This document shows positions 1-64,000 of a DNA stretch of 64,000 nt, one piece after another. The translations under genes and the position numbers were made by a program. The DNA is from Patescibacteria group bacterium (GTDB taxonomy: Bacteria > Patescibacteriota > Patescibacteriia > UBA2591 > JABMQE01): assembly GCA_018896645.1 (NCBI GenBank), contig JAHIMF010000005.1, positions 997 through 64,996 of the forward strand, written 5' to 3'. The notes under the pieces are model-generated. The model saw nothing but the letters and a program-made list of their open reading frames with translations. It was not told where the DNA came from and made no database searches. Each line of letters begins with the position of its first letter. The stretch's first letter is position 1.

Positions 1-127
1 GGCAAATTTCACTAATCACGAATGTGGTTAATAGGGTTAATAGAGTTAATAGAGTTAATAAACGGTGGTTAATAAATAATTAATAAAAGCGAAGCGCAAT
101 AAATTTAATAAATCAATAAATCAATTT

Positions 128-2806
128 ATGAAGAAGAACATCGTTATAATCGGCTCTGGTTACGTTGGCACAGTCGTTGGCGCTTGTTTAGCTAAACTTG
201 ATCATTCGGTGACTTGTGTTGATAAAGACAGGAAAAAGATTACTAAACTTAAAAAAGGTTTTTCGCCTATTTATGAACCCGGTCTTGAAGAATTGCTTCG
301 GGCGAATTTGTATCAAGGCCGTTTGCATTTTACGACTTCTCTTCCCGATGCTCTAAAAAGCGCGGAAGTTATTTTTATTGCCGTTGGCACTCCATCTAAA
401 CCAGATGGGTCTTGTGAGATGAAATATGTTTGGCAAGTGGCGCATGAGATTGGTCGGCATCTTGATCACTATGCTGTCATTGTAGATAAAAGTACGGTGC
501 CAGTAGGAACAGCTGGGCGGGTTAGAAAAATTATAGAAAGTTATAAAAAAACCGAGTTTGATATAGTTTCTAATCCGGAATTCCAGCGCGAGGGTTCAAG
601 TATCAAGGATTTTTTAGGGCCGGACAGAATTGTGCTCGGAGCTGATTCTCCTAAAGCCAAAAGAATAATGCGCCAAGTTTATAAAAAAATAAAAGCTCCA
701 AAACTAATAATGGATATAGCTTCGGCCGAAATGGTTAAATACGCAGCCAATGCATTTTTAGCCACAAAAATTTCCTACATAAACGAGATTGCCAATATCT
801 GCGAACATGTGGACGCTGATGTTGATGTGGTGGCAGAGGGAGTAGGCATGGACAGGCGGATTGGCTATAGTTTTATGAAAGCCGGGCTTGGTTATGGCGG
901 TAGTTGTTTGACTGAAAATGAGATTATTATTATAAAAAAAGGAAATCAAATTAAATCGATCAAAATCAAAGATCTATTTAATCAAAAATATATAAAGTCA
1001 GATGTGTTGAGTTTTGACATTAATAAGAGAAAGGTTTTGTTCAGACCGATTATCAATATAACTAAAAGAAAATATAAGGGCGATATAGTGTTCATAAAAT
1101 CACGAATGAATAAGATGCTCTCTTGTACTGAAGATCATCCTTTCATTTCTTATGAAGATAGTAGGTTTAAATTGAAGTTGGCAAAAGATTTGTTGTTGAC
1201 TGATAGACTACCTTGTTTTACATCCATGCCTTATATTACAAAAGGGTCTGTAATTGATGTTATATCTATTTTGCCAAAGGATAAATTTGATTATAAAAAA
1301 GTAAGAGTTAGGCCAGTTGGTAAACAGTTTTTAGATGTAAAAGAAAGATTAAGTTCATTTAAAGCTTCCAGACTCAGGGACATCTTGCGCTCAAATTGTA
1401 TGAATCTCGAAGAATTTCTAAAGACTGAAATGAAAACAAAAGATAAAATTTCAAGAAAAGATCTGGTTCTTTTTACTTCAAGGGGCAAGACAACTTATTG
1501 CCCAGCGGTTATTAAAATTGATAATGACTTTTGTCGACTCTTGGGTTATTACATCAGTGAGGGGAATATTCATTATGAGAAAAATTTGAGAGGAACACGA
1601 GCGAGAATAAATATACATTTTAATTCAAATGAAAAAGAATACATTAATGATTTAACAAATATCTTTAATAAATATTCACTTAAATTTGGCTTGCGGGGTA
1701 GAAAAGACATCCCAACTAAATCTTTTTATTTTTCTTCAATTATTTGGGCTTATTTACTAAATAATCATTTAGGCTGTGGAAAGGATTCATATAGCGCGGA
1801 TGTACCTGATATGATTTTTTCCTTAGATAAAGATAAAAAGGCGGAGTTCCTCCGAGGATTATTTAGGGGCGATGGACATGTTGCTTTCCCAAAAGGCACT
1901 AATTCTGTTGTCTATGATTATGGATCAATAAGCTATAGTTTAACTCATAAGTGTATTTTGCTCTTTAATTCAATTGGCATTGTCCCGAGTTATAAGACTT
2001 CGATTTCGAAAAAATCAAGTGATTATGCTCATTTTTTTAGGGTTTCTACTAAAAAACAGATAGAAGCCCTGAGTAATTTTAAAGACAAAAAAACGCAAAG
2101 GAAGATTAATCAGGTATTAAGTAATTGCAAGGACATTAAATCAGTTGGATTTAAGCGAGTTAATTCTGATTTCTGTGCTGTTGAGATTAAAGAATTGAAG
2201 AAAGAATATAAAGAGGTTGATGTATATTCACTTGAGGTTAAAGATACTCAAACTTTTATAACCAGCCATGGTTTAATAGTCCATAATTGTTTCCCCAAAG
2301 ACGTTAAGGCCTTGCATAATATTGCGTTTCAAGATGGTTATGATTTTAAGTTGCTTAAGAGTGTGATTCGGGTTAATCAGCAACAGCGGGAATTGGTGGC
2401 TAATAAAGTAAAGCGAATGCTTGGTAGAAAACTAAAAGGCAAAACAGTGGCGGTTTTAGGGTTAGCGTTTAAAAATAACACCGATGATGTGCGCGAGTCA
2501 GCCGCTATTGATATTATTAAAATACTGCAAAAATCAAAAATAAAAATTCAAGCATATGACCCGATTGCCATAGAAAACGCTAAAAAAGTCTTGGACCGAA
2601 AAATTAAATATTTTACTAATCCCTACAAAGCAGTGACTGGTGCTGACGCGCTGTTAATAGCTACCGAATGGCCGGAATTTATAGATTTAAATTGGAAAAG
2701 GATTAAAAAATTGATGAAATGTCCGAAAATTGTAGATGGCAGGAATTTATTAGAGAGGGCAGAAACGGAGGGGCTGGGGTTTGAGTATTGTGGAGTAGGT
2801 AAATGA
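128..2806 (+). CDS. ugd: UDP-glucose/UDP-sugar 6-dehydrogenase interrupted by an in-frame intein; extein about 431 aa
   Basis: N-terminal Rossmann motif IIGSGYVGTVVGACLA. The catalytic motif GGSCFPKD is split as GYGGS / C...HN / CFPKD. The C-terminal dimerisation and UDP-binding region is intact (LGLAFKNNTDDVRES...EWPEF). Confidence 0.9.
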   Translation: MKKNIVIIGSGYVGTVVGACLAKLDHSVTCVDKDRKKITKLKKGFSPIYEPGLEELLRANLYQGRLHFTTSLPDALKSAEVIFIAVGTPSKPDGSCEMKYVWQVAHEIGRHLDHYAVIVDKSTVPVGTAGRVRKIIESYKKTEFDIVSNPEFQREGSSIKDFLGPDRIVLGADSPKAKRIMRQVYKKIKAPKLIMDIASAEMVKYAANAFLATKISYINEIANICEHVDADVDVVAEGVGMDRRIGYSFMKAGLGYGGSCLTENEIIIIKKGNQIKSIKIKDLFNQKYIKSDVLSFDINKRKVLFRPIINITKRKYKGDIVFIKSRMNKMLSCTEDHPFISYEDSRFKLKLAKDLLLTDRLPCFTSMPYITKGSVIDVISILPKDKFDYKKVRVRPVGKQFLDVKERLSSFKASRLRDILRSNCMNLEEFLKTEMKTKDKISRKDLVLFTSRGKTTYCPAVIKIDNDFCRLLGYYISEGNIHYEKNLRGTRARINIHFNSNEKEYINDLTNIFNKYSLKFGLRGRKDIPTKSFYFSSIIWAYLLNNHLGCGKDSYSADVPDMIFSLDKDKKAEFLRGLFRGDGHVAFPKGTNSVVYDYGSISYSLTHKCILLFNSIGIVPSYKTSISKKSSDYAHFFRVSTKKQIEALSNFKDKKTQRKINQVLSNCKDIKSVGFKRVNSDFCAVEIKELKKEYKEVDVYSLEVKDTQTFITSHGLIVHNCFPKDVKALHNIAFQDGYDFKLLKSVIRVNQQQRELVANKVKRMLGRKLKGKTVAVLGLAFKNNTDDVRESAAIDIIKILQKSKIKIQAYDPIAIENAKKVLDRKIKYFTNPYKAVTGADALLIATEWPEFIDLNWKRIKKLMKCPKIVDGRNLLERAETEGLGFEYCGVGK
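905..2287 (+). mobile_element. Intein of about 461 aa with a LAGLIDADG homing-endonuclease domain, inserted at the catalytic Cys of Ugd
   Basis: Starts with Cys (CLTENE) immediately after GGS and ends with HN followed by the +1 Cys of CFPKD. Two LAGLIDADG-like blocks are present (LLGYYISEGN and LRGLFRGDGHV). Removing it restores a normal-length Ugd. Confidence 0.8.
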
Positions 2807-2861
2807 ATATTACTAATTCGCACTAATCTGTACACGAATTGCACCAATCACTAATCCTTTT

Positions 2862-3902
2862 ATGAATAGTTTAGAAAAGAAATTTAAAACAAGATTGAAA
2901 AAAAACGAATTGATGAAAAATTATACGACTTTTAGAATTGGCGGACCGGCTAAGTATTTTTTGGAAGCCAAGTCGGGTGAGGAATTGGTGGAAGCGGTTG
3001 GGTTAGCAAAGGATGATGGATTAGATTATGCAGTGATTGGAAAAGGCAGTAATATTTTAGTGAGTGATCAGGGATATAATGGTCTTATTATAAAAATGTC
3101 GAATGTCGGACATCGGAAGTTAGATGACGCAAGGTTGCTAGTAGACGCTGGATTAGATTTGAAAAAGTTGTCACAGTTTGCGATGGAGAATGGATTAACT
3201 GGCGTAGAGTGGGCGATGGATGTCCCGGGAACAGTGGGCGGGGCTATAACTATGAATGCGGGTTGCTTTGGACAAGAGATGAAGGATTATGTGACAAAAG
3301 TTAAGTATTTAAATAGCCGAGCTTTGGATATTAAAAAAAGTCAAAACTCGAATATCTCAAATATTGCTCAAATTAACTCTAATAATAAATTTAATAAATT
3401 AATAAAAGGAATAAATAACAAACAATGTGAATTTGGTTACCGGGAGAGTATTTTTAAAAAGCATCCTGAATGGATAGTTTTAGAGGCAGAGCTGAAATTA
3501 AAAAAGGGCGATAAAAAGGATATAAAACAAAAAATCAAAGAACAGTTGAGTCAGCGAAGCCAGAAAATTCCCGGGAAGCCTTCAGCCGGGTCAATATTTA
3601 AAAAATATGAAATTCTTAAAGGTGAAAAGTTAAATGAAAAATTGGAGAGAATTTTGCAAAAAGAACACCCAGAGTTTATTAAAAACAATTATATTCCCGC
3701 AGGCTGGCTAATTGAGGAAGCAGGACTGAAAGGTAAAATAGTCGGAGGCGCACAGATTTCCGAAAAGCACGCCAATTTTATTGTTAACTTAGGTAAAGCA
3801 ACCGCTGAACAGATTGTTATACTTATTGCGATAATTAAACAGAAGGTCAGAAATGAATTGGGTATTCAATTGCAGGAAGAGGTGATGTATTTGGGGTTTT
3901 GA
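2862..3902 (+). CDS. murB: UDP-N-acetylenolpyruvoylglucosamine reductase (MurB) with a low-complexity N/K-rich insertion
   Basis: FAD-binding motifs NYTTFRIGGPAKYF and AVIGKGSNILVSD; C-terminal MurB domain (AGWLIEEAGLKG, GGAQISEKHANFIVN). Confidence 0.85.
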   Translation: MNSLEKKFKTRLKKNELMKNYTTFRIGGPAKYFLEAKSGEELVEAVGLAKDDGLDYAVIGKGSNILVSDQGYNGLIIKMSNVGHRKLDDARLLVDAGLDLKKLSQFAMENGLTGVEWAMDVPGTVGGAITMNAGCFGQEMKDYVTKVKYLNSRALDIKKSQNSNISNIAQINSNNKFNKLIKGINNKQCEFGYRESIFKKHPEWIVLEAELKLKKGDKKDIKQKIKEQLSQRSQKIPGKPSAGSIFKKYEILKGEKLNEKLERILQKEHPEFIKNNYIPAGWLIEEAGLKGKIVGGAQISEKHANFIVNLGKATAEQIVILIAIIKQKVRNELGIQLQEEVMYLGF

Positions 3903-4003
3903 TTTGTACCGCAAAAGAACAAAAAACATAAATATTCAATAGTTTTGTAGTAAGTGGTGAATTTGTAGTATTTTGTGAGTTTGGTATTTTTGTGAGTTTT
4001 TTC

Positions 4004-4032
4004 TTGACAATAAAACTAATATCAGGTAATAT
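4004..4032 (+). promoter_or_regulatory. Sigma70-like promoter, TTGACA -17 nt- TAATAT, upstream of infA
   Basis: Perfect -35 hexamer and a near-consensus -10 with a 17-nt spacer, about 110 nt upstream of the infA ATG. Preceded by AT-rich direct repeats (tttgtagta x2, ttttgtgagttt x2). Confidence 0.55.
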
Positions 4033-4141
4033 TAGTAAAGTATAGAATTAACAGATTATCCAAAAATAAACCCTATTTCAAAGTCGTTAATGGTTTTTTA
4101 AAAACCCATATTTGAACGGCAGGTATTTTAGTATTTATTTT

Positions 4142-4360
4142 ATGGCCAAAAATAAAGAATTTATAGAAACCGAAGGCACGGTTACAGAACTTTTACCTTC
4201 AGCTAGCTTTAAGGTAGAGCTTGAAGACGGTCGAGAGATATTAGCTTATCTTTCGGGCAGAATGCGGATTCATAGGATTCGTCTTTTACCCGGTGATAAA
4301 GTTAAAGTTGAAATGAGCCCGTATGATTTAGACAGGGGGAGAATAACCTATAGGTTTTAA
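4142..4360 (+). CDS. infA: Translation initiation factor IF-1
   Basis: [71 protein letters not shown] is a canonical S1-like IF-1. The internal ATG at 4142 gives the normal length. Confidence 0.92.
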
Positions 4361-4370
4361 TTTTCACGAG

Positions 4371-4433
4371 GCACGATACACATGACATGAGGCAAAATAT
4401 TAGTGTATCATGTTATGTGTATCGCGAATCGTG
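4371..4433. repeat. Long imperfect inverted repeat between infA and rpmJ (cacgatacacatgacatga ... tcatgttatgtgtatcg)
   Basis: Arms of 17-19 nt; the same arm motif (cacgatacac / gtgtatcgtg plus gaatcgtgt) recurs downstream of mrdA at about 34418-34500. Confidence 0.6.
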
Positions 4434-4441
4434 TTATTTAT

Positions 4442-4555
4442 ATGAAAGTTAGATCATCCGTTAAAAAAATATGTAAGGAATGCAAAATAGTGCGCCGTAA
4501 AAAACGTCTCTATGTTATTTGTCGTAACCCAAAGCATAAACAACGACAAGGCTAA
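4442..4555 (+). CDS. rpmJ: 50S ribosomal protein L36 (37 aa); absent from the ORF track because it is under 60 aa
   Basis: Translation [37 protein letters not shown] has the C-x2-C...C-x-N zinc-ribbon pattern. Position between infA and rpsM is canonical. Confidence 0.9.
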
Positions 4556-4569
4556 AAAATATTAAAAAT

Positions 4570-4959
4570 ATGGCAAGAATAGCTGGAGTTAATTTACCCA
4601 ATGACAAAAGGATAGAAATAGGTTTAACCTATATTTTTGGTGTTGGCCGGAGTTTATCAAATAATATTTTAAGTCAATTAAAAATTAACCCTGATACCCG
4701 GGTAAAAGATTTAAATGAAACTGATGCGAACAAGCTTAGGGATATCCTTGAAAAGAATCACCGTGTGGAGGGAGAATTAAAAAGAGAAATTTTAACCAAT
4801 ATTAAACGTTTGAAAGAAATCGGTTCTTATCGGGGAATAAGACATGCTAGACATTTACCAGTTCGTGGACAACGGACAAAAACCAACACCCGGACCGTTA
4901 GAGGTAATGTCAGACGGACAGCGACCAGCGGGCGAAAACGAGCGCTAGAGAAGACATAA
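4570..4959 (+). CDS. rpsM: 30S ribosomal protein S13
   Basis: [28 protein letters not shown]... with a basic C-terminal tail. Confidence 0.95.
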
Positions 4960-5056
4960 AAGACATAAATACAATTCTTTGTAATAGTCCGATCACTTAG
5001 GCAGAAAAGTAAAAGGGTGGGCTTAATTAAGCTAAATAAATCAATAATTAAATTTC

Positions 5057-5581
5057 ATGGCAGAAGATAAAAAAACAGAATTAAAAATTGAGAATAAGAA
5101 TCAGTCATTGGATAACTTAGAAGTTAATGAAAACAAGGAAGATGGGCTCATTGTCCCTGAAAAAAAAGAGGGCCAGGTTAAAATTGAAAAAGGCAAAAAG
5201 GGCAAGAGTAAAAAAAGGAAAGTTATCAAGATGATTAAAAGTGGTCATGTTTATGTCCAAGCAAGTTATAATAATACAATAATAACAATTGCCGATCAAA
5301 ATGGTAATGTGATTAGTTGGGCTAGCGCCGGGAAGTGCGGTTTTAAAGGTCCTAAAAAGGCAACTCCCTATGCGGCCGGGATAATAGTTAAAACAGCAGC
5401 CGAAAAAGCGATTAAAGAACGAGGTCTTAAAGAGGTCTATGTCTTTGTTAAGGGCGTTGGTGCCGGTCGGGAGGCGGCTGTTAGGGCTTTAAATGCGAAT
5501 GGGTTGGCGGTACTATCAATAAAAGATGTTACTCCAACACCTCATAATGGATGTCGGCCGCCGAAGGTTAGGAGGGTATAA
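5057..5581 (+). CDS. rpsK: 30S ribosomal protein S11 with an N-terminal K/E-rich extension of about 45 aa
   Basis: Core [46 protein letters not shown] matches S11; the extension precedes it. Confidence 0.93.
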
Positions 5582-5628
5582 TTTTATAAATTTTGTTTTT
5601 TTAAATAAATACGAGTGAGAAAATCGTT

Positions 5629-5762
5629 GTCAGAAATCAGAGAACAGTTACCGAAAACAGAAAGCTGAAGTCAGTTTTGGGGGTCGATAGTAAGACTTAA
5701 ATCATGAATTTCAGGACTGTTCTCTGATTTCTAATTTCTGAAACCGACTTCGGCTTTCTGTC
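5629..5762 (+). promoter_or_regulatory. Structured leader between rpsK and rpsD: two interleaved inverted repeats in pseudoknot topology
   Basis: L1 agaaatcagagaacagt (about 5631-5648) pairs with R1 actgttctctgatttct (about 5716-5732). L2 cagaaagctgaagtcag (about 5658-5674) pairs with R2 ctgaaaccgacttcggctttctg (about 5738-5760). The order L1-L2-R1-R2 is read directly from the sequence. Confidence 0.45.
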
Positions 5763-5812
5763 AACTGATTTCTATCAAATTTAAGCTCACAAATTGTGAT
5801 AATAAAAATATC

Positions 5813-6448
5813 ATGGCACGTAACCTAGATCCAAAATGTAAACAATGCAGACGAATTGGCGAAAAGCTCTTTTTAAAGGGCGAGCGTTGTAATTCGACAA
5901 AATGCGCATTAGTTAAGCGAAAGTATCCACCGGGTGTCCATGGCCCTAAACGAAGAATAAGAGTTTCGGAATATGGTTTGCAGCTGCGCGAGAAACAAAA
6001 AGCCAAAAAAATGTATAGATTAATGGAAACCCAATTTGCGAATTATGTGAAAAAAGCCATGAACCTAAGCGGCGACGCTGGCAATAATTTGTTGGGCCTG
6101 CTGGAACAAAGGCTGGATAGTGTTTTATATAGGACCGGCATAGTAAAATCCCGAGATGCAGCTCGACAGGCAATATCTCATGGTTTGATTAAGGTTAATG
6201 GCAAAAAGGTTGATATTCCATCTTATATTCTTAGGGTCGGTGAAGTGGTTACTGTTAAAGACTCCAGCATCCTTGTTAAACAGTTTAAGGAGGAGGGCGC
6301 TAAAACTAAGAAAGAGAACGAATCTTTACCAAACTGGATAAGTTTGGATCCAAAAATTTTAGAAATTAAAGTATTAACTGCGCCAGATGCGGCTGATTTG
6401 CCGCACAACCTGGATATTCGATTAATTATTGAGTATTACTCTAGATAA
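5813..6448 (+). CDS. rpsD: 30S ribosomal protein S4
   Basis: MARNLDPKCKQCRRIGEKLFLKGERCNSTKCA (zinc-ribbon N-terminus) and S4 domain LDSVLYRTGIVKSRDAARQAISHGLIKVNGKKVDIPSY. Confidence 0.95.
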   Translation: MARNLDPKCKQCRRIGEKLFLKGERCNSTKCALVKRKYPPGVHGPKRRIRVSEYGLQLREKQKAKKMYRLMETQFANYVKKAMNLSGDAGNNLLGLLEQRLDSVLYRTGIVKSRDAARQAISHGLIKVNGKKVDIPSYILRVGEVVTVKDSSILVKQFKEEGAKTKKENESLPNWISLDPKILEIKVLTAPDAADLPHNLDIRLIIEYYSR

Positions 6449-6600
6449 TTCTTTTCTGTTCGTCAATTTTTTGTGTGTATTTGTTTTCATTTTCCGCGTG
6501 TTATCGTCTTTATAATTATTTAAAAATTAAAACACACAAAGGTTTTACAAAAGCACATGAAAAATGAAATATTCACTTAATAAATTTTTAAAATAAAACT

Positions 6601-7509
6601 ATGCAAAAAATTCCTTTACCAAAAAATATTAATGTGGAAGAAGACAAGGAAAACAAAAATCACGCTATCGTGACAATTGGTCCTTGTTACCCTGGTTATG
6701 GAACCACTATTGGCAATGCCCTAAGAAGGGTTTTACTTTCTTCTTTACCGGGTGCGGCAGTTACCGCTTTCAAAGTTAAGGGTGCCCCGCACGAGTTCTC
6801 AACGATTCCTGGAGTAAAAGAAGATGTGGTGGACATAATGTTAAATTTAAAGCAACTTCATCTGCGAGTTTTCAATGAGGAGCCGGTAGAACTTAATTTA
6901 AACGTTAAGGGAGAGAAACCGGTAAAAGCCTGTGATATCAGTAAGAATTCTGATGTAGAGATAATTAATCAAAACTTGGTGATTTGTCATTTAACCGATA
7001 AAAATGTCAAATTAGAAATGAAGATTTGGGTTGAGCCGGGACGGGGGTACGTTCCTGTTGATGAGAAGAGAGACGTGAAGCCAGAAATAGGCGTTATTCA
7101 AATTGATGCTTTTTATAGTCCGATAGAAAAAGTCGGTTTTAGGAAAGAAAATGTCCGTGTGGGCGAAAGAACTAATTATGACAAGTTGATTTTAGACATT
7201 GAGACCGATGGTACGATTACTCCCGAAGGGGCGGTATTGGAGGCAGGGAAGATTTTAGTTGAGCAATTTAGTTTTGTAGCTAGCGATGGAAAAGTTGAAG
7301 AAAAAAAGGAAGACGAACAGGGGATCAGTGAAGAGGTCGATGTCCCCAAAGAGGAAAAAGTAGAGGATAGCGAAACAGCCGGAGAAGATGAGGAGGCGAA
7401 AGAGGAAAAACAAGAAGAAAACCAGGAAGAGAAACCTGCCTCGCCAAGTCAAGGCGAGCCAAAGAAGAAGCGGGGAAGACCGAAGAAAGTTGAAAAAGTT
7501 ATAAGTTAG
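6601..7509 (+). CDS. rpoA: DNA-directed RNA polymerase alpha subunit: intact NTD, C-terminal domain replaced by an acidic linker ending in an AT-hook-like KKKRGRPKK
   Basis: NTD motifs GPCYPGYGTTIGNALRRVLLSSLPGAAVT and DVEIINQNLVICHL. No alpha-CTD sequence; last about 70 aa are E/K/D-rich with RGRP. Confidence 0.9.
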   Translation: MQKIPLPKNINVEEDKENKNHAIVTIGPCYPGYGTTIGNALRRVLLSSLPGAAVTAFKVKGAPHEFSTIPGVKEDVVDIMLNLKQLHLRVFNEEPVELNLNVKGEKPVKACDISKNSDVEIINQNLVICHLTDKNVKLEMKIWVEPGRGYVPVDEKRDVKPEIGVIQIDAFYSPIEKVGFRKENVRVGERTNYDKLILDIETDGTITPEGAVLEAGKILVEQFSFVASDGKVEEKKEDEQGISEEVDVPKEEKVEDSETAGEDEEAKEEKQEENQEEKPASPSQGEPKKKRGRPKKVEKVIS

Positions 7510-7568
7510 ACTAGTTACCTGCCTGCCGTCAGGCAGGGATCGATTATTAGTTAATTGATTTATTTTTT

Positions 7569-7919
7569 ATGAGACACCAAAAGAAGGGACGGAAATTGGG
7601 GAGGAAGACTGGACCGAGGACAGCTTTGATGAAAAATCTAGCTGATAGTTTGATTTTGTATGAAAAAATTAAGACTACGGAAGCCAAAGCTAAAGAACTA
7701 CGCCCGTATGTGGAACGACTACTTACCAGTGCTAAAAAAAATACATTGGTAGCCCGGCGGACGCTTATCTCTAAATTAAAGACCGAGAACGCAGTGAAAA
7801 AAACTTTGGAGGTATACGGTCCGAAATATAAAGACAGAAAAGGCGGATATACGCGGATTGTAAAACTGGAACCACGAAAGGGTGATGGCGCGCAGATGGC
7901 ACAGATTGAATTTGTATGA
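7569..7919 (+). CDS. rplQ: 50S ribosomal protein L17
   Basis: MRHQKKGRKLGRKTGPRTALMKNLADSLILYEKIKTTEAKAKELRPYVERL. Confidence 0.95.
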   Translation: MRHQKKGRKLGRKTGPRTALMKNLADSLILYEKIKTTEAKAKELRPYVERLLTSAKKNTLVARRTLISKLKTENAVKKTLEVYGPKYKDRKGGYTRIVKLEPRKGDGAQMAQIEFV

Positions 7920-7981
7920 TTGGAGATAATTGATAATTTTTTAAAAACTTTGTTTATCGCAATAAATTAACCTAATTGAGA

Positions 7982-8341
7982 ATGGTCAAATCTATAGAGC
8001 GAAAAAAACATACTATTGACGCGACAGGTAAAGCACCGGGCAGGTTAGCCAGCGGGATTGCCATAATTCTGCGCGGGAAAAATAAATCTAATTTTGTGCC
8101 TTATCTAGATCAAGGTGATTTTGTGATTATTGAAAATGTTGGTAAAATGAAATTTACTGGTAAAAAATTAGAACAAAAAGAATATTTTAGCCACTCTACA
8201 TACCCAGGTCATCTAAAACGCAGATCAGTTAAAGCAGTCTTTGCTGAAAATCCCGGCTTAGTATTACAGAAAGCCGTGAAAAACATGTTGCCAGCGAATA
8301 AGCTGCGGGACGGGATGATGAAGAGATTGGTTATTAAATGA
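7982..8341 (+). CDS. rplM: 50S ribosomal protein L13
   Basis: KHTIDATGKAPGRLASGIAIILRGKNK...; start taken at the ATG at 7982 (the ORF track begins at a TTG at 7976). Confidence 0.93.
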   Translation: MVKSIERKKHTIDATGKAPGRLASGIAIILRGKNKSNFVPYLDQGDFVIIENVGKMKFTGKKLEQKEYFSHSTYPGHLKRRSVKAVFAENPGLVLQKAVKNMLPANKLRDGMMKRLVIK

Positions 8342-8349
8342 GGCGATGA

Positions 8350-8520
8350 TTTATCTTATAAATTCACCTAATTCACCTAATTTCTAATTCACCTAATAAA
8401 AATCCAAATTCAAAATGTCAAATATCAAATCAATAACAAAATCTAAAATCCAAACTAAAAAAATTGACATTAAATCATTTGTCATTGATTTGATATTTTA
8501 AATTTGGATTTTTGAATTAC
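8350..8520. repeat. MITE-like AT-rich element: attcacctaat direct repeats plus the inverted repeat aaatccaaattcaaaatgtcaaatatcaaatca / tgatttgatattttaaatttggattttt
   Basis: The same terminal motif (ttcacctaatttctaat ... aattcaaaaatgtcaaa) flanks the 119-aa ORF at 43262-43745. Confidence 0.6.
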
Positions 8521-8529
8521 TTTATAATT

Positions 8530-8970
8530 ATGTATCCGACCGCTAAAAAAGAAAAAACTGAAGATAAACCCACCAATAAAGGAAAATATTTTTATGCTGT
8601 TTCTGGTCGCAAAAGTTCAAAAGCGACTAGCCGTCTTTATCCGAAAGGTAAAGGAAGGATTACGGTTAATGAAAAGGATTATAAAGAATATTTTCCTTAT
8701 TTTGAATTTCAGCAAATTGTTGAGGCCCCATTAAAATTGGTAGGTGAAGATGGTAAGATAGACCTCACGATTCGTGTCAAAGGCGGGGGTACCCGCGGCC
8801 AGGCTGAAGCAGTTAGAAGCGCAATCGCTAAATCTTTAGATAAATATAATAATGAATATCATACTTCTTTGAAAAAAGATGGTTTTTTAACAAGAGATCC
8901 GCGGAAAAAGGAAAGGAAAAAACCCGGACTTAAAGGAGCGCGAAGGGCGCCGCAGTGGGCGAAGCGGTAA
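8530..8970 (+). CDS. rpsI: 30S ribosomal protein S9
   Basis: GRKSSKATSRL...VKGGGTRGQAEAVRSAIAKSL...LTRDPRKKERKKPGLKGARRAPQWAKR. Confidence 0.93.
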   Translation: MYPTAKKEKTEDKPTNKGKYFYAVSGRKSSKATSRLYPKGKGRITVNEKDYKEYFPYFEFQQIVEAPLKLVGEDGKIDLTIRVKGGGTRGQAEAVRSAIAKSLDKYNNEYHTSLKKDGFLTRDPRKKERKKPGLKGARRAPQWAKR

Positions 8971-9003
8971 TCTTGGATTAATTAATTTACTGATATATAA
9001 TTA

Positions 9004-9025
9004 CCCCGTGCCAAGCGGGGTTTTT
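9004..9025 (+). terminator. Rho-independent terminator after rpsI (ccccgtgccaagcgggg + T5)
   Basis: GC stem followed by a T-run, immediately downstream of the rpsI stop. Confidence 0.6.
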
Positions 9026-9028
9026 GTG

Positions 9029-9037
9029 TGGTATAAT
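9029..9037 (+). promoter_or_regulatory. Extended -10 promoter element TGgTATAAT upstream of the flippase gene
   Basis: tgtggtataat about 35 nt upstream of the ATG at 9071. Confidence 0.45.
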
Positions 9038-9070
9038 GTTAGTAACTAGGGACTGATAATAAAATAATCT

Positions 9071-10516
9071 ATGAGTAAGATCGCCCGCAACACAACTTAT
9101 TTAACTGCCGCCTATGTCTTTCAAAAAGCCACGGCTTTTGTTTATTTTGCTTTGATTGCCAGGCATTTTGGCGTGGATTTGCTCGGAAAATATACGTTTT
9201 CTGTATTTTTTGTTATGCTTCTCTCAATTTTAATCGATTTGGGTCTCAATCAAGTTTTGACCAGAGAAATTGCCAAATATCCAGAAAAAACTAATGAATA
9301 TTTTGACAATATTTTTAGCTTTAAGATTTTATTGGGCATCGTGGTCTATGGCTTGGCGATTTTCTTAGTGTATGTTTTGGGGTATCCGCAGATTACTAAA
9401 AATTTGGTGATGATCACTGGCGTGATAATGTTTTTCGATGGTTTAACGCAAACCATGCATGCCACTATGCGCGGTCATCAGAATTTAAAATACGAAAGCA
9501 TTGGCACTGTAATTTATCAAACCGTGGAAATTGGAATCGGGGCTTGCGTGCTTCTTTTTCACTGGCCAATTTATGGTTTAGCAATTGCAATTTTGGGTGG
9601 TAGTTTGGGAAATTTTACTTACACGATTTCAAGAATTGTCAACGTTTTTAAAGTAAAAATCGGCATTCTTTTTGAAAAAGCCGTGATTAAAAATTTATTA
9701 CGTTTAGCTGCACCATTTTTTATTGCTGGCGTTTTTATAAAAGTTTATTCTCATATTGATTCTGTACTTTTAACTAAACTGGCCGGCGATGCTGCCATGG
9801 GATTTTACAGCGTACCGTATAAGCTCGTATTTTCATTGCAAGTCTTGCCCATGGCTTTTGGCGCCAGTGTTTATCCGGCTTTTTCGCATTATTGGCTTAA
9901 GTCTCGCGAGCTGCTTAAAAATACTTTTGAAAAATCCTTTTTCTATTTAATGGTCACGGTATTGCCAATAACATTTCGCACTATTGCATTGGCCGATCAA
10001 ATTATTGTCAAAGTGTACAGCAATCAATACGAACCTTCTATTCTCGCTTTGAAAATTTTAATTATCAGCGCTTTTTTTTCATTTTTAACTTTTCCTATTG
10101 GCGCGCTTCTCAATGCTTGCGACCGGCAGAAAACCAATACTCGCAACATTGGAATTGTTATGGTTATTAATATTGTTTTAAATTTAATACTGATACCCCG
10201 CCTTTCTTTTGTCGGCGCTAGTATTGCCGCTTTATGCAGCCAAGTCCTTCTTTTTACGTTGGGCTTGGCCTATGTTTCCGGGATTATTCATTATGACAAA
10301 AAATATTTGGGATGGTCATTTATTAAAATTGTATTAGCGAGTGCTGTAATGGGTGGTTTAGCTTATCTTGTTAAAGATCAGGTTCATGTGGTTTTTAATA
10401 TTGCAATTGCGGGGTTGGTGTATATTGGGATGATTATGGTTAGCGCCACCGTATCAAAAAGTGACATTAAAGAGATGCTCCGTTTGGCGAAATTTAAGAA
10501 AATGGATAAAATTTAG
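9071..10516 (+). CDS. Polysaccharide/O-unit flippase (Wzx-like, MOP superfamily), multi-TM
   Basis: About 12-14 predicted TM helices and a conserved polysaccharide-biosynthesis-protein N-terminus (TYLTAAYVFQKATAFVYFALIARHFG). Adjacent to a glycosyltransferase cluster. Confidence 0.75.
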   Translation: MSKIARNTTYLTAAYVFQKATAFVYFALIARHFGVDLLGKYTFSVFFVMLLSILIDLGLNQVLTREIAKYPEKTNEYFDNIFSFKILLGIVVYGLAIFLVYVLGYPQITKNLVMITGVIMFFDGLTQTMHATMRGHQNLKYESIGTVIYQTVEIGIGACVLLFHWPIYGLAIAILGGSLGNFTYTISRIVNVFKVKIGILFEKAVIKNLLRLAAPFFIAGVFIKVYSHIDSVLLTKLAGDAAMGFYSVPYKLVFSLQVLPMAFGASVYPAFSHYWLKSRELLKNTFEKSFFYLMVTVLPITFRTIALADQIIVKVYSNQYEPSILALKILIISAFFSFLTFPIGALLNACDRQKTNTRNIGIVMVINIVLNLILIPRLSFVGASIAALCSQVLLFTLGLAYVSGIIHYDKKYLGWSFIKIVLASAVMGGLAYLVKDQVHVVFNIAIAGLVYIGMIMVSATVSKSDIKEMLRLAKFKKMDKI

Positions 10517-10561
10517 CATGGAGCCATTCGCACGAATGGTTCCAGAGATAAAATATAAATT

Positions 10562-11653
10562 ATGAAGAAAATTTTACTAATTACATATTATTTTCCGCCC
10601 AAAATTGGCGGCGGCGAAGAATATCTCTATAATATATATAAACGACTGCCAGTAGATAAAGTGGTTGTTTTAGCCGATGACAAGGCGGGGAGCGCGCAGG
10701 TTAAGTTTGATAAACAGCAAAAGTTTAAAATCCATCGCACTAATTTTTTTGCTGGTAAATTGAAACCTACATGGCGGCCGCTAATAAAAATTGTCAAACT
10801 AATTATTCAAAAAGAAAATATCAAAGTCATTCATTTTGGCCATTATGCTCATTATATTTTGTTGGCCAGAATTGTGAAGCTGCCATATTTAATTTATATC
10901 CAGGGTTCTGATTTTACTTCTTATTCAAAATCTTGGTTTGGCAGGTGGCTGATGAAGTTCAACCTAAGTAAAGCAAAATTAATTATCACTACCAGTCAAT
11001 TTTTGAAGAACGGGGTTGTTGGGCTAGGCGTTGAAAATAATAAAATTGAGGTTGTGCACCCATGGTTGGATTTAGAAAAATATGATTTCAAAGCTGTCGA
11101 TGAAGGTGAGATTCGCGAATCTCACCTTCAAGTGAACGATAAAAAAATAATCCTCTCAGTCGGCCGCCTTCACAAAGTTAAAGGATTTGATTTAGTAATC
11201 AAGGCCTTGCCAAAAATTTTAAAACAAATCCCTAATGCAATTTATGTTATTGTTGGAGACGGCCAAGAAAAGGAGAATCTAAAAAATTTGGCTGTCAAAC
11301 AAAATATCGCAGACAAAGTTATTTTTGCCGGTGAAATTAAAAATAAAAAAGAACTTTCAAAATATTACGGGTCAGCCGATGTTTACGCTGGTCCATCAAG
11401 AGCAGAAGGATTCGGCATTGTTTTTCTGGAAGCCCGGGCATTTAGTTTGCCAATTGTGGCGAGTGATGTTGGGGGAGTGAAAGAGGCGGTTGAAGATGGG
11501 GGAGTGTTGATTAAGTCGGAAGATGTAGAAGATTTGAGTCAGAATATTGTAAAAGTTCTCAAAGAAAATAAAAAATATGAGCCGGATAAAAATTTTGATT
11601 GGGATAAAAAAATGGAAAAAATAAAAGAAATACTTTATGAAAATACGGTATGA
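10562..11653 (+). CDS. Glycosyltransferase family 4 (GT-B, RfaB-like)
   Basis: EGFGIVFLEARAFSLPIVASDVGGVKEAV matches the GT4 E-x7-E region. Confidence 0.85.
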   Translation: MKKILLITYYFPPKIGGGEEYLYNIYKRLPVDKVVVLADDKAGSAQVKFDKQQKFKIHRTNFFAGKLKPTWRPLIKIVKLIIQKENIKVIHFGHYAHYILLARIVKLPYLIYIQGSDFTSYSKSWFGRWLMKFNLSKAKLIITTSQFLKNGVVGLGVENNKIEVVHPWLDLEKYDFKAVDEGEIRESHLQVNDKKIILSVGRLHKVKGFDLVIKALPKILKQIPNAIYVIVGDGQEKENLKNLAVKQNIADKVIFAGEIKNKKELSKYYGSADVYAGPSRAEGFGIVFLEARAFSLPIVASDVGGVKEAVEDGGVLIKSEDVEDLSQNIVKVLKENKKYEPDKNFDWDKKMEKIKEILYENTV

Positions 11654-11701
11654 CCGTTTGGACGGTCATACTATACTAAATATTAAAATCCAAAAGTTCC
11701 T

Positions 11702-12022
11702 ATGCCTTATTACAACATTCGAAAACTCCAAGGAAAACATCAAAAAATCGTACTGAATGAATTCTATAAAGCAGTGGCTAGCCTAAAAACCAAAAAGGAA
11801 GTGGAAAAATTCTTTGCCGAACTCCTAGAACTTACAGAAATTACCATGCTCTCACGTCGCTTGATAGCCGCCGAAAAACTTTATCAAGGCAAAACCTTTG
11901 ACAAAGTAGCCCAAGAATTAAAGATGGGTAAAGATACAGTTACCAAGGTTAGTCACTGGCTTCAAGAAGGAGAAGGTTATAAATTAGTAGTTAAGAGGTT
12001 GAAAAAGTCTAAAAAGAAGTGA
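11702..12022 (+). CDS. YerC/YecD-like (Trp-repressor-related) small DNA-binding protein
   Basis: KEVEKFFAELLELTEITMLSRRLIAAEKLYQGKTFDKVAQELKMGKDTVTKVSHWL resembles the YerC/TrpR-like HTH fold. Confidence 0.5.
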   Translation: MPYYNIRKLQGKHQKIVLNEFYKAVASLKTKKEVEKFFAELLELTEITMLSRRLIAAEKLYQGKTFDKVAQELKMGKDTVTKVSHWLQEGEGYKLVVKRLKKSKKK

Positions 12023-12300
12023 AAGAATTTTAAACTATAATGAATTACCCCGCCGCCATTCGGCCTGAGCTCATAGCCGAAGGCAAGCGGACGGGGTATT
12101 AAAAATTCCCAATAAACTATAATATGACCGTCCAAACGGTCATACTATAAAGCTATGTTAATTTTGGTTTGATAGTTTGGACTGTCATACTATAATTATT
12201 TTAAAAAACTACTGAACTAATCACCTGAATAGTTCATTGCTAAAAATAAAAAAATCCCAATCCGTGAAAGTAAATTGGGACAAAATAATAGCGGGTATTA

Positions 12301-12507
12301 TCAAGTGGATTGTATTTTATGCATTAAAGTATCGCGACATGACCGTTTAAACCAGAAAGGGCCCAGAAACGCAAAGGCTAATTTGGTCTTCCTGTCATCT
12401 GCATTGGGATAATACCCCATAGATTCTTGATAAAGGGTTCCCCCTATAGAAATGGCAACCCAAAGAACAAGTATCACAGTGGCTATGATAGAGTATAATA
12501 ACCACAT
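12301..12507 (-). CDS. Small hypothetical membrane protein (68 aa, one TM)
   Basis: TM segment LLYSIIATVILVLWVAISIGG; a hairpin plus T-run terminator (cccaatccgtgaaagtaaattggg, about 12252-12280) lies downstream on the minus strand. Confidence 0.35.
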   Translation of the reverse strand: MWLLYSIIATVILVLWVAISIGGTLYQESMGYYPNADDRKTKLAFAFLGPFWFKRSCRDTLMHKIQST

Positions 12508-12582
12508 AGCTGTTCCCCCTTTGATAGTTTGAATGTTTTGTTATTTGTTGTTTATTTAAAACATTCCCTAAATAAATATTAC

Positions 12583-13392
12583 ATGGCAATTCAATTTATG
12601 TCAACTCCCATAATCTCCATCATCATCCCAACCTATAACAGCGCCCAAACTTTGCCAAAATGTTTGGAATGTATTTTTAATTTACCCTGTACCCAAGCAA
12701 AGCAAGTGGTTCAGGGTCAGACTTATAAAAATTTAGAGGTGATTGTGGTTAATGACGGATCAACGGATGAGACAATGGAGGTTTTGAAAGAATATAAATT
12801 GGGTAGCGATGGGTCCCTTGACCCATCGCGAGAGGTCGGGTCAAGGGACCCGACCCACCCGGTGAAAGTTATCCACCAACAAAACCAAGGCGCGCCAGCC
12901 GCCAGGAACAGGGGATTTAAAGAATCAAAAGGCGAATATTTACTTTTTGTTGATGCTGATGTTTATTTAAAACCAAGTTGCATCCAGAAAATGTACCAAA
13001 CTTTGCAAAAATATCCAGAAGCGGCTTATGCTTATTCGTCATTCAGATGGGGCTGGAAAAAATTTAAACTCTGGAAATTTGACGCAGAAAAACTCAAACA
13101 AATGCCTTATATCCACACTTGTTCTTTAATTCGCCGTGAAGCCTTTCCTGTCTCTGGTTGGGACAAATCACTCAAAAGATTCCAGGATTGGGATCTTTGG
13201 CTGACAATGTTGGAAAGTGGTCATCCGGGTATCTGGATTCCGGAAGTTTTATTTACCACCTCAACCAAAAAAAATACCATAAGTTCGTGGATACCGAGAT
13301 TTATTTATAATCACCTTTCATGGCTTGACAAAAAAAGAGTGGATGCGTATAATAAAGCTAAGGGTATCATTTTTAAAAAACATGGATTATGA
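12583..13392 (+). CDS. Glycosyltransferase family 2 with a GC-rich palindromic in-frame insert of about 20 aa
   Basis: PIISIIIPTYNSAQTLPKCLECIF, VNDGSTDET and the DAD motif (LFVDADVYL). The insert LGSDGSLDPSREVGSRDPTHP is encoded by gggtcccttgaccc...gggtcaagggaccc. Confidence 0.85.
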   Translation: MAIQFMSTPIISIIIPTYNSAQTLPKCLECIFNLPCTQAKQVVQGQTYKNLEVIVVNDGSTDETMEVLKEYKLGSDGSLDPSREVGSRDPTHPVKVIHQQNQGAPAARNRGFKESKGEYLLFVDADVYLKPSCIQKMYQTLQKYPEAAYAYSSFRWGWKKFKLWKFDAEKLKQMPYIHTCSLIRREAFPVSGWDKSLKRFQDWDLWLTMLESGHPGIWIPEVLFTTSTKKNTISSWIPRFIYNHLSWLDKKRVDAYNKAKGIIFKKHGL

Positions 13393-13634
13393 AAGAAACT
13401 AAAATTTATAAATACACAGCTATTTTTGAGCCGGCACAAGAGGGTGGCTATATTGTTAGAGTACCCATGCTCCCTGGTTGCCGAACCCAAGGTGAAACTT
13501 TTGAAGAAGCAAAGAAAATGATTAAAGATGCTATTAAATCCTATCTCACAGTTTTAAAAGAGGATGGCGATAGAATACCCAAGGAAGAAGAGGAATTGAT
13601 TGAGACCAGAATAGCTGTGCCTGTACAAATTTGA
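13389..13634 (+). CDS. hicB: HicB-family antitoxin
   Basis: YTAIFEPAQEGGYIVRVPMLPGCRTQGETFEEAKKMIKDAIKSYL is typical HicB/UPF0150; its start overlaps the GT2 stop (ATGA). Confidence 0.8.
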   Translation: MKETKIYKYTAIFEPAQEGGYIVRVPMLPGCRTQGETFEEAKKMIKDAIKSYLTVLKEDGDRIPKEEEELIETRIAVPVQI

Positions 13635-13635
13635 T

Positions 13636-13863
13636 ATGAGTTCAAAACTCCCTTCAGTAAAACCCAAAGAGCTTATAAAAGCCCTACTAAAGTTAGGATT
13701 TATAAAACGCCGTCAAACAGGGAGCCATTTAGTGATGCGCCATCCCCAGACAAAAGAAATAGTTATAATTGCGATTCATCCAAGAGATCTTAAGAGAGGA
13801 TTTTTAAAAGATACATTAAATCAATTGGGAATATCAGTGGAGGAGTTTAGAAAACTAAAATAG
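13636..13863 (+). CDS. hicA: HicA-family mRNA-interferase toxin
   Basis: KELIKALLKLGFIKRRQTGSHLVMRHPQTKEIVIIAIHP is a YcfA/HicA fold; 1-nt gap after hicB. Confidence 0.8.
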   Translation: MSSKLPSVKPKELIKALLKLGFIKRRQTGSHLVMRHPQTKEIVIIAIHPRDLKRGFLKDTLNQLGISVEEFRKLK

Positions 13864-13907
13864 ATTTCCCCCTTTTTTCTGGGAGGTGAGAATAAGATAG
13901 GGAAAAG

Positions 13908-13957
13908 AAAAGCCGCCTATTAGTCATTCCGAATAGGCGGCTTTTCTTTTTCCTAAA
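13908..13957 (+). terminator. Rho-independent terminator after hicA (aaaagccgcctattagtcattccgaataggcggctttt + T-run)
   Basis: Perfect 13-bp stem followed by ttctttttcc. Confidence 0.8.
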
Positions 13958-13976
13958 AATCCGCTAAAATAGGGTT

Positions 13977-14924
13977 ATGAATGAAAAAGTTGATTTATCT
14001 ATAATTATTGTTTCTTGGAATGTCAAGGAATTGCTTAAAAAGTGCCTTGGCTCTATTTATAATAATCAAGGTGATTTGAAGCTTGAAATTTTTGTGGTTG
14101 ATAATGCGTCTAAAGATGGAAGCATCGAAGAAATTGAGAAACTAAGCCAGCCAGAGGCTGGTCAGCCTTTGGCTGAAAATAAAGAAATAAAGGACTTGAA
14201 TTTGAAAATTATTAAGAATAAGAAGAATTTGGGCTTTACTAAGGCGAATAATCAGGCGATAAAAAGAGCTCAAGGCGAATTTATTTTATTATTAAATCCA
14301 GATGCCGAGGTAATTAATGGCGCCTTGGAAAAGATGGTTGAGTTTATGCGTGAGCATAAAAAGTGCGGAGTGGCGGGGTGTAAATTATTGAATTCTGATG
14401 AGAGTCTGCAGCCATCAGTGCGAAGATTCCCAACATTTTGGTCGCAGGCGATGATAATGTTAAAATTGCATCATTTGTTTCCCAATGCCGGACCAATAAA
14501 AAAATATTTTGCCAAGGATTTTGATTATCGAGGTATGGGTCAAGGGACCCATACCTACCCGTGCGACCAAGTCATGGGCGCTTTTTTTATGATTCGGCGC
14601 GAGGTGATTGAAAAAATTGGAATGCTTGATGAAAATTTCTTTATTTGGTTTGAAGAAGTTGATTTTTGTAAACGGGTTAAAGATGCTGGCTGGCAAGTTT
14701 GCTATACACCGGAAGCCGAGATAATCCATCATGGCGCTCAAAGTTTTAAGCAAGTGTTGAGTTTTAAAAAACAACGAATGTTTAATCGAAGCTTGCTATA
14801 CTATTTCAAGAAGCATAAACCCTGGTGGCAATGGTTGGGGTTGATGTTGCTACAGCCAATAAGTTTAGGGTTGTCGGTGATAATTCAAATATTTGCTAAA
14901 AAAAGTAATAAAGTAATCGAGTAA
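13977..14924 (+). CDS. Glycosyltransferase family 2
   Basis: LSIIIVSWNVKELLKKCLGSI...FVVDNASKDGS...LLLNPDAEV; contains the palindrome gtatgggtcaagggacccatac at about 14533-14556. Confidence 0.85.
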   Translation: MNEKVDLSIIIVSWNVKELLKKCLGSIYNNQGDLKLEIFVVDNASKDGSIEEIEKLSQPEAGQPLAENKEIKDLNLKIIKNKKNLGFTKANNQAIKRAQGEFILLLNPDAEVINGALEKMVEFMREHKKCGVAGCKLLNSDESLQPSVRRFPTFWSQAMIMLKLHHLFPNAGPIKKYFAKDFDYRGMGQGTHTYPCDQVMGAFFMIRREVIEKIGMLDENFFIWFEEVDFCKRVKDAGWQVCYTPEAEIIHHGAQSFKQVLSFKKQRMFNRSLLYYFKKHKPWWQWLGLMLLQPISLGLSVIIQIFAKKSNKVIE

Positions 14925-14991
14925 TCAGGTAATAAGGTCGAGAATTTATTATGTACCAGATTACTTTATTACTTTTTTACTCAATTATTTT

Positions 14992-16578
14992 ATGTTTGGA
15001 CAATTTTTTAAGAAAACATTACTTTTTGTTATTTTAGCAGAGCTTTTTTCATTGCTCGCTTTTTTGGTTCTCCAATTCATGCCTTTTGCCTTTTGGATTT
15101 TGGTGGGTTTATTTTTCATAATCTGTCTTTGGAAAATAGAGTATGGGTTATACCTGCTGTTAGCCGAGCTTTTTATTGGCTCCAAAGGTTATTTATTTTT
15201 TTATGAAGTGGGCGGTGTTCTCGTTTCAATTCGAATCGCTCTTTTTTTGGTGTTTATGGCGGTCTGGTTAAGTAAGACACTGATAGCCACGGATTTCATA
15301 CGGATAGCCACAGATCACGGATTTAAACTGACAAAATTCCATATTTTCAATAAAAGAATTATTCCAGCCAAAGGCTGGTCCGCCTCTGGCGGAACTTATT
15401 ACTTATTACTTATTACTTTTATAGTAATCGGATTAGCCAATGGATTACTACGAACTAGTCCATTCAACGATGTCTTTTTTGACTTTAACGCTTGGGTCTA
15501 CTTTGCCTTGTTCATACCATTTTTAGATATTATTAGGTCTCAAAAAGTTATAAATAACATTATCCAGATTTTCATCGCAGCCATTACCTGGATAGCCGTG
15601 AAGACAATAGTGGTATTTTATCTATTTGGTCATCAGTTTTTTAATATCACTCCATTTTACAAATGGCTTCGGGATTCCGGAGTGGGGGAGATAACTTTGA
15701 TGGCTGGTAATTTTTATCGAGTGTTTTTCCAGTCGCAGATTTTTATAATTATTGGCGCGATGTTACTTGTTGGTTTGTTAATTTATAATGTTAGGACTAA
15801 TAAAAGAAATTTATTACTTTATTATCAGCCAAAGGCTGACCAGCCTCTGGGTGGCTTTATTACTTTATTACTTTTTACTTCTATAATCATCAGTTTTGCG
15901 CGAAGTTTTTGGGTGGGCTGGATTGCTGGTTTGGGCCTACTCTTTTTATATTTAATATTGAAGGAAAAATTTTCTTGGCCAATGATTCTTAAAACAGTTG
16001 GAGCATTTTTGGTTTTTCTGATCATTTCGTCAGGAATAATTTTTGGAATCATGAAACTCCCGCCAAAAACAAGCAACAATGCTTCTTTTGCTAGCTTGGT
16101 TGAAAAGCGGGTTTCCACTATTGAAGCCGCTGGTTCAAGCCGAATAAATTTGCTAAAACCGCTTCTGCAAGAAAATTTAAAACATCCAATTTTGGGTGCT
16201 GGTTTTGGCGCCACGGTGACTTACCAAAGCAATGACCCGCGGATTAGAACCGAGCTTAATCCAGAGGGTTGGTATACAACTTATGCTTTTGAATGGGGAT
16301 ATTTGGACATTTGGTTAAAAATAGGGATTATCGGACTGGCTGTATATTTATTATTTATTTTGATGATTATGAAACAAGGACTGAAAAAGTTTAAGGGAAT
16401 TGAGAATAATGGTTTGAATAAGGGAGTGTGTTTAGGATTATTGGCGGGGATGGCTGTTTTACTAGTTATTAATATCTTTAGTCCTTATTTAAATCATCCC
16501 TTGGGGATCGGGTATATTTTGTTGTGCGGGGCGATATTTACATCATTGAAAAGTAAGGTGGACTATTCGGGCGAATAG
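14992..16578 (+). CDS. O-antigen polymerase/ligase-like (Wzy/WaaL family) polytopic membrane protein
   Basis: About 12 TM helices with a large periplasmic loop; sits within the glycosyltransferase cluster. Confidence 0.6.
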   Translation: MFGQFFKKTLLFVILAELFSLLAFLVLQFMPFAFWILVGLFFIICLWKIEYGLYLLLAELFIGSKGYLFFYEVGGVLVSIRIALFLVFMAVWLSKTLIATDFIRIATDHGFKLTKFHIFNKRIIPAKGWSASGGTYYLLLITFIVIGLANGLLRTSPFNDVFFDFNAWVYFALFIPFLDIIRSQKVINNIIQIFIAAITWIAVKTIVVFYLFGHQFFNITPFYKWLRDSGVGEITLMAGNFYRVFFQSQIFIIIGAMLLVGLLIYNVRTNKRNLLLYYQPKADQPLGGFITLLLFTSIIISFARSFWVGWIAGLGLLFLYLILKEKFSWPMILKTVGAFLVFLIISSGIIFGIMKLPPKTSNNASFASLVEKRVSTIEAAGSSRINLLKPLLQENLKHPILGAGFGATVTYQSNDPRIRTELNPEGWYTTYAFEWGYLDIWLKIGIIGLAVYLLFILMIMKQGLKKFKGIENNGLNKGVCLGLLAGMAVLLVINIFSPYLNHPLGIGYILLCGAIFTSLKSKVDYSGE

Positions 16579-16735
16579 TCCACTGATAAATTTTACGGTT
16601 TGACGGTTTGAACTGTCATGCCGAAAAAATTTGACCGTTTGGACGGTCATAGTATAGTTATGCAATTTGACATAATGAACCATCATACCGTTAAATTTTT
16701 GCAAAAAGAAAAAGGAACCATTCGCGCGAATGGTT
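16559..16735. repeat. Cluster of palindromic repeats: ggactattcgggcgaatagtcc, (t)gaccgtttggacggtcat x2, ggaaccattcgcgcgaatggttcc
   Basis: Perfect palindromes visible in the sequence. The same families recur at 10520, 11651, 12125, 58858, 61001 and 61339. Confidence 0.7.
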
Positions 16736-16748
16736 CCATGCTCATTAT

Positions 16749-17059
16749 TTATAAAATGAGATCAATCCGTGATAATACTTGCTTTATTGATAAATTCATC
16801 CCAGTGATGAGTTTTAAAAATTCCTTTGATGCCCTCCACATCTTCCGTGAAATTTTTCGGAAGTTGCCAGCCCCTTTCATGAACGTAAATAAACCCCATC
16901 TTTTCATATATCTATCCCCGGATTCACTCCTTTCCACCCCTGGTGTAGCAGGTTGTAAGGCGTGCCTTTCGGTAATATGATACCCGCATCATGACTCAAA
17001 TTATCTGGTCTATAAGAACAAACGCAAAACATGGTTTCTTCTTCTAATCTTCGTCTCAT
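16749..17059 (-). pseudogene. Possible frameshifted gene remnant in the 560-nt gap between the polymerase and the next GT2
   Basis: Minus strand: ATG about 17059 gives MRRRLEEETMFCVCSYRPDNLSHDAGIILPKGTPYNLLHQGWKGVNPGIDI then a stop. An overlapping second frame continues as ...YMKRWGLFTFMKGAGNFRKISRKMWRASKEFLKLITGMNLSIKQVLSRIDLIL. No family recognised. Confidence 0.25.
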
Positions 17060-17139
17060 TTTGTGTTCCCCTAAGTTTGATTATAGAGTGTACTATATGG
17101 ACTATTATCGTATTATTATACTAAATCAATTCTCAAAAA

Positions 17140-18126
17140 ATGTCCCCCCTCATCACAATCGTCATCATCACCTGGAACAGCCGCAAATTTTTGCCATACT
17201 GCCTGGAATCAATCTTTGAACAAACATTCAAGGATTTTTCAATTATTATTGTTGACAATGGCTCAACTGATGGTACAGTTGAATATATCAAACAAGAGTA
17301 TCCCATGGCGACCTGTTTAAAGAATTTTAAAAATCTTGGTTTTTGCCGCGCTAATAATCAGGGCATTCATTTGGCAAAAGGCGAGTATGTTTTGCTATGC
17401 AATACTGATATAATTTTGAAAAATGATTTTTTAAAAAATGCGATGAAGACAATAGAATCTGATAAAAATATTGCTAGTGTGGGCGGAAAATTGCTTAAAG
17501 CTAAATGGGACTCTGAAGAATTGCCAAAACCCATAAAAACTGATATAATAGACTCTTGCGGTTTGCGGGTTTTAAAAAGTCACCACGTTGTAGAGCGGGG
17601 TGAAAATGAAAAAGATGAAGACCAGTACAGCAAACCGGAAGAAATTTTTGGAATTTCTGGTGCCTTAATGCTTCTTCGTAAGTCAGCTCTTGAAGACATT
17701 AAATATAAAGAAGAATATTTTGATGAAAATTTCTTTTCCTATAAAGAAGACGTTGACTTAGATTGGCGATTCCGTCTGGCTGGGTATATATCTCGGTATA
17801 ATCCCCAAGCTCACGCTTATCATTTTCGGGGTGTAAGCAAAGGTGATGACCGCAAAACACGCTCAAAGTTAATAAATCAATTATCCTACAAAAATCACTT
17901 ACTATCACTCCTCAAAAATTTGACTTTTGCCAACCTGGTTTTTTACTTTCCTTTTATATTTTTTTATGAGCTGAAAAAGTTGGTTTATGTTTTGCTTTTC
18001 GAGCAGTCAACATTTCCTGGTTTATTCAAATTTTTTAGTCAGTTAGGCGAGACTTTGGATAAGAGGAGATTTATTATGAAAGGGAAGCAGGTGAGCGATA
18101 AAGAGATAAGGGGGTGGATTACCTAA
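17140..18126 (+). CDS. Glycosyltransferase family 2
   Basis: ITIVIITWNSRKFLPYCLESIFEQTF...IIVDNGSTDGT...LLCNTDIIL. Confidence 0.85.
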   Translation: MSPLITIVIITWNSRKFLPYCLESIFEQTFKDFSIIIVDNGSTDGTVEYIKQEYPMATCLKNFKNLGFCRANNQGIHLAKGEYVLLCNTDIILKNDFLKNAMKTIESDKNIASVGGKLLKAKWDSEELPKPIKTDIIDSCGLRVLKSHHVVERGENEKDEDQYSKPEEIFGISGALMLLRKSALEDIKYKEEYFDENFFSYKEDVDLDWRFRLAGYISRYNPQAHAYHFRGVSKGDDRKTRSKLINQLSYKNHLLSLLKNLTFANLVFYFPFIFFYELKKLVYVLLFEQSTFPGLFKFFSQLGETLDKRRFIMKGKQVSDKEIRGWIT

Positions 18127-18228
18127 TTTACTATTTATCATTTACTATTTACTATTCTTTTTGTGGAGGACCGAAGGTTAGTATATCAGTATAATTTTGA
18201 ATAGTAAATAATAAATAGTAAATAATAA

Positions 18229-19032
18229 ATGGTGGAATTATCAATAATCATTTTAAATTACAAGCAACGGGGACTAGTCAAGCAGTGTGTCAAAGGGATA
18301 TTGTCCCTATGTTTAGTTTTTGATTACGAAATTATTGTTGTTGACAATGATTCTCGTGATGGGTGCCTAAAAATGATTAAAAAGCAATTCAATAACTCCA
18401 GAATTAAGACTATTCAATCAGATAAAAATCTTGGCATGGGTGCGGGTAATAATTTGGGTATTAGACAAGCGCAAGGTGAATATATTTTAATTCTTAATCC
18501 TGATATTACATTGCTTGAAGGCGCTATTGAGAAAATGATTAAGTTCATGAAAGAAAGCTCTAGGGTTGGTATTCTGGCGCCAAAATTACTTAATCCAGAC
18601 AGAAGCGTGCAATACGCGCAATTCCGATTCCCAGATTTTTGGCGGCCGCTTTACCGCCGTACTCTGTTAGGTAAAACCGCTTGGGGCAAAAAAAGATTAG
18701 AAGACTTTTTAATGTTTGATTGGGATAGAAAGTCCGCGCGAAAGATTGATTGGGCGCTCGGAGCTTGCCTGTTAATTCGTAAGCTAGCGCTTGATTCTAT
18801 CGGACTTTTTGATGAACGATTCTTCTTGTTTTTTGAAGATACTGATTTATGCCGGCGGTTTTGGAACAATAGTTGGGAAGTATGGTGTCTGCCAGAAGCA
18901 GAAATGGTTCATTATCCGGAACGGCTTTCTGCTAAAAAAATAAATTTACAAAATTTATTTTCAAAACCAGTCCGAGCGCATTTAATTTCGCAGATGAAAT
19001 ATTTTTGTAAGTGGAGAAAATACACTAATTAA
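18229..19032 (+). CDS. Glycosyltransferase family 2
   Basis: LSIIILNYKQRGLVKQCVKGI...IIVVDNDSRDG...LILNPDITL. Confidence 0.85.
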   Translation: MVELSIIILNYKQRGLVKQCVKGILSLCLVFDYEIIVVDNDSRDGCLKMIKKQFNNSRIKTIQSDKNLGMGAGNNLGIRQAQGEYILILNPDITLLEGAIEKMIKFMKESSRVGILAPKLLNPDRSVQYAQFRFPDFWRPLYRRTLLGKTAWGKKRLEDFLMFDWDRKSARKIDWALGACLLIRKLALDSIGLFDERFFLFFEDTDLCRRFWNNSWEVWCLPEAEMVHYPERLSAKKINLQNLFSKPVRAHLISQMKYFCKWRKYTN

Positions 19033-19179
19033 CACTAATCTATACGCGAATTTCACTAATCACGAATAAAATTTTAATATGGACCATTCACAGACATACT
19101 TCAATATATTTAATATGACAAACTGACACAACACCGAATTAATAACTTATAACCAATCTAACCAGTAACTAGTTTTTTT

Positions 19180-20460
19180 ATGACCTACGACATCATCAAT
19201 AAAACCAACCAAGAACTTGAAGTTAAAGTTACTGTTCCAGTAGTAGAGCTTCAAGAAGCTACTAAAAAAACAGCTAACAAACTCTCAAAAGAGATCAAAA
19301 TTGACGGCTTTCGGCCGGGTAAAGCGCCGTACGAGGTTGTCAAAAAGTATGTGGGTGAGATGAAAATTTTTGAAGAAACAGCTAGTGAATTAGTGGCTAA
19401 ATATCTTAACGAAATCATTATTAAAGAAAACTTGGATATCATGGGCCAGCCAAAAGTTGATTTAGAAAAACTAGCGCCCGGAAACGAGTTTAGCTTTAAG
19501 GCGGTTTTTACATTACTGCCAACCGTAACCTTGCCTGACTTCTCTAAGATTAAAATTGAGAAACATGAAGTAAAAGTTAACGAGGAAGATATTAATAAAT
19601 CTTTGGAAGAACTAAGAAAGACGCGGGCTAAAGAAGTCCTAGAAAAACGACCAGCCCAAAAAGGTGATAAATTAGAAGTTGATTATGAGGTATATGTTGA
19701 CGGCAAATTGATTAAGGGCGGCAAAGCAGAAAAACAGAGCGTGATACTTGGTGAGGGCCTAATGATCCCTGGGTTTGAAGATAAACTGATTGGCGCAACC
19801 GCTGACCAAGACAAAGAATTTGAATTAACTTTTCCTAAAAATTATGTTCCTGAACTGGCCGGCAAAAAGGCGAGGTTCAAAGTCAAGGTGCGGGGCGTAT
19901 ATAAACAAGAGTTACCCCATCTTGACGATGATTTTGCTAAAAGCTTAGGAAAAAATTCAATCATTGATTTAAAAAAACAAATGCAAGAAAATCTTTATTT
20001 GGAAGTCGAGCAAAAAGAAAACGAACGCCAAGAATTAGAAATGTTGGATAAAATTGTTCAAGCGGCATCAATTACCTTTATTCCGGAATCATTAGTAAAA
20101 AATGAGCAAGAACAAATGTTAAAAGAAACGAAATTTCAAATAGAACATGGCGGAGGCAAGTTTGAAGATTATCTTTCACACCTCAAAAAAACCGAAGAAG
20201 AAGTAAAAAATGGTTTCGAGAAAGAGGCAGAGAAAAAAGTAAAATTAAATCTGTTGTTTCGTAAATTGATTATTGATAATAAGATTAAAGTTGATGAAAA
20301 AAGAGTTGATGAGGAGGTTGAACGGCAAGCCAAAGCTTATGCTTCTATGCCGGAGATGGTGGAGAAAATGAAGAGTGATAATTATTGGGTTTATTTAAGG
20401 GAAATGATGTTGAATCGGAAGGTGATTGAATGGTTGAATAACACGATAGTCCGCGATTGA
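19180..20460 (+). CDS. tig: Trigger factor (ribosome-associated chaperone, PPIase)
   Basis: N-terminal ribosome-binding motif (GFRPGKAPYEVVKKYVG) and central FKBP-like domain. Confidence 0.9.
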   Translation: MTYDIINKTNQELEVKVTVPVVELQEATKKTANKLSKEIKIDGFRPGKAPYEVVKKYVGEMKIFEETASELVAKYLNEIIIKENLDIMGQPKVDLEKLAPGNEFSFKAVFTLLPTVTLPDFSKIKIEKHEVKVNEEDINKSLEELRKTRAKEVLEKRPAQKGDKLEVDYEVYVDGKLIKGGKAEKQSVILGEGLMIPGFEDKLIGATADQDKEFELTFPKNYVPELAGKKARFKVKVRGVYKQELPHLDDDFAKSLGKNSIIDLKKQMQENLYLEVEQKENERQELEMLDKIVQAASITFIPESLVKNEQEQMLKETKFQIEHGGGKFEDYLSHLKKTEEEVKNGFEKEAEKKVKLNLLFRKLIIDNKIKVDEKRVDEEVERQAKAYASMPEMVEKMKSDNYWVYLREMMLNRKVIEWLNNTIVRD

Positions 20461-20605
20461 CATTTCCTCTAAACCTGATAATCTAAAAAGAGTTATAAGC
20501 TAGACTGGTTATTAGTTATAAGTTATATTTTTTCACTATCTGTGTTTTTATATTTTTAAGTTTGTGTTTTTTATTTTTTATATTTCATTTTTTATTTTGT
20601 AAAAC

Positions 20606-21613
20606 GTGTTCATAAAAAAAATCGGAATTGACTTAGGCACTGCCAATACCCTAGTTTTTCTCCCAAAACGAGGCATTGTTGTTAATGAACCCAGTGTGGT
20701 GGCTATTTCTAAAATAGACAAAAAGGTTTTAGCGGTCGGGAGTGAGGCCAAGGAAATGCTTGGCCGGACACCGGACACCATTATTGCCTTAAAGCCCTTG
20801 AAAGATGGCGTGATTGCTGATTATAAAACTACCGAAGCCATGCTACGTTATTTTATTGGCAAGGCGATTGGCGGTTTTCGTTTATTCCGGCCAGAGGTTA
20901 TGGTTTCGGTACCCGCCGGGATTACTTCAACAGAGAAACGAGCAGTTATTGACGCTACTATGACCGCAGGCGCTAAAGCGGCCTATATTATTAAAGAACC
21001 CATTGCCGCAGCTATTGGCGCCAATATCCCGATTGGTTCCGCTTCCGGCCACATGATAATTGATATGGGCGGCGGGACCAGCGAGATGGCAGTTATTTCT
21101 TTAGGCGGTATTGTGGCATCTACTTCAGTTCGGGTAGCTGGTAATAAGTTTGATATAGCAATCTCTAATTATATTAGAAAAAAGTATAATTTGGCAATTG
21201 GGGAGCGGACTGCTGAACGAATTAAAATTGAAATTGGTTCGGCCCTGTATTTAGAAAAAAAATTGAGCACTGATATCCGTGGTCGTGATATGATTAATGG
21301 TTTACCCAGGACCATTACGATAACCTCTGATGATGTTACTGCGGCTATCCAAGATGAATTAGAAGAGATTATCTCGGCTTTAAAATCGGTTTTGCACAAG
21401 ACCCCCCCAGAACTTTCAGCTGATGTTATGGATAAAGGCATGGTCCTGGCTGGCGGCAGCAGCATGCTTAGGAATATTGATAAATTATTTTCCCAAGCCA
21501 CTGGCGTACCGGCTTATGTTGCTGATGAGCCCCTGCTTTGCGTAGCCCGGGGTACGGGTATTGCTCTGGATAATTTAGAAAGCTATAAGAGGTCGATATT
21601 GGCAGCGAAATAG
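20606..21613 (+). CDS. mreB: Rod-shape-determining protein MreB (actin homologue), copy 1
   Basis: IGIDLGTANTLVF, DMGGGTSEMAVISLGG, VLAGGSSMLRNID. Confidence 0.9.
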   Translation: MFIKKIGIDLGTANTLVFLPKRGIVVNEPSVVAISKIDKKVLAVGSEAKEMLGRTPDTIIALKPLKDGVIADYKTTEAMLRYFIGKAIGGFRLFRPEVMVSVPAGITSTEKRAVIDATMTAGAKAAYIIKEPIAAAIGANIPIGSASGHMIIDMGGGTSEMAVISLGGIVASTSVRVAGNKFDIAISNYIRKKYNLAIGERTAERIKIEIGSALYLEKKLSTDIRGRDMINGLPRTITITSDDVTAAIQDELEEIISALKSVLHKTPPELSADVMDKGMVLAGGSSMLRNIDKLFSQATGVPAYVADEPLLCVARGTGIALDNLESYKRSILAAK

Positions 21614-21655
21614 ATTTCTTTTGCTTATCTTTTTTAATTATGTTAAAATTAAAAC

Positions 21656-22660
21656 ATGAAAGATGTAGATTTCAACTGGAGCATCATTGGCCATAAACGT
21701 ATTTTAAATTTCCTGGAAAAAAGCATTAAATTTCAAAATTTAAGCCATGCCTATTTGTTTTATGGAACCGGCGGACTGGGTAAGCATTCTTTGGCGACTA
21801 AATTTATCCAGATTTTACAATGTGAAAATGATAAAAAATTACCTTGCGGCCAATGCTCAATGTGTCAGCAAGTACAAAAGGGTATTCATCCGGATGTTTA
21901 TTTTCTTAAGAAAGAAGAGGATAAAAAAAATATCAGTATTGAGCAGGTTAGGGTCCTTCAGAGAAAATTAAGTATGCGCTCTTTTGCTGGCTCTTTTAAA
22001 ATCGCCTTAATTAATGAGGCGGAAGTTCTATCAAGAGAGGCTTGGGACAGCTTGCTCAAAACTTTAGAGGAACCAACCCCGAGGACAATTATTATTTTGA
22101 TCACTAACAGTATTAATGTCCTGCCGAAAACAATCCTTTCCCGCAGTCAACTATTACGATTTTTACCAGCGCCAAGCTCCCAGATAATAGATTATTTAAC
22201 TCACAATTTAGGTATTGAGCCCGGGCAAGCAGAAATGTTAGCCCAAATAAGCCTAGGCAAGCCTGGATTAGCAATCAATTTTTTACAAAATCCTGGCCTT
22301 TTAGAAAATTATCAAAAAAGTATTAATGATTTCCTGGGTATCTTAAATAGTGATATGAATCAACGGATGACCAGTATTGACCGCCTGATTCCTGGCGATT
22401 ACAAATTTTTAAACAAAATAGAATTATTACAAAATACTTTATTTGTCTGGAAATTAGTGGTGCGCGACTTACTGTTGTTAAAGACTTCGCCCGCATCAAT
22501 CACTAATGTAAATTTAGGGGATAAGTTAAAAGACATCAGCACAAATTATTCTTCTACAAAGTTAAAAAATATATTAAAAAACATATTAAAAACCCAAGAG
22601 CTTTTAGGCCTAAATGTTAGCCCAAAATTAGCTCTTAACAATTTGGTTCTAAACATATGA
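21656..22660 (+). CDS. holB: DNA polymerase III delta-prime subunit
   Basis: HAYLFYGTGGLGKHSLATKF, zinc module CGQCSMCQQVQKGIHPDV, SRSQLLRF sensor motif. Confidence 0.85.
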   Translation: MKDVDFNWSIIGHKRILNFLEKSIKFQNLSHAYLFYGTGGLGKHSLATKFIQILQCENDKKLPCGQCSMCQQVQKGIHPDVYFLKKEEDKKNISIEQVRVLQRKLSMRSFAGSFKIALINEAEVLSREAWDSLLKTLEEPTPRTIIILITNSINVLPKTILSRSQLLRFLPAPSSQIIDYLTHNLGIEPGQAEMLAQISLGKPGLAINFLQNPGLLENYQKSINDFLGILNSDMNQRMTSIDRLIPGDYKFLNKIELLQNTLFVWKLVVRDLLLLKTSPASITNVNLGDKLKDISTNYSSTKLKNILKNILKTQELLGLNVSPKLALNNLVLNI

Positions 22661-23706
22661 AAAAAGTTTTGCCTTTTGCGTTAGTTATATTGGCACTGCT
22701 AATAACTTCCGCCTGCACTTTAGGCGGAAAAAAACCACCCCCCTCATATCCTGGCGGTGTCTTTAAAACCTTTGATGCCGCTCTTACCTGGGACCATAAA
22801 GTCATGGTTAGCCAAATAGGCGCGGCTCAACAAACAATCAATGACGTTAACGTGAGAAAATTATCATTTTTTCCGAAAACCACTAAAAGTTTGTATCTTT
22901 TGCCGGAAGGAGAAGGGTTTTATGTTAGCTATAACAATGGAGAAACCTGGATTCCGCAGTTAATGGATAAGGGTGTTATAAATGATTTAGATATTGACCC
23001 GCAAAACAGGGGTTACATTTTCGTTGTGGTCAATGATATCGTTTATCGGCTCGAGCAGTGTTGTGATGAGTGGTCAAAGGTTTATTTGGAAACACGGGGT
23101 AATATTTTAACCAGTATTGCTATTAATCCTAAAAATCCCCAAGAAGTTTATTTTACAACCTCCAAGGGGGAGTTATTCAAAAGCAATAATCATGGCGACT
23201 CTTGGACAGTTATTAAACGTCTAGAAATCTTTATCCAGGAATTAATCATCAATCCCCAAGATCAGAATATAATGTATATTATTGCGAACCAGGGTATATA
23301 CAAAAGTAAAGATAAAGGTATAACCTGGAATAAGATTGACAGCCTAAGCCAGTACCCGGGAACAGGGGAATTGTATCATTTTGTATTTAATCCTAATAAA
23401 TGGGATTCCTTTTTCTATGTTTCTAAATATGGTATCCTGAAAACTGATGATGGAGGAGAAACTTGGCACGATATTAGCTTGTTGACTCCACCAGGCGCGG
23501 TGAGAATTCACGCTTTTACATTTAACCCAAAGAATTTGGAAGAAATGATATATGCTACTGCCAATACGTTATACAAAACAGCAGACGGAGGCGAAAAGTG
23601 GGAAACAAAATCATTACCCACAAAGAGCCCGCCAACCTTTCTTTTGACCGATCCCGAGCACTCCAATGTTATTTATCTAGGGACAAAGACTGCATCGGTT
23701 CAATAA
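22657..23706 (+). CDS. Lipoprotein with BNR/Asp-box beta-propeller repeats (Ycf48-like)
   Basis: Signal peptide plus lipobox (LLITSAC). Repeated S-x-D-x-G-x-T-W motifs (NNGETW, NHGDSWTV, DKGITW, DDGGETW, DGGEKWE). Confidence 0.7.
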   Translation: MKKVLPFALVILALLITSACTLGGKKPPPSYPGGVFKTFDAALTWDHKVMVSQIGAAQQTINDVNVRKLSFFPKTTKSLYLLPEGEGFYVSYNNGETWIPQLMDKGVINDLDIDPQNRGYIFVVVNDIVYRLEQCCDEWSKVYLETRGNILTSIAINPKNPQEVYFTTSKGELFKSNNHGDSWTVIKRLEIFIQELIINPQDQNIMYIIANQGIYKSKDKGITWNKIDSLSQYPGTGELYHFVFNPNKWDSFFYVSKYGILKTDDGGETWHDISLLTPPGAVRIHAFTFNPKNLEEMIYATANTLYKTADGGEKWETKSLPTKSPPTFLLTDPEHSNVIYLGTKTASVQ

Positions 23707-23814
23707 AGATACTTAAAAGGGATAAGAAGGCTTGATGGGGCGGACATGGCTATCAGGCAAGAGGGCTATAAGGCGATACCGCCTTCTTATGCCTTCTTAT
23801 TTCCCTAAATTTTT

Positions 23815-24210
23815 ATGAAAAACAAAAGATTACAAAGTCATAAAAAAATGATTGTATGGCAAAGTATTGATCAACTTGACTTTATTGTGCAGAAAATTTT
23901 AAAAAGAATACCTCGGCATGAATTTAAAATGAAAAGTCAGATCGATAACGCGTCGGATTCTATGGGTTCTAATTTTGTAGAAGGTTATTATAGTGGCTCA
24001 TTGGGTGAGTACATGAGATTCCTTAGATATAGCAAAAGGTCAAACGCAGAGCTTCAAGAAAGAGTAAGACGAGTTTTACGAAAGGGTCATATAGATAAAA
24101 ATCTATACGATGAATTTGAAGACAGAGCTATTAAAACCATGTATTTACTTGACCGTTTAATTCAGTCATTAGAAAATAAGCAAAATGATGAAAAGAACAA
24201 ACCTTCTTAA
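23815..24210 (+). CDS. Four-helix-bundle protein (23S rRNA intervening-sequence protein family)
   Basis: QIDNASDSMGSNFVEGYYSGSLGEYMRFLRYSKRSNAELQERV matches the four-helix-bundle family consensus. Confidence 0.75.
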   Translation: MKNKRLQSHKKMIVWQSIDQLDFIVQKILKRIPRHEFKMKSQIDNASDSMGSNFVEGYYSGSLGEYMRFLRYSKRSNAELQERVRRVLRKGHIDKNLYDEFEDRAIKTMYLLDRLIQSLENKQNDEKNKPS

Positions 24211-24367
24211 TCTTCTTGCCCCATAGCCTTACCCGCCTCCTTATGCCTTCTTATCCCTTATAAAATTATTAGAAAATAAGCAAAATGATGAAAAGAACAA
24301 ACCTTCTTAATCTTCTTGCCCCATAGCCTTACCCGCCTCCTTATGCCTTCTTATCCCTTATAAAATT
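24168..24367 (+). repeat. Perfect 100-nt tandem duplication covering the 3' end of the 4HB gene and the frr leader; a 35-nt partial copy lies upstream at about 23779-23814
   Basis: The unit attagaaaataagcaaaatgatgaaaagaacaaaccttcttaatcttcttgccccatagccttacccgcctccttatgccttcttatcccttataaaatt occurs twice back to back. The upstream copy is ccgccttcttatgccttcttatttccctaaattttt. Confidence 0.9.
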
Positions 24368-24369
24368 AT

Positions 24370-24924
24370 ATGAACCAAATTATAAATAAATCCAAACAAG
24401 AATTTGAATCCGCGATTAGCCACCTAACCCAAGAGGTGAATGGTTTGCGTATTGGCCGAGCAGCTCCATCAATGGTGGAGAACCTTATAATAGAAGTTTA
24501 TGAGTCAAAAATGCCCTTGGTTCAGTTGGCCAGCATTAATTCCACGGGGCCCAGTGAGTTAGCGGTCCAGCCTTGGGATAAGACTAACCTCAAACCCATA
24601 GAAAAAGCTTTAACCCAAAGTGATTTGGGATTTAGCGTGGTTATTCAAGAAAATATTATCCGTCTGACTTTACCGCAACTCACAGAAGAGCGGCGCAAAG
24701 AAATTATCAAGGTTTTGCACGAGAAATTAGAACGAGCAAGAATCACTATCCGGGGCATTCGCGACAAAACTAGGGAGGAAATTGTCGCTATAGAAAAAAA
24801 CAAAGAAATTGGCGAGGATGACAAATACCGGCTCCAGGAAGAGCTTAATGAGGTTACTCGGGGATATGTGGATAAAATTGGGGAGTTAGGGAAGAAGAAG
24901 GAGGTAGAGATTATGACTGTGTGA
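24370..24924 (+). CDS. frr: Ribosome recycling factor
   Basis: Full-length RRF signature (LRIGRAAPSMVENLIIEVY..., RITIRGIRDKTREE). Confidence 0.93.
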   Translation: MNQIINKSKQEFESAISHLTQEVNGLRIGRAAPSMVENLIIEVYESKMPLVQLASINSTGPSELAVQPWDKTNLKPIEKALTQSDLGFSVVIQENIIRLTLPQLTEERRKEIIKVLHEKLERARITIRGIRDKTREEIVAIEKNKEIGEDDKYRLQEELNEVTRGYVDKIGELGKKKEVEIMTV

Positions 24925-25079
24925 AATCTTGAGATTGTAATTTCTAAAAACATAACCTGAATCGACTTGCAATAATTCCATTGCTCAATTGCTCCATTGT
25001 TCAATTGTTTTGTTATAACAATCGAGCAATTGAACAATGAAGCAATGAAAGTGTTTTATAGTTAAATTCCACTCGTAAA

Positions 25080-26354
25080 ATGTTAGTAACCATCATCACC
25101 TTCCTAATAATCTTAGGCCTCCTGGTCCTAGTCCACGAGCTAGGGCATTTTTTTGTGGCTCGGCGTTTTGGAGTTAAGTGTGATGAATTTGGTTTAGGGT
25201 TCCCGCCGCGAATGATTGGCTTTGTCAAAGACCCTGAGCGACCTCTCGGCCCTGAGCTTGAGGCCGAAGGGGCGAAGCGAGCCGAAGGGTCAGGAGTGTT
25301 GGGTTTTTTCAAACAATGGAAAATAGTCAAGCGTAAAAATAAAGATGCCCGTGGCAATGAAAAAGAATATAAAAATACAATCTATTCTTTAAACTGGATT
25401 CCTCTCGGTGGTTTTGTCAAAATAAAAGGCGAGCAAGGCGAGGAGGCCAAGGACGAGGATAGCTTTGCTCATCAAAAACTTTGGAAACGCGCTATAATAC
25501 TATCCAGCGGGGTTACGATGAATTTTATATTCGCTACTCTTTTATTATCTATTGGTTTTATTATTGGCATTCCCCAAGTTATAGATGAAATAACTCCAAA
25601 ATATGCGAGCGTCAAAGACGAAAAAATTCAACTTCTTTCCATCCAAAAAGATTCTCCGGCCAAGCAGGTTGGTCTTGAAGTTGGTGATATTGTTGTAAGT
25701 ATTGATAACCAAAAATTTAAAGAAATTGAAGATGTCCAAAAATATATTCAAGAAGATGATGATGGGGAGATTATCGTTACGGTTAAACGAGCTGGTGAGG
25801 AAATAGAACAAACAGTTACCTCTGAGGTAATGGAAATTGAGGGCGGACAAAGCAAAAAAGCCATTGGAGTAGTGCTGGCCAAGACCGGCACAGTCTCTTA
25901 TCCATTTTTTCAAGCTATCTGGCAGGGCATTATTACCACGCTTTATTTAATGAAGTTAATTGTGCTGTCATTTTATCATTTATTTAAAGATCTGATTGTG
26001 ATGCATAAGGTAACCATTGATATCGCGGGGCCTGTTGGTATTGCCGTGGTTACGGGGCAAGTTGTTAGACTTGGATTTATTTATATTTTACAATTCGCGG
26101 CTTTACTCTCTATAAATTTGGGCATTATTAATTTTTTCCCTTTCCCGGCTCTGGATGGCGGTCGGGTGGTCGCCTTGGGCATAGAAGCTGTCAGGCGTAA
26201 ACCCAATAATCAAAGAATTGAAGCTGTGATTCATAATATTGGTTTTGGTGTTTTAATGGTTTTAGTGGTTTTGGTGACTTACCGGGATGTAGTGCGATTT
26301 GGCGGTAAGCTTATGGGGAAAATTTTTGGATATTTTGATGATGTTGTTTCTTAA
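25080..26354 (+). CDS. rseP: RseP-like site-2 protease (M50 zinc metalloprotease) with PDZ domain
   Basis: HELGHFFVARRFG (HExxH in TM1), PDZ (GLEVGDIVVSID), LDGG motif (FPFPALDGGRVV). Confidence 0.88.
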   Translation: MLVTIITFLIILGLLVLVHELGHFFVARRFGVKCDEFGLGFPPRMIGFVKDPERPLGPELEAEGAKRAEGSGVLGFFKQWKIVKRKNKDARGNEKEYKNTIYSLNWIPLGGFVKIKGEQGEEAKDEDSFAHQKLWKRAIILSSGVTMNFIFATLLLSIGFIIGIPQVIDEITPKYASVKDEKIQLLSIQKDSPAKQVGLEVGDIVVSIDNQKFKEIEDVQKYIQEDDDGEIIVTVKRAGEEIEQTVTSEVMEIEGGQSKKAIGVVLAKTGTVSYPFFQAIWQGIITTLYLMKLIVLSFYHLFKDLIVMHKVTIDIAGPVGIAVVTGQVVRLGFIYILQFAALLSINLGIINFFPFPALDGGRVVALGIEAVRRKPNNQRIEAVIHNIGFGVLMVLVVLVTYRDVVRFGGKLMGKIFGYFDDVVS

Positions 26355-26369
26355 ACATTTTTAGTCATT

Positions 26370-26729
26370 ATGATAATTAGAATTGCAGACCCAACCCAAA
26401 ATTCTTACAACCTCCTCCGCCAATGCGGATACGCAGTTTTTCGAGATCCTAACACTGGCAAAACTTCATATACTAAAAGGCTGGACCGGGATTATTATCC
26501 ACGATTTCATATTTATATGAATAAGGAAAGTGAGGGCGAGTTAGAATTAAATCTTCATCTTGATCAAAAACATGCCTCCTACAAAGGTCAGACTGCGCAT
26601 AGCGGTGAGTATGACGGGGACTTGGTGGAGCGGGAGGCGGAGCGGATAGAATCATTGGTAAATCAGGTTATTCACGAAACGGCGGAAAAGCCCAAGAAAG
26701 GATTTTTTACAAAATTGTTTGGTAAATAG
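26370..26729 (+). CDS. Hypothetical protein (119 aa)
   Basis: ORF with plausible spacing; no recognisable motif. Confidence 0.4.
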   Translation: MIIRIADPTQNSYNLLRQCGYAVFRDPNTGKTSYTKRLDRDYYPRFHIYMNKESEGELELNLHLDQKHASYKGQTAHSGEYDGDLVEREAERIESLVNQVIHETAEKPKKGFFTKLFGK

Positions 26730-26922
26730 TCAATAGCAACTGGTTACTAGCCACTAGGGGTTTTAAACCCTATGACTGTTTTATTGAACCAGTTTTTTTA
26801 TTTCCAAAAACTTCGAAAAATTAACCCTAGTTGCTAGTGACGAGCGACCAGTAAAGCGACGCCATTTGCCAAAAAATCAAAAATAAAGTAAGATACAATT
26901 AGTAATTCTTAAAATCAAAACA

Positions 26923-28140
26923 ATGCTTCAATCTCAATTATTCTACAAAACAACCAAAGAACCACCCAAAGATGCAGAAATTGCCAGCCATAAATTTTTA
27001 GTTCAAGCGGGATTTATTGACCAAGTAGCCGCCGGGATTTATTCGCTTTTGCCCCTAGCCTTTCGCGTTTATAAAAAGATTGAGAATATAATCAGAGAAG
27101 AGATGAATAAAGCCGAAGGCCAGGAAATCAGCATGCCCACCTTACAACCAAAGACCTTGTGGCAAGAAACTGGCCGCTGGGAGACTATTGACCCGCCTCT
27201 TTTTATAATCCAAGACCGTCACAAAAAGGAGCTTTGCCTCGGCCCCACGCACGAAGAAGTTATCACCAAACTTGTCCGCGAACGCGTTAATTCATATAAG
27301 GATTTACCTCTTTATCTTTATCAAATCCAAAACAAATTCCGCAATGAAATGCGTTCCACGGGCGGTCTCCTGCGGGTCCGGGAATTTATGATGAAAGATT
27401 TGTACAGTTTTCATGCTGATGAAAAAGATTTGGACAAATATTATAAAGTTATGCTTCAGTCCTATAAAAATGTGTATCAACGGTGTGGCGTTGAAGCTGT
27501 GGCTGTTGAAGCTTCTTCCGGCTCTATTGGCGGTGAAGAATCCCAGGAATTTATGGTTTTAGCCAAAGACGGAGAAGATAGTATCAAACTTTGTCCTAAA
27601 TGCGGTTATGCCGGCAATGTTGAGGTTGTTAAAGCTGAAGTCTGTCCTAAGTGTGATGCTGTATTAGATGAAAAAAAATGCATTGAAGCCGGTCATATTT
27701 TTAAGCTCGGTACTATGTACTCCAAAAAAATGGGCGCTAAGTTTATTGATAAAGACGGCAAAGAAAAACCAATTCACATGGGTTGCTATGGCATTGGCTT
27801 AGGCCGCCTCTTAGCCACAATTGTGGAAGCCAGCCACGATGAAAAGGGGATTATCTGGCCAAAAAATGTTGCTCCTTTCCGGGCGCATTTGATTGGACTG
27901 GATTTGGAAAAAGCCAAAGATATTTATAATAAACTAAAAAAACAGAACATTGATGTCCTGTTTGACGACAGAGAAGAAGTAAGCGCGGGCGAAAAATTCG
28001 TCGAAGCAGATTTGATTGGGATTCCGATAAGGTTGGTGGTTAGCAAAAAAACCGGTGAAAATGTAGAGTGGAAAGAGCGAGGCAGTAAAAAAACGAAAAT
28101 ACTTGGTGTTGATGAAGTCACATCAAAATTACAGAAATAA
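26923..28140 (+). CDS. proS: Prolyl-tRNA synthetase, compact form: INS editing domain replaced by a CxxC...CxxC zinc ribbon
   Basis: Class II motifs (FRNEMRSTGGLLRVREFMMKDLYSFH; GCYGIGLGRLL), anticodon-binding domain (APFRAHLI...IPIRLVVS), zinc ribbon CPKCGYAGNVEVVKAEVCPKCDAV. Confidence 0.88.
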   Translation: MLQSQLFYKTTKEPPKDAEIASHKFLVQAGFIDQVAAGIYSLLPLAFRVYKKIENIIREEMNKAEGQEISMPTLQPKTLWQETGRWETIDPPLFIIQDRHKKELCLGPTHEEVITKLVRERVNSYKDLPLYLYQIQNKFRNEMRSTGGLLRVREFMMKDLYSFHADEKDLDKYYKVMLQSYKNVYQRCGVEAVAVEASSGSIGGEESQEFMVLAKDGEDSIKLCPKCGYAGNVEVVKAEVCPKCDAVLDEKKCIEAGHIFKLGTMYSKKMGAKFIDKDGKEKPIHMGCYGIGLGRLLATIVEASHDEKGIIWPKNVAPFRAHLIGLDLEKAKDIYNKLKKQNIDVLFDDREEVSAGEKFVEADLIGIPIRLVVSKKTGENVEWKERGSKKTKILGVDEVTSKLQK

Positions 28141-28491
28141 TTTTAATAAAAGAAAGATAAATCTGGTTGCTCTTTAATTAAATGAGAGGATAGCTATGGC
28201 TAAAAGAAAAAGAAAAGATTTTTTTGCAGACCATCCGAGTTTTATGGCTCTTGTTGTCAATAAAATTAGTTCTGGAATACGATTTCTCCTGAAAATAGTT
28301 ACCCAAATTTTCAACGAGCGAAAAGATAAACTTTTCATTGGGGGTGAGAAAAATGTTGAATAATAGTCATGAAAAATATTTAATTCTCCCAAGCCATGTA
28401 TGTTATTTGTTCCTTTTTGTTGTCGATGCTCTTTTGTCGATTTTCAAAAAAAATGGCAAGAGGTTATTTTTCTGACATCAGGAGATAGAAA

Positions 28492-28533
28492 AAGCCCTGT
28501 CCATTGAAACATCACAAGACAGGGCTTATTTTT
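28492..28533. terminator. Bidirectional rho-independent terminator (aaaaagccctgtc...gacagggcttatttttt)
   Basis: 9-bp stem with A-run and T-run flanks, between convergent reading frames. Confidence 0.65.
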
Positions 28534-28550
28534 TGCTGAGCAAGCACACC

Positions 28551-29306
28551 TCACTTGTGCCAACTCATAGGGTGGGTTTTTGTTGTCCCTTTTGGGACGA
28601 AGAACCATTTTTCCCCCTCGCAACAAAGGACTTCCCCGGTATTAAGGATGCTAATTCCCAGAACCTTAATGTTAGTTTTTTCAAGGCTAACCCATGTTTC
28701 GTTTTCGTCTTGCTGTTTTTTACCGTCAGGTTCCCAAGAAATCAACCATCCTCCCCAAGTACCACCTGGTCCAACAGGACGATTTTTTTTAATGATCAGC
28801 GCTATCCCCTCATCAATCTGAGAAAGATAATTTCTTACTGTTGGTTGGTAATAATAAAAGTTGCCATTCACGGCAATAAAGAGATCCCGCCATAGCCCAC
28901 TATGCATAAGAAATTTCCGAATATTTTTGCTCGCATCATGTTGAGAAACATCAACTGGCAAGAGCAGCAAAGAAATTACTAAAGCCTGTTTAATGACGGA
29001 CTCTTGTTGCGAAAAATTACCTTCATTTGTCCCTTTAAGAACAAGGGATCGAAAACAGTAGCGCTTTCCCTTATCGATTGATTTCCAAGAAAGCAATAAG
29101 GGATTACGAAAAATAGTATGCTCCGGTGATAATTCCTCTTGTTTTACAGTGATTTCCTGATAGTCTGCCTCCATAACTGTGAAATTTTGGAAACCAACCA
29201 TTTCAACCGCGAGATTTTTCAGAGCGCTAGGTAGGGGAGCAGCGCGAAGTATATAACTTGGAAAAATAACTGTAAGAATAACCAACAAACAGATTGTCCG
29301 CTTCAT
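28551..29306 (-). CDS. Secreted hypothetical protein (signal peptide MKRTICLLVILTVIF)
   Basis: Strong SD (AGGAGG) upstream of the internal ATG at about 29306; N-terminal signal peptide; no recognised domain. Confidence 0.55.
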   Translation of the reverse strand: MKRTICLLVILTVIFPSYILRAAPLPSALKNLAVEMVGFQNFTVMEADYQEITVKQEELSPEHTIFRNPLLLSWKSIDKGKRYCFRSLVLKGTNEGNFSQQESVIKQALVISLLLLPVDVSQHDASKNIRKFLMHSGLWRDLFIAVNGNFYYYQPTVRNYLSQIDEGIALIIKKNRPVGPGGTWGGWLISWEPDGKKQQDENETWVSLEKTNIKVLGISILNTGEVLCCEGEKWFFVPKGTTKTHPMSWHK

Positions 29307-29656
29307 TTTGGCCTCCTTTTGAAGTGGGTAGAAAAAAAAATATGCCAATGGCAAGTTTTTTCAAAGGCTTCCGATGGACAATTCTGTAGGAAGAGTATAT
29401 ACTGGATTAATAGACAAAAGCCTAGAACCCAATATTAACTTTGCGTCCTCCCTACAAAATTATCCATCGGAAAATTCGGATACTAATTTTCAAAGTTCAT
29501 ACTTCGCATTTAATTACTTCATCATAGCATATATTTTTAAACTTGTCAATGGGCGAAACAAAAATTTTAGGTAATTAAGGATATTTTTGGCTAAAATTAG
29601 CGTAAAATGATTACTAATTTACTTTATTACTTTATTGCTCGATTACTTAACAAAAT

Positions 29657-30703
29657 ATGTTCAACAACCTCCTCGGCCGTTTTTCCCGCGATATGGGTAT
29701 AGATTTGGGCACTGCCAATACTTTAGTCTATGTCCGTGATAAAGGAATTGTTATTAACGAGCCCAGTATCGTGGCTATCAATACCCGCGCTGACCAGATT
29801 TTAGCCGTGGGCGAAAACGCCAGGAAAATGTTAGGCAAAACCCCGCCCCATATTATTACTTCAAGACCACTATCCGATGGGGTGATTTCTGATTTTGAAA
29901 TTGCTGAAAGGATGTTAAAACATTTTATTGCCAAGGTTCATCAGGATAAATTTTCTTTTTATACCCGACCCCGAGTAATTATTGGGATTCCCTTGGAAAT
30001 AACTGAAGTAGAGCGTAAAGCAGTTGAAGACGCGGCGATGCAAGCTGGCGCCAGAGAGGTTTTTTTAGTGGAAGAGCCAATGGCCGCGGCAATCGGCGCT
30101 CGCCTTCCAATTCAAGAATCATGCGGTAATATGATTGTTGATATTGGCGGCGGCACTACAGAAATTGCTGTAATTTCCTTGGCAGGTATCGTCACCTGGA
30201 AATCTTTACCAATTGCCGGAAATGAACTAACTGAAGATATTATAGAATATGCCCGCGAAAAATATAATTTACTAATTGGCGAAACCACGGCTGAAGAGAT
30301 AAAAATAAAAATTGGCTCGGTTTTTCCCCTGGAAAAATCTTTAAAAACAATTATGCGGGGTCGGGATTTGGTTTCTGGTCTGCCTAAAGAAGAGACTATT
30401 ACTGATGAAGAGGTGCGAGAAGCGATGCAACGTTCGGCTAAAATCTTGGCTGTTAATATCCGCGATACTATAGAATCTACCCCGCCAGAATTAGTAGCGG
30501 ATATTTATAGCCGAGGCATAGTTTTATCAGGCGGCGGGGCTTTACTTAAAGGACTTCAAGATTTGATTTATAGAGAAGTCCAAGTGCCTATCCACATTAC
30601 TGATGACCCCCTAACTGCGGTGGTTCGCGGTTTAGGAATTATTATAGAAGACATGAATACTCTTAAAGATGTTTTGTTGCCTTCAGCTGGAGAAATCACT
30701 TAA
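29657..30703 (+). CDS. mreB: Rod-shape-determining protein MreB, copy 2, heading an mreBCD-mrdA operon
   Basis: GIDLGTANTLVYV, DIGGGTTEIAVISLAG, VLSGGGALLKGL. Confidence 0.9.
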   Translation: MFNNLLGRFSRDMGIDLGTANTLVYVRDKGIVINEPSIVAINTRADQILAVGENARKMLGKTPPHIITSRPLSDGVISDFEIAERMLKHFIAKVHQDKFSFYTRPRVIIGIPLEITEVERKAVEDAAMQAGAREVFLVEEPMAAAIGARLPIQESCGNMIVDIGGGTTEIAVISLAGIVTWKSLPIAGNELTEDIIEYAREKYNLLIGETTAEEIKIKIGSVFPLEKSLKTIMRGRDLVSGLPKEETITDEEVREAMQRSAKILAVNIRDTIESTPPELVADIYSRGIVLSGGGALLKGLQDLIYREVQVPIHITDDPLTAVVRGLGIIIEDMNTLKDVLLPSAGEIT

Positions 30704-30805
30704 TCGCATTTACTATTCATTATTTATTATTTACTATTCATTATTCACCACAATCTTTTCATAGCGAAACACTAGGAAAAAAATTAAAAAACAGAATAGT
30801 AAATA

Positions 30806-31663
30806 ATGAATTCCTTGATATTCTCATTATCAAAACTATTCAGCATGAACAAACTTTTATCAAAAACCGTAATTTCCATCACTACAGTAGCTGTCCTACT
30901 GATTTTTTTTCATTCTATTGGCTGGCTTAAGCCTTTTGAGGCTTTACTTGCGAAATCCGTGGGTAAACCCCAAGAATTTGTATACAATATTGCTTTAGGT
31001 TTTAAAAACATATTCACGGGTATTGATTTTAAAGAAGAGAATACCAGATTGAAAGCCGAACTTGAAGAGCATATTATTGATGGCGTGGCTTTAAAACTTT
31101 TGGAAGAGGAGAATAAAAGACTTAGGCAAGAATTGAATTTTTTGGAAATTAGGGGGTATGCTTATGTTTTAGCTCATATCATTGCCAGAGAACCGGAACT
31201 TGATCAAAAGATAGTAATACTTAATCAAGGCTCTGCTCAAGGCATTAAAAAGGGCTGCCCAGTAATTATTACTCGCAATGATGAAAGTTCTTTCACTCGA
31301 CCCGAAGGCTTTTTAGTTGGAAAAATTATCAAAGTCAGCACTTATAAATCATGGGTTGTCCTTCTACCTGATAACCGAAGCGCGGTTGCCGCAGAAATCC
31401 AAAGCAGAAAGGCATTATACGGATTAGTCAAAGGTGAGCGAGGATTATCATTAAACATGGATCTAATACCCCAGGGCACTGAAATTATTCCGGGTGATAC
31501 GGTTATAACTTCTGGTTTAGAAAATATGATTCCCAAGGGATTAATTATTGGTGAAGCAGAAACGATTGAATCTGTTCCGGGCGACTTTTTTCAAAAGGCA
31601 AAAATTAAACCCCTTGTTTCTTTTGATAATCTGAACCTGGTCACCGTATTAATTCCCAATTAA
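30806..31663 (+). CDS. mreC: Rod-shape-determining protein MreC
   Basis: N-terminal TM, coiled coil (LKAELEE...EENKRLRQELNFLE), C-terminal beta domains (GDTVITSGLENMIPKGLIIGE). Confidence 0.8.
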   Translation: MNSLIFSLSKLFSMNKLLSKTVISITTVAVLLIFFHSIGWLKPFEALLAKSVGKPQEFVYNIALGFKNIFTGIDFKEENTRLKAELEEHIIDGVALKLLEEENKRLRQELNFLEIRGYAYVLAHIIAREPELDQKIVILNQGSAQGIKKGCPVIITRNDESSFTRPEGFLVGKIIKVSTYKSWVVLLPDNRSAVAAEIQSRKALYGLVKGERGLSLNMDLIPQGTEIIPGDTVITSGLENMIPKGLIIGEAETIESVPGDFFQKAKIKPLVSFDNLNLVTVLIPN

Positions 31664-31806
31664 GGTTTGTATTGTTCGATAATAATTAACAAAATCAACA
31701 GAAAAGAAATATAGAAATTAAGAAATAGAGAAATAAAGGATTTGTTTGTTGGTAGCTGATATCCTTTTCCTATATTTCTTAGTTTCTTTATTTCTTAATT
31801 TCTATT

Positions 31807-32322
31807 ATGGCAAAAGGTTTTGGACAACTAATTTTTATAATCATAGCTATAATTTTTGAGTTAAGCGTATTAAGTCTTCTTTATCCTTTAAATCAAATCA
31901 GGCTAGTTTTAGTAATTGCCTTAATAATCGCTTTATCTGATTACAAAAAAGCTTTATTTTGGGTATTTCTTGGAGGATTAATTTTGGATACTTGTTCAGT
32001 CTTGCCTTTCTCAAGCATAACATTAAGCTTGTTTGTCGCGGTTACAATTATTTTTATTCTAGCCAGGAATACCTTTACCAGTGGATCATTATATGCGGTC
32101 ATTGCTCTGGGAATTATTGGCATAGTTATTTATAACCTTTCCTTGATATTGTTAGTTCATATTTTCTATTTATTAAAAATTACAGATTTTCAAATACAAT
32201 TTCACACTTTATACAGCCAAGATATGTTTTGGCAGATATTACTTAATACAACACTGATGGTGGGGATTTTCTGGTTAAGGAAGAGGATCAAAAAAAGACC
32301 CGAAGGAGCGGTATTAAAATAA
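31807..32322 (+). CDS. mreD: Rod-shape-determining protein MreD (polytopic membrane protein)
   Basis: Five hydrophobic helices; positioned between mreC and mrdA. Confidence 0.6.
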   Translation: MAKGFGQLIFIIIAIIFELSVLSLLYPLNQIRLVLVIALIIALSDYKKALFWVFLGGLILDTCSVLPFSSITLSLFVAVTIIFILARNTFTSGSLYAVIALGIIGIVIYNLSLILLVHIFYLLKITDFQIQFHTLYSQDMFWQILLNTTLMVGIFWLRKRIKKRPEGAVLK

Positions 32323-32483
32323 ACTCCTTTTAAAAAATCTTCTGAAGGGCTGAGTGTCTAGTAAAGTCTTAGGTTTGGGGTCCTAGCTGTAGGTTTGGTT
32401 AAAAATTATTAGTCATGGATTATCTAACAACTTAAGACTAAAGACTAAACTTACTGCTAAGACCATAAACCAATAACCCGAAA

Positions 32484-34409
32484 ATGGACGACCCCTTCAT
32501 CATACAGCACCAAGACAATGTTAAAGACGCTCGTCTTAATCAGTATACTGCTGGGTCAGACGAGGGTAATTTTTATTCTACGGAAAAAGGAACGTTTGAT
32601 TCGTTAAGGATTTCAATTTCCTGGCCGCGGTTAAGAATGTTTTTTATAATTGTGATGTTAGCGCTCTCGGTCCTGGTGCTGCGAGTTTTTTATCTGCAGA
32701 TTATTGAAGGTAATTATTATCGAACTGTAGCCGAAGGCAACCGAATTCGCATTAAACCAATAAAAGCGGTCCGGGGAATAATTTATGACAGGCAAGGAAA
32801 AATATTGGTAAGAAATGTGCCTAATTTTTCTTTGTTTTTTATACCCGGTGACTTGCCAAGAGAAGAAGATGAGTTAACAAAAATTCTAAATACTATTTCC
32901 GATATTTTGGAGTCACCAACCCTATATTTAAGAACTTTACTTGGAGATGTTTCTCCTTATTCATACGAGCCACTTTTAGTAGCTGAAAATATTAGCCATA
33001 GTAAAACCCTTTTATTAGAAATCGAAACCTCTATGATCCCCGGGGTGTTTTTAGAGACAAGAAGTCGAAGGGAGTATTTATTCTCCGATTCTGATTATGG
33101 TTTATCGCACATCCTGGGATATACAGGTAAATTATCGCCTGAAGAATATCAAGAAAGAAAAAATAAGGGTTATCTTCTTAACGATTATATTGGCAAAACA
33201 GGCATTGAATATAATTATGAGTTTTATTTGCGGGGTCAGGATGGAAAAAAGCGGATTGAAGTTGATTTTTTAGGCAAAGAAGAAAAAATTGTTTCTTTTT
33301 CACCTCCAAAAGACGGGCAAAGTCTTGTTTTATCAATAGACTTGGATCTACAGAAAAAAATCTCGGAAATTCTCCAAAAACAGCTGCGCCAAATCAAAAA
33401 GACTAAGGGAGTGGTAATAGTTACTGAAGTCAATTCTGGTGAAATTTTAGCCCTGGTTTCCGTGCCCAGTTATGACAATAATTTATTTGCCAGGGGTATT
33501 TCTAGAGAAAATTATGAAAAATTAATTAATGATGAATCAGAACCATTATTTAATCGGGCCATTGCTGGCGAATATCCTCCAGGCTCTACTATCAAACCAG
33601 TCTTAGCAGCCGCGGCTCTAGAGGAAGAGATTATTAATGAAAATACTACCTTTATAAGCACTGGAGGCATCTGGTTAAGCGAGTGGTTTTTTCCTGATTG
33701 GAAGGCCGGGGGTCATGGCCGCATTAATGTTACCCAGGCGATTGCTGAATCAGTTAACACTTTTTTTTACTATATCGGCGGCGGGCATGAAGAATTTAAA
33801 GGCCTGGGATTAGAAAAAATTAATTATTGGAGCTCGCTGTTTGGTTTTGGTCGGGATACAAAAATCGATTTACCGGGTGAGGGGTCAGGATTTTTACCGA
33901 CGAAACAATGGAAAATGGATACCCGGGAAGAACCCTGGTATATTGGTGACACCTATCATCTCGCAATCGGCCAAGGCGATATTTTAGTCACTCCGATTCA
34001 GGTAGCTAATTTTACTGCCGTGATTGCTAATGATGGGACTCTTTATAGGCCGCATTTACTTAAAAATCTCCTTCATGCAGACAATGAGACGGCGAGTGCT
34101 GTCCAAAATGAAATCTTGCGAACAAATATTGCTCAAAAAAAGAATTTAGAAATTGTAAGACAAGGAATGCGGGGGGCAGTTGTCTATGGTTCATCCCAAT
34201 CTTTGGCTGACCTGCCAATAGCAGTTGCCGGTAAAACCGGCACAGCTCAAGTGGGCGGCGAGAAAGACCCGCATGCCTGGTTTACTGGTTTTGCGCCTTA
34301 TGAAAATCCCGAAATAGCCATCACAATTTTAATAGAGAATGGGGGAGAGGGCAGTCGGGTAGCGGTGCCGATTGCTAAGGAGATTTTACAATATTATTTT
34401 GGACAATGA
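32484..34409 (+). CDS. mrdA: Penicillin-binding protein 2 (elongasome transpeptidase)
   Basis: N-terminal TM and dimerisation domain; transpeptidase motifs STIKP (SxxK), SVN (SxN), KTGTA. Confidence 0.9.
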   Translation: MDDPFIIQHQDNVKDARLNQYTAGSDEGNFYSTEKGTFDSLRISISWPRLRMFFIIVMLALSVLVLRVFYLQIIEGNYYRTVAEGNRIRIKPIKAVRGIIYDRQGKILVRNVPNFSLFFIPGDLPREEDELTKILNTISDILESPTLYLRTLLGDVSPYSYEPLLVAENISHSKTLLLEIETSMIPGVFLETRSRREYLFSDSDYGLSHILGYTGKLSPEEYQERKNKGYLLNDYIGKTGIEYNYEFYLRGQDGKKRIEVDFLGKEEKIVSFSPPKDGQSLVLSIDLDLQKKISEILQKQLRQIKKTKGVVIVTEVNSGEILALVSVPSYDNNLFARGISRENYEKLINDESEPLFNRAIAGEYPPGSTIKPVLAAAALEEEIINENTTFISTGGIWLSEWFFPDWKAGGHGRINVTQAIAESVNTFFYYIGGGHEEFKGLGLEKINYWSSLFGFGRDTKIDLPGEGSGFLPTKQWKMDTREEPWYIGDTYHLAIGQGDILVTPIQVANFTAVIANDGTLYRPHLLKNLLHADNETASAVQNEILRTNIAQKKNLEIVRQGMRGAVVYGSSQSLADLPIAVAGKTGTAQVGGEKDPHAWFTGFAPYENPEIAITILIENGGEGSRVAVPIAKEILQYYFGQ

Positions 34410-34417
34410 CATACATT

Positions 34418-34500
34418 TCCACGACACACGATACACGTAACATGATACAAAAATTCGCATATTGAGTTGTGATGCGTGAATCGTGTATCGTGCTCGCAGT
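34418..34500. repeat. Inverted repeat cacgatacacg ... cgtgtatcgtg (second member of the family seen after infA)
   Basis: Arms separated by about 40 nt; shares gaatcgtgtatcg with 4409-4433. Confidence 0.55.
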
Positions 34501-34694
34501 TATCCACACCCCCCTTGACCCATTCATAAAAACAGTGTATCGTTAAAATTGTAACTGAATCTCCAATAATCAAGCTCACCCTTTCGACTAGCTCCGGGTG
34601 ATTTTAAAAATTTTTCATATTCATAATAAATAATTTTAATCTACCCTAACCAGTATTATTTTGAATCAATGGCACGGGGTAAAAATTAAAAAGC

Positions 34695-35165
34695 ATGATT
34701 GAAGATCAAACTTATATTACCAAAGAAAAATTAAAAGAATTAAAAAAAGAACTTGACTATTTGAAAACTACTAAAAGACGGGAGATTGCTAATCGAATTC
34801 GAGAGGCTAAAGAACTTGGCGACTTGAGTGAGAATGCTGAATACGCTGATGCTAAAGATGAACAGGGCTGGACCGAGGGGAGAATTCTAAAAATTGAAGA
34901 CATTTTGCGAAGAGCGGTTTTGATTGAGAGTAATCATAAAAATCACTCCGCAATAATCAATGTGGGTTCAAAAATAAAAGTTAAAGTTTCTGACTCGGAA
35001 AAAAATTTTGAGATTACTGGTTCCCAGGAAGCCGACCCCCCAAATGGCAAAATTTCCAATGAATCACCCCTAGGTAAAGCTTTTCTTGGTAAAAAAGCGG
35101 GCGATGAGGTGGAAGTTGAAGTGCCAAAAGGAGTGATAAAATATAAGATTATTGCGATTAGTTGA
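34695..35165 (+). CDS. greA: Transcription elongation factor GreA
   Basis: Coiled-coil N-domain with acidic tip (LGDLSENAEYADAKDEQ) and FKBP-like C-domain. Confidence 0.9.
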   Translation: MIEDQTYITKEKLKELKKELDYLKTTKRREIANRIREAKELGDLSENAEYADAKDEQGWTEGRILKIEDILRRAVLIESNHKNHSAIINVGSKIKVKVSDSEKNFEITGSQEADPPNGKISNESPLGKAFLGKKAGDEVEVEVPKGVIKYKIIAIS

Positions 35166-35223
35166 TTAGCCAGTCATTAGGAATGAGTCATCAGGCATTA
35201 GGGTTTTGTAAGATATAATCATC

Positions 35224-35259
35224 TACAAAAAAACGGGCGTGAGAGCGCTTGTTTTTTTG
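35224..35259 (+). repeat. Direct repeat copy 1 (tacaaaaaaacgggcgtgagagcgcttgtttttttg), identical to 37162-37197
   Basis: Exact 36-nt match at both ends of the REC/hypothetical/small-ORF island. Confidence 0.9.
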
Positions 35260-35315
35260 TTATTTTTTGGCGCCTGCGCCTTTTCTTTTTTAAAAAGATA
35301 TGTTAGAATTTAAAT

Positions 35316-35792
35316 ATGGAAAAAGAAACTGGTTTTAGCCCAGAAAAAGAACCAACCCTTTCAAAAGAAATTTGGATTATTGATGACGAAAAAGAAATAA
35401 TAAAGGGTGTTTTAAGATTTTGGCAAATGAAGACTAAGAATTTAGGTTATGATTTTAAGCACTTTGAAACCGGCCAATCTGCTTTGGAAGAAATCAAAAA
35501 GAGAAAAGAGTCAAAAGAAAGATTGCCAGAAATGGTTTTTGTTGACGGTGAATTAGAAAAAGATCAAGGAGAATTAAGCAAAGGAGTAAATTTTATTAAA
35601 GAAATTAGAAGTATAGATGGGGTTAAGCAACCAAAAATCGTGGCCCATAGTTCTGATTTTGCTAATAATGTTGAACTATTGATGGCTGGGGCTGATTTGG
35701 GTTTTCAAAAACAAGATATTACTAAATCAGCTGAGTTCTTACAAGACCCGGAACATTACAAACATTATTTTAAAAAGCCGGAAGAAGAATAG
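35316..35792 (+). CDS. Stand-alone response-regulator receiver (CheY-like REC) domain protein
   Basis: IWIIDDEKEI...FETGQSALEEI...PEMVFVDGEL...PKIVAHSS...LLMAGADLGFQK. Confidence 0.65.
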   Translation: MEKETGFSPEKEPTLSKEIWIIDDEKEIIKGVLRFWQMKTKNLGYDFKHFETGQSALEEIKKRKESKERLPEMVFVDGELEKDQGELSKGVNFIKEIRSIDGVKQPKIVAHSSDFANNVELLMAGADLGFQKQDITKSAEFLQDPEHYKHYFKKPEEE

Positions 35793-35956
35793 ATTTTTGA
35801 TTATCCATATTGACTTTTTTATTAGAGATTGATAGAATAAAAATAGTTATGGAAAAGAAGGCTGACTTTTCCAAATAAAAATAAATTTCCTCGCCGCAAG
35901 CGGACGGGGTATTAAAAAATTTTGATAAATTTATCAATTTAGAAAGGAATAAAACT

Positions 35957-36967
35957 ATGCCAAAATCGCCAGAACAACTTCGTTATACCGAAGATGAGGC
36001 CTTGGAGGAAGCTTCTGAAATGAAGGAAAAGGTAGAACACAAAGAAGCAAAAGATTATGAGGAAGCGGAAGAAGGGAAAACGCCAGAAGCAAAAGAAACC
36101 AAGAAACTTCCACCAGTTTTTCTTATCTATCGTAATAATAATGTATTTGAAAAGTTAGTTCCAAAAATTGCAGAAACATTTGGATCACTAGACCGGGAAG
36201 TAAAAATACAAAGTTTTCCGGCTGGAACTGATCAAATAAAAATTCTTAACTGGATACTAACAAATAGTAAAGAGATTGCTGGCACAGAAATAGTTACTGA
36301 TGAAACAGTTAAATACGCATTTTCCGGCATCGAAGATGAAATGCGCCATTTTCCTGATCCAAACGAAGAAGCGGCTAAAGAAAAGGCTATGAAAGTTTTA
36401 AAGAATTGCAGTAGACATTATGAATATTTAGATTTTTTTGAGCCACCCCTAATTGGCGAAACACTTTTTGGAAAAAATTACTCCGATGAGTTTCACGAAA
36501 AAGCAGAATCATTGGAAAAGAGCGGTGAGCTAATCTCTGACATAGTTAAACGCATTATTATAAATAAAGATAATATACCACAAAAAGTATATATATCTCG
36601 GCAGGAGATATTTGCGCATCAACCACTTAGACAAATTCCTGAAAATCCTAGATACGAAAGTGAAGAGGAATTGATGAAGGGCATAGAAATAGTAAAAGAA
36701 TGGCTTATTAAAGGAGGGATTCCAAAAGAAGCGTTTGTCGAAGGTGAATTCGAGCATAATTTGTCCTGGGTAATTATGGATAGACATAGCAGAAGTTATC
36801 CCCAGGGAGATAAAATTAAGATCATAAGTGGTCAAAAAGAAATAACATTAGGATTACCTCTTTCTAATTTTTTCCAAGATGCTTGCAAGACCGGGTTGAT
36901 TACATTGACACCAGAGGAAAAACAGAGATACAATAAATTGTTAAAAGAAAAACTAATTAAACTTTAA
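35957..36967 (+). CDS. Hypothetical protein (336 aa) with an acidic N-terminus
   Basis: Long ORF with no recognisable motif; inside the direct-repeat-bounded island. Confidence 0.5.
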   Translation: MPKSPEQLRYTEDEALEEASEMKEKVEHKEAKDYEEAEEGKTPEAKETKKLPPVFLIYRNNNVFEKLVPKIAETFGSLDREVKIQSFPAGTDQIKILNWILTNSKEIAGTEIVTDETVKYAFSGIEDEMRHFPDPNEEAAKEKAMKVLKNCSRHYEYLDFFEPPLIGETLFGKNYSDEFHEKAESLEKSGELISDIVKRIIINKDNIPQKVYISRQEIFAHQPLRQIPENPRYESEEELMKGIEIVKEWLIKGGIPKEAFVEGEFEHNLSWVIMDRHSRSYPQGDKIKIISGQKEITLGLPLSNFFQDACKTGLITLTPEEKQRYNKLLKEKLIKL

Positions 36968-36987
36968 ACACCAAACAACAGGAGGGA

Positions 36988-37143
36988 ATGATGGAAAAGC
37001 AAGAATTTCAGAAAAGGGTAGAGGAAGCTATGAAGAAATGTCTTGAGGCGCATCAACACAATCATCTTCTTTATCAGCCAACCAAGATAACTGAATACAA
37101 GATTGACTTCAAAAGAAAGCTGGCGGCTTGGATACTCTTTTAG
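36988..37143 (+). CDS. Small protein (about 50 aa), not in the ORF track
   Basis: Consensus SD AGGAGG 5 nt upstream of the ATG at 36991 (tandem ATG-ATG from 36988). Translation MMEKQEFQKRVEEAMKKCLEAHQHNHLLYQPTKITEYKIDFKRKLAAWILF. Ends 19 nt before direct-repeat copy 2. Confidence 0.45.
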   Translation: MMEKQEFQKRVEEAMKKCLEAHQHNHLLYQPTKITEYKIDFKRKLAAWILF

Positions 37144-37161
37144 CAGATTGTAACGGATTAT

Positions 37162-37197
37162 TACAAAAAAACGGGCGTGAGAGCGCTTGTTTTTTTG
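37162..37197 (+). repeat. Direct repeat copy 2 (identical 36-mer)
   Basis: See copy 1. Confidence 0.9.
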
Positions 37198-37229
37198 ACA
37201 ATAAATGGGATACGGATTATAATTAGAAT

Positions 37230-38750
37230 ATGAAAGGAACAAAAAATATAATAACTGACGAGTCCGCCTCTGCTAAGGCTATGGCTGGTGAACATCAAAT
37301 GCGCCTCAAGCGGCTGGAAAAAATTAAAAAGCAGGGGATTAATCCTTATCCCAGCCAAACCCGCAAAACTCACCAAATTAGCGAGTTAAATTTGGATTTT
37401 GATGATTTAGGCGCAAACAAGACAAAAGTGAGCATAGCGGGCAGAATTAGAGCTCTCCGAGGCCATGGGGGTTCTACTTTTGCGAATATTGAAGATGAAT
37501 CTGATAAATTTCAGGTATATTTTAAAAAGGATGAATTAGGCGAGGATAAATACAGTTTGGTTAATCTGTTGGATGTGGGCGACTTTATAGCATGCAGCGG
37601 CGAACTGTTTAAAACCAAAAACGGCGAAAAAACCCTAATGGTCCAAAACTTTGAGATTTTAAGTAAAGCGATTTTGCCGTTGCCAGAAAAATGGCATGGC
37701 TTAAGCGATGTGGAAATTAGGTATCGCAAACGCCATCTTGATTTAATAGCTAATCCCAAAGTGAGAAACATTTTTGAAAAACGCAGTTTAATTTTAAAAA
37801 CCTTAAGAAATTTTTTAGAAAATAAAGGATTCCTAGAAGTAGAAACACCTGTGCTTCAACCAATGGCTGGCGGAGCTACTGCTAAGCCTTTTGTCACTCA
37901 TCACAATGCTCTAGACATTGATATGTATTTACGCATCGCGCCCGAGCTGTATCTTAAACGGCTGATTGTCGGTGGGTTTGAAAAAATTTATGAAGTGGCG
38001 CGCTGTTTCCGCAACGAAGGCATTGATTGGCAGCATAATCCGGAATTCACCCAGATTGAATTTTACTGGGCTTATGCTGATTATGAAGATTTGATAGAGC
38101 TGACCGAAGAAATGTTTGTAGAGTTGATGAACAAAGTCAACGGCAAAAAAATGACCTTGGAATTTGAAAAAGCGAAAATCGACTTTACGCCTCCTTATGA
38201 TCGCTTAAGTTTTCGCGAGGGAATCAAAAAATATGCTAAATTTGATATTGAAGAATATCAGGATAAAACCAAGTTGGCCAAGAAAGCTAAAGAACTTAAT
38301 GTTGAGATTAAAAAACAAGATGGGCGGGGAAAGATTTTGGACGAAATTTATAAAGAATACGTGCGTAAAAATATTCACAAACCAACATTTATAATTGATC
38401 ATCCAATTGAATTATCGCCCCTAGCTAAACAAAAAGAAGATAATCCAAATTATGTCCAACGTTTACAGTTAGTTGTGCCTGGCGGTTTGGAAATGTGCAA
38501 TGCTTTTACCGAGCTTAATGACCCCCTTGAACAAGCGGTTCAATTTAAGGCCCAGCAAAAGTTAAAAATGGCTGGTGATGAAGAAGCCCAGGAATTTGAT
38601 AAAGATTATGTAGAAGCCATGGAACACGGTATGCCGCCTTGCGCTGGATATGGGATTGGCATTGACCGGCTGACGCAAATTTTGACAAATTCGCATAATA
38701 TCAAAGAGGTGATATTATTTCCGACATTAAGGCCAAAATATAGAGGATAA
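37230..38750 (+). CDS. lysS: Lysyl-tRNA synthetase (class II)
   Basis: OB-fold N-domain, motif 2 (FRNEGIDWQHNPEFTQIEFYWAY), motif 3 (GIGIDRLTQIL). Confidence 0.92.
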   Translation: MKGTKNIITDESASAKAMAGEHQMRLKRLEKIKKQGINPYPSQTRKTHQISELNLDFDDLGANKTKVSIAGRIRALRGHGGSTFANIEDESDKFQVYFKKDELGEDKYSLVNLLDVGDFIACSGELFKTKNGEKTLMVQNFEILSKAILPLPEKWHGLSDVEIRYRKRHLDLIANPKVRNIFEKRSLILKTLRNFLENKGFLEVETPVLQPMAGGATAKPFVTHHNALDIDMYLRIAPELYLKRLIVGGFEKIYEVARCFRNEGIDWQHNPEFTQIEFYWAYADYEDLIELTEEMFVELMNKVNGKKMTLEFEKAKIDFTPPYDRLSFREGIKKYAKFDIEEYQDKTKLAKKAKELNVEIKKQDGRGKILDEIYKEYVRKNIHKPTFIIDHPIELSPLAKQKEDNPNYVQRLQLVVPGGLEMCNAFTELNDPLEQAVQFKAQQKLKMAGDEEAQEFDKDYVEAMEHGMPPCAGYGIGIDRLTQILTNSHNIKEVILFPTLRPKYRG

Positions 38751-38753
38751 GCT

Positions 38754-39530
38754 TTGACTATGTCCATCCAACGCAAAAATTTCAAACTAAAAGATTTAAA
38801 GTATAAAGTTGACAAAAAAATAAGTCAGCAAATTTTGGATTTACAAAAAAAATTTGATGAAAAATTTAACAGAGATGAGCAGAAAAAATTAGCATTTTCA
38901 GAAAAAGTGGATTTTGTTTATAATACTACGGCCTTAGAAGGCAATACTTATACTTATGCGGAGACCGAAACTTTGCTTTCTGGAGTAACAATCGGTGGAC
39001 ATTCTATAAAAGAGACCAACGAGATTATCAATCAAAAAGAGGCCTGGGAATTTACCTTGAATCAAGCTTTTTCAAATTCAAAGGATATAACAGAAACTTT
39101 GATAAAAGATATTCATTTTAGAGTTGGGAAAGACACGGTGGTAAAACCAGGGCAGTATCGGGATGGCCGAGTCAAAATCGGCGGTACTGATTATGTGCCG
39201 CCGAAAACAAAATTAGAAATTGATAATTTGATTAAAATTTTTTTGATTGATTTTGCTAATTTAGAAAAAGATATTTTTTTAAAAGCAATTATAATCCATT
39301 TTGTGATTGCTTTAATTCAACCATTTTACGATGGCAATAAAAGAACAGCGCGACTGCTGATGAATTTTATTTTGTTACAAAATAATTATCCTTTGTTTTC
39401 GGTTCCAGCTAAAATGCGCAAAGAGTATGTTGAGGCCATGATTAAGGGATATGAGAGTTTGGATATTAGTGGTTTAGTTGAGTTGTTGAAAGGGTTGATG
39501 ATTGAGAGATTGGAGGATTATGGGATTTGA
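38754..39530 (+). CDS. Fic/DOC family protein with a degenerate active-site motif (QPFYDGNKRTAR instead of HPFx[DE]GNGRxxR)
   Basis: Fido-fold spacing and the ...PFYDGN.R.ARLL core; the catalytic His is Gln in this sequence. Confidence 0.7.
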   Translation: MTMSIQRKNFKLKDLKYKVDKKISQQILDLQKKFDEKFNRDEQKKLAFSEKVDFVYNTTALEGNTYTYAETETLLSGVTIGGHSIKETNEIINQKEAWEFTLNQAFSNSKDITETLIKDIHFRVGKDTVVKPGQYRDGRVKIGGTDYVPPKTKLEIDNLIKIFLIDFANLEKDIFLKAIIIHFVIALIQPFYDGNKRTARLLMNFILLQNNYPLFSVPAKMRKEYVEAMIKGYESLDISGLVELLKGLMIERLEDYGI

Positions 39531-39603
39531 TTCTTAGGAGCTGAATTTGACAAAAATTTTGCGTTTGGTATTATATATATAATCGATATTTAATCCATAT
39601 ATT

Positions 39604-39858
39604 ATGGCTATTGTAAATTTTTCTATTCCAACTACCCTTGAAAAGAGGGTTGGGCAAACTATAAGGGAAAAGGGTTTCAGCAGTAAAGCCGAATTTTTTC
39701 GTTATGCGGCAATTTATTTTATTGATGTTGTAGATGATTCAGCTATATCCGAAGACGAACGCATTAAATATCTAAGCGATGCCATTACTCGAGAAGTTAT
39801 AAAAAAATTTCACAATAAAAAAATTCCTCCTGTGGAGGAACAACTAGCAGATATATAA
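39604..39858 (+). CDS. Ribbon-helix-helix (CopG/ParD-like) putative antitoxin
   Basis: N-terminal beta-strand VNFSIP followed by a helix pair; precedes a RelE-like ORF by 9 nt. Confidence 0.45.
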   Translation: MAIVNFSIPTTLEKRVGQTIREKGFSSKAEFFRYAAIYFIDVVDDSAISEDERIKYLSDAITREVIKKFHNKKIPPVEEQLADI

Positions 39859-39867
39859 TTTCTTTTT

Positions 39868-40212
39868 ATGTATGAGATAATAGTTTTACCTCATTTCCAC
39901 GGACAGTTGAAGCGTTATGCTAAAAAGTATCGTCATATTAAGAATGATGTTATTGAAAAGTTAAGGGGTTTTGATAAAAGACAGCATGTTTATCTTGGTA
40001 ATCGTATCTATAAATTACGGCTTAAATCGAAAGATATCCCCAGAGGTAAGAATAAATCATTGCGGTTAGTTATTTTGGTGGTAGAAATGACCAGTGCTAT
40101 TGTGCCGGTTATTTTATATTTTAAAGGGGATCGTGAAGATATCAGCAAGAAAGAACTAAAAGAGCATTTACAAATAATATTATTTGAACTAGAATTATAC
40201 CATGACTCGTGA
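39868..40212 (+). CDS. RelE/ParE-superfamily putative toxin
   Basis: Size and pattern (..HFHGQLKRY...LGNRIYKLRL...LRLVILVVE...) are compatible with a RelE fold. Confidence 0.4.
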   Translation: MYEIIVLPHFHGQLKRYAKKYRHIKNDVIEKLRGFDKRQHVYLGNRIYKLRLKSKDIPRGKNKSLRLVILVVEMTSAIVPVILYFKGDREDISKKELKEHLQIILFELELYHDS

Positions 40213-40786
40213 TGAAGCGTTACAATTAGTTCATAAGTACGTGAAGACCGATAACAGCGTTAAACACATGCTGGCGACCGAAGCTATTATGCGAGCATTG
40301 GCACGTCATTTTGGCGAAGACTCCAAGTCATCCGACGGGGTAAACGAAGAAAAATGGGGTTTAGCGGGTTTGGTGCATGATATTGATATGGAAGAGGTAG
40401 ATTATCGCAATGAGCCGACTAAGCATGGGCCAAGATCAATAGAAATTTTAAAAGAAAATGGACTGACAGATGAGGAAATCTTGAATGCCGTTTTAGCGCA
40501 TAATGAGGCTTTGGGCGGGGAGCGGGGGACTAAAATTGAAAAAGCCATCCACTCGGTTGACCCCTTGACAGGTTTGATTGTGGCTGCTACACTGGTTTTA
40601 CCCTCTCGTAAATTAGCTGATGTGACAGTTGAAAATATTTTAAATAGATTTAAAGAAAAACATTTTGCCCGTGGCGCTAATCGGGAGATTATTGCCAGAT
40701 GTGAGGAGTTGGGATTATCTTTGAAAGAATTCTGTAAGATTGGGTTGGAAGCCATGCAGGGGATATCAGATGAACTTGGGCTATAA
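40202..40786 (+). CDS. HD-domain phosphohydrolase (YqeK-like)
   Basis: H...HD metal-binding motif (MLATEAIMRAL...LAGLVHDID) and downstream His residues. Confidence 0.7.
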   Translation: MTRDEALQLVHKYVKTDNSVKHMLATEAIMRALARHFGEDSKSSDGVNEEKWGLAGLVHDIDMEEVDYRNEPTKHGPRSIEILKENGLTDEEILNAVLAHNEALGGERGTKIEKAIHSVDPLTGLIVAATLVLPSRKLADVTVENILNRFKEKHFARGANREIIARCEELGLSLKEFCKIGLEAMQGISDELGL

Positions 40787-40821
40787 AAATGTTCATTATA
40801 ATAATTTCATATGGACGGGAA

Positions 40822-40923
40822 ATGACATTAGGCATTTTGCCTGCTGTTGTAATGGGGGCATTGAGTCTTCTGGTGATTAGTTCGCTCTTGGCAAAAGTGC
40901 TCCACAAAATCCGCACCCACTAG
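40822..40923 (+). CDS. Putative small TM peptide (33 aa)
   Basis: MTLGILPAVVMGALSLLVISSLLAKVLHKIRTH; first of three tandem short hydrophobic ORFs. Confidence 0.25.
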   Translation: MTLGILPAVVMGALSLLVISSLLAKVLHKIRTH

Positions 40924-40943
40924 TTTGATACGGAGGATAAATC

Positions 40944-41060
40944 ATGAAAGATATCTGGGTTTTGGCTTTGTTCCCCTTGGCTGGGTTTGCAATTTGGCTA
41001 GCGGCTAAAATCGGCGCCTGGAGAGAGATAAAAAATTTACAAAGCAAGAGTAAAAAATGA
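40944..41060 (+). CDS. Putative small TM peptide (38 aa)
   Basis: SD GGAGG 7 nt upstream; MKDIWVLALFPLAGFAIWLAAKIGAWREIKNLQSKSKK. Confidence 0.35.
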   Translation: MKDIWVLALFPLAGFAIWLAAKIGAWREIKNLQSKSKK

Positions 41061-41203
41061 TTAATTCCACTGTTGTTTTACCGGGAGGCATCACCCTTTT
41101 TATGGAGGATAAAAAAATGGAAGCTAGGATTATGTTGATTATATGTTGCGCGTTGTTGCTTTTATTAATGCTTTATAAAAACAGGCCACCCCCAGGATAT
41201 TAG
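41057..41203 (+). CDS. Putative small TM peptide (48 aa, or 29 aa from an internal SD-ATG)
   Basis: Start overlaps the previous stop (ATGA); the internal GGAGG-N8-ATG gives MEARIMLIICCALLLLLMLYKNRPPPGY. Confidence 0.25.
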   Translation: MINSTVVLPGGITLFMEDKKMEARIMLIICCALLLLLMLYKNRPPPGY

Positions 41204-41245
41204 TTAGAAAATGGTACCCACAGAGAAATAAGGATACCACAAAAA

Positions 41246-41280
41246 GCGTTGTCAAACAAAGACAGCGCTTTTTTTATTGC
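41246..41280 (+). terminator. Rho-independent terminator (aaagcgttgtcaaacaaagacagcgcttttttt)
   Basis: Stem with one mismatch followed by a T7 run. Confidence 0.6.
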
Positions 41281-41365
41281 TTAATATAATATTTTTAGTT
41301 AAAATTAAGATAGGGATTAAAACGGAAACATTTGGTAGATAAAATAAAATTTAAAAAGATTTAAA

Positions 41366-43243
41366 ATGAAAAAGGCTATATTTATTATTTTAGGAATTAT
41401 AGTTATTATTGGTGTATCTCTTGGGGGTTACCGTTATTTTAAACGTGGAGAAAAAATTAATTTTGATTATATTATTACTGAAAGAGGTGAACTTGTCCAA
41501 GAGGTTAATATTACCGGTCGGATAAAGCCAGCCGAAAGCGTTGACCTGGCCTTTGAAAATACCGGAAAAATAGCCAATATTTATGTACAAATAGGTGATA
41601 AAGTAACCACGAGTCAAATCTTAATTGAAATAGATAATACTGATGCCAATGCCCAGCTGGCACAAGCTCAAGCCGGGGTGGATAGCTCTCAAGCTGAACT
41701 TATTCAATATCAAGCAACTTTGGAAGCCCAGCAAACAAAATTACTCGAACTAATCAAAGGAACAAGGCCCGAAGAAATTCAATTATCAGAAACAAAAGTT
41801 ATAAATGCACAAAAAGCATTGGCCGACGCCCAAGAAAACCTTAAAAACACTTTAAACAAAGCTGAAACCGAACTAGCCAAGGCCCAGCAAACAAAAACTG
41901 ATGCCGAGATAAACTTGGCCAACATTACGAGTAAATCTGGAAGTGATTTAGCCGACCTTTACAGCAAAGCAGGAGATATTCTTGATGATGCTTATGCTAA
42001 AGCTGATGATGCTGTTAAAAATAGAACAAGTGGAATCTTCACTGCTGGTTCTAATAAATTATCTTTTGCTACAACTAATTCACAAGCAAAGTCTGATGCG
42101 GAATCACAAAAGCCAGTGGTTGAAAACGCACTTAATGAACTTAATGCCTTAGTGTATAATCTTACCTCTGATTATATTGACCTAGACGAAGCTCTTGCAA
42201 GGGTAAAAGATTATTTAATTATTATAAAAGATTTTTTTTCTCGGTTAGACACCGCTCTTAGCAGCGCCGCTGATTTATCTCAAACAACACTCACTACTTA
42301 TCAAACAAACACTTACACGGCTCGCACCAATGTTAATACTGTTCTTTCCAATATTAATGTTCAACAAAACGCTATTACAACCCAAAACCAAACGAATCAA
42401 ACTAATATTGATACGGCTCAGTCTCAACTTAATACAACCAAAGCAGCCCTATCCTTGCAAGAAGCCGCAAACCAAAGTAATGTCTCCACAGCCCAAGCAG
42501 GTATTACTACGGCTCAAAATACTTTAGCCAGCGCTCAAGATGAACTCTCACTTAAGAAAGCTGGTTCCACAGCGGAACAAATTGCGGTTCAACGGGCAAT
42601 TATAAAACAAGCTCAAGCAAACACATCCGCCCAAAGAGCTAGAATAAAACAAGCTGAAGCAAATTTACAAAACTATCAAGCCCAAAAAGAAAAAACAACC
42701 ATTCGAGCACCTATGGATGGAATCGTAACAAAACAAGATGCTAAAGTTGGCGAAATTGTCTCGGCTTCCGCCAACATTATTTCCCTTATCTCGGAAAAAC
42801 AATTTGAAATTGAGGCTTTAATACCAGAAGCAGATACTGCTAAAGTTAAAGTCAATGATTTGGCAAAAGTTACTCTTGATGCCTATACTAATAATATTAT
42901 TTTTAAGGCTAAAGTAATTCGGATTAATCCTGCGGAAACTATGATTGAAGGCATGGCTACTTATAAAACGATATTACAATTTGCGGATGATGATGAACGG
43001 ATAAAATCCGGCATGACTGCTAATGTTGATATTTTAACTAATAAAAGAGAGAATGTTATTGCTATTCCCGGACGGGCTGTGATTTCCAGAAATGGCGGAA
43101 AAATGGTTCAAATAGTTAGAGATGATGATACGATTACAGAAGTAGAGGTAAAAACCGGCATTCGCGGTTCTGATGGTCGGATAGAAATTTTGAGCGGAGT
43201 TAGCGAGGGTTATAAAGTAATTACTTTTATGGAAGAAGAGTAA
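41366..43243 (+). CDS. HlyD-family periplasmic adaptor (membrane-fusion protein) with a very long coiled-coil hairpin
   Basis: N-terminal TM, biotinyl-lipoyl-like halves (GELVQEVNITGRIKP / IRAPMDGIVTK), about 330-aa Q/A/T-rich coiled coil, C-terminal beta-barrel. Confidence 0.8.
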   Translation: MKKAIFIILGIIVIIGVSLGGYRYFKRGEKINFDYIITERGELVQEVNITGRIKPAESVDLAFENTGKIANIYVQIGDKVTTSQILIEIDNTDANAQLAQAQAGVDSSQAELIQYQATLEAQQTKLLELIKGTRPEEIQLSETKVINAQKALADAQENLKNTLNKAETELAKAQQTKTDAEINLANITSKSGSDLADLYSKAGDILDDAYAKADDAVKNRTSGIFTAGSNKLSFATTNSQAKSDAESQKPVVENALNELNALVYNLTSDYIDLDEALARVKDYLIIIKDFFSRLDTALSSAADLSQTTLTTYQTNTYTARTNVNTVLSNINVQQNAITTQNQTNQTNIDTAQSQLNTTKAALSLQEAANQSNVSTAQAGITTAQNTLASAQDELSLKKAGSTAEQIAVQRAIIKQAQANTSAQRARIKQAEANLQNYQAQKEKTTIRAPMDGIVTKQDAKVGEIVSASANIISLISEKQFEIEALIPEADTAKVKVNDLAKVTLDAYTNNIIFKAKVIRINPAETMIEGMATYKTILQFADDDERIKSGMTANVDILTNKRENVIAIPGRAVISRNGGKMVQIVRDDDTITEVEVKTGIRGSDGRIEILSGVSEGYKVITFMEEE

Positions 43244-43261
43244 ACGAAATTTCTAATTTTT

Positions 43262-43745
43262 AATTCACCTAATTTCTAATAAAATTCTTAATTCAAAAAT
43301 GTCAAACAAAGAGAAAAAAAAGTATGACCAGAAATAAAAAAATTATTTTAATCTTAATTTTGACAATAGTTTTATTTTGTTTGTCACTTTTCTATGTGAG
43401 AAATGAAGTATGTTGTATGTTTGCTGGCATGAGACATCGTGGATTCCCTTATCAAATAATATCAATATCTAAGGTAACTGAGGATTTTGAAGAAGCGAAA
43501 AAAGTTTACTCCCTTAATGATTTTGAGCTTTTGAGTCGAGGTTGGAAGTTAAAAATAGATTCCGGCTTTGATCCGCTTTTCTGGAGTATTTCTTTTAATT
43601 TTATATTTTATTTAGCCATAAGCAGTGGATTAATTTTTATAGTCGAACGCATAAAACAGAATGAGAAAAAAATCAAAAAATAATTTTGAATTAAGCATTT
43701 AGAATTTTATTAGAAATTAGAAATTAGGTGAATTAGGTGAATTTT
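43262..43745. mobile_element. MITE-like element with about 45-nt terminal inverted repeats, carrying a 119-aa membrane-protein ORF, inserted between the adaptor and ATPase genes
   Basis: Left end ttaattcacctaatttctaataaaattcttaattcaaaa; right end ttttgaattaagcatttagaattttattagaaattagaaattaggtgaattaggtgaat is its reverse complement. Same end motif as 8350-8520. Confidence 0.6.
43324..43683 (+). CDS. Small membrane protein (cargo of the MITE-like element)
   Basis: N-terminal TM (IILILILTIVLFCLSLFYV) and C-terminal TM (FNFIFYLAISSGLIFIV). Confidence 0.5.
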   Translation: MTRNKKIILILILTIVLFCLSLFYVRNEVCCMFAGMRHRGFPYQIISISKVTEDFEEAKKVYSLNDFELLSRGWKLKIDSGFDPLFWSISFNFIFYLAISSGLIFIVERIKQNEKKIKK

Positions 43746-43750
43746 ATAAC

Positions 43751-44446
43751 ATGTCTCTCATAGAAGCCAAAAATTTAGAAAAAACCTATTATACTGATGG
43801 TATCGCTACTCCTGTTCTTAAAGGAGTTTCTTTTTCTATTGAACCAGGAGATTTTGTGGCTATTATGGGCCCTTCGGGCTCTGGTAAATCTACCTTGCTT
43901 CATATTTTGGGATTCCTGTCCCGTCATTCAGCAGGTGAATATCGTTTTGAGGGCAAAACTTTCGATGATTACTCTAAATCCGAAATTGCTCACGCTCGGA
44001 ATAAAAAAATGGGTTTTGTTTTTCAATCTTTTAATCTGCTTGCAAGAACAACGGTCATAGACAATGTAAAATTACCACTCTTATATTCAGATGTGCCAGA
44101 AAATGAATGGAATGATATGGCCTTAAAATTAATAAAAACCGTGGGCCTCTCCCACCGCATTAGCCACTTATCATCTCAACTATCTGGCGGGGAGCAGCAG
44201 CGCGTTGCTATTGCCCGCGCTTTTGTCAATAATCCACCAGTTATTTTTGCTGATGAACCAACTGGAAATCTTGACACAGCTACTGGAATAAAGATTATGG
44301 ATATTTTAAAGACATTTAATGAAAAACTAGGTCATACGATTATTTTAATCACTCACGAGTTGGATATTGCTCAAGGCACTAAACGAATTATCAAACTTGT
44401 TGATGGTAAAATTGCCAGTGATACAAAAGTTAATCATAATTTATGA
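43751..44446 (+). CDS. ABC transporter ATP-binding protein (MacB/LolD-like)
   Basis: Walker [10 protein letters not shown], signature [14 protein letters not shown], Walker [14 protein letters not shown]-loop ITHE. Confidence 0.92.
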
Positions 44447-45675
44447 AATCTATATACACCATAAAAACAGCTGTCGGGGGGTTAAAGGCGCATAAATCAC
44501 GTTCGGTCTTGACGATTTTGGGCATTGTAATTGGTATTACCGCGATTATTGTTATTATGGCAGTGGGACAGGGAGCCGAGAATTTAATCTTAGACCAGAT
44601 GCGCGGTTTTGGTTCGCAGATAGTAAGTGTTCAAGCTGGCCGAGCGCCCCAGGGCGTTTCTGATATTGCTCAAATGTTTACTGATTCTTTAAAACAACGG
44701 GATGTTGATGCTTTGAAAAAGATTCCCGGAGTAGAGAAGGTTGCCCCAGGAGTTTATGACATGACTACTATAACTTATGGCAATGAGAGCAAAAGAGCTA
44801 CTGTTTATGGTTCAGCTGATTTAATAATGGAGATTTTAGGTCTGTCAGTAGAACAAGGATCATTTTTTACTGAAGATGACATTAGGCAAAATGCGAGCGT
44901 GGTTGTAATTGGTTCAGAAATTAAAGATGATGTTTTTGGTTTTGCTGAAGCTATAGGAGAAAAAATTAAAATTAAGGGTAAAACCTTTCGTATAATAGGT
45001 GTGCTGGAGCCCAAAGGACAGATGATGGGTTTTAATTTAGATGATATGGTGTTAGTGCCTTATTCAACTGCTCAAAAATATTTATTAGGTATTAGTCATT
45101 TTAATGATGGTATTACGGTTCAGGCTGAAAGCGAGGAGATAGTGCCGCATTTAGTTCGGGAAATTGAGTTTACATTAAGAGAGCTGCATGGCATTACAGA
45201 TCCTGATAAAGATGATTTTTATGTCATGACCCAGGCAGACGCCATGGAAAGTATTGGCATGGTGACTTCAATTTTAACAGCATTATTAGGTTCAGTCGCG
45301 GCTATTTCTTTGATTGTCGGCGGAATTGGTATTATGAATATCATGTTGGTGTCTGTAACTGAACGAACGCGAGAAATTGGCTTGCGCAAAGCTCTTGGCG
45401 CGACCGAAAAGGACATTATGGTTCAATTTTTGCTTGAGTCAATGATTCTCACGATTATCGGTGGCATTGTTGGCATTACTTTTGGGGCTACATTTTCTTT
45501 TCTGGTAGCGTTTGTTTTAAATAAAACTGTAGCTAGCGGTTGGTCATTTGCTTTTCCGATATCAGCTGTAGTTTTAGGCATTGGGGTGGCTGCTACGGTT
45601 GGCTTGATTTTTGGACTCTATCCCGCTCGTCAGGCCTCGCAAAAGAGTCCTATTGAGGCTTTGAGGTATGAGTAG
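44443..45675 (+). CDS. ABC transporter permease (FtsX/MacB-type with a periplasmic domain)
   Basis: N-terminal TM, large periplasmic domain, three C-terminal TMs with the conserved LVGGIGIMNIMLVSVTERTREIGLRKALGA. Confidence 0.9.
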   Translation: MKSIYTIKTAVGGLKAHKSRSVLTILGIVIGITAIIVIMAVGQGAENLILDQMRGFGSQIVSVQAGRAPQGVSDIAQMFTDSLKQRDVDALKKIPGVEKVAPGVYDMTTITYGNESKRATVYGSADLIMEILGLSVEQGSFFTEDDIRQNASVVVIGSEIKDDVFGFAEAIGEKIKIKGKTFRIIGVLEPKGQMMGFNLDDMVLVPYSTAQKYLLGISHFNDGITVQAESEEIVPHLVREIEFTLRELHGITDPDKDDFYVMTQADAMESIGMVTSILTALLGSVAAISLIVGGIGIMNIMLVSVTERTREIGLRKALGATEKDIMVQFLLESMILTIIGGIVGITFGATFSFLVAFVLNKTVASGWSFAFPISAVVLGIGVAATVGLIFGLYPARQASQKSPIEALRYE

Positions 45676-45794
45676 TTATAATTCAAATCTACGAATGTAT
45701 GCCAGTCTATGAATGCTGTAAACAAATTTTTAGTATTTTAATTATATATATTGGCTAATATATCGAATATCAGCATCACTAAATTTGTGAACAA

Positions 45795-46052
45795 ATGAGG
45801 CTTTTTTTATTTGCATTTTATAAATATATTAGCTACAATATAGACATTATGTATAATTGGGATTATAATTTAAAAAATGTTAACAAAAAAGACCCGGTCT
45901 ATATCAAATGGAAACTAGAACGGTTGATTAATTATGGTTTAAATGGCGAAAAAATTAAAAAAATCGAACTAAAAAAATATTGGAATCAAATAAAGATTGA
46001 TCCCGACAAACGAACATTTTTAAAAACAATTTTATGGCCGAAAAAATCATAA
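45795..46052 (+). CDS. Hypothetical small protein upstream of, and overlapping, the AbiEii-like gene (possible truncated antitoxin)
   Basis: ORF only; K-rich; overlaps the next gene by 19 nt. Confidence 0.3.
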   Translation: MRLFLFAFYKYISYNIDIMYNWDYNLKNVNKKDPVYIKWKLERLINYGLNGEKIKKIELKKYWNQIKIDPDKRTFLKTILWPKKS

Positions 46053-46690
46053 CAAAAGAACAGGAGCAATTCTTAGAGTATTTTAAAAAAAATAAATTGC
46101 TGGCCCAAGATTTTTATTTAACCGGGGGCACAGCTTTGGCTTTATTTTATTACCAACATCGCAAGTCCGAAGATCTAGATTTTTTTACTTCAAAGAAAAT
46201 ACCAAATTCAATAATTGATAAATCCATCAAAGATGTTAAAATTAAGCTTAATGCTAGCAAAGTTGAGTATAATCAATTGTATGATCGGCGAATTTATCAA
46301 TTCAAATTAACTAAAAAAGGTATTTTAAAAATAGAGTTCACCTTATATCCATTCAAAAATCTAAAAAAGCTTAAAAAAATCAATGGCGTATTTGTTGATA
46401 GCCTCTTAGATATGGGAGCCAATAAAATTATGTCTATAATGGATAGATTTGAGCCTAAAGATTTTTTTGATTTGTATTTTATGAAAAATGACTTTCGGCT
46501 GGAAAATTTAAGAACCGCAGCTCAAAAAAAGTTCGGTATTGAAATAGACCCGATAGCTTTAGTTAGTCGGTTCAACAAAGTCAAAGATTTAAGGATAATC
46601 CCCCAAATGATAAAAAAAGTTGACATAATAGATTTAAAAAATTATTTTCAAAAGTTTAACAAAAAAGAAGCTAAAATGTTTTTAGTTTGA
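46034..46690 (+). CDS. Nucleotidyltransferase-fold protein, AbiEii/DUF1814-like toxin family
   Basis: FYLTGGTALALFYYQHRKSEDLDFF matches the hG[GS]...S.D.D NTase motif of AbiEii-type proteins. Confidence 0.55.
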   Translation: MAEKIITKEQEQFLEYFKKNKLLAQDFYLTGGTALALFYYQHRKSEDLDFFTSKKIPNSIIDKSIKDVKIKLNASKVEYNQLYDRRIYQFKLTKKGILKIEFTLYPFKNLKKLKKINGVFVDSLLDMGANKIMSIMDRFEPKDFFDLYFMKNDFRLENLRTAAQKKFGIEIDPIALVSRFNKVKDLRIIPQMIKKVDIIDLKNYFQKFNKKEAKMFLV

Positions 46691-46707
46691 TTTTAATAAC
46701 GAATTAT

Positions 46708-47958
46708 ATGTTAGACATCAATTTTATTCGCGAAAATCCCGAAGAAGTTAAAAAAGGCATTGCTAAAAAGCAGTTAACCGTTGATATTGACCGTCTTTTA
46801 TCATTAGACAAAACAAAACGGGATATTTTGCAAAAAATAGAAGCCCTGCGCGCCGAACAGAATAATGCTAATAAAGAGATTATTAAGCTAAAAAATGACG
46901 TTAAAAAGCAAAAATTAGCCGAAATGAAAAAAATTGCCGACCAAGTCAAAGATGTAAACAACAAGCTGGGGATAATAGAAAAAGATTTTACAGACTTAAT
47001 GCGTCAGATTCCCAATTTACCAGCGCCTAATGTTAAAGTGGGCCGGGGAGAACAAGACAACCAAGTAGCGCGGCATGAAGGTGATATTCCTAAATTTGAA
47101 TTTGACCCTAAAGATTATGTGGAGATTGCTGAAGAATTGGACATAATTGATACAAAAAGGGCTGCTAAAGTGGCTGGCTCGCGCTTTGGCTATATAAAAG
47201 GGGATTTAGTTTTGTTAGAATTTGCTTTGATTAGATTTGCGTTTGATATCCTAACTAAAGCCGGATTTAGGCTAGTCTTGCCGCCAGTAATGCTTAATGA
47301 TAATGCAATGCGCGGCATGGGCTATCTTGATAGGGGAGCTGAAGAGGTTTATAAAACCCAAGATGATTTATACTTAATCGGCACTAGCGAGCAATCACTT
47401 GGAGCCATGCACATGGATGAGATACTAGACAGTAAAAAATTACCTTTGCATTATGCGGGTTTTTCCACTTGTTTCCGCCGAGAAGCCGGGAGTTATGGCA
47501 AGGACACCAAGGGTATTTTGCGTGTTCATCAGTTTAATAAAGTGGAAATGTTTGTTTTCTGCAAACCCGAACAATCAGAAGATGAGCATAAATTATTATT
47601 GCGAATGGAAGAAAATTTAATGCAGGCGCTTAAACTCCCATATCGAGTAATGGACATTTGCAGCGGCGATTTGGGCGACCCGGCGGCTAAAAAGTGGGAT
47701 ATTGAAGCTTGGTTTCCGGGTTCAAGCGAATACCGCGAAACTCACTCCACCTCTAACTGTACTGATTGGCAAGCCCGGCGTTTGAATATTCGCTATAAAG
47801 ACGAAAATAATAAAAATCAATTTGTTCATACTTTAAATGGCACCGCGTTCTCCGAAAGGCCTCTTTTGGCGATTTTGGAAAATTATCAAACTGAAGCTGG
47901 GGGAGTGCGGGTGCCGGACGTTTTGCGGGAGTATGTGGGGAAAGAGATGATTGAGTAA
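46708..47958 (+). CDS. serS: Seryl-tRNA synthetase
   Basis: N-terminal coiled-coil arm; class II motifs (FRREAGSYGKDTKGILRVHQFNKVE; TLNGTAFSERPLLAILEN). Confidence 0.92.
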   Translation: MLDINFIRENPEEVKKGIAKKQLTVDIDRLLSLDKTKRDILQKIEALRAEQNNANKEIIKLKNDVKKQKLAEMKKIADQVKDVNNKLGIIEKDFTDLMRQIPNLPAPNVKVGRGEQDNQVARHEGDIPKFEFDPKDYVEIAEELDIIDTKRAAKVAGSRFGYIKGDLVLLEFALIRFAFDILTKAGFRLVLPPVMLNDNAMRGMGYLDRGAEEVYKTQDDLYLIGTSEQSLGAMHMDEILDSKKLPLHYAGFSTCFRREAGSYGKDTKGILRVHQFNKVEMFVFCKPEQSEDEHKLLLRMEENLMQALKLPYRVMDICSGDLGDPAAKKWDIEAWFPGSSEYRETHSTSNCTDWQARRLNIRYKDENNKNQFVHTLNGTAFSERPLLAILENYQTEAGGVRVPDVLREYVGKEMIE

Positions 47959-48108
47959 CTCGTAGTAATAAGCTCGTCTCGCTACGCTCGACTTCGCGTA
48001 ATACAATAGTAATTCATTATAATTTGTTGTTTTTAAGATTGTAAAATAAAAAAGGACTGAATCCATAATCTGAATTAGTCCTTACTAGGGGAATAACACT
48101 GATTCCTT

Positions 48109-48429
48109 CTATTGCGAAGTGCTGGTAGTTGCTTTTCTCGATGACTTTGCTTGCAGACCCCCGCAACCTATAAAGAACAATGAAGTAGAGAGCAGAAAGG
48201 TGACAATGTACAATGGGGAATGAACTGCATATTTTGCCCAACTTATCTCCAACGTAGTAAGCATTGCCAGAATTATCTCTACCATCATTACAATCATTCC
48301 AGGTACTGCTAAGAATAACCCCATGGGGTGTTTTGCTCTTGTTTTTACTTCAATCAACATACGAACCAAACGAATTGAGATTATAATTATTCCTAATATG
48401 AAAAGAGTGCAAAAGATGGTGTATGCCAT
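48109..48429 (-). CDS. Hypothetical membrane protein (3 TM)
   Basis: Hydrophobic helices; convergent with serS across an imperfect hairpin. Confidence 0.45.
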   Translation of the reverse strand: MAYTIFCTLFILGIIIISIRLVRMLIEVKTRAKHPMGLFLAVPGMIVMMVEIILAMLTTLEISWAKYAVHSPLYIVTFLLSTSLFFIGCGGLQAKSSRKATTSTSQ

Positions 48430-48536
48430 GGTTAAGTCCTCCTTGACTGAATGTTAAGTCCTAATGTTAGTTGAGAATATAGCGAAATGACGTGGTTTTA
48501 TCTTAATTCATTTTAAAATTTTTGTCAAATTAATAT

Positions 48537-49469
48537 ATGTCTTTCTTAAAACGGAGAAGGCGAGACTATCACGGCGTTCATGTTGACCCGGCTCGAGTTA
48601 AAAAACAAAAGCGGGCAACAAAATTCAGAAAATTTTTAAACACTGTTTATGCGATTATTATCTTTGGTACACTGCTCTGGCTGGTGTATTTTGTTTTATA
48701 TTCCTCAACTTTTAAAATCAAAAATATTACTATCACTGGTAATCAAGGTGTCTCCAGAGAGGAGATTGTAAGCGTCGTAAATGTGCTTTTAGACTCAAAA
48801 AAATATTTCATTGTTCCTAAAAATACCTTTTTCACTGTTAATACTGATGGGCTTAGCGAAGTATTGAATGATAACTTTATTTTAGCCTATTCGGAAATCA
48901 AGAAAAAATTTCCCCATGATTTAAATATTAGTATACGAGAAAAACTTGCCGGGCTCAACTTTTGCTTAGAAACCAGGGAGAAGTGTTATTATGTCAACTA
49001 TGACGGCCTGGTTGTCCATAGAGTAGGCGGGGCCGAACTTGATCCTAGGCTGCCATTACTTTTTTACAGATTGTCCCCCCAAAAAAATGAGCAGGTGGGG
49101 GAGACCCCCACCCCGGCGACCACCACAACCCCTATAAACAAACAAGGGCTACCGACAATAACTATTAGCCAAACCAATTTACCGGTTACCATGATTCGCT
49201 TTGTTTTAGAGCTTTTTATCGGGTTTAGTCAAAAAATAAGGGAGACAGGTATTCATGATATGGAAGTTAATACTCTAGAAATTTACGAAAAAAAAGTGAT
49301 AGTTAATACCCACGCGGGGTATCAAATTTATTTTAATTATGACAAATCTCTAGCGGAACAAATGAATAACTTAAATACAATATTAATGAAAAAAATAAAA
49401 GGGGAGCAAGAGAACCTTGAATATGTTGACTTGCGTTTTGGAGAAAAAATTTATTATAAGATGAAATAG
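48537..49469 (+). CDS. ftsQ: FtsQ/DivIB-like cell-division protein (POTRA domain) with a Thr/Pro-rich insertion
   Basis: Basic N-terminus, TM, POTRA (IKNITITGNQGVSREEIVSVV). Confidence 0.6.
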   Translation: MSFLKRRRRDYHGVHVDPARVKKQKRATKFRKFLNTVYAIIIFGTLLWLVYFVLYSSTFKIKNITITGNQGVSREEIVSVVNVLLDSKKYFIVPKNTFFTVNTDGLSEVLNDNFILAYSEIKKKFPHDLNISIREKLAGLNFCLETREKCYYVNYDGLVVHRVGGAELDPRLPLLFYRLSPQKNEQVGETPTPATTTTPINKQGLPTITISQTNLPVTMIRFVLELFIGFSQKIRETGIHDMEVNTLEIYEKKVIVNTHAGYQIYFNYDKSLAEQMNNLNTILMKKIKGEQENLEYVDLRFGEKIYYKMK

Positions 49470-49557
49470 TTGACCCGCCTTCGCCATAGTACAAATCCAT
49501 AGCTTTCACTATAATAAAAATAATAATAAAAATATAGTTTAATTTTGATAGGACTGG

Positions 49558-49799
49558 CTTCGGCGGGCGACCTGCCCGCTGAAGCTTTAGCGAAAGCGGG
49601 GACCCAGACCAACAGAGGATTATATGAGTAATAAATTTTTGCAGAAAGCAAAAGTTATACCTAAAAATTTGACAGGGGAGAATACCGCATGCTATATTGA
49701 GAATAAGACATAATGTCTCATAATATACCTTAACAGTCATTTAAAGTTATCCACAGCCCTTCGCCCCACCTTCGCTAAAGCTTTGGTGGGCTTCGGGCT
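49558..49799 (+). promoter_or_regulatory. GC-rich structured leader upstream of the Xer recombinase gene: two long hairpins flanking a sigma70-like promoter (TTGACA-18-TATATT, about 49669-49698) and a 13-nt palindrome agacataatgtct at the predicted start site
   Basis: Hairpin 1 cttcggcgggcgacctgcccgctgaag (about 49558-49584). Hairpin 2 cagcccttcgccccacc...ggtgggcttcgggctg (about 49753-49799). The segments aagctttagcgaa (about 49580) and ttcgctaaagctt (about 49768) are mutually complementary. Confidence 0.45.
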
Positions 49800-49814
49800 G
49801 CAAGCAAATATCTC

Positions 49815-50780
49815 ATGCAGAAATCATCCAAACCAATCATAAAACATATACTGGATTTTTTAGAATTTTGTGAAGTTGAAAAAGGATTAACTCAAAAATC
49901 TATTGAAAATTATAAAAGATTTTTAGATAAATTTTTAAATTGGTTAAAAAATAAAAAATTACAAAACCTTAAACCTCACGAACTAACTGATAAACATATT
50001 TGGGATTATCGAGTTTATTTATCTAGATACATTGATCCTCGGACCAGCTCTTCCCTATCCCGGCGGACCCAGAACTATTACCTGGTAGTTCTAAGGGTTT
50101 TGTTGGCTTATTTTGCGGATAAAGACATTGAATCCCTGCCATCTGATAAGATTAAATTGCCAAAGCTACGAGACTCGGATAAGGCAATCAAATTTTTGAC
50201 AGTTGAACAAATAGAAAAGCTTCTCTCGGTTACGGACATCAAAACAAAAACCGGCCTGCGTGACCGGACAATCATGGAAGTTTTGTTCAGCACTGGTTTG
50301 CGAGTATCCGAGCTCACGAGCTTAAATCAAGATCAATTTAATCTTTCTTGGATAAAAAAGAATGCCAAATCTTATGAATTAAGCATCACTGGCAAGGGCG
50401 GCCGTACCCGTACGGTTTATTTTTCGCAACGGGCATTATATTGGCTAAATAAATATTTACAAAAGCGGATTGATAATGACAAAGCGCTTTTTATTCATTA
50501 TCATTCGCCTGATAAAGAAACCAAGTCTCATCGATTGACTCCCCGTTCAGTAGCGCGAATTGTGGCCAAATACACTAAAATGGCTGGCTTACCGATTAGC
50601 GCTACGCCCCATACTTTGCGCCATAGTTTTGCTACTGATTTATTAACTCGCGGAGCGGACATTAGAGCAGTCCAAGAGTTTTTAGGCCATAAAAATATTG
50701 TCACTACGCAGGTTTACACTCATGTAACTAACAAAAGATTACGGGATTTGTATGACAAGTTTCATAGCGGAAATAAATAA
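49815..50780 (+). CDS. Tyrosine site-specific recombinase (XerC/XerD-like)
   Basis: Catalytic R...HxxR...Y (ATPHTLRHSFATDLLTRGADIRAVQEFLGHKNIVTTQVYTHV). Confidence 0.88.
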   Translation: MQKSSKPIIKHILDFLEFCEVEKGLTQKSIENYKRFLDKFLNWLKNKKLQNLKPHELTDKHIWDYRVYLSRYIDPRTSSSLSRRTQNYYLVVLRVLLAYFADKDIESLPSDKIKLPKLRDSDKAIKFLTVEQIEKLLSVTDIKTKTGLRDRTIMEVLFSTGLRVSELTSLNQDQFNLSWIKKNAKSYELSITGKGGRTRTVYFSQRALYWLNKYLQKRIDNDKALFIHYHSPDKETKSHRLTPRSVARIVAKYTKMAGLPISATPHTLRHSFATDLLTRGADIRAVQEFLGHKNIVTTQVYTHVTNKRLRDLYDKFHSGNK

Positions 50781-50910
50781 AAATAATTCCAAAATCCAAA
50801 TTACAAATTATTCCAAATCAAATCCAAACAACAAACCCAAAAAATGAAATTTGACATTTGAGCTTTGAGCTTCATTTGGCATAATTTAAACTTTGAAATA
50901 ATTTGGATTT

Positions 50911-51300
50911 TTAATTAAAGTGCTCCCCCAACACCCCATCCTTCTTAAACTTCTCAATATTTTTGTTAACCTGCTTATAAAACGCCGGGTAGTGTTTGCG
51001 AATAATCAAATGGCCTTTGTAGCGCTGACGATATGGGAGTTTCTGATGATGGGCTATTTCGTGCGCTATCACCCGCAGAATTGAGTTATAGCTTTTTGGT
51101 TTGCGGTGTTTTGGAGTATAAATATCAACGGTAATGGTTTTATTTTTGAGATTAGTGTGCCCGAGGACGAGATTTTTAGCAGACTTGACTCCCCCATTCC
51201 GTCCTTGCATTGGGCGGAATTTTAAGTTTGGGTATTTTAAAATAATACACGCGCGGATGAAAAGGTGAGAGATGAGTTGTTCGTGTTTTGGGTTTAACAT
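50911..51300 (-). CDS. Small HExxH zinc-metallopeptidase-like protein (SprT/YgjP-DUF45-like)
   Basis: IAHEIAHHQKLPYRQRYKGH with downstream His. Confidence 0.45.
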   Translation of the reverse strand: MLNPKHEQLISHLFIRACIILKYPNLKFRPMQGRNGGVKSAKNLVLGHTNLKNKTITVDIYTPKHRKPKSYNSILRVIAHEIAHHQKLPYRQRYKGHLIIRKHYPAFYKQVNKNIEKFKKDGVLGEHFN

Positions 51301-51427
51301 ACGAATAATAATGCGAATGATGCCAATTACCTGCCTTGCCGGCAGGCAGGCGCGAATATGCGAATTTATTATTTTTTTTCACCCCCTATTGCATAATCAG
51401 ATTTTTGGCGAAAGTTGATTAGGCGGC

Positions 51428-52486
51428 TCATACTTTACTTAATCTTTTAGCTGTTTCAAATTGTTCTCTTTTAGTAATTGCGTCATGATAATTTATTTTT
51501 TCTTCAGAATAGGTATACTGTCCTTTTTTCGATTCTTCTATTAGTTCATTTACCCATTCCCGGTCATCTTCATCTTCAAGCATATCCCTGGCTTGTTCAG
51601 CGCTGTCAAAACCGCTCAAAAGCGCAGCTTCACCAGGACTTAAATCAATATCAAATTCTTGACATTCCCCACTTAAGTGTTCGTCTTGCTTTCTGAAAAA
51701 TGGAACATTCAAACGAATTGTTAATACTTTTTCTCTTCCTTTGCGATCAGCTAACGAGCCCATATCAGCCGCTAAAAGTGTTTCTGCTACAATGTTTCCT
51801 TCTTCCGGATAAGGATGTTTGATTTCCATTTCTCCTTTTTTTTGGAGCTCTTTATTTACATTTTCTAATATCCTCGTCATAAAACCGGGATGTGGTCCCA
51901 TATGGCATCTAATCGCTTCCTCAATAGTCGATATTGTCTTTTCGACGTCTTCTTCGCTATAATTTTCTCCTAAAATTTTGGTCAGCATCTCTGGTTGTTG
52001 CTCAAAAATACTCTTTACTTCATTGGCGGCAATTTCGCCGTGAGCCGCCAGCATATAATTTTGAATGTTTGCTGATTCTTCTGGCGGTTTACCTGATTTA
52101 GCTAAATCGTGTAAAATCGCTGCTGCCTCAAGCGTTGCGAGTTGTTTTTCACCTAGGCCCTTTTTTACTCCTCTTTCAACGCAAAAATTCAATATTTGCT
52201 TATTATGTTCTTCAAAAGATTTAAGTTGCTCTGGACTTTCAGCTATTGTTGAATTAGGATTTTCGTAACGTTCATTGACCAAATTAATCAATCCAGAAAA
52301 TCTTTCTTGAGCGGCTTTATACTCTTTATCAATAGGAGTTAATTCTTTTTCTATTTTTTTCTCTTCGGATTTTTCAACGGTTATTTCTTCTGGTTTTATC
52401 CCCATTTCTTTTAATTGCTCCTCTGACATTGAACTTTCTAGTCCCATAGGCATATAATTTTTCCTTTCCCCTTTACTCAACGCCAA
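51428..52486 (-). CDS. HD-domain protein
   Basis: AAAILHDLAK (HD) with upstream and downstream His (EEHNKQ, AAHGE, RCHMGPH) and Asp (AADMGS). Confidence 0.5.
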   Translation of the reverse strand: MALSKGERKNYMPMGLESSMSEEQLKEMGIKPEEITVEKSEEKKIEKELTPIDKEYKAAQERFSGLINLVNERYENPNSTIAESPEQLKSFEEHNKQILNFCVERGVKKGLGEKQLATLEAAAILHDLAKSGKPPEESANIQNYMLAAHGEIAANEVKSIFEQQPEMLTKILGENYSEEDVEKTISTIEEAIRCHMGPHPGFMTRILENVNKELQKKGEMEIKHPYPEEGNIVAETLLAADMGSLADRKGREKVLTIRLNVPFFRKQDEHLSGECQEFDIDLSPGEAALLSGFDSAEQARDMLEDEDDREWVNELIEESKKGQYTYSEEKINYHDAITKREQFETAKRLSKV

Positions 52487-52509
52487 CTTTAAATAAAGGA
52501 ATTAAATAA

Positions 52510-53058
52510 TTATTCTTCAAATTTACCGACCACATAATCAAATTCCTGGCCCCAGTCTCTTGTTGGGCACTTGAATCCCGTAGGACTAATCGCCCGATTA
52601 GTCCACCTAACTTTTTCAGTTTCTAACTTCCTAATAGCCAAAACATAAAACGGTTTATCACAACCATAACAGGGGTAATATGGGCTATTGTTATTACAAT
52701 TGTAGTGATGATAAAAATATCCTTGGCAATGGCCAAAAAACAAGGGGTCTCCCCTATCTTGGTCTAGAAAACCTTCTTTGACAAGAACCGACAAAAAGCC
52801 ATCATTGCCATCTTTTTTACAAAAACCAATATCCCAGCGGTCACAACAGGCATCTTGGCCCGCATCAGGATAATTTCCGTGTTTTTCATAATATTTATCT
52901 ATAGCAATTTGAATATCTCGGATATCTTGCAGGCGTTTCTGGTCACGAGTAATTTTTTGGTGCGCATCAAAGTAAAAAACTCCTAAAATAAAAAAAAGTC
53001 CGATTAGAGATATTATTATAACCAGTTTAAAACAATTTTTCTGAAGATACACATTCAT
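52510..53058 (-). CDS. Membrane-anchored protein with a pseudopilin/type IV pilin-like domain and a Cys-rich C-terminus
   Basis: RDQKRLQDIRDIQIAIDKYYEKHGNYP resembles the pilin N-domain helix (RDAxRKxDLxxIQTALExYYxDNGxYP). No prepilin GFTLIE cleavage motif; 12 Cys residues. Confidence 0.45.
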   Translation of the reverse strand: MNVYLQKNCFKLVIIISLIGLFFILGVFYFDAHQKITRDQKRLQDIRDIQIAIDKYYEKHGNYPDAGQDACCDRWDIGFCKKDGNDGFLSVLVKEGFLDQDRGDPLFFGHCQGYFYHHYNCNNNSPYYPCYGCDKPFYVLAIRKLETEKVRWTNRAISPTGFKCPTRDWGQEFDYVVGKFEE

Positions 53059-53171
53059 TTATAATATATTCATTTATCATCTTAATGATTGGCTGATAAA
53101 GTTGTTAATAAGGTGGTAATTTTTATTAAGTAAGTATTAACCCTAATAGATGACAAATGGAAATGTTAACA

Positions 53172-54437
53172 TCACGGGAGATAATTGAGTGGATTCACCG
53201 GTATCCCATTCAATCTCACTTCAAAATGCAGATGGGGTCCGCTGCTAAATCTGCCGGCGCCTGGGGTGCCGGGCATACCGCCGGAAAGACCCATCACTTG
53301 GCCTCGCTTTACATAACTATCTTCTTTTACATCAATTCTTGAAAGGTGCCCGTAAACAGTGGAAATGCCATTATTGTGGATAATCATTACATAACTGTAG
53401 CCTGTAGCCCCGCCATTTTTAGCCCGCGCCACATAGCCGGAAGCTGCCGCTCTAACTGAAATGCCATTAGAGGGCACGCCGTCTCTCAAAGTTCTAATAT
53501 CAACGCCTGAATGTTCGCCAATCCAAAGGCGGTAGGGATAGTCCGGGTCATGAAAATAAGCAACGATTTGACGCGACGGAACCGGCCAGGACAAAGTGGC
53601 CGTATCGTTATCTAAATCAGTTCCCCCCTGCTCTTGCTCCTGGGCTTCCAGGGCCGCGCGAATCTTTTGCTCTAAATTTTTCATTTCAACATTTGCTTGT
53701 TCAAATTCCTGACGCGCTAAAACCAGCAAATTTTCAAATTTTCTTTCTGAACTTTTTGTCTGGGCCAGCAAATTGGTTTTCATGCCAGTTTCTTCGGCCA
53801 AGGCATTTTTCTCGGACAAGAGCTCTTCTTTTAAATTTTCTAACTTTTTCTTCTTAGCGCCTAAATTATTTTTCTCTACTACCAGCCTTTCTCTTAATTC
53901 TTGGACTTCACCCAAAGTAATCTGGACATCATTCTGCACACTCTCCAGATATTGAATGTGATTAAAAAAATCAGACAAGTTATCATTAGTCAAAATAATT
54001 TCTATATACCCTTTTTGATCGTATTTGTAGATGGTACGAATAAATTCACCGAGATTAACTTTATTGGTTTCGATTTTTTCTTCCTTATCAGTAATCTCTT
54101 TTTCTACCTTACGAATTTGCAAATCCGCTTCTTCTATCTTAGACTGGGTGAGCTCAATATTTAATTTCGCTTTTTCAATTCGGCTCTCTAAGATACTAAG
54201 TTGATTGCTTAGGCTTAAAGCTTCTTTTTGTTTCTGGGTTATTCTTTCTTGGTATAGCTCACGCTCGGTTTCCAGCTCTTTGATGTACTGTTTCTTTTTG
54301 TTGATTTCTTGTTCTAAAATACTAACCGGGTCCTGGTCATAAGCGGCTAGAACTGGCGAAAATAAAAAGACAGTACAAAAAACTGCCAGAATTATAACTG
54401 TGAAATAATAATTATTTTTTTGTTTCTGTGAATGCAT
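53172..54437 (-). CDS. M23-family peptidase with an N-terminal coiled coil (EnvC-like)
   Basis: Signal/TM, heptad-rich region, M23 motifs (HSGVDI...HNNGISTVYGHLS...GPHLHFEV). Confidence 0.85.
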   Translation of the reverse strand: MHSQKQKNNYYFTVIILAVFCTVFLFSPVLAAYDQDPVSILEQEINKKKQYIKELETERELYQERITQKQKEALSLSNQLSILESRIEKAKLNIELTQSKIEEADLQIRKVEKEITDKEEKIETNKVNLGEFIRTIYKYDQKGYIEIILTNDNLSDFFNHIQYLESVQNDVQITLGEVQELRERLVVEKNNLGAKKKKLENLKEELLSEKNALAEETGMKTNLLAQTKSSERKFENLLVLARQEFEQANVEMKNLEQKIRAALEAQEQEQGGTDLDNDTATLSWPVPSRQIVAYFHDPDYPYRLWIGEHSGVDIRTLRDGVPSNGISVRAAASGYVARAKNGGATGYSYVMIIHNNGISTVYGHLSRIDVKEDSYVKRGQVMGLSGGMPGTPGAGRFSSGPHLHFEVRLNGIPVNPLNYLP

Positions 54438-54760
54438 GGGTTTTCTTAACTCAAATTACAAAATACTGCCAAAGTTTGACATTCTCTGATATTATTATAG
54501 TATAGTTTATTGTTTTAGTAAAATAGATAAGTAGAACGAAAGAACTTGCGGTAGCTATGTGGATAACTTATCTGTGTATGAGACGTTTTGTGCCATATTC
54601 ATAGTATTTTTCATTGATTTAGCATACTCGTTCATTATCAGTAGTCGTTTTGTACTACCCCTGTTTGGAGGCACAAAATTTGGGTAGAATAGAATAAGAA
54701 TAAATTTGCAATTTTTGTCGTGAAATTGTCATTATCTGTTATAGTCAATTTTCACAGAGG

Positions 54761-54832
54761 TGGACCCGACCGGACTTGAACAGGCATAGCACATGTGTCA
54801 AGTATGGCATGTTACCATTACATCACGGGCCC
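54761..54832 (-). tRNA. tRNA-like element (possible divergent tRNA with anticodon GAC, Val, or a pseudogene)
   Basis: Minus strand reads GGGCCCG-TG-ATGT-AATGGTAA-ACAT-...-TTCAAGT-...-CGGGTCC-A. Acceptor stem 7 bp (one G-U), D-arm 4 bp with GG, T-loop TTCAAGT. The anticodon stem has a mismatch and the T-stem has one T-C mismatch. Confidence 0.35.
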
Positions 54833-55135
54833 AGGCCCACCAATTTCAGTATAAAGCAAAAAGAACCCTCTTGCAAGGATTCTTTTTGTTGACACATGCG
54901 CAATATCCGTGATGCGGGTATGCCATATCTAATTGCAGTATAGCACAAGTGATATAAATGTCAAGCGTATTTATCCACAAGCGCAAACTGCTAAATTTGC
55001 GTTAAAAAATTGAGAATCCACATGCCAATTTAACGCAATATGGCTCCACAGTCTCCCTTTGGGAGAACTATGGAGCCCGCGAGGTGTGGAGTCAGCGGGT
55101 CGTTCAAAATTTATTTATGGATATAGGCTTTATGA

Positions 55136-55414
55136 CTATCTACTCTTTAACAATTCATCGATAGCTTCTATAACAGAATTTTCTGCATCTTGTTGCACTT
55201 TTTTTTCACTAAGCTTTCCGTCATATGCCCGTTCTCCAGTTTCTGGCACACTATAAATACCTCCTCTTGCGATACTTTTTAAGAAATTAAGTAGACCTTT
55301 TGCCGAGGTTTTGGAAAGCTCATCCTTTAATTTTTCTAATTTTTGCTTTAACTCTAACGATATTTCACCTTCTTGACTTATTTCTTCGGTTTTTGGATTA
55401 AATTTTTCACTCAT
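55136..55414 (-). CDS. Hypothetical protein (92 aa)
   Basis: ORF with K/E-rich helical N-terminus. Confidence 0.35.
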   Translation of the reverse strand: MSEKFNPKTEEISQEGEISLELKQKLEKLKDELSKTSAKGLLNFLKSIARGGIYSVPETGERAYDGKLSEKKVQQDAENSVIEAIDELLKSR

Positions 55415-55499
55415 ATTAGTTTCCCTTTTTATAACAATTTGGATTAAACTAAATTGTTATATTGATTAAAATTTTTTTAGGATTTAGTTAGTAATGAAT

Positions 55500-55665
55500 A
55501 TGCAAACTTTATCCTTTCAACACTTTTCTCTTTCCCTAAAGCCCTAATAATCTCAAAAACATCCGGGGAGTTTTTTTGACCGGAAACGGCCACGCGCAGG
55601 GGTCAAAAAGTTTCGGAGCGGGTTAAGTTTTGTTCTTCTCGCTTGGAATCAAGGGATTTATTTAG
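55500..55665 (-). pseudogene. Duplicated 3'-end fragment of gltX (about 160 nt, about 80-85% identical to 57060-57225)
   Basis: caacacttttctctttccctaaagccctaataatctcaaaaacatccgggga...ccggaaacggccacgcgcagggg aligns base by base with the true gltX 3' coding end. Confidence 0.7.
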
Positions 55666-56951
55666 CTTTCTCTCAAATATCCCCAGTTATGAAGTTTATC
55701 GCTATCGTTAAACCAACGTTCACCAATATCGTCACGATAATACATGTGGGGGATATTGATGTTTTTAATTCGGTTGTAAGCTTGTTCTTGGGTTTGTTTC
55801 ATGGTTTGACCAGTGCCGCAGACTATCAGCACGACGCCTGATGTTCCAGTAACCAGCCATTCATTATTAATCATTTTAACATCTTCTATGTGAACTCCTT
55901 CGGTAGGTTTTTTAAAAAAGATGACCGAATCTTTGGATTTAACTAGAAAGGTTTGTTTATCGCGGAAAGGGAACGGTGGTACAACAATACGAATACCGAT
56001 TTGGAAACCATTTTTAACTTTTAAAACGGGTTTGTTTCCGGAAGCAAGTTCAAAAAGAAATTCGCTGATAGGCGTAACCATTCCTTCTTGTTGGATGCTG
56101 ATAGTGGGGTAACCAAATCGGGCGGTCCATTCCAATGGGTAGATGCCATTAACATTAACAATGCAGTTAATATCAATATAGCCGATATATTTTTCTTGAG
56201 CGAGAACCGATTCAAATTTTTTTAGGGTGGCGTTAAAAATTTTGTTAGGAGTTGACCAAAACATAACAGTTCCCATTTCCCCAGTAGAAGGACCAAGGTT
56301 GCCGGGAAAGAGTTTTTTGTGCTCAAAGTTAACATTAATTGGATAGATAAATTCTTGGCCGTTAAAGAAGGCGCCGACAGCAATTTCGACACCGACTAAT
56401 CTTTTTTGGAGCTGAAAATTGGGAATTTTTTTGGCCCAGGCTTTGTTGTAATCGTTTAAAACTTGGATAACATCTCGGCCGTCGTCTTCTTCACCGATAA
56501 AAAGCAGGCCTTTTAAGTTTTGGGCCTCGCCGCTCGGTTTGATAACATATTTAGTAGGATTTTCTCGAACAAATTTAATTGCTTCTTCGAAATTAGTGAA
56601 ATTCCAATGAGGAGCTACTGATACGCCATGTTTTTTTAGCTCTTCTTGACCAAAGGCGCGTTCATCCTCAAGACGGTCAGTATACGGTGTTCCGCCGATA
56701 ACTCTTTTGCCTTGGTCGCGTAATTTTTTGGCAAGGGTTCCTTGGCCTAGGACATCATCAAAAATAATGACATCAGCCCATTCGACTTCCTGTTGCCAAT
56801 TAAGAGTTTTTTCAACGAAGCCATCACCGACTTCACGTTCTTCTGACTCTTTAATATAATATTTAGTTTGATGTCCTTCCTTTTTTATTTGCCAGGCGAT
56901 ATCGGTGATCAGGCCGTCGTAGGAATAAAAGAGAAATTTTAGAGGTTTCAT
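55662..56951 (-). CDS. PurD (phosphoribosylamine-glycine ligase)-family ATP-grasp protein, divergent: N-terminal Gly-rich loop not conserved
   Basis: Collinear similarity to PurD across the ATP-grasp and C-domains (PSTGEMGTVMFW vs GPNTGGMGAYSP; IDINCIVNVNGIYPLEWTARFGYPT vs IEFNCRFGDPE; MYYRDDIGERW vs CFCRKDIGWRA). N-terminus FYSYDGLITDIAWQI replaces GNGGREHALAWK. Confidence 0.6.
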   Translation of the reverse strand: MKPLKFLFYSYDGLITDIAWQIKKEGHQTKYYIKESEEREVGDGFVEKTLNWQQEVEWADVIIFDDVLGQGTLAKKLRDQGKRVIGGTPYTDRLEDERAFGQEELKKHGVSVAPHWNFTNFEEAIKFVRENPTKYVIKPSGEAQNLKGLLFIGEEDDGRDVIQVLNDYNKAWAKKIPNFQLQKRLVGVEIAVGAFFNGQEFIYPINVNFEHKKLFPGNLGPSTGEMGTVMFWSTPNKIFNATLKKFESVLAQEKYIGYIDINCIVNVNGIYPLEWTARFGYPTISIQQEGMVTPISEFLFELASGNKPVLKVKNGFQIGIRIVVPPFPFRDKQTFLVKSKDSVIFFKKPTEGVHIEDVKMINNEWLVTGTSGVVLIVCGTGQTMKQTQEQAYNRIKNINIPHMYYRDDIGERWFNDSDKLHNWGYLRES

Positions 56952-57035
56952 TTTTTTGGATGATGAATTATTTTATTATGGGATAGGCGAATTCAACGGA
57001 TTTGTTTTGATTGAATTCGTTGATATTATTCTTAA

Positions 57036-58508
57036 TTATTTTTTAAGTAGATTTAAGGCATGTTTAATTCGTTCAACACTTTTCTCTTTCCCCAAAGCAC
57101 TAATAATCTCAAAAACATCAGGAGAATTTTGTTGGCCGGAAACGGCTACGCGCAGGGGCCAGAGGGCGTCGGAACGCGATAAATTTTGTTTTTCGCGTTG
57201 GGAATCTAATTCTTCTCGTAATTTTTGGCTATTCCCTATTGTTCGATTGCTCGATTGCTCGATTGTCGATAGGGTAAATTCCAAAGCCTTGATTGTTGTT
57301 TCTTTGGTTGATTTTTTGGGAATGAGAAGCCCGGACTTATATTCTAATTTTTCTTGAAAAATAAAGCCAACTAACTCCCCTATCTCGTTTAATCGTTTTA
57401 ATCTGTCTTGGGCGAGTTTGACAATATTTTCGTTTGTTTTTTTGTTTTTTTGTTTTTTTGTTTTTTTTATAAATCCAGCTTCAATTAAAAATGGCAAACA
57501 CAATTCAGTAAGTCGTTCAACTGGCAACTGCCGTATGTACCAACCATTAAGCCAATCCAGTTTTTCAAGATTAAAAATCGCGCCGGCCTTTTGGACTTTT
57601 TGCAATTCAAAATCTTCAATTAACTCATTAGAAGAATATGCCTCTTTGTCCGTACCCGGGTTCCAGCCCAGAAAAGCAATAAAGTTAATCAAAGCTTCTT
57701 TAAGATAACCCTTTTTTAGATAATCTTCAACCGCGACATCACCCTGGCGTTTGGAAAGTTTTGATTTGTTTGGATTGAGAAGAAGCGGAAGATGAGCAAA
57801 CTCGGGAGGCCGCCATTCAAAATATTTATAAAGTAAAATGTGTTTTGGTGTTGAAGACAGCCACTCCTCTCCCCTAATAACATGACTAATTTTCATCTCG
57901 TGGTCATCAACCACACTAGCCAAATGATAGGTTGGGTAACCGTCAGATTTAAGTAAAACTTGGTCGTCAATCAAGTCATTTTCAAATTTAACTTTGCCCC
58001 GCACAATATCTTCAAATTCAGTCATCCCCTGCTCTGGCACTCTCATCCGGATTATATGCGGTTTACTTTCTTTAATATTTTTTTCAACATCTTCCCGGCT
58101 CAACTCACGGCAATGCCCATCATATTTTGGCGGTTCTTTGCGTGTTTGCTGTTCTTTACGCATCTTTTCCAATCGCTCGGTTGAACAAAAACAATAATAA
58201 GCTTTATTATTTTTGACTAATTGTTCAGCGTGCTTTTTATAAATATCCAATCGCTGGGATTGCACTACCACCGGTTCATCACTCTCCATATCAAAATCTT
58301 TGAGCGTTTTAAGTAGTTTTTCAGTAGCGCCTTCGATTTGTCTTTTTTTGTCCGTATCTTCAATCCGAATCAAAAATTTACCCTTATTATGTCGGGTAAA
58401 TAAAAAATTATATAAAGCGCTCCGAAGGCTCCCAACATGGAGAAAACCAGTTGGGCTGGGCGCGAAACGAACGCGGATTGGAGAGGGGGTTGACATAATT
58501 GGGATCAT
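57036..58508 (-). CDS. gltX: Glutamyl-tRNA synthetase
   Basis: HVGSLRSALYNFLF (HIGH region), KLSKR (KMSKS), anticodon-binding domain. Confidence 0.92.
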   Translation of the reverse strand: MIPIMSTPSPIRVRFAPSPTGFLHVGSLRSALYNFLFTRHNKGKFLIRIEDTDKKRQIEGATEKLLKTLKDFDMESDEPVVVQSQRLDIYKKHAEQLVKNNKAYYCFCSTERLEKMRKEQQTRKEPPKYDGHCRELSREDVEKNIKESKPHIIRMRVPEQGMTEFEDIVRGKVKFENDLIDDQVLLKSDGYPTYHLASVVDDHEMKISHVIRGEEWLSSTPKHILLYKYFEWRPPEFAHLPLLLNPNKSKLSKRQGDVAVEDYLKKGYLKEALINFIAFLGWNPGTDKEAYSSNELIEDFELQKVQKAGAIFNLEKLDWLNGWYIRQLPVERLTELCLPFLIEAGFIKKTKKQKNKKTNENIVKLAQDRLKRLNEIGELVGFIFQEKLEYKSGLLIPKKSTKETTIKALEFTLSTIEQSSNRTIGNSQKLREELDSQREKQNLSRSDALWPLRVAVSGQQNSPDVFEIISALGKEKSVERIKHALNLLKK

Positions 58509-58577
58509 GATTTAATATGGTGGTGACAGCAGGAATTGAAATCAAACCGCTTGATTAAACTGGACGGGGGTGTGAAT

Positions 58578-58754
58578 ATGAAAATTTTTGTAGCTATGAA
58601 CGGAGACTTGCGTGAATTTACGCGAGATGAGTTGTTGGCGGAGTCCGGAGAGAACCTTATTAAGTTTCATCGTATCAATGTGGTTTTCTGCAATGCGGAC
58701 TGTCAGTGCGATTTGGAAAAATTGGAGGAAGTTATGTTGGAGAGAATGAGCTAA
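58578..58754 (+). CDS. Small hypothetical protein (58 aa) followed by a strong terminator
   Basis: MKIFVAMNGDLREFTRDELLAESGENLIKFHRINVVFCNADCQCDLEKLEEVMLERMS; G-rich SD-like sequence upstream. Confidence 0.35.
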   Translation: MKIFVAMNGDLREFTRDELLAESGENLIKFHRINVVFCNADCQCDLEKLEEVMLERMS

Positions 58755-58776
58755 TCTCTTCCTGCCTCGTGATTTG

Positions 58777-58822
58777 TTCCCAATCCGTGTTTTGAATTTT
58801 ACACGGGTTGGGATTTTTTTAT
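58777..58822 (+). terminator. Rho-independent terminator (cccaatccgtgttttgaattttacacgggttggg + T7)
   Basis: 10-bp stem and a T-run. Confidence 0.65.
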
Positions 58823-58939
58823 ACAAAATGCAAACCGTGATAATTTAGTATTCAACTATTCGTGCGAATAGTTGAATGGTTTAATTCTAAATATTCCAAA
58901 TTTTTTGTAAGAATCTTTGCGATGTTTGATTTTAATTTT

Positions 58940-59554
58940 TCATTTTCCACCCAACTCTTTCAAAATTCCCTTTTTTGTTTTCGCCATTTTTTGTTCGTTG
59001 ATTTTTAGTTCTTCGGCTCTTGTGGTATTTTTTAAAAAAGATAAAAATTGTTTGTTGAGAGATTGCAAATTATTTTTTTTGATTAAATTTTTATATTCCC
59101 GCCAATCAAATTCCGGGAGCAAAGCCAAACTTAAAAGGTCAAGCTCGTCTTTTCGGCCTTTGGTTGAACCTTGTCGATTTTGCCAGGCGTGAAGTTTCAG
59201 CAAAAACAGGATTTCCAATTTTGGCAGATGAAAGCCCTCGCGATTTTGCGCGGTTTTTTTAATACGAGAGAGATCAATCCCTAATTCCGAATAATGCGGC
59301 AGATAAATGTCAATGTCAAATTCGCCGGATTTTATTTCGTATTTTTTGAGGCGATCGTTTTTGAAAACCTCATATTTTTCTTTCAGCCGGGCTAATTCTT
59401 GATATTCTATAATAATATCAATATCTTTGGATTTTAAACTGTGCGAGTATAGAAAAACTGCCCAGCCGCCAATCAAAATAAAATCGTATTCTTGATTAAA
59501 CTTTTGCAAAAATTCAAAACTTTTTTGAGTAATTATGTTATGATAAAATTGCAT
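58940..59554 (-). CDS. Nucleotidyltransferase-fold protein (AbiEii/MNT-like putative toxin)
   Basis: DFILIGGWAVFLYSHSLKSKDIDIII matches the GG...S.D.D polymerase-beta NTase motif. Confidence 0.5.
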   Translation of the reverse strand: MQFYHNIITQKSFEFLQKFNQEYDFILIGGWAVFLYSHSLKSKDIDIIIEYQELARLKEKYEVFKNDRLKKYEIKSGEFDIDIYLPHYSELGIDLSRIKKTAQNREGFHLPKLEILFLLKLHAWQNRQGSTKGRKDELDLLSLALLPEFDWREYKNLIKKNNLQSLNKQFLSFLKNTTRAEELKINEQKMAKTKKGILKELGGK

Positions 59555-59558
59555 AAAT

Positions 59559-60149
59559 TCAAATTAAATTCATTTTTTCTTTAAGGCATTTCAGAAAATC
59601 TTTGGCATACCAATCAGACAGATTCCAAAGGTCGGCAAAAGTTTGGACATCAGGGGTGTTTTCGCCGAAATCTTTCAGGCAAGCATCGGCTTTTAAAACA
59701 AATAAATTTTTCTGGCCTTTTTCTTGAGGAAATCTTTTTTTAACTTCTGCCAATTGGCTGGGGTCGGCGTAAATATAAACTTTGTCGTAGTCAGCCGGAG
59801 ATTCTCGATATTTTTTGGCGTAAGCGCTATAAGCGCCAAAAATAATTGCTTGGGGCATTAGCCCTTCAATTTCATTAGGATTTTTAGCAACATTGGTTGA
59901 GTAAATAATTTCTTTTGTTAAATTCCTTTGAGTAGCCCAGAAATATAAAAATTTTTCTTTGTCTTGGATTAAAAAATTGCGACCGGTTACTTTGACAGCG
60001 CCTGATTGTCTGGGAACTTTCAGGGCGTTAAAAACAGTACTTAAAGAAATCCTAAACTTTTCAGATAGATCTTTTTGGGTAAATTCGATTTTTTTATTGT
60101 CTATGGCTTGATGCAAAATTTCCCGCCAGAGAATTTCTTTTTTGGTCAT
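59559..60149 (-). CDS. wHTH-domain protein, AbiEi-like putative antitoxin/regulator
   Basis: N-terminal HTH (FTQKDLSEKFRISLSTVFNALKV); 4-nt gap to the NTase gene. Confidence 0.4.
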   Translation of the reverse strand: MTKKEILWREILHQAIDNKKIEFTQKDLSEKFRISLSTVFNALKVPRQSGAVKVTGRNFLIQDKEKFLYFWATQRNLTKEIIYSTNVAKNPNEIEGLMPQAIIFGAYSAYAKKYRESPADYDKVYIYADPSQLAEVKKRFPQEKGQKNLFVLKADACLKDFGENTPDVQTFADLWNLSDWYAKDFLKCLKEKMNLI

Positions 60150-60228
60150 AAATTGATAAATCTCCTAAAATTAGGTTTCTGTTTTTTGATAAAATTTATA
60201 GGTTCATTTCTATCATATTAGAAATGAG

Positions 60229-60987
60229 TTATTTTGTCAATTTTTCCTTCAAAACCAACCACATAAACACTGCCGTAGCGTTCCAAATTCTTTTTATTCG
60301 TTTTGGCTGTAAAATTAACCGAACCAGCCATTCCAGGCCTAAAATTCGCAAAAATTTGGGCGCTCTGGGGGTTTTTTTGCTGATATAGTCAAAACTACCC
60401 CCAACACCCATGGCCAAGCGCACAGAGGGTAATTTTGGCAAATTTTGGACTATCCACTTTTCTTGTTTAACTTGGCCTAAGGCAACGAGTATAATGTCAG
60501 GATTTGCTGATTTTATTTTAGCAATATTTTGACTATTATTCAACTTTGGATTGATAATTGATAATTGATAATTGATAATTCCGCCGGAGTGCGCGCCTGC
60601 TATTTTTAATTCAGGAAATTTTTGCTTTAGCTTATTCACAGCTTTTTTGGCTACCCCCTCCCCGGCTCCGAATAAATATATTGACTTGTTTTTTTGGGCT
60701 GCGAGTTTGCAAATTTTTATCATCAAATCAACTCCGGCAAGGCGGTTGATTTTTTGTTTATGCAAAATACGAGCCGCAATTTTAAGACCCATACCATCAG
60801 GAATAGCAATGTCTGCCTTATTTAATATTTTGGTAAATTCTTGATCTTTTTGGGCGGCAACAATAAACTCTGGATTGGGGGTAACAATGTAGTGTTGTTC
60901 CTCACTATTCAAAAAATGTTCAATTTTTCTTAGAACTTCAGTTCTGGAGAGATTATCAATTTGGACGCCGAGAATGGTAGGTTTCAT
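60229..60987 (-). CDS. WecB/TagA/CpsF-family glycosyltransferase (GT26)
   Basis: Family-typical ...NPEF.V.A..D..F...LN.AD...PDG.G...A.... Confidence 0.8.
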   Translation of the reverse strand: MKPTILGVQIDNLSRTEVLRKIEHFLNSEEQHYIVTPNPEFIVAAQKDQEFTKILNKADIAIPDGMGLKIAARILHKQKINRLAGVDLMIKICKLAAQKNKSIYLFGAGEGVAKKAVNKLKQKFPELKIAGAHSGGIINYQLSIINPKLNNSQNIAKIKSANPDIILVALGQVKQEKWIVQNLPKLPSVRLAMGVGGSFDYISKKTPRAPKFLRILGLEWLVRLILQPKRIKRIWNATAVFMWLVLKEKLTK

Positions 60988-60999
60988 AATATATGTTTA

Positions 61000-61025
61000 T
61001 AATGTTATGGAACCATTCGCACGAA
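61000..61025. repeat. Perfect 24-bp palindrome ggaaccattcgcacgaatggttcc (also at about 61338-61362, about 16709 and about 10520)
   Basis: Exact sequence recurrence in four intergenic sites. Confidence 0.85.
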
Positions 61026-61035
61026 TGGTTCCAAA

Positions 61036-61323
61036 CTACTTTTTAATATTAAGAATCATTTTCAAAAATTTTAATGCCTCTTGGGTTGGTTTATTCTGGT
61101 TTTTAAAATTTGAGTCATAATATACGAACATGCCATCCTTTATTCTCTTGATGAACCCCGCGGATTCCAATACAAGCAAATGTTTAGATGTTCCTTTTAT
61201 ACTGATTCTAAACTTGCTGGCAGTATCGCCCACGGTTAATTTTTCATTATTTAACATCATTTTCATGATACTCAATCTTTTTTCATTCCCCAGGGCTTTA
61301 AATTTTTTACTAAGCTGCCGCAT
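61036..61323 (-). CDS. ArsR/SmtB-family transcriptional regulator
   Basis: ALGNEKRLSIMKMMLNNEKLTVGDTASKFRISIKGTSKHLLVLESAGFIKR. Confidence 0.8.
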   Translation of the reverse strand: MRQLSKKFKALGNEKRLSIMKMMLNNEKLTVGDTASKFRISIKGTSKHLLVLESAGFIKRIKDGMFVYYDSNFKNQNKPTQEALKFLKMILNIKK

Positions 61324-61408
61324 AAATTTTTATATTTGTATCTGGAACCATTCGCACGAATGGTTCACGATTATTAATACTACTATTTATATTAATATTA
61401 CTTATATT

Positions 61409-61963
61409 CTACCCCAACTTAAACGATTTAACAACCCTATACTTGGCTCCACCTGGCGTCAGTTGACTTTCCATCAATTCAATGCTTCTCACCTCAAAAT
61501 CACTCTCCCCCATCTCCACTCGCGGAATATTTAACTGGCATTTGTCCTTGACTCTAGCAATAGTAACATGTTCGTGCCATGGCCGTGACTCCACGTCAAA
61601 ACCACCCTTTTCTAATTCCTCGCCAATAGCTTTTTGAATACTGCAAGCTTTCCCACCGCCCAATTTTCCACAATCGACAAATATTATCCTGGGATTGTCA
61701 AAATTAGGAAAAACGTCTATGTTATCCAATCTCATAATAAAAGGGGGGCAATTTTTATTTACTTTCTCTAATATTTTTTCAACTTGCGGTATTTGTTGCT
61801 CTTCTAGGTAACCCAAAAAATGCAAGGTCAAGTGCAGGCCCTCGGGATTTGTCCACTTCACGGGCAGCCCCTTGTTTCTTCTTTCCAATTCTAAGATCAG
61901 TTTTGCTAATCTTTTTTTGAGCGGTTCTGGAAGATTGATGGCGATAAAAAGGCGATGTTTCAT
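61409..61963 (-). CDS. thpR: RNA 2',3'-cyclic phosphodiesterase / 2'-5' RNA ligase (LigT/ThpR, 2H family)
   Basis: Two H-x-T-x motifs (HLTLHF and HVTIAR). Confidence 0.85.
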   Translation of the reverse strand: MKHRLFIAINLPEPLKKRLAKLILELERRNKGLPVKWTNPEGLHLTLHFLGYLEEQQIPQVEKILEKVNKNCPPFIMRLDNIDVFPNFDNPRIIFVDCGKLGGGKACSIQKAIGEELEKGGFDVESRPWHEHVTIARVKDKCQLNIPRVEMGESDFEVRSIELMESQLTPGGAKYRVVKSFKLG

Positions 61964-62025
61964 AAAATATAATTCAAATCTACAAATGAATGCTAATCTA
62001 CAAATGTTACAAATTTCGTTGATAA

Positions 62026-62940
62026 TTGTATTTTATCATGATTTGGGTTAATATTAAAGATATGAAAGAAGCAATATTGTACAAAAAATTGAACAATCGA
62101 AAAGTTCAATGTCGGGTGTGTAATCATTATTGTAAAATTAATCCTGGTAAGCGTGGTGTTTGCGGGGTGCGGGAGAACAAAAATGGTAAATTATACAGTT
62201 TAGTTTATGACAGAGCTTGTGCGGAAAATATTGACCCAATTGAGAAAAAGCCATTTTATCATTTCTTACCCGGCACCTTTTCCCTTTCTATCGCCACGGT
62301 AGGTTGTAATTTTCGTTGTCATAATTGTCAAAATTGGGATATTAGTCAAAATGTCAAAATTGCAGCTGACATTATTGGGCAAGAATTGCCACCTGAAAAA
62401 ATTGTTCAAAATGCAATAGATAATAATTGTCCTAGTATTTCTTATACTTATACCGAGCCAACAATATTTTTAGAATATGCTTTGGACACAATGAAATTGG
62501 CTCGCAAAGCCGGATTAAAAAACTGTTGGGTAAGTAATGGGTACATGAGCAAGGAATCACTTAAGCTTATTTTTCCAAATCTTGACGCTATTAATGTTGA
62601 TTTGAAATCTTCTGATGATGAATTTTATAAAAAATACTGTAACGCGAGATTGCAACCGGTCTTAGATAATCTGATGGCAATCAAAAAAGCTAAAGTTCAT
62701 TTGGAAGTGACGACTTTAGTTATCCCGACCCTCAATGATGAGGAAAATAACCTAAAAAAAATCGCCCAATTTATTCATGGCAAATTAGGCGCGGATACCC
62801 CATGGCATGTCAGTCGTTTTTCTGGAATGATTTCTTGGAAACTTCAACATCTGCCAGATACGCCAGCAGAAACTATAAGACGAGCTAAAGAGATTGGTGA
62901 AGGGGTTGGACTTAAGCGGGTGCATTTAGGCAATATTTGA
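62026..62940 (+). CDS. Radical SAM enzyme of the AmmeMemoRadiSam family; true start likely the ATG at about 62062
   Basis: N-terminal Cys cluster CRVCNHYCKINPGKRGVCGVREN and the radical-SAM CxxxCxxC (CNFRCHNCQNW). Confidence 0.75.
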   Translation: MYFIMIWVNIKDMKEAILYKKLNNRKVQCRVCNHYCKINPGKRGVCGVRENKNGKLYSLVYDRACAENIDPIEKKPFYHFLPGTFSLSIATVGCNFRCHNCQNWDISQNVKIAADIIGQELPPEKIVQNAIDNNCPSISYTYTEPTIFLEYALDTMKLARKAGLKNCWVSNGYMSKESLKLIFPNLDAINVDLKSSDDEFYKKYCNARLQPVLDNLMAIKKAKVHLEVTTLVIPTLNDEENNLKKIAQFIHGKLGADTPWHVSRFSGMISWKLQHLPDTPAETIRRAKEIGEGVGLKRVHLGNI

Positions 62941-63157
62941 TATATAACATAATTATCAAAAAGTAAAAACGACTCACTGGTTTTAACCTAGGTGAGTCGT
63001 TGTGTTCTTCTACCAGCGACACTATAAAGAGCATATCGCTGCACATTCTATTATTATGTTCCAATAATCTAAAAAGTCAAGCCCCTACAATTAGCCAAAA
63101 AAATACGCGCTTATCTGCATTAAACAAGCGCGTATTTTTTATTTGAAATGTAATAAA

Positions 63158-64000
63158 TTAGTTACTAATATAATCAGCCACTACAACCAACCGTTTCTCG
63201 CTAGTAAATAACGGTGTGCAAGTGAAAAGAGTTAAAACTGGCTGGGTGGTATTGGACAGAATTTCTACTTGTCCCGGATCAACTACTTTAATCTCTTTAA
63301 CTTGATACTGATACTCTTTATCCCGCCAAATCACTTTTACTATATCCCCAACTCCCAATTTATCCAAAAGATAAAAAGTTCGGGAGCTGGGTGGTTGGTA
63401 TAAATAGCGATGAGCAGAAATTACTGTATTGCCGCCCTTGTCCGGAGCAGAGGTTCCGGGTATATGCCAGGCGCCTTGGTATAAAACATTGGCATCAGCT
63501 CCTTCTATAATCTTCATATCAACCCCAATTTTGGGAATAATGATTTTATTGACTGGCTCAATTCTGGCGAGCTGCGTGGCAACTGGTTGTGGCTCTTGAT
63601 AATTTAGAAGCTCCTTCTTATCATTAGCTTCAGTCACTTGAGTGGGGAGGGATAATTTTTCCTCACTATTCCCGGGGAAAGATAACAGGACGGGTTCTTC
63701 TTGTTCAATTTCTAAATCGGGAATTTCCTCAAAAACCAGGGCTGATTGGATGCTCTGTTCCAAAGCATCTCCGGGTAATGACTGCCTGTCTAAATAAGAA
63801 TTATCTAGAAAATGATAGCCCAATAAGGTTCCCAAGGGATATATAACCAAACCCAAGCTCAAACACAGGGTAATTAAGGCGAGGATTCTAAAGGGTCTAT
63901 TATTTTTGGCCGGTTTTGGTAAAAGATTAACACCTTTAGATGTTAGACGATATGTATTTTTTGCTGTCAAAGTAAACATAAGCACTGGAACAAATAACAA
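63158..64000 (-). CDS. Sortase (transpeptidase); N-terminus may extend beyond the window
   Basis: Active-site His (ISAHR), TLFTCTP (TLxTC Cys motif), N-terminal membrane anchor. Confidence 0.8.
   Translation of the reverse strand: MLFVPVLMFTLTAKNTYRLTSKGVNLLPKPAKNNRPFRILALITLCLSLGLVIYPLGTLLGYHFLDNSYLDRQSLPGDALEQSIQSALVFEEIPDLEIEQEEPVLLSFPGNSEEKLSLPTQVTEANDKKELLNYQEPQPVATQLARIEPVNKIIIPKIGVDMKIIEGADANVLYQGAWHIPGTSAPDKGGNTVISAHRYLYQPPSSRTFYLLDKLGVGDIVKVIWRDKEYQYQVKEIKVVDPGQVEILSNTTQPVLTLFTCTPLFTSEKRLVVVADYISN

Follow-up and report, generated by a model that had tools for sequence, protein, structure and literature searches.

Which process placed three genes between greA and lysS in this genome, and do these genes work together as a system? 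Patescibacteria (Candidate Phyla Radiation) have tiny genomes with few recognisable mobile elements, and the gain and loss of accessory genes among their strains is poorly documented. In the window (the whole stretch of 64,000 nucleotides that was analysed), the spacer between greA and lysS holds a 1.9-kb, three-gene insertion that is flanked by two exact copies of a 36-mer. This insertion is probably a small, integrase-less and cargo-only flexible islet in a conserved greA-lysS spacer, with borders that are formed by the duplicated greA terminator.

Layout of the islet and its border repeats

The features of the locus are, from left to right:

34695-35165, + strand: greA, transcription elongation factor, the left backbone gene (Pfam GreA_GreB_N 89 bits, GreA_GreB 80 bits)
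35224-35259, + strand: repeat copy 1, the intrinsic terminator hairpin of greA and left islet border (exact 36-mer)
35260-37197, + strand: 1938-nt unit (the islet and one repeat copy) that is missing in the sister contig L097 (contig alignment)
35301-35309, + strand: extended -10 element TGtTAGAAT, 6 nt before the receiver ATG (read from the sequence; missed by the consensus scan)
35316-35792, + strand: stand-alone CheY-like receiver, 158 aa (Pfam Response_reg)
35810-35838, + strand: promoter-like site TTGACT-17-TAGAAT with TG, upstream of the 336-aa gene (consensus scan, 10/12)
35889-35918, + strand: small GC-rich hairpin, whose 3' half together with TATTAAAAA forms a 23-nt motif (exact 23-mer, two sites)
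35957-36967, + strand: 336-aa protein of an uncharacterised family (no Pfam match)
36988-37143, + strand: putative 51-aa ORF (ORF list and sequence)
37162-37197, + strand: repeat copy 2, the same terminator hairpin, which ends the islet and forms its right border (exact 36-mer)
37195-37223, + strand: inferred lysS promoter TTGACA-17-TATAAT, with 12/12 consensus matches (promoter scan)
37230-38750, + strand: lysS, class II lysyl-tRNA synthetase, the right backbone gene (Pfam tRNA-synt_2 312.9 bits, tRNA_anti-codon)

The 36-mer, TACAAAAAAACGGGCGTGAGAGCGCTTGTTTTTTTG, is found exactly at 35224-35259 and 37162-37197 on the + strand. The original prediction had described 36-nt direct repeats around about 1.9 kb between greA and lysS; their coordinates are exact, and the three ORFs that it had placed in between (the receiver, the 336-aa protein and the small ORF with its AGGAGG) are all present. 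The repeat has the hallmarks of an intrinsic (Rho-independent) terminator, namely a stable hairpin that is directly followed by a T-run, with a gene upstream. Copy 1 lies 59 nt past the greA stop and consists of a 16-bp stem, a GAGA loop and a T-run; it folds at -19.5 kcal/mol and is terminator-like in the terminator scan. Copy 2 lies 18 nt past the stop of the 51-aa ORF and folds at -19.6 kcal/mol (z -6.6). The -35 box of the predicted lysS promoter includes the final 3 nt of this copy. The ATG of lysS lies 6 nt past the -10 box, and the same promoter junction is found in the empty site of L097.

A third copy of the 36-mer is absent from the window, even when 3 mismatches are allowed (0 expected by chance). 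The hairpin core does not occur outside the islet borders and the homologous sites of the sister contigs in the 1.23 Mb of loci that were fetched. The exact 36-mer and its loop-free version gave 0 matches in each of three public collections (genome_contigs, metagenome_contigs and viral_contigs), so that the repeat is not a widespread element. The search for single or dispersed copies that had been recommended thus shows that the 36-mer is not a dispersed repeat. Other repeated hairpin families do exist in the genome, for example GGAACCATTCGCGCGAATGGTTCC, which occurs six times. Rfam gave nothing above threshold for 30000-42000 or for a 269-nt hairpin-rich segment of the related contig L095.

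The islet ends carry no terminal inverted repeats besides the hairpin's own palindrome. None of the islet ORFs (receiver, 336 aa, 51 aa) is a recombinase or transposase or matches a recombinase family, and no phage, plasmid or IMG/VR relatives of the islet were found. Its composition is unremarkable (GC of 33.9% versus 36.7% in the window), and the skew is likewise not distinctive.

The empty site and the proposed route of gain and loss

In 41 of the 42 other genomes checked, greA is located directly upstream of lysS, with 28-341 nt in between; this adjacency is the ancestral state. The same pbp2-greA-lysS order, with a terminator of its own after greA, is found in another member of the Patescibacteria (L002), and greA and lysS are also neighbours in L058. 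Among the GTDB species representatives, a lysS-based search detected no close relative (best 55% identity) and served for synteny only.

The empty site that was to be looked for in related genomes is present in a sister strain. Contig L097 of the sister MAG GCA_022012905.1 contains one 36-mer and exactly 1938 nt fewer than the window. Its nt 1-165 correspond to window 35095-35259 and its nt 130-4321 to window 37162-41353 (4192 nt), both with 100% identity, and the greA-lysS spacer measures 126 nt in L097 versus 2064 nt in the window. Given this base-perfect empty site, the islet is a real and recent gain/loss polymorphism between co-occurring strains, with the terminator as crossover site. Two other assemblies (L095 and L096) reproduce the left junction of greA, hairpin and receiver; the homology of this haplotype to the window breaks at 35227, at the left hairpin end. 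The right junction (51-aa ORF, hairpin and lysS) is seen in the window's own contig alone.

All haplotypes compared are metagenome assemblies, which raises the question of an artefact: the contig could be a chimeric assembly at a short repeat, or dispersed terminator or REP-like repeats could flank ordinary genes by chance. The sister contigs that end inside or near the islet would fit such an origin, as would the other repeated hairpins of the genome (the sixfold GGAACCATTCGCGCGAATGGTTCC). However, 36 nt is shorter than the usual final k-mers, so that both junctions require spanning reads. The recurrence of the left junction in two further assemblies, the restriction of the 36-mer to this locus across the window, the fetched loci and the three collections, and the full identity of the occupied and empty flanks over 165 and 4192 nt make an artefact very improbable.

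In the flexible-islet explanation, both borders are copies of one functional signal, which is the intrinsic terminator hairpin of greA in its full length. As the whole hairpin is duplicated, greA would retain its terminator, the islet would gain one, and the -35 box of lysS would be rebuilt at the right junction. With the terminators and the lysS promoter preserved, the neighbors would stay correctly expressed. Gain and loss would then result from recombination between the two 36-bp copies. A single copy would remain after excision or deletion, as in the empty site of the sister strain, and a one-copy circle could re-enter an empty site by a single crossover. The predicted circle junction would read ...GGATTAT, followed by the 36-mer and TTATTTTTTGGCGCC... 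Host functions, rather than an islet-encoded enzyme, are presumed to drive the recombination, which might take the form of short-homology recombination, or else of slippage or RecA-independent recombination between the hairpin repeats. The difference between the occupied and the empty allele may have arisen by insertion or by deletion. Among the points against the flexible-islet explanation is that recombination alone does not explain the first duplication of the terminator.

With 36 bp, the repeats are close to the minimum length at which RecA-dependent recombination works efficiently, and a dedicated recombinase encoded elsewhere is therefore conceivable. A XerC/D-like tyrosine recombinase (Phage_integrase family) is encoded at 49815-50780, 12.6 kb from the islet. 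This gene has a housekeeping context, next to ftsQ-like and serS genes. The locus had been proposed as an att-type integration or cassette, and of this proposal the insertion bounded by repeats is retained, now with its exact empty site. Less likely is the notion of integrase att sites: the islet contains no recombinase, and the repeat is simply the whole terminator hairpin of greA.

The genes carried by the islet

The receiver matches Response_reg with 25.9 bits (E 1.2e-5), just below the gathering score of 30.2 bits. Its residues D23/D24/D77/K132 align with D12/D13/D57/K109 of CheY, and they align with Spo0F as well. Four homologues with 59-80% identity were found by a word-indexed search of 5.8 billion proteins, and a dN/dS of 0.11-0.22 indicates purifying selection. 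Judging from the extended -10 element, the gene probably has its own promoter and a leaderless or near-leaderless start. As in single-domain response regulators of the CheY, Spo0F and DivK type, the islet receiver has a receiver fold of about 120 residues without output domain, and its acidic pair, its phospho-acceptor Asp and its conserved Lys can be aligned with theirs. It differs from these by a 20-residue N-terminal extension, an insertion after beta3, the sub-threshold Pfam score, a Thr/Ser position with an ambiguous alignment (to Ala/His-Ser-Ser), and the lack of a kinase nearby.

For the 336-aa protein, a word-indexed search with the family profile returned just 2 proteins, and the size of the family was therefore taken from an exhaustive HMMER search, which gave 172 cluster representatives (E<=1e-3). 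The family is apparently restricted to Patescibacteria, and its members are 300-350 aa long. Invariant in the alignment are Y58, R59, N61, D115, T117, H221, R276, H277 and P301. The family profile has no match in PDB sequences, Pfam (searched with all 50 members), NCBIfam, PADLOC or PHROGs. The remote-homology and structure prediction that had been recommended for this protein yielded a confident AlphaFold model (pLDDT 85.3 with a 50-sequence alignment; 38 with the single sequence), which has no structural match in the PDB or BFVD. The protein is not an orphan, as its family comprises about 170 clusters. In a profile-profile comparison, no relationship between this family and the receiver alignment was found, and the N-terminal domain of the 336-aa protein is therefore not a detectable pseudo-receiver. 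In L081, lysS is followed by a 230-aa gene, which was considered as a candidate degenerate paralogue of the 336-aa family and proved not to be one.

The AGGAGG of the 51-aa ORF is located at 36979-36984, 4 nt upstream of the ORF. This ORF has no family match in Pfam, NCBIfam, PADLOC or PHROGs and no homologue in any fetched locus. The 23-nt motif that precedes the 336-aa gene, GCAAGCGGACGGGGTATTAAAAA, is exact at 35896-35918 and 12083-12105. Its occurrence at two sites had been observed before; the second site starts at 12083 rather than 12085, a trivial offset. Both sites fold as hairpins, of which the one at 12046-12098 is longer (-28.6 kcal/mol, z -3.7) and the islet copy is weak (z -1.8).

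The original prediction went further and saw in the receiver and the 336-aa protein a phosphorelay-controlled system. Such an accessory or defence system, so far undescribed and regulated by phosphorylation, would have the receiver control a 336-aa effector, with the small protein as partner. The three genes are indeed co-oriented and have one terminator in common, and the receiver keeps its acidic pocket, phospho-acceptor Asp and Lys under purifying selection. The invariant residues of the 336-aa family are enzyme-like, and its homologues are found amid toxin-antitoxin and defence genes (AbiEii, HicAB, MNT/HepT and PycTM-like). The co-occurrence analysis speaks against this reading, however: in none of 18 independent loci with a 336-aa homologue does a receiver gene adjoin it, and no counterpart of the 51-aa ORF occurs in these 18 either. 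The receiver homologues keep other company as well. In L098, a 69%-identical homologue is followed by an unrelated polysaccharide-deacetylase-like gene. The receiver paralogue of L093 follows a PIN gene, and the promoter-like site of 35810-35838 is conserved downstream of this paralogue. A promoter-like site was found for each islet gene. No histidine kinase (HisKA, HATPase_c) was detected among the window ORFs scanned, which comprise most of those of about 110 aa or more, and the PADLOC-DB 2.0 defence models gave no match better than E = 0.016 for any of the three proteins. A joint phospho-regulated system is accordingly very improbable, and the proposed phosphorelay is not supported. The three genes are rather co-resident cargo with their own (inferred) promoters, not a conserved operon.

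Duplicated flanks at other loci and comparison with known systems

The 336-aa family genes are more often bracketed by direct repeats than the genes around them (5/18 versus 6/100 neighbouring genes, Fisher p = 0.012; 4/17 without the window locus, p = 0.038). The brackets consist of a duplicated terminator, promoter or gene end:

L100: 39-nt hairpin
L112: 33-nt perfect hairpin
L088: 46-nt perfect repeat
L089: 58-75 nt of the 5' end of an HD gene
L081: tandem fragments of the lysS 3' end, which separate successive cassettes

The cassettes of L088, L089 and L100 contain no gene other than that of the 336-aa family. Three of the repeats are whole terminator hairpins of 33-39 nt. From cassette to cassette, the repeats are unrelated in sequence, vary from 33 to 130 nt and cover terminators, promoters and coding 5' or 3' ends. 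In the window itself, a purD-like gene is bracketed in the same manner by the 3' end of gltX and a pseudo-copy of this 3' end, with no 336-aa gene involved.

These loci bear on two further explanations of the mobility. The islet could be a cis-mobilisable integrative element, with the 36-bp hairpin as attL, attR and attB of a tyrosine or serine recombinase that is encoded elsewhere or on a helper. The identical direct repeats, the single copy in the empty site and the breakpoint of the third haplotype at the hairpin edge would all be expected of att sites. The tandem lysS 3' fragments between the cassettes of relatives resemble classical att sites in gene 3' ends, tycheposon islands follow the same logic with partial tRNAs, and the Phage_integrase-family gene 12.6 kb away offers a candidate enzyme. 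That recombinase, however, is the sole one seen and resembles a housekeeping Xer in its place beside the ftsQ-like gene and serS; none is found inside or adjoining the islet. Moreover, repeats that differ this much in sequence, length and kind argue against one site-specific enzyme, which renders an att-based element unlikely. Alternatively, the 336-aa protein could itself be the mobility enzyme of a minimal element that inserts at hairpins and other sites and duplicates a target of 33-75 bp. The enrichment of the brackets, the single-gene cassettes, the three whole-hairpin repeats and the invariant Tyr, Arg, His and Asp of the family are in line with such a role. This family, however, is present as one copy per contig and in small clusters (1-3 members at 90% identity), and its position beside smpB is conserved across four related genomes. 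In addition, the distance between gene and repeat varies along with the length and kind of the repeat, the purD-like cassette has the same signature without a 336-aa gene, and the protein resembles no recombinase or transposase, be it by family or by fold. It is thus scarcely probable that the 336-aa protein mobilises the islet.

A bolder model, and a quite doubtful one, would be that Patescibacteria add small cassettes at structured signals, above all at whole terminator hairpins. The 33-39-bp hairpin would be duplicated in the process, so that each unit keeps its terminator, and the 336-aa (YR-N / D-T / DRH) family would serve as favoured cargo or might even supply the enzyme. If true, this would make the islet one copy of a minimal mobile element of a new class instead of passive cargo.

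For the flexible islet favored here, the locus offers a base-pair-resolved example, with occupied and empty alleles and 100% flank identity. A complete terminator hairpin can act as crossover site, and its duplication keeps the essential greA and lysS correctly terminated and promoted. The duplicated flanks at other cassettes suggest that genes may generally come and go in this way in the lineage, with lysS 3' ends, the HD gene 5' end, promoters, other terminators and the gltX 3' end of the window as examples of the signature. In addition, an uncharacterised family of about 170 clusters has been defined, and its confident model without match makes it a reasonable target for structural and biochemical work. 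The locus is also a cautionary case, as a receiver beside an unknown protein in an island resembled a "system" and fails the co-occurrence test.

When compared to known elements, the islet differs from insertion sequences and transposons in that it lacks a transposase and terminal inverted repeats, and in its duplication of 36 nt. With integron cassettes (bounded by attC hairpins or VCRs) it shares short borders that are imperfect palindromes in direct orientation, and here too excision would leave one repeat. In contrast to these cassettes, there is no IntI gene or attI, the cassette stands alone instead of in an array, and the islet genes have their own promoter-like sites. An attC site has a bipartite R''-L''/L'-R' architecture and usually measures 57-141 nt; the 34-nt hairpin of the islet, as judged from its sequence, has neither this architecture nor that size.

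In cis-mobilisable elements (CIMEs), the cargo is bounded by copies of an attachment sequence. The islet is similar to CIMEs and to att-flanked island remnants of integrative elements, including the tRNA-gene arrays of Prochlorococcus tycheposons, in that its cargo lies between copies of one sequence; the tandem accretion with repeated lysS 3' ends in the related Patescibacteria contig L081 recalls these arrays as well. Different from both, the islet has no identified cognate integrase or helper, the targets are a terminator, a promoter or the ends of protein genes instead of tRNA genes, and the repeats vary by cassette. Measured as an integrative element, the islet lacks its own integrase but does have identical end repeats and a one-copy empty site.

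An experimental precedent is the integrase-less excision between flanking repeats that was described for the E. coli H47 island and for a construct with 34-bp FRT repeats, both of which are RecA-independent (PMC3191183, PMC5426353). The H47 island is considerably larger, with 13 kb between long imperfect repeats, whereas the unit here measures 1.9 kb and its 36-bp repeat is perfect and made up of one entire terminator hairpin. Unlike in these two cases, the mobility of the islet is deduced from a natural presence/absence polymorphism. As in the microcin H47 island and the FRT construct, the cargo of the islet lies between direct repeats and encodes no recombinase (PMC3191183, PMC5426353). As in these, excision of the islet would leave one chromosomal repeat, re-integration would need that site, and host functions are implied.

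A duplicated terminator between greA and lysS

The 36-mer TACAAAAAAACGGGCGTGAGAGCGCTTGTTTTTTTG is present in exact copies at 35224-35259 and 37162-37197, and these enclose three genes between greA and lysS, as described in the original prediction. The small ORF with an AGGAGG sequence that was noticed there corresponds to the 51-aa ORF, whose ribosome-binding site is good but for which homology offers no support.

Genes of the islet and its flanks
34695-35165: greA, left flank gene, confirmed with Pfam
35316-35792, + strand: 158-aa ORF (CheY-like receiver), between the repeat copies
35957-36967, + strand: 336-aa ORF, between the repeat copies
36988-37143, + strand: 51-aa ORF, AGGAGG upstream
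37230-38750: lysS, right flank gene, confirmed with Pfam

Both copies form a GAGA-looped hairpin of 16 bp (-19.5 and -19.6 kcal/mol when folded in context), in which two G-U pairs render the + strand stronger than the - strand (-12.4). A T-run lies directly 3' of the hairpin. The first copy follows the greA stop by 59 nt, a position where the Patescibacteria-like relative L002 also has a terminator, and the second follows the stop of the 51-aa ORF by 18 nt. The last three bases of the second copy are the TTG of a perfect lysS promoter (TTGACA-17-TATAAT, 37195-37223). From the hairpin with its T-run, the position after greA and the promoter overlap, it follows that the duplicated unit is a complete functional signal, namely the terminator of greA. 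By its duplication greA stays terminated, the insert gains a terminator of its own and the lysS promoter is rebuilt. The 36-mer is not a common terminator-like repeat: a third copy with up to three mismatches was not found in the 64-kb window (chance expectation: none), the hairpin core has no further site in 1.23 Mb of fetched loci apart from these borders and the corresponding positions in sister contigs, and the 36-mer was not found in three public collections.

In both the receiver gene and lysS (35304-35318 and 37218-37232) 6 nt separate the end of the -10 box from the ATG, and no Shine-Dalgarno sequence is present, which suggests leaderless transcripts. Shine-Dalgarno sequences are present for the 336-aa and 51-aa ORFs. 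The second motif that had been reported near 12 kb, GCAAGCGGACGGGGTATTAAAAA, is exact at 12083-12105 and 35896-35918. This 23-nt motif combines a GC-rich hairpin's 3' half with TATTAAAAA (sites 12046-12105 and 35889-35918). The 12-kb hairpin is longer (-28.6 kcal/mol) and directly follows a gene's stop codon; the island hairpin is shortened and lies between the receiver and 336-aa genes. This motif too may represent a duplicated terminator.

Other repeats were observed in the window. Two palindrome families occupy intergenic regions, among them those of the glycosyltransferase cluster. A 100-nt unit is duplicated perfectly in tandem at 24168-24367, in the intergenic region immediately before the gene for ribosome recycling factor (24370-24924). 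In addition, an intein that bears a LAGLIDADG homing-endonuclease domain splits a UDP-glucose/GDP-mannose dehydrogenase gene (128-2806).

Palindrome families in the window
GGAACCATTCGCGCGAATGGTTCC, terminator-like, six copies: 10520-10559, 12213-12252, 16714-16753, 58852-58891, 61009-61048, 61344-61383
TATGACCGTTTGGACGGTCATA, operator-like, overlapping TATAAT boxes, five copies: 11640-11675, 12114-12149, 12159-12194, 16590-16625, 16621-16656

Occupied and empty sites

LysS was used to recover 80 loci, 42 of which contain a greA homologue. In 41 of these 42, including Clostridia and the Patescibacteria-like L002 and L058, greA ends 28-341 nt before lysS. L002 has the gene order of the window (pbp2-greA-217 nt-lysS); the spacer in the window measures 2064 nt. 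The islet is thus an insertion into a conserved greA-lysS pair. The sole exception, L001 (Patescibacteria), carries a different insert of 4.9 kb at the same place, and the spacer is therefore a recurrent insertion spot. The L001 insert (1065-6000) includes a 273-aa ORF that by its look is a putative zinc-finger transposase, and a 360-aa ORF with a putative MYG1-like N-terminal motif.

The empty site was found by lookup of the exact LysS of the window. In the resulting contig, L097 (GCA_022012905.1), nt 1-165 and 130-4321 are 100% identical to window 35095-35259 and 37162-41353, respectively. The order is therefore greA 3' end, a single 36-mer, lysS promoter and lysS, with a spacer of 126 nt; exactly 1938 nt, i.e. 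the islet plus one repeat, are lacking. The reading of the island as an insertion or cassette is borne out by this site.

Two sister assemblies reached through the receiver protein (contigs L095, GCA_018894455.1, and L096, GCA_022012905.1) are 99.93-99.98% identical to window 25509-35150. A different, hairpin-rich segment of 269 nt then replaces window 35151-35226, and the greA C-terminus differs (KILSVN vs KIIAIS in the window). Identity resumes at 35227, where the A-run of the hairpin begins, and continues to 35759, where both contigs end; the hairpin loop is GAAA vs GAGA in the window. The 269-nt segment (9643-9911) contains four or five strong hairpins (z about -3.8), has no match in Rfam, and may be a REP-like hairpin cluster or an unknown RNA. 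Taken together, these comparisons give at least three haplotypes in the population: occupied (window), empty (L097) and a further occupied type whose left flank differs (L095/L096). The hairpin is the site of two independent breakpoints. A second strain-level structural difference is seen 4 kb downstream, where identity between L097 and the window stops at window 41353: beyond this point an IS256/Mutator-family transposase gene follows in L097 (4322-5765) and an HlyD/MacA-like gene in the window (from 41354).

The islet genes and their relatives

The 336-aa protein seemed an orphan in a word-indexed search, which was ruled out by an exhaustive HMMER search that gave 172 cluster representatives with lengths of 250-400 aa, 82 of them at E <= 1e-10. 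Residues Y58, R59, N61, D115, T117, H221, R276, H277 and P301 are invariant, and this polar pattern suggests an enzyme or a ligand-binding protein. AlphaFold, run on a 50-sequence alignment, gave a confident two-lobed alpha/beta model (pLDDT 85.3, pTM 0.76) with lower confidence in the variable acidic N-terminal helix. Foldseek against PDB and BFVD returned nothing significant (best E = 0.0096, TM <= 0.33); the weak matches are generic Rossmann-/flavodoxin-like folds (FolD, carbamoyltransferases, PTS IIA/IIB, PurE). No profile match came from PDB sequences, Pfam, NCBIfam, PADLOC or PHROGs. The protein shows no relationship to the receiver domain.

The receiver protein scores just under the Pfam threshold. 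Its D23, D24, D77 and K132 align with the catalytic residues of CheY/Spo0F. A dN/dS of 0.11-0.22 against two homologues indicates purifying selection. A second copy in a sister MAG (contigs L093, 10001-10489, and L094) encodes an 80% identical protein, and DNA identity is 82% over window 35341-35849, downstream promoter included; the receiver module is thus duplicated in that genome. The L093 paralogue is preceded by MFS, PIN and 55-aa genes, and both contigs stop about 70 nt past the copy.

The original prediction had further proposed a phosphorelay-controlled receiver-effector system, and this part did not hold. Neither a receiver gene nor a homologue of the 51-aa ORF was found beside the 336-aa homologues in any of 18 independent loci, the L098 receiver homologue (69% identical) has as its downstream neighbour a polysaccharide-deacetylase-like gene that bears no relation to the 336-aa protein, and no histidine kinase was seen among the window ORFs scanned. 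The three genes are not a conserved system. The 336-aa homologues lie near housekeeping genes (aminoacyl-tRNA synthetases, SmpB, IF3, guanylate kinase, FtsEX) and also near toxin-antitoxin and similar genes (AbiEii, DUF6922, HicAB, MNT/HepT, one PycTM-like). The last is a single case: in L106 the homologue (971-2047) is followed after 9 nt by a gene (2056-2577) with a borderline match to PycTM, a Pycsar effector (27.6 bits vs a cut-off of 27.2).

Bracketed cassettes and movement of the islet

Direct repeats of duplicated flanking signals often bracket the 336-aa homologues.

Repeats at cassettes in other genomes
L100: 39-nt terminator hairpin, 95% identical; gene stop 2 nt before the right copy
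L112: 33-nt terminator hairpin, perfect; stop 5 nt before the right copy; TrmB-like gene co-resident
L088: perfect repeat, at least 46 nt, with the downstream gene's promoter inside
L089, 6799-6873 and 8282-8356: 58-75 nt of the downstream HD gene's 5' end
L081, 3315-3446, 5200-5255 and 6593-6742: block of lysS 3' end, promoter and UTR, three times
L081, 6528-6588 and 9131-9191: HD-gene 5' end, repeated

With repeats of at least 30 nt and no less than 85% identity, located up to 1.5 kb away on each side, as criterion, 5/18 genes of the family are bracketed vs 6/100 other genes of the same loci (Fisher's p 0.012), five of these six lying in or adjoining the same cassettes. When the window, chosen for its repeat, is omitted, 4/17 are bracketed (p = 0.038). 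The signature is not exclusive to the family, the gene stands stably beside smpB without repeats in four related genomes, and no genome shows multiple copies. The family is therefore taken for cargo that is often exchanged; a transposase would be a novel reading of low probability.

In L081 and L089, two other Patescibacteria, lysS 3'-end fragments (promoter, UTR, first codons) and HD 5' ends lie between successive cassettes, one of which carries a 336-aa homologue. The L089 cassette has a lysS 3'-end fragment and promoter at its left end. The HD-5'/lysS-3' junction resembles a scar of tandem duplication or of a circle junction. The same duplicated-flank signature, with the 3' end of another tRNA synthetase gene, is seen at a purD-like ATP-grasp gene of the window (55662-56951, - strand). 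It is flanked on one side by gltX (57036-58508, - strand) and on the other by a pseudo-copy of the gltX end (55473-55650 vs 57029-57206) that comprises the last ~60 codons with an in-frame stop (83% identity over 143 nt).

The object is an integrase-less, repeat-bounded flexible islet; one of its genes belongs to a Patescibacteria protein family that is uncharacterised. What sets the islet apart is a repeat that consists of an entire terminator, the duplication of which preserves the expression signals of two essential neighbors. The locus illustrates cleanly, in a natural setting, how genes come and go in a lineage for which such flux is poorly understood. It may also point to a general mode of insertion, but it does not amount to a new functional system.

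The 1938-nt presence/absence difference is precise, with the two hairpin copies as endpoints, and may reflect an insertion or a deletion. Recombination between the copies would delete or excise the islet and leave one copy behind; a circle with one hairpin copy could then re-enter the empty site by a single crossover. The first duplication of the hairpin may have come about, for example, when the extruded hairpin was cut with a stagger on either side, or by circle integration. The main rival would be a site-specific recombinase acting in trans. A XerC/D-like gene (49815-50780), adjoining serS and ftsQ-like genes, was the only recombinase seen in the window. The islet has no recombinase or transposase ORF and no terminal inverted repeats besides the hairpin's own symmetry, its base composition is not distinctive, and it has no relatives in the phage, plasmid and IMG/VR collections. 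Since a recombinase is absent from the islet and the other cassettes, and since the repeats differ in sequence, length and kind, movement by host recombination is favoured. This would be short-homology recombination or, alternatively, RecA-independent recombination or slippage promoted by the hairpin. An enzyme in trans would liken the islet to tycheposon islands, of which partial-tRNA-flanked units are a feature, and CIMEs are the comparison case for such a trans-acting recombinase. For host recombination, the comparison is with the integrase-less H47 island and 34-bp FRT repeats in E. coli, where RecA-independent events of this kind were demonstrated (PMC3191183, PMC5426353).

Follow-up and report, generated by a model that had tools for sequence, protein, structure and literature searches.

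The arrangement of this locus raises the question of how a lone ATP-grasp ligase gene came to lie between an intact gltX and a second, shorter copy of the gltX 3′ end in the genome of a patescibacterium, and of what kind of enzyme the inserted gene encodes. We addressed both questions within the 64-kb stretch of DNA that was analysed (hereafter the window) and by comparison with related genomes and with the wider family of the ligase. The explanation that we favor as a whole, with a probability of roughly 0.55, is that the gene was acquired once, by recombination, rather than as a self-mobile cassette, and that the ligase is a protein other than PurD. The features on which the argument rests are collected in Table 1.

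Table 1. Features at and around the gltX-ligase locus, in window coordinates
Feature	Position	Strand	Evidence or remark
M23 peptidase gene	53172..54437	-	directly after gltX in empty-site relative L032
tRNA-Val(GAC)	54759..54832	-	absent from L032 locus
Strong promoter-like site upstream of tRNA-Val	54964-54937		consensus scan
ORF92 (92 aa), no family match	55136..55414	-	absent from L032
Hairpin after copy A stop, ATAACAATTT-N10-AAATTGTTAT	55430..55461	-	inverted self-match
Copy A, gltX′ pseudogene fragment corresponding to GltX residues 428-490	55477..55671	-	tblastn, codon alignment
In-frame TGA in copy A at a conserved Trp codon (TGG in gltX)	55603..55605	-	
PurD-paralogue ATP-grasp ligase, 429 aa (cargo)	55662..56951	-	Pfam GARS_A 57 bits, GARS_C 38.5 bits
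Spacer, gltX stop to ligase ATG, 84 nt	56952..57035	-	sequence, consensus scans
Weak promoter-like site in spacer	56996-56967	-	consensus scan
Hairpin in spacer after copy B, CGAATTCAA-N14-TTGAATTCG	about 56993-57023	-	
Copy B, functional gltX 3′ end, codons 428-490 plus stop	57036..57227	-	alignment to copy A
gltX, intact glutamate--tRNA ligase	57036..58508	-	TIGR00464 gltX_bact 550 bits (cut-off 290); Pfam tRNA-synt_1c and Anticodon_2

The duplicated end of gltX

The duplication of the gltX end is confirmed. A repeat search returned an ungapped direct repeat of 178 nt (55473-55650 versus 57029-57206), 76% identical and spaced by 1556 nt, which is the longest direct repeat within the window and places a copy of the target-gene 3′ end on both sides of the insert. 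Comparison of 55401-55700 with the whole window by blastn gave a core of 143 nt at 82.5% identity (E = 2.8e-37), and a tblastn search of the window with GltX residues 428-490 matched 55671-55483 at 73% amino acid identity (E = 1e-21). The two copies align collinearly in MAFFT, and a degenerate probe for NSPDVFEII matches exactly copies A and B, where shuffled sequences would be expected to give 0 matches. The preliminary description had put a collinear duplication of about 160 nt, about 80-85% identical, around a single 429-aa gene; both points are borne out, the identity for the core of the repeat, and the limits of the copies are refined to those in Table 1. Two contigs that were assembled independently, one an NCBI MAG contig and the other from Logan, show the same arrangement, which makes misassembly unlikely; with a repeat that is only 76% identical, an assembly artefact was ruled out.

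The intact gene encodes 490 aa as an open reading frame and 486 aa in the NCBI call. Copy A has one additional codon and a stop of its own, and at its 5′ end it overlaps the final three codons and the stop of the ligase gene. The TGG-to-TGA change is its sole inactivating change. Stretches of 20-21 nt are identical within the repeat, and its edges carry no distinct core. Homology between the copies ends at both stop codons, each of which is followed by a hairpin unrelated in sequence to the other, and the spacer after copy B has no similarity to the sequence 3′ of copy A. Two unrelated hairpins after the stops are the expected appearance of two orthologous gene ends, each with its own 3′ UTR. 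The tRNA-Val gene, the sole Rfam match in the 54.3-57.4 kb interval, was considered as an att site and ruled out, there being no duplicated tRNA fragment.

Divergence of the copies and the empty site of a relative

Over 58 aligned codons, the differences between copies A and B fall 11/5/26 on the three codon positions, with no indel and a single stop, so that 26 of the 42 are at third positions; the corresponding dN/dS is 0.13 at a dS of 1.08, an estimate drawn from only 39 differences. That the differences are mostly synonymous indicates that each copy was part of a functional gene, in a genome of its own, while they diverged, and that one of them is xenologous rather than a decayed local duplicate. 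The pattern thus points to protein-level selection in separate lineages and away from local duplication followed by decay, and copy A would have lost its usefulness only recently. The copies are each other's closest relatives (79% amino acid identity), with P0123 and P0122 next at 65-70%, and a donor from the same clade would follow from this; such a donor fits the host-like composition of the ligase gene, whose GC3 is 0.36 against a window mean of 0.345 +/- 0.038. When P0122 and P0123 were used to ask which copy is native, each copy was found to share a few states with these relatives, and neither stood out; in the explanation favored here copy A would be the resident end. Copy A also contains a GTG-initiated ORF of 38 aa, which, if translated and selected, could also lower dN/dS.

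The relative L032 shares with the window the gene order SerRS-FtsQ-Xer-small ORF-324-aa gene-M23-gltX-WecG-LigT, its 324-aa gene occupying the place of the HD gene of the window. Its gltX lies just 95 bp from the M23 gene, within a conserved block of ~10 kb, and the empty site sought in the preliminary description is thereby found. This supports the view that the ligase gene is an insertion relative to the syntenic locus. At 69% GltX identity L032 is a distant relative; ORF92 and tRNA-Val are missing from it as well, and the 2.6-kb difference may therefore sum several events. No close relative, with GltX identity above 70%, was present in the collections searched. A degenerate DNA probe specific to the gltX end of this clade gave 13 matches in JGI metagenomes, one of them a gltX at 52% identity, and no close relative or donor among them.

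Origin of the insert

In the acquisition that we favor, the donor would have been a related patescibacterium whose ligase gene already lay downstream of gltX, and its DNA would have brought in, at a minimum, the gltX 3′ end, the terminator-like hairpin of that gltX and the ligase ORF. The upstream joint would have been made through gltX homology in the resident gltX. At the downstream joint, which is non-homologous, the stop codon of the ligase gene lies flush against gltX codon 428, and this joint would have been made at that codon of the resident gene. The outcome would be an intact and probably chimeric gltX, then the ligase gene, then the displaced resident terminus, which would later have gained one nonsense mutation. 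This order might have arisen in one of two ways, from a linear fragment by homology-facilitated illegitimate recombination or from a circularized one by a single crossover of the Campbell type. The former is known from the natural transformation of Acinetobacter and Streptococcus and classically replaces recipient DNA. Our locus resembles it in that one end is anchored in gltX, the other is joined illegitimately, and non-homologous cargo is carried in; it differs in that the homologous segment extends downstream past the illegitimate joint, which leaves a duplication. An adjacency of gltX and ligase like that of the proposed donor was found in none of the other genomes searched. We consider the locus a clear scar left by gene transfer, though one of an ordinary kind. 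It is a clean and datable case of single-gene uptake in Patescibacteria, which nearly lack mobile-element machinery, with the uptake anchored by recombination in an essential gene that is left intact.

Where the left joint lies is the one point on which a second possibility departs from this scheme. The entire gltX, and possibly the HTH/DUF6036 pair upstream of it, might have arrived together with the ligase gene, so that only the last 63 codons, now copy A, would be native. Upstream of gltX, too, the window and L032 are not alike, since in the window a 52-aa ORF, DUF6036 and HTH196 separate gltX from WecG. However, the linkage of WecG and gltX is conserved in both relatives, and we regard replacement of the whole block as improbable; because only the place of the left joint sets it apart from the favored explanation, it is in any case a variant of that explanation and not a true alternative.

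The geometry of the locus, with an intact hybrid gene, cargo and a displaced, divergent native end, is also that of an integrative element that replaces the 3′ end of its target. Phage 21 and the element e14 integrate into the 3′ end of E. coli icd, bringing a surrogate icd 3′ end with them and leaving the displaced native fragment beyond the insert. Each is a complete element, having an integrase of its own as well as a defined att core, and the same site is occupied in many strains. In our locus, likewise, an incoming surrogate end of ~160-190 nt keeps the target intact, the displaced end lies past the insert, and the copies of the target end differ mostly synonymously; unlike those elements, the insert consists of one 1.3-kb gene of metabolic type and has no recombinase, and no recurrence was found. 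One could propose a tiny integrative element whose attP carried the surrogate gltX end and which was moved by a tyrosine or serine recombinase acting in trans, copies B and A then being attL and attR. The identical runs inside the repeat could act as a core for such a reaction, but no defined identical core lies at the repeat boundaries. A tyrosine recombinase gene is located 5 kb away (49815-50780), but it is syntenic in the insert-free L032 and is thus a resident Xer-type gene, and the 1556-bp unit itself has room for the ligase only and holds no recombinase. Among 29 genome loci that carry the ligase, none has gltX within 6 kb and none has convincing flanking repeats by blastn or tblastx, with short and weak flank matches only in L018, L019, L023 and L025; the loci of Planctomycetes and archaea and that of the closest homologue, L110, are without gltX, convincing repeats or conserved flanks. 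In the window, tblastn and blastn searches found no partial-gene duplicate besides the gltX end and no other footprint of this kind. Site-specific integration accordingly strikes us as unlikely. Of the integration into a gene's 3′ end that the preliminary description had read from the locus, the intact gltX and the displaced end beyond the insert are supported, and the attL/attR cassette mechanism is not, the unit having no integrase and the lone tyrosine recombinase nearby being syntenic at the empty site; an insertion mechanism shared with other islands is likewise unsupported, since no second duplicated gene part exists in the window.

Origin in place is the least probable of these explanations. 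It would hold that the region from gltX codon 428 to the end of the ligase gene was duplicated in tandem and then partly deleted, the second gltX end decaying next to a ligase gene that was an older resident. That the copies are mutually nearest relatives and that the composition of the ligase gene matches the host would suit such a history, but two rearrangements would be needed, and the end of homology at the stop codons with unrelated hairpins beyond speaks against it. A neutral copy, moreover, would be predicted to show a dN/dS near 0.5 together with indels and stops by a dS of about 1, as opposed to the observed 0.13, no indel and one stop. An integron cassette was dropped, as the hairpins are simple stem-loops after each gltX end and the sole recombinase is the syntenic Xer-like one.

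The ligase and its family

The AF2 model of the ligase (pLDDT 94.9) has its best PDB matches among GAR synthetases, at 20% identity, followed by biotin carboxylases. Against the PDB GAR synthetases 2yrw, 2yw2 and 1gso it gives TM scores of 0.71-0.79 with Foldseek E values of about 1e-31 to 1e-27, at 16-22% identity in the fold alignments. The predicted fold, ATP-grasp A domain and C domain, all common to PurD, place the cargo in the PurD-like branch of the ATP-grasp superfamily. Core motifs of the superfamily are retained (EHKKLFPG..GP.TGEMG, E274, R278 and YR.DIG), corresponding in PurD to the DHKR..GP.TGGMG-type loop, the Glu and Arg of E-x-x-x-R, and YR.DIG; residues E189, E210, E274, R278, R406 and D408 are invariant and K138 and K212 near-invariant in the family.

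The ligase departs from PurD in other respects. It scores 106.4 bits against TIGR00877, for which the cut-off is 288, the match begins only at residue 68, and Pfam GARS_N finds no match in it. Its N-terminus reads FYSYDGLITDIAWQ, without the Gly-rich GxGGREHA loop; SYDGLITDIA stands in place of this P-loop, and the family consensus also lacks it. The fold of the N domain is nevertheless present in the model. The PurD segment E-F-N-x-R-F-G-D-P-E has become E-W-T-A-R-F-G-Y-P-T, so that the Asp of the R[LF]GDPE motif (PS00184) and the preceding E-x-N are absent (LEWTARFGYPT), both Asn and Asp being lost; the pattern of the family at this motif is [LI]E[FW][TS]xR[FL]G[YF]P. No pur gene is among the annotated genes of the whole window. 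The cargo had been described earlier as PurD-like yet not canonical, with no purine gene nearby, and these findings agree with both statements. Judged by its motifs, the cargo is not PurD. We infer a catalytically competent ATP-grasp carboxylate-amine ligase, a PurD paralogue that probably does not use phosphoribosylamine and, for that reason, would have no part in purine synthesis.

A precedent exists among haloarchaea, where the "extra" PurD-like proteins rrnAC0307 and Hlac_1553 were judged not to be GAR synthetases, on the grounds that GARS_N is missing, the P-loop is divergent and the Asp of R[LF]GDPE is lost (Brown et al. 2011, Biol Direct 6:63; PMC3261824, from which we take the definition of that motif). 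The same diagnostic defects are found in our ligase, which would thus belong to the "extra PurD-like" family of those authors; the likeness to rrnAC0307 and Hlac_1553 is one of description only. The ligase differs in that its subclade, with members in CPR, DPANN and other phyla, is conserved far more tightly. A Halorussus protein annotated as purD (WP_115795769.1) is 55% identical to the ligase over its full length.

Within its own family the ligase is 74-87% identical at the protein level across CPR bacteria, DPANN archaea and Planctomycetes, with a dN of 0.085-0.18 and saturated dS, which speaks for extreme constraint. Elsewhere the gene stands alone in unrelated contexts, and the cellular loci have no conserved neighbors beyond within-family synteny; in the closest homologue, L110 (87% amino acid identity), similarity is confined to the ORF, with nothing outside. 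An exact-peptide scan of IMG/VR for the ligase returned nothing, whereas an alignment-based scan of the same collection returned 53 distant viral homologues. Among uncultured phages, distant homologues lie in modules for head, packaging and DNA-metabolism functions, one of them as a portal-ligase-MuF fusion. INPHARED contains one homologue, from an uncultured phage, its remaining matches being genuine purD, and nothing informative for the ligase came from PHROGs, PADLOC or BFVD. Inteins occur in the family at two or more sites. Literature searches found no characterized member. We speculate, tentatively, that the cargo may represent an uncharacterized, virus-linked enzyme family that crosses domains as a bare ORF and uses ATP to join a carboxylate to an amine that is not phosphoribosylamine. 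If this were so, the ligase would be self-contained and important in ultra-small symbionts without purine synthesis. The cargo is the more useful lead from this locus, since near-invariance across domains, phage relatives and inteins together make it a good target for biochemistry. Databases call thousands of proteins of this family PurD, even in hosts without purine synthesis, and metabolic reconstructions of CPR and DPANN organisms that count the ligase as purD would therefore be wrong.

The duplicated gltX end and its empty counterpart

The 3′ end of gltX is present twice in the window. On the minus strand, gltX is followed by a short spacer, a PurD-like ATP-grasp ORF (hereafter the ligase) and a second gltX 3′ end, gltX′, which we call copy A, copy B being the functional end. 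The two ends are collinear in a MAFFT alignment, and a repeat search returns them as the longest direct repeat of the window (55473-55650 versus 57029-57206; 178 nt, ungapped, 76% identical, spacing 1556 nt), with a blastn core of 143 nt at 82.5% identity (E = 2.8e-37) and a tblastn match of GltX residues 428-490 to 55671-55483 (73% identity, E = 1e-21). These comparisons bear out the duplication claimed in the preliminary description. The same gltX-ligase-gltX′ structure is seen in two further contigs, one from an NCBI MAG (GCA_018894455.1, "Patescibacteria group bacterium") and one from Logan, assembled independently.

In the gltX frame, copy A reads ...KLNKSLDSKREEQNLTRSETF, stop, PLRVAVSGQKNSPDVFEIIRALGKEKSVERIKFAYSLLTKS, stop, against ...KLREELDSQREKQNLSRSDALWPLRVAVSGQQNSPDVFEIISALGKEKSVERIKHALNLLKK, stop, at the GltX end; it is inactivated solely by a TGG-to-TGA change at 55603-55605, and its codon alignment with gltX contains no indels. 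The GltX match begins at 55671 and so runs over the final three codons plus stop codon of the ligase ORF (55662-55670), which puts the downstream joint directly at the end of that gene. Similarity between the copies ends at their two stop codons, and the hairpins that follow differ from each other. A putative GTG-initiated ORF of 38 aa (MAVSGQKNSPDVFEIIRALGKEKSVERIKFAYSLLTKS) is open inside gltX′, downstream of the TGA.

A search of 5.8 billion proteins returned closest GltX relatives only 69% and 66% identical. The locus of the former, L032, is syntenic with the window over about 10 kb (SerRS, FtsQ-like (POTRA), Xer-type recombinase, small ORF, M23 peptidase, gltX, WecG and LigT), with a 324-aa gene where the window has an HD-domain gene. 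At the gltX-M23 position the window holds about 2.6 kb, made up of the ligase, gltX′, a 92-aa ORF (ORF92) and tRNA-Val. Since the corresponding gap is only 95 bp in L032, a distant relative, the ligase is an insertion and L032 shows the empty site; gltX is intact in the window, and the earlier claim of insertion with gltX reconstitution holds. No tRNA was found in the L032 locus, and both ORF92 and tRNA-Val may have arisen in events other than the ligase insertion. Three further small inserts of the window in this syntenic block are lineage-specific. The DUF6036/HTH pair among them and an AbiEii-family toxin gene upstream of SerRS, both likely toxin-antitoxin or abortive-infection modules, are lineage-specific islands within the otherwise syntenic block. 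The stretch from ORF92 to tRNA-Val contains a GC-rich hairpin (GACTCCACA...TGTGGAGCC), a predicted promoter and a terminator-like hairpin, none of them matched in Rfam.

Features of the window
Feature	Position	Strand	Remark
gltX	57036-58508	-
Hairpin after copy B	about 56993-57023
Spacer, gltX to ligase ORF			84 nt
Ligase ORF	55662-56951	-	429 aa
Copy A (gltX′)	55477-55671
38-aa ORF	55477-55593	-	inside gltX′
Hairpin after copy A	55430-55461
ORF92	55136-55414	-
Hairpin region	54857-55100	-	ORF92 to tRNA-Val
Predicted promoter	54964-54937		near-consensus extended -10
Terminator-like hairpin	54888-54857
182-aa ORF			window-specific insert
52-aa ORF + DUF6036 nucleotidyltransferase + HTH protein	DUF6036/HTH pair, 58940-60149	-	window-specific insert between gltX and WecG
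HTH_5 gene			window-specific insert
AbiEii-family toxin gene	46034-46690	+
UDP-glucose/GDP-mannose dehydrogenase	128-2806	+	split by intein
Dehydrogenase intein	residues 274-720		Intein_splicing; LAGLIDADG_3
Four family-2 glycosyltransferase genes (polysaccharide cluster)	12529-19032	+
MreB paralogues	20606-21613; 29657-30703	+
100-nt tandem duplication	24168-24367

Divergence of the copies and the route of insertion

Over 58 aligned codons, the two copies differ at 11, 5 and 26 first, second and third codon positions, giving a dS of 1.08, a dN of 0.14 and a dN/dS of 0.13 (Nei-Gojobori). A decayed local duplicate, with copies identical at birth and one of them neutral, would at such divergence be expected to show a dN/dS of about 0.5 together with frameshifts, and this explanation was rejected. 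The low ratio therefore places most of the divergence in a period when each served as a functional gltX end, in separate genomes. The loss of function in copy A is recent. The copies are mutual closest relatives (79% aa); in this region P0123 and P0122, the GltX proteins that come next, are 65-70% identical. The foreign copy is therefore from within the same patescibacterial clade, and the host-like composition of the ligase agrees with this (GC3 0.36; window mean 0.345 ± 0.038). In JGI metagenomes, neither a closer relative nor a donor turned up with a probe for the gltX end typical of this clade.

Most likely, the resident gltX underwent recombination with a fragment of foreign DNA derived from a related genome. 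The donor would have carried the ligase downstream of gltX; one joint would have formed through gltX homology and the other at resident gltX codon 428, directly after the ligase stop codon. Homology-facilitated illegitimate recombination of a linear fragment or a Campbell-type single crossover of a circularised one would yield the identical product. It is more parsimonious to take copy A as the native end; the converse, with copy B native and copy A foreign, is less so, as it requires a donor in which a truncated gltX was already fused behind the ligase. The scar left by such recombination is a further example of an event type already known.

The preliminary description had proposed att-type integration of a cassette by a mechanism common to other islands; its insertion, gltX reconstitution and non-canonical cargo stand, but these two parts find no support. 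The geometry is the same as that of the phage 21/e14-icd integrase event, in which insertion replaces the 3′ end of the target gene, but the gltX locus lacks a recombinase within the element and recurrence in the other genomes compared, which are further defining features of such events. No recombinase lies in the 1556-bp unit, which has space for the ligase alone, and the sole nearby tyrosine recombinase (49815-50780) is syntenic in L032, which has no insert. Nor does the arrangement recur: gltX lies within 6 kb of the ligase in 0 of 29 genome loci carrying it, and none of the 29 has convincing flanking direct repeats, just short weak matches in L018, L019, L023 and L025. As for other islands, comparison of all window proteins with the six-frame translation found no second partial-gene duplicate in the 64 kb. 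The ligase gene stands alone in unrelated surroundings in Planctomycetes, in archaeon GW2011_AR10 and at locus L111. At L110, the locus of the closest homologue (87% aa, 79% nt), similarity is confined to 2 nt before the ATG through 5 nt after the stop, and the upstream gene is on the opposite strand.

A ligase family distinct from PurD

That the cargo is not a canonical PurD and has no other purine-biosynthesis gene nearby was confirmed. Pfam matches GARS_A (57 bits) and GARS_C (38.5 bits) but not GARS_N; the purD equivalog score, 106 bits, falls far below the cut-off (288), and the whole 64-kb window is devoid of pur genes. SYDGLITDIA replaces the GxGGREHA loop of PurD, and E-W-T-A-R-F-G-Y-P-T stands in place of E-F-N-x-R-F-G-D-P-E. 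The structure model, of high confidence (pLDDT 94.9), best matches GAR synthetases (TM 0.71-0.79, 16-22% identity), followed by biotin carboxylases. In the ATP-grasp core of the family, six residues are invariant (E189, E210, E274, R278, R406 and D408) and two nearly so (K138 and K212). We infer an active carboxylate-amine ligase, probably with an amine substrate other than phosphoribosylamine. Haloarchaeal "extra" PurD-like proteins with the same defects have been judged not to be GAR synthetases (Brown et al. 2011, PMC3261824), and a Halorussus protein annotated purD is 55% identical to the window ligase. Mis-annotation as PurD is widespread in this family, an acknowledged unknown that merits biochemical work.

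Identity to the window ligase is 73-87% for the best 120 homologues listed, which belong to Patescibacteria, Peregrinibacteria, Planctomycetes, Spirochaetes, Elusimicrobia and DPANN archaea; it is 63-69% for homologues in Steroidobacteraceae, Thermoanaerobaculia and Chlorobi. Because the patescibacterial homologue L020 is only 57% identical, the distribution does not follow taxonomy. Against its nearest relatives the window ligase has a saturated dS (2.4 or above) and a dN of 0.085-0.18, so the similarity is due to extreme constraint and not to a very recent transfer. Alignments with bacterial and archaeal versions (L110, L038, L111, L001 and L002) are ungapped over 429 aa (77-87% aa). In several DPANN loci the GC content of the gene exceeds that of its surroundings (e.g., L001, 0.42 versus 0.36). 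An exhaustive phmmer search gave 534 family clusters (50% identity clustering) at E below 1e-30. Some members carry one or two inteins bearing LAGLIDADG endonucleases (P0241, P0253 and P0246, the last with two), at two or more sites, after query residues about 222-228 and about 277.

Searches of PHROGs, PADLOC and BFVD were uninformative, and the gene was not found in cultured phages. Homologues of 24-45% identity are encoded on 53 IMG/VR contigs (viral loci L055-L107). They follow large unknown proteins, one of which has an SLT domain, sit between terminase and portal, or adjoin PhoH-, DNA-binding- and SbcC-like genes, and their place is often the end of a structural or packaging module. P0302 (1236 aa) is a fusion protein in which a phage portal domain precedes the homologue and a Mu F domain follows it.

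Other features of the window

The intein in the dehydrogenase gene contains a LAGLIDADG homing endonuclease. The tandem duplication, two identical 100-nt copies, is intergenic between a 23S_rRNA_IVP-like gene and the ribosome recycling factor gene and could be real or an assembly artefact. The polysaccharide cluster contains four paralogous family-2 glycosyltransferase genes (24-35% identical), and the two MreB paralogues are 47% identical.
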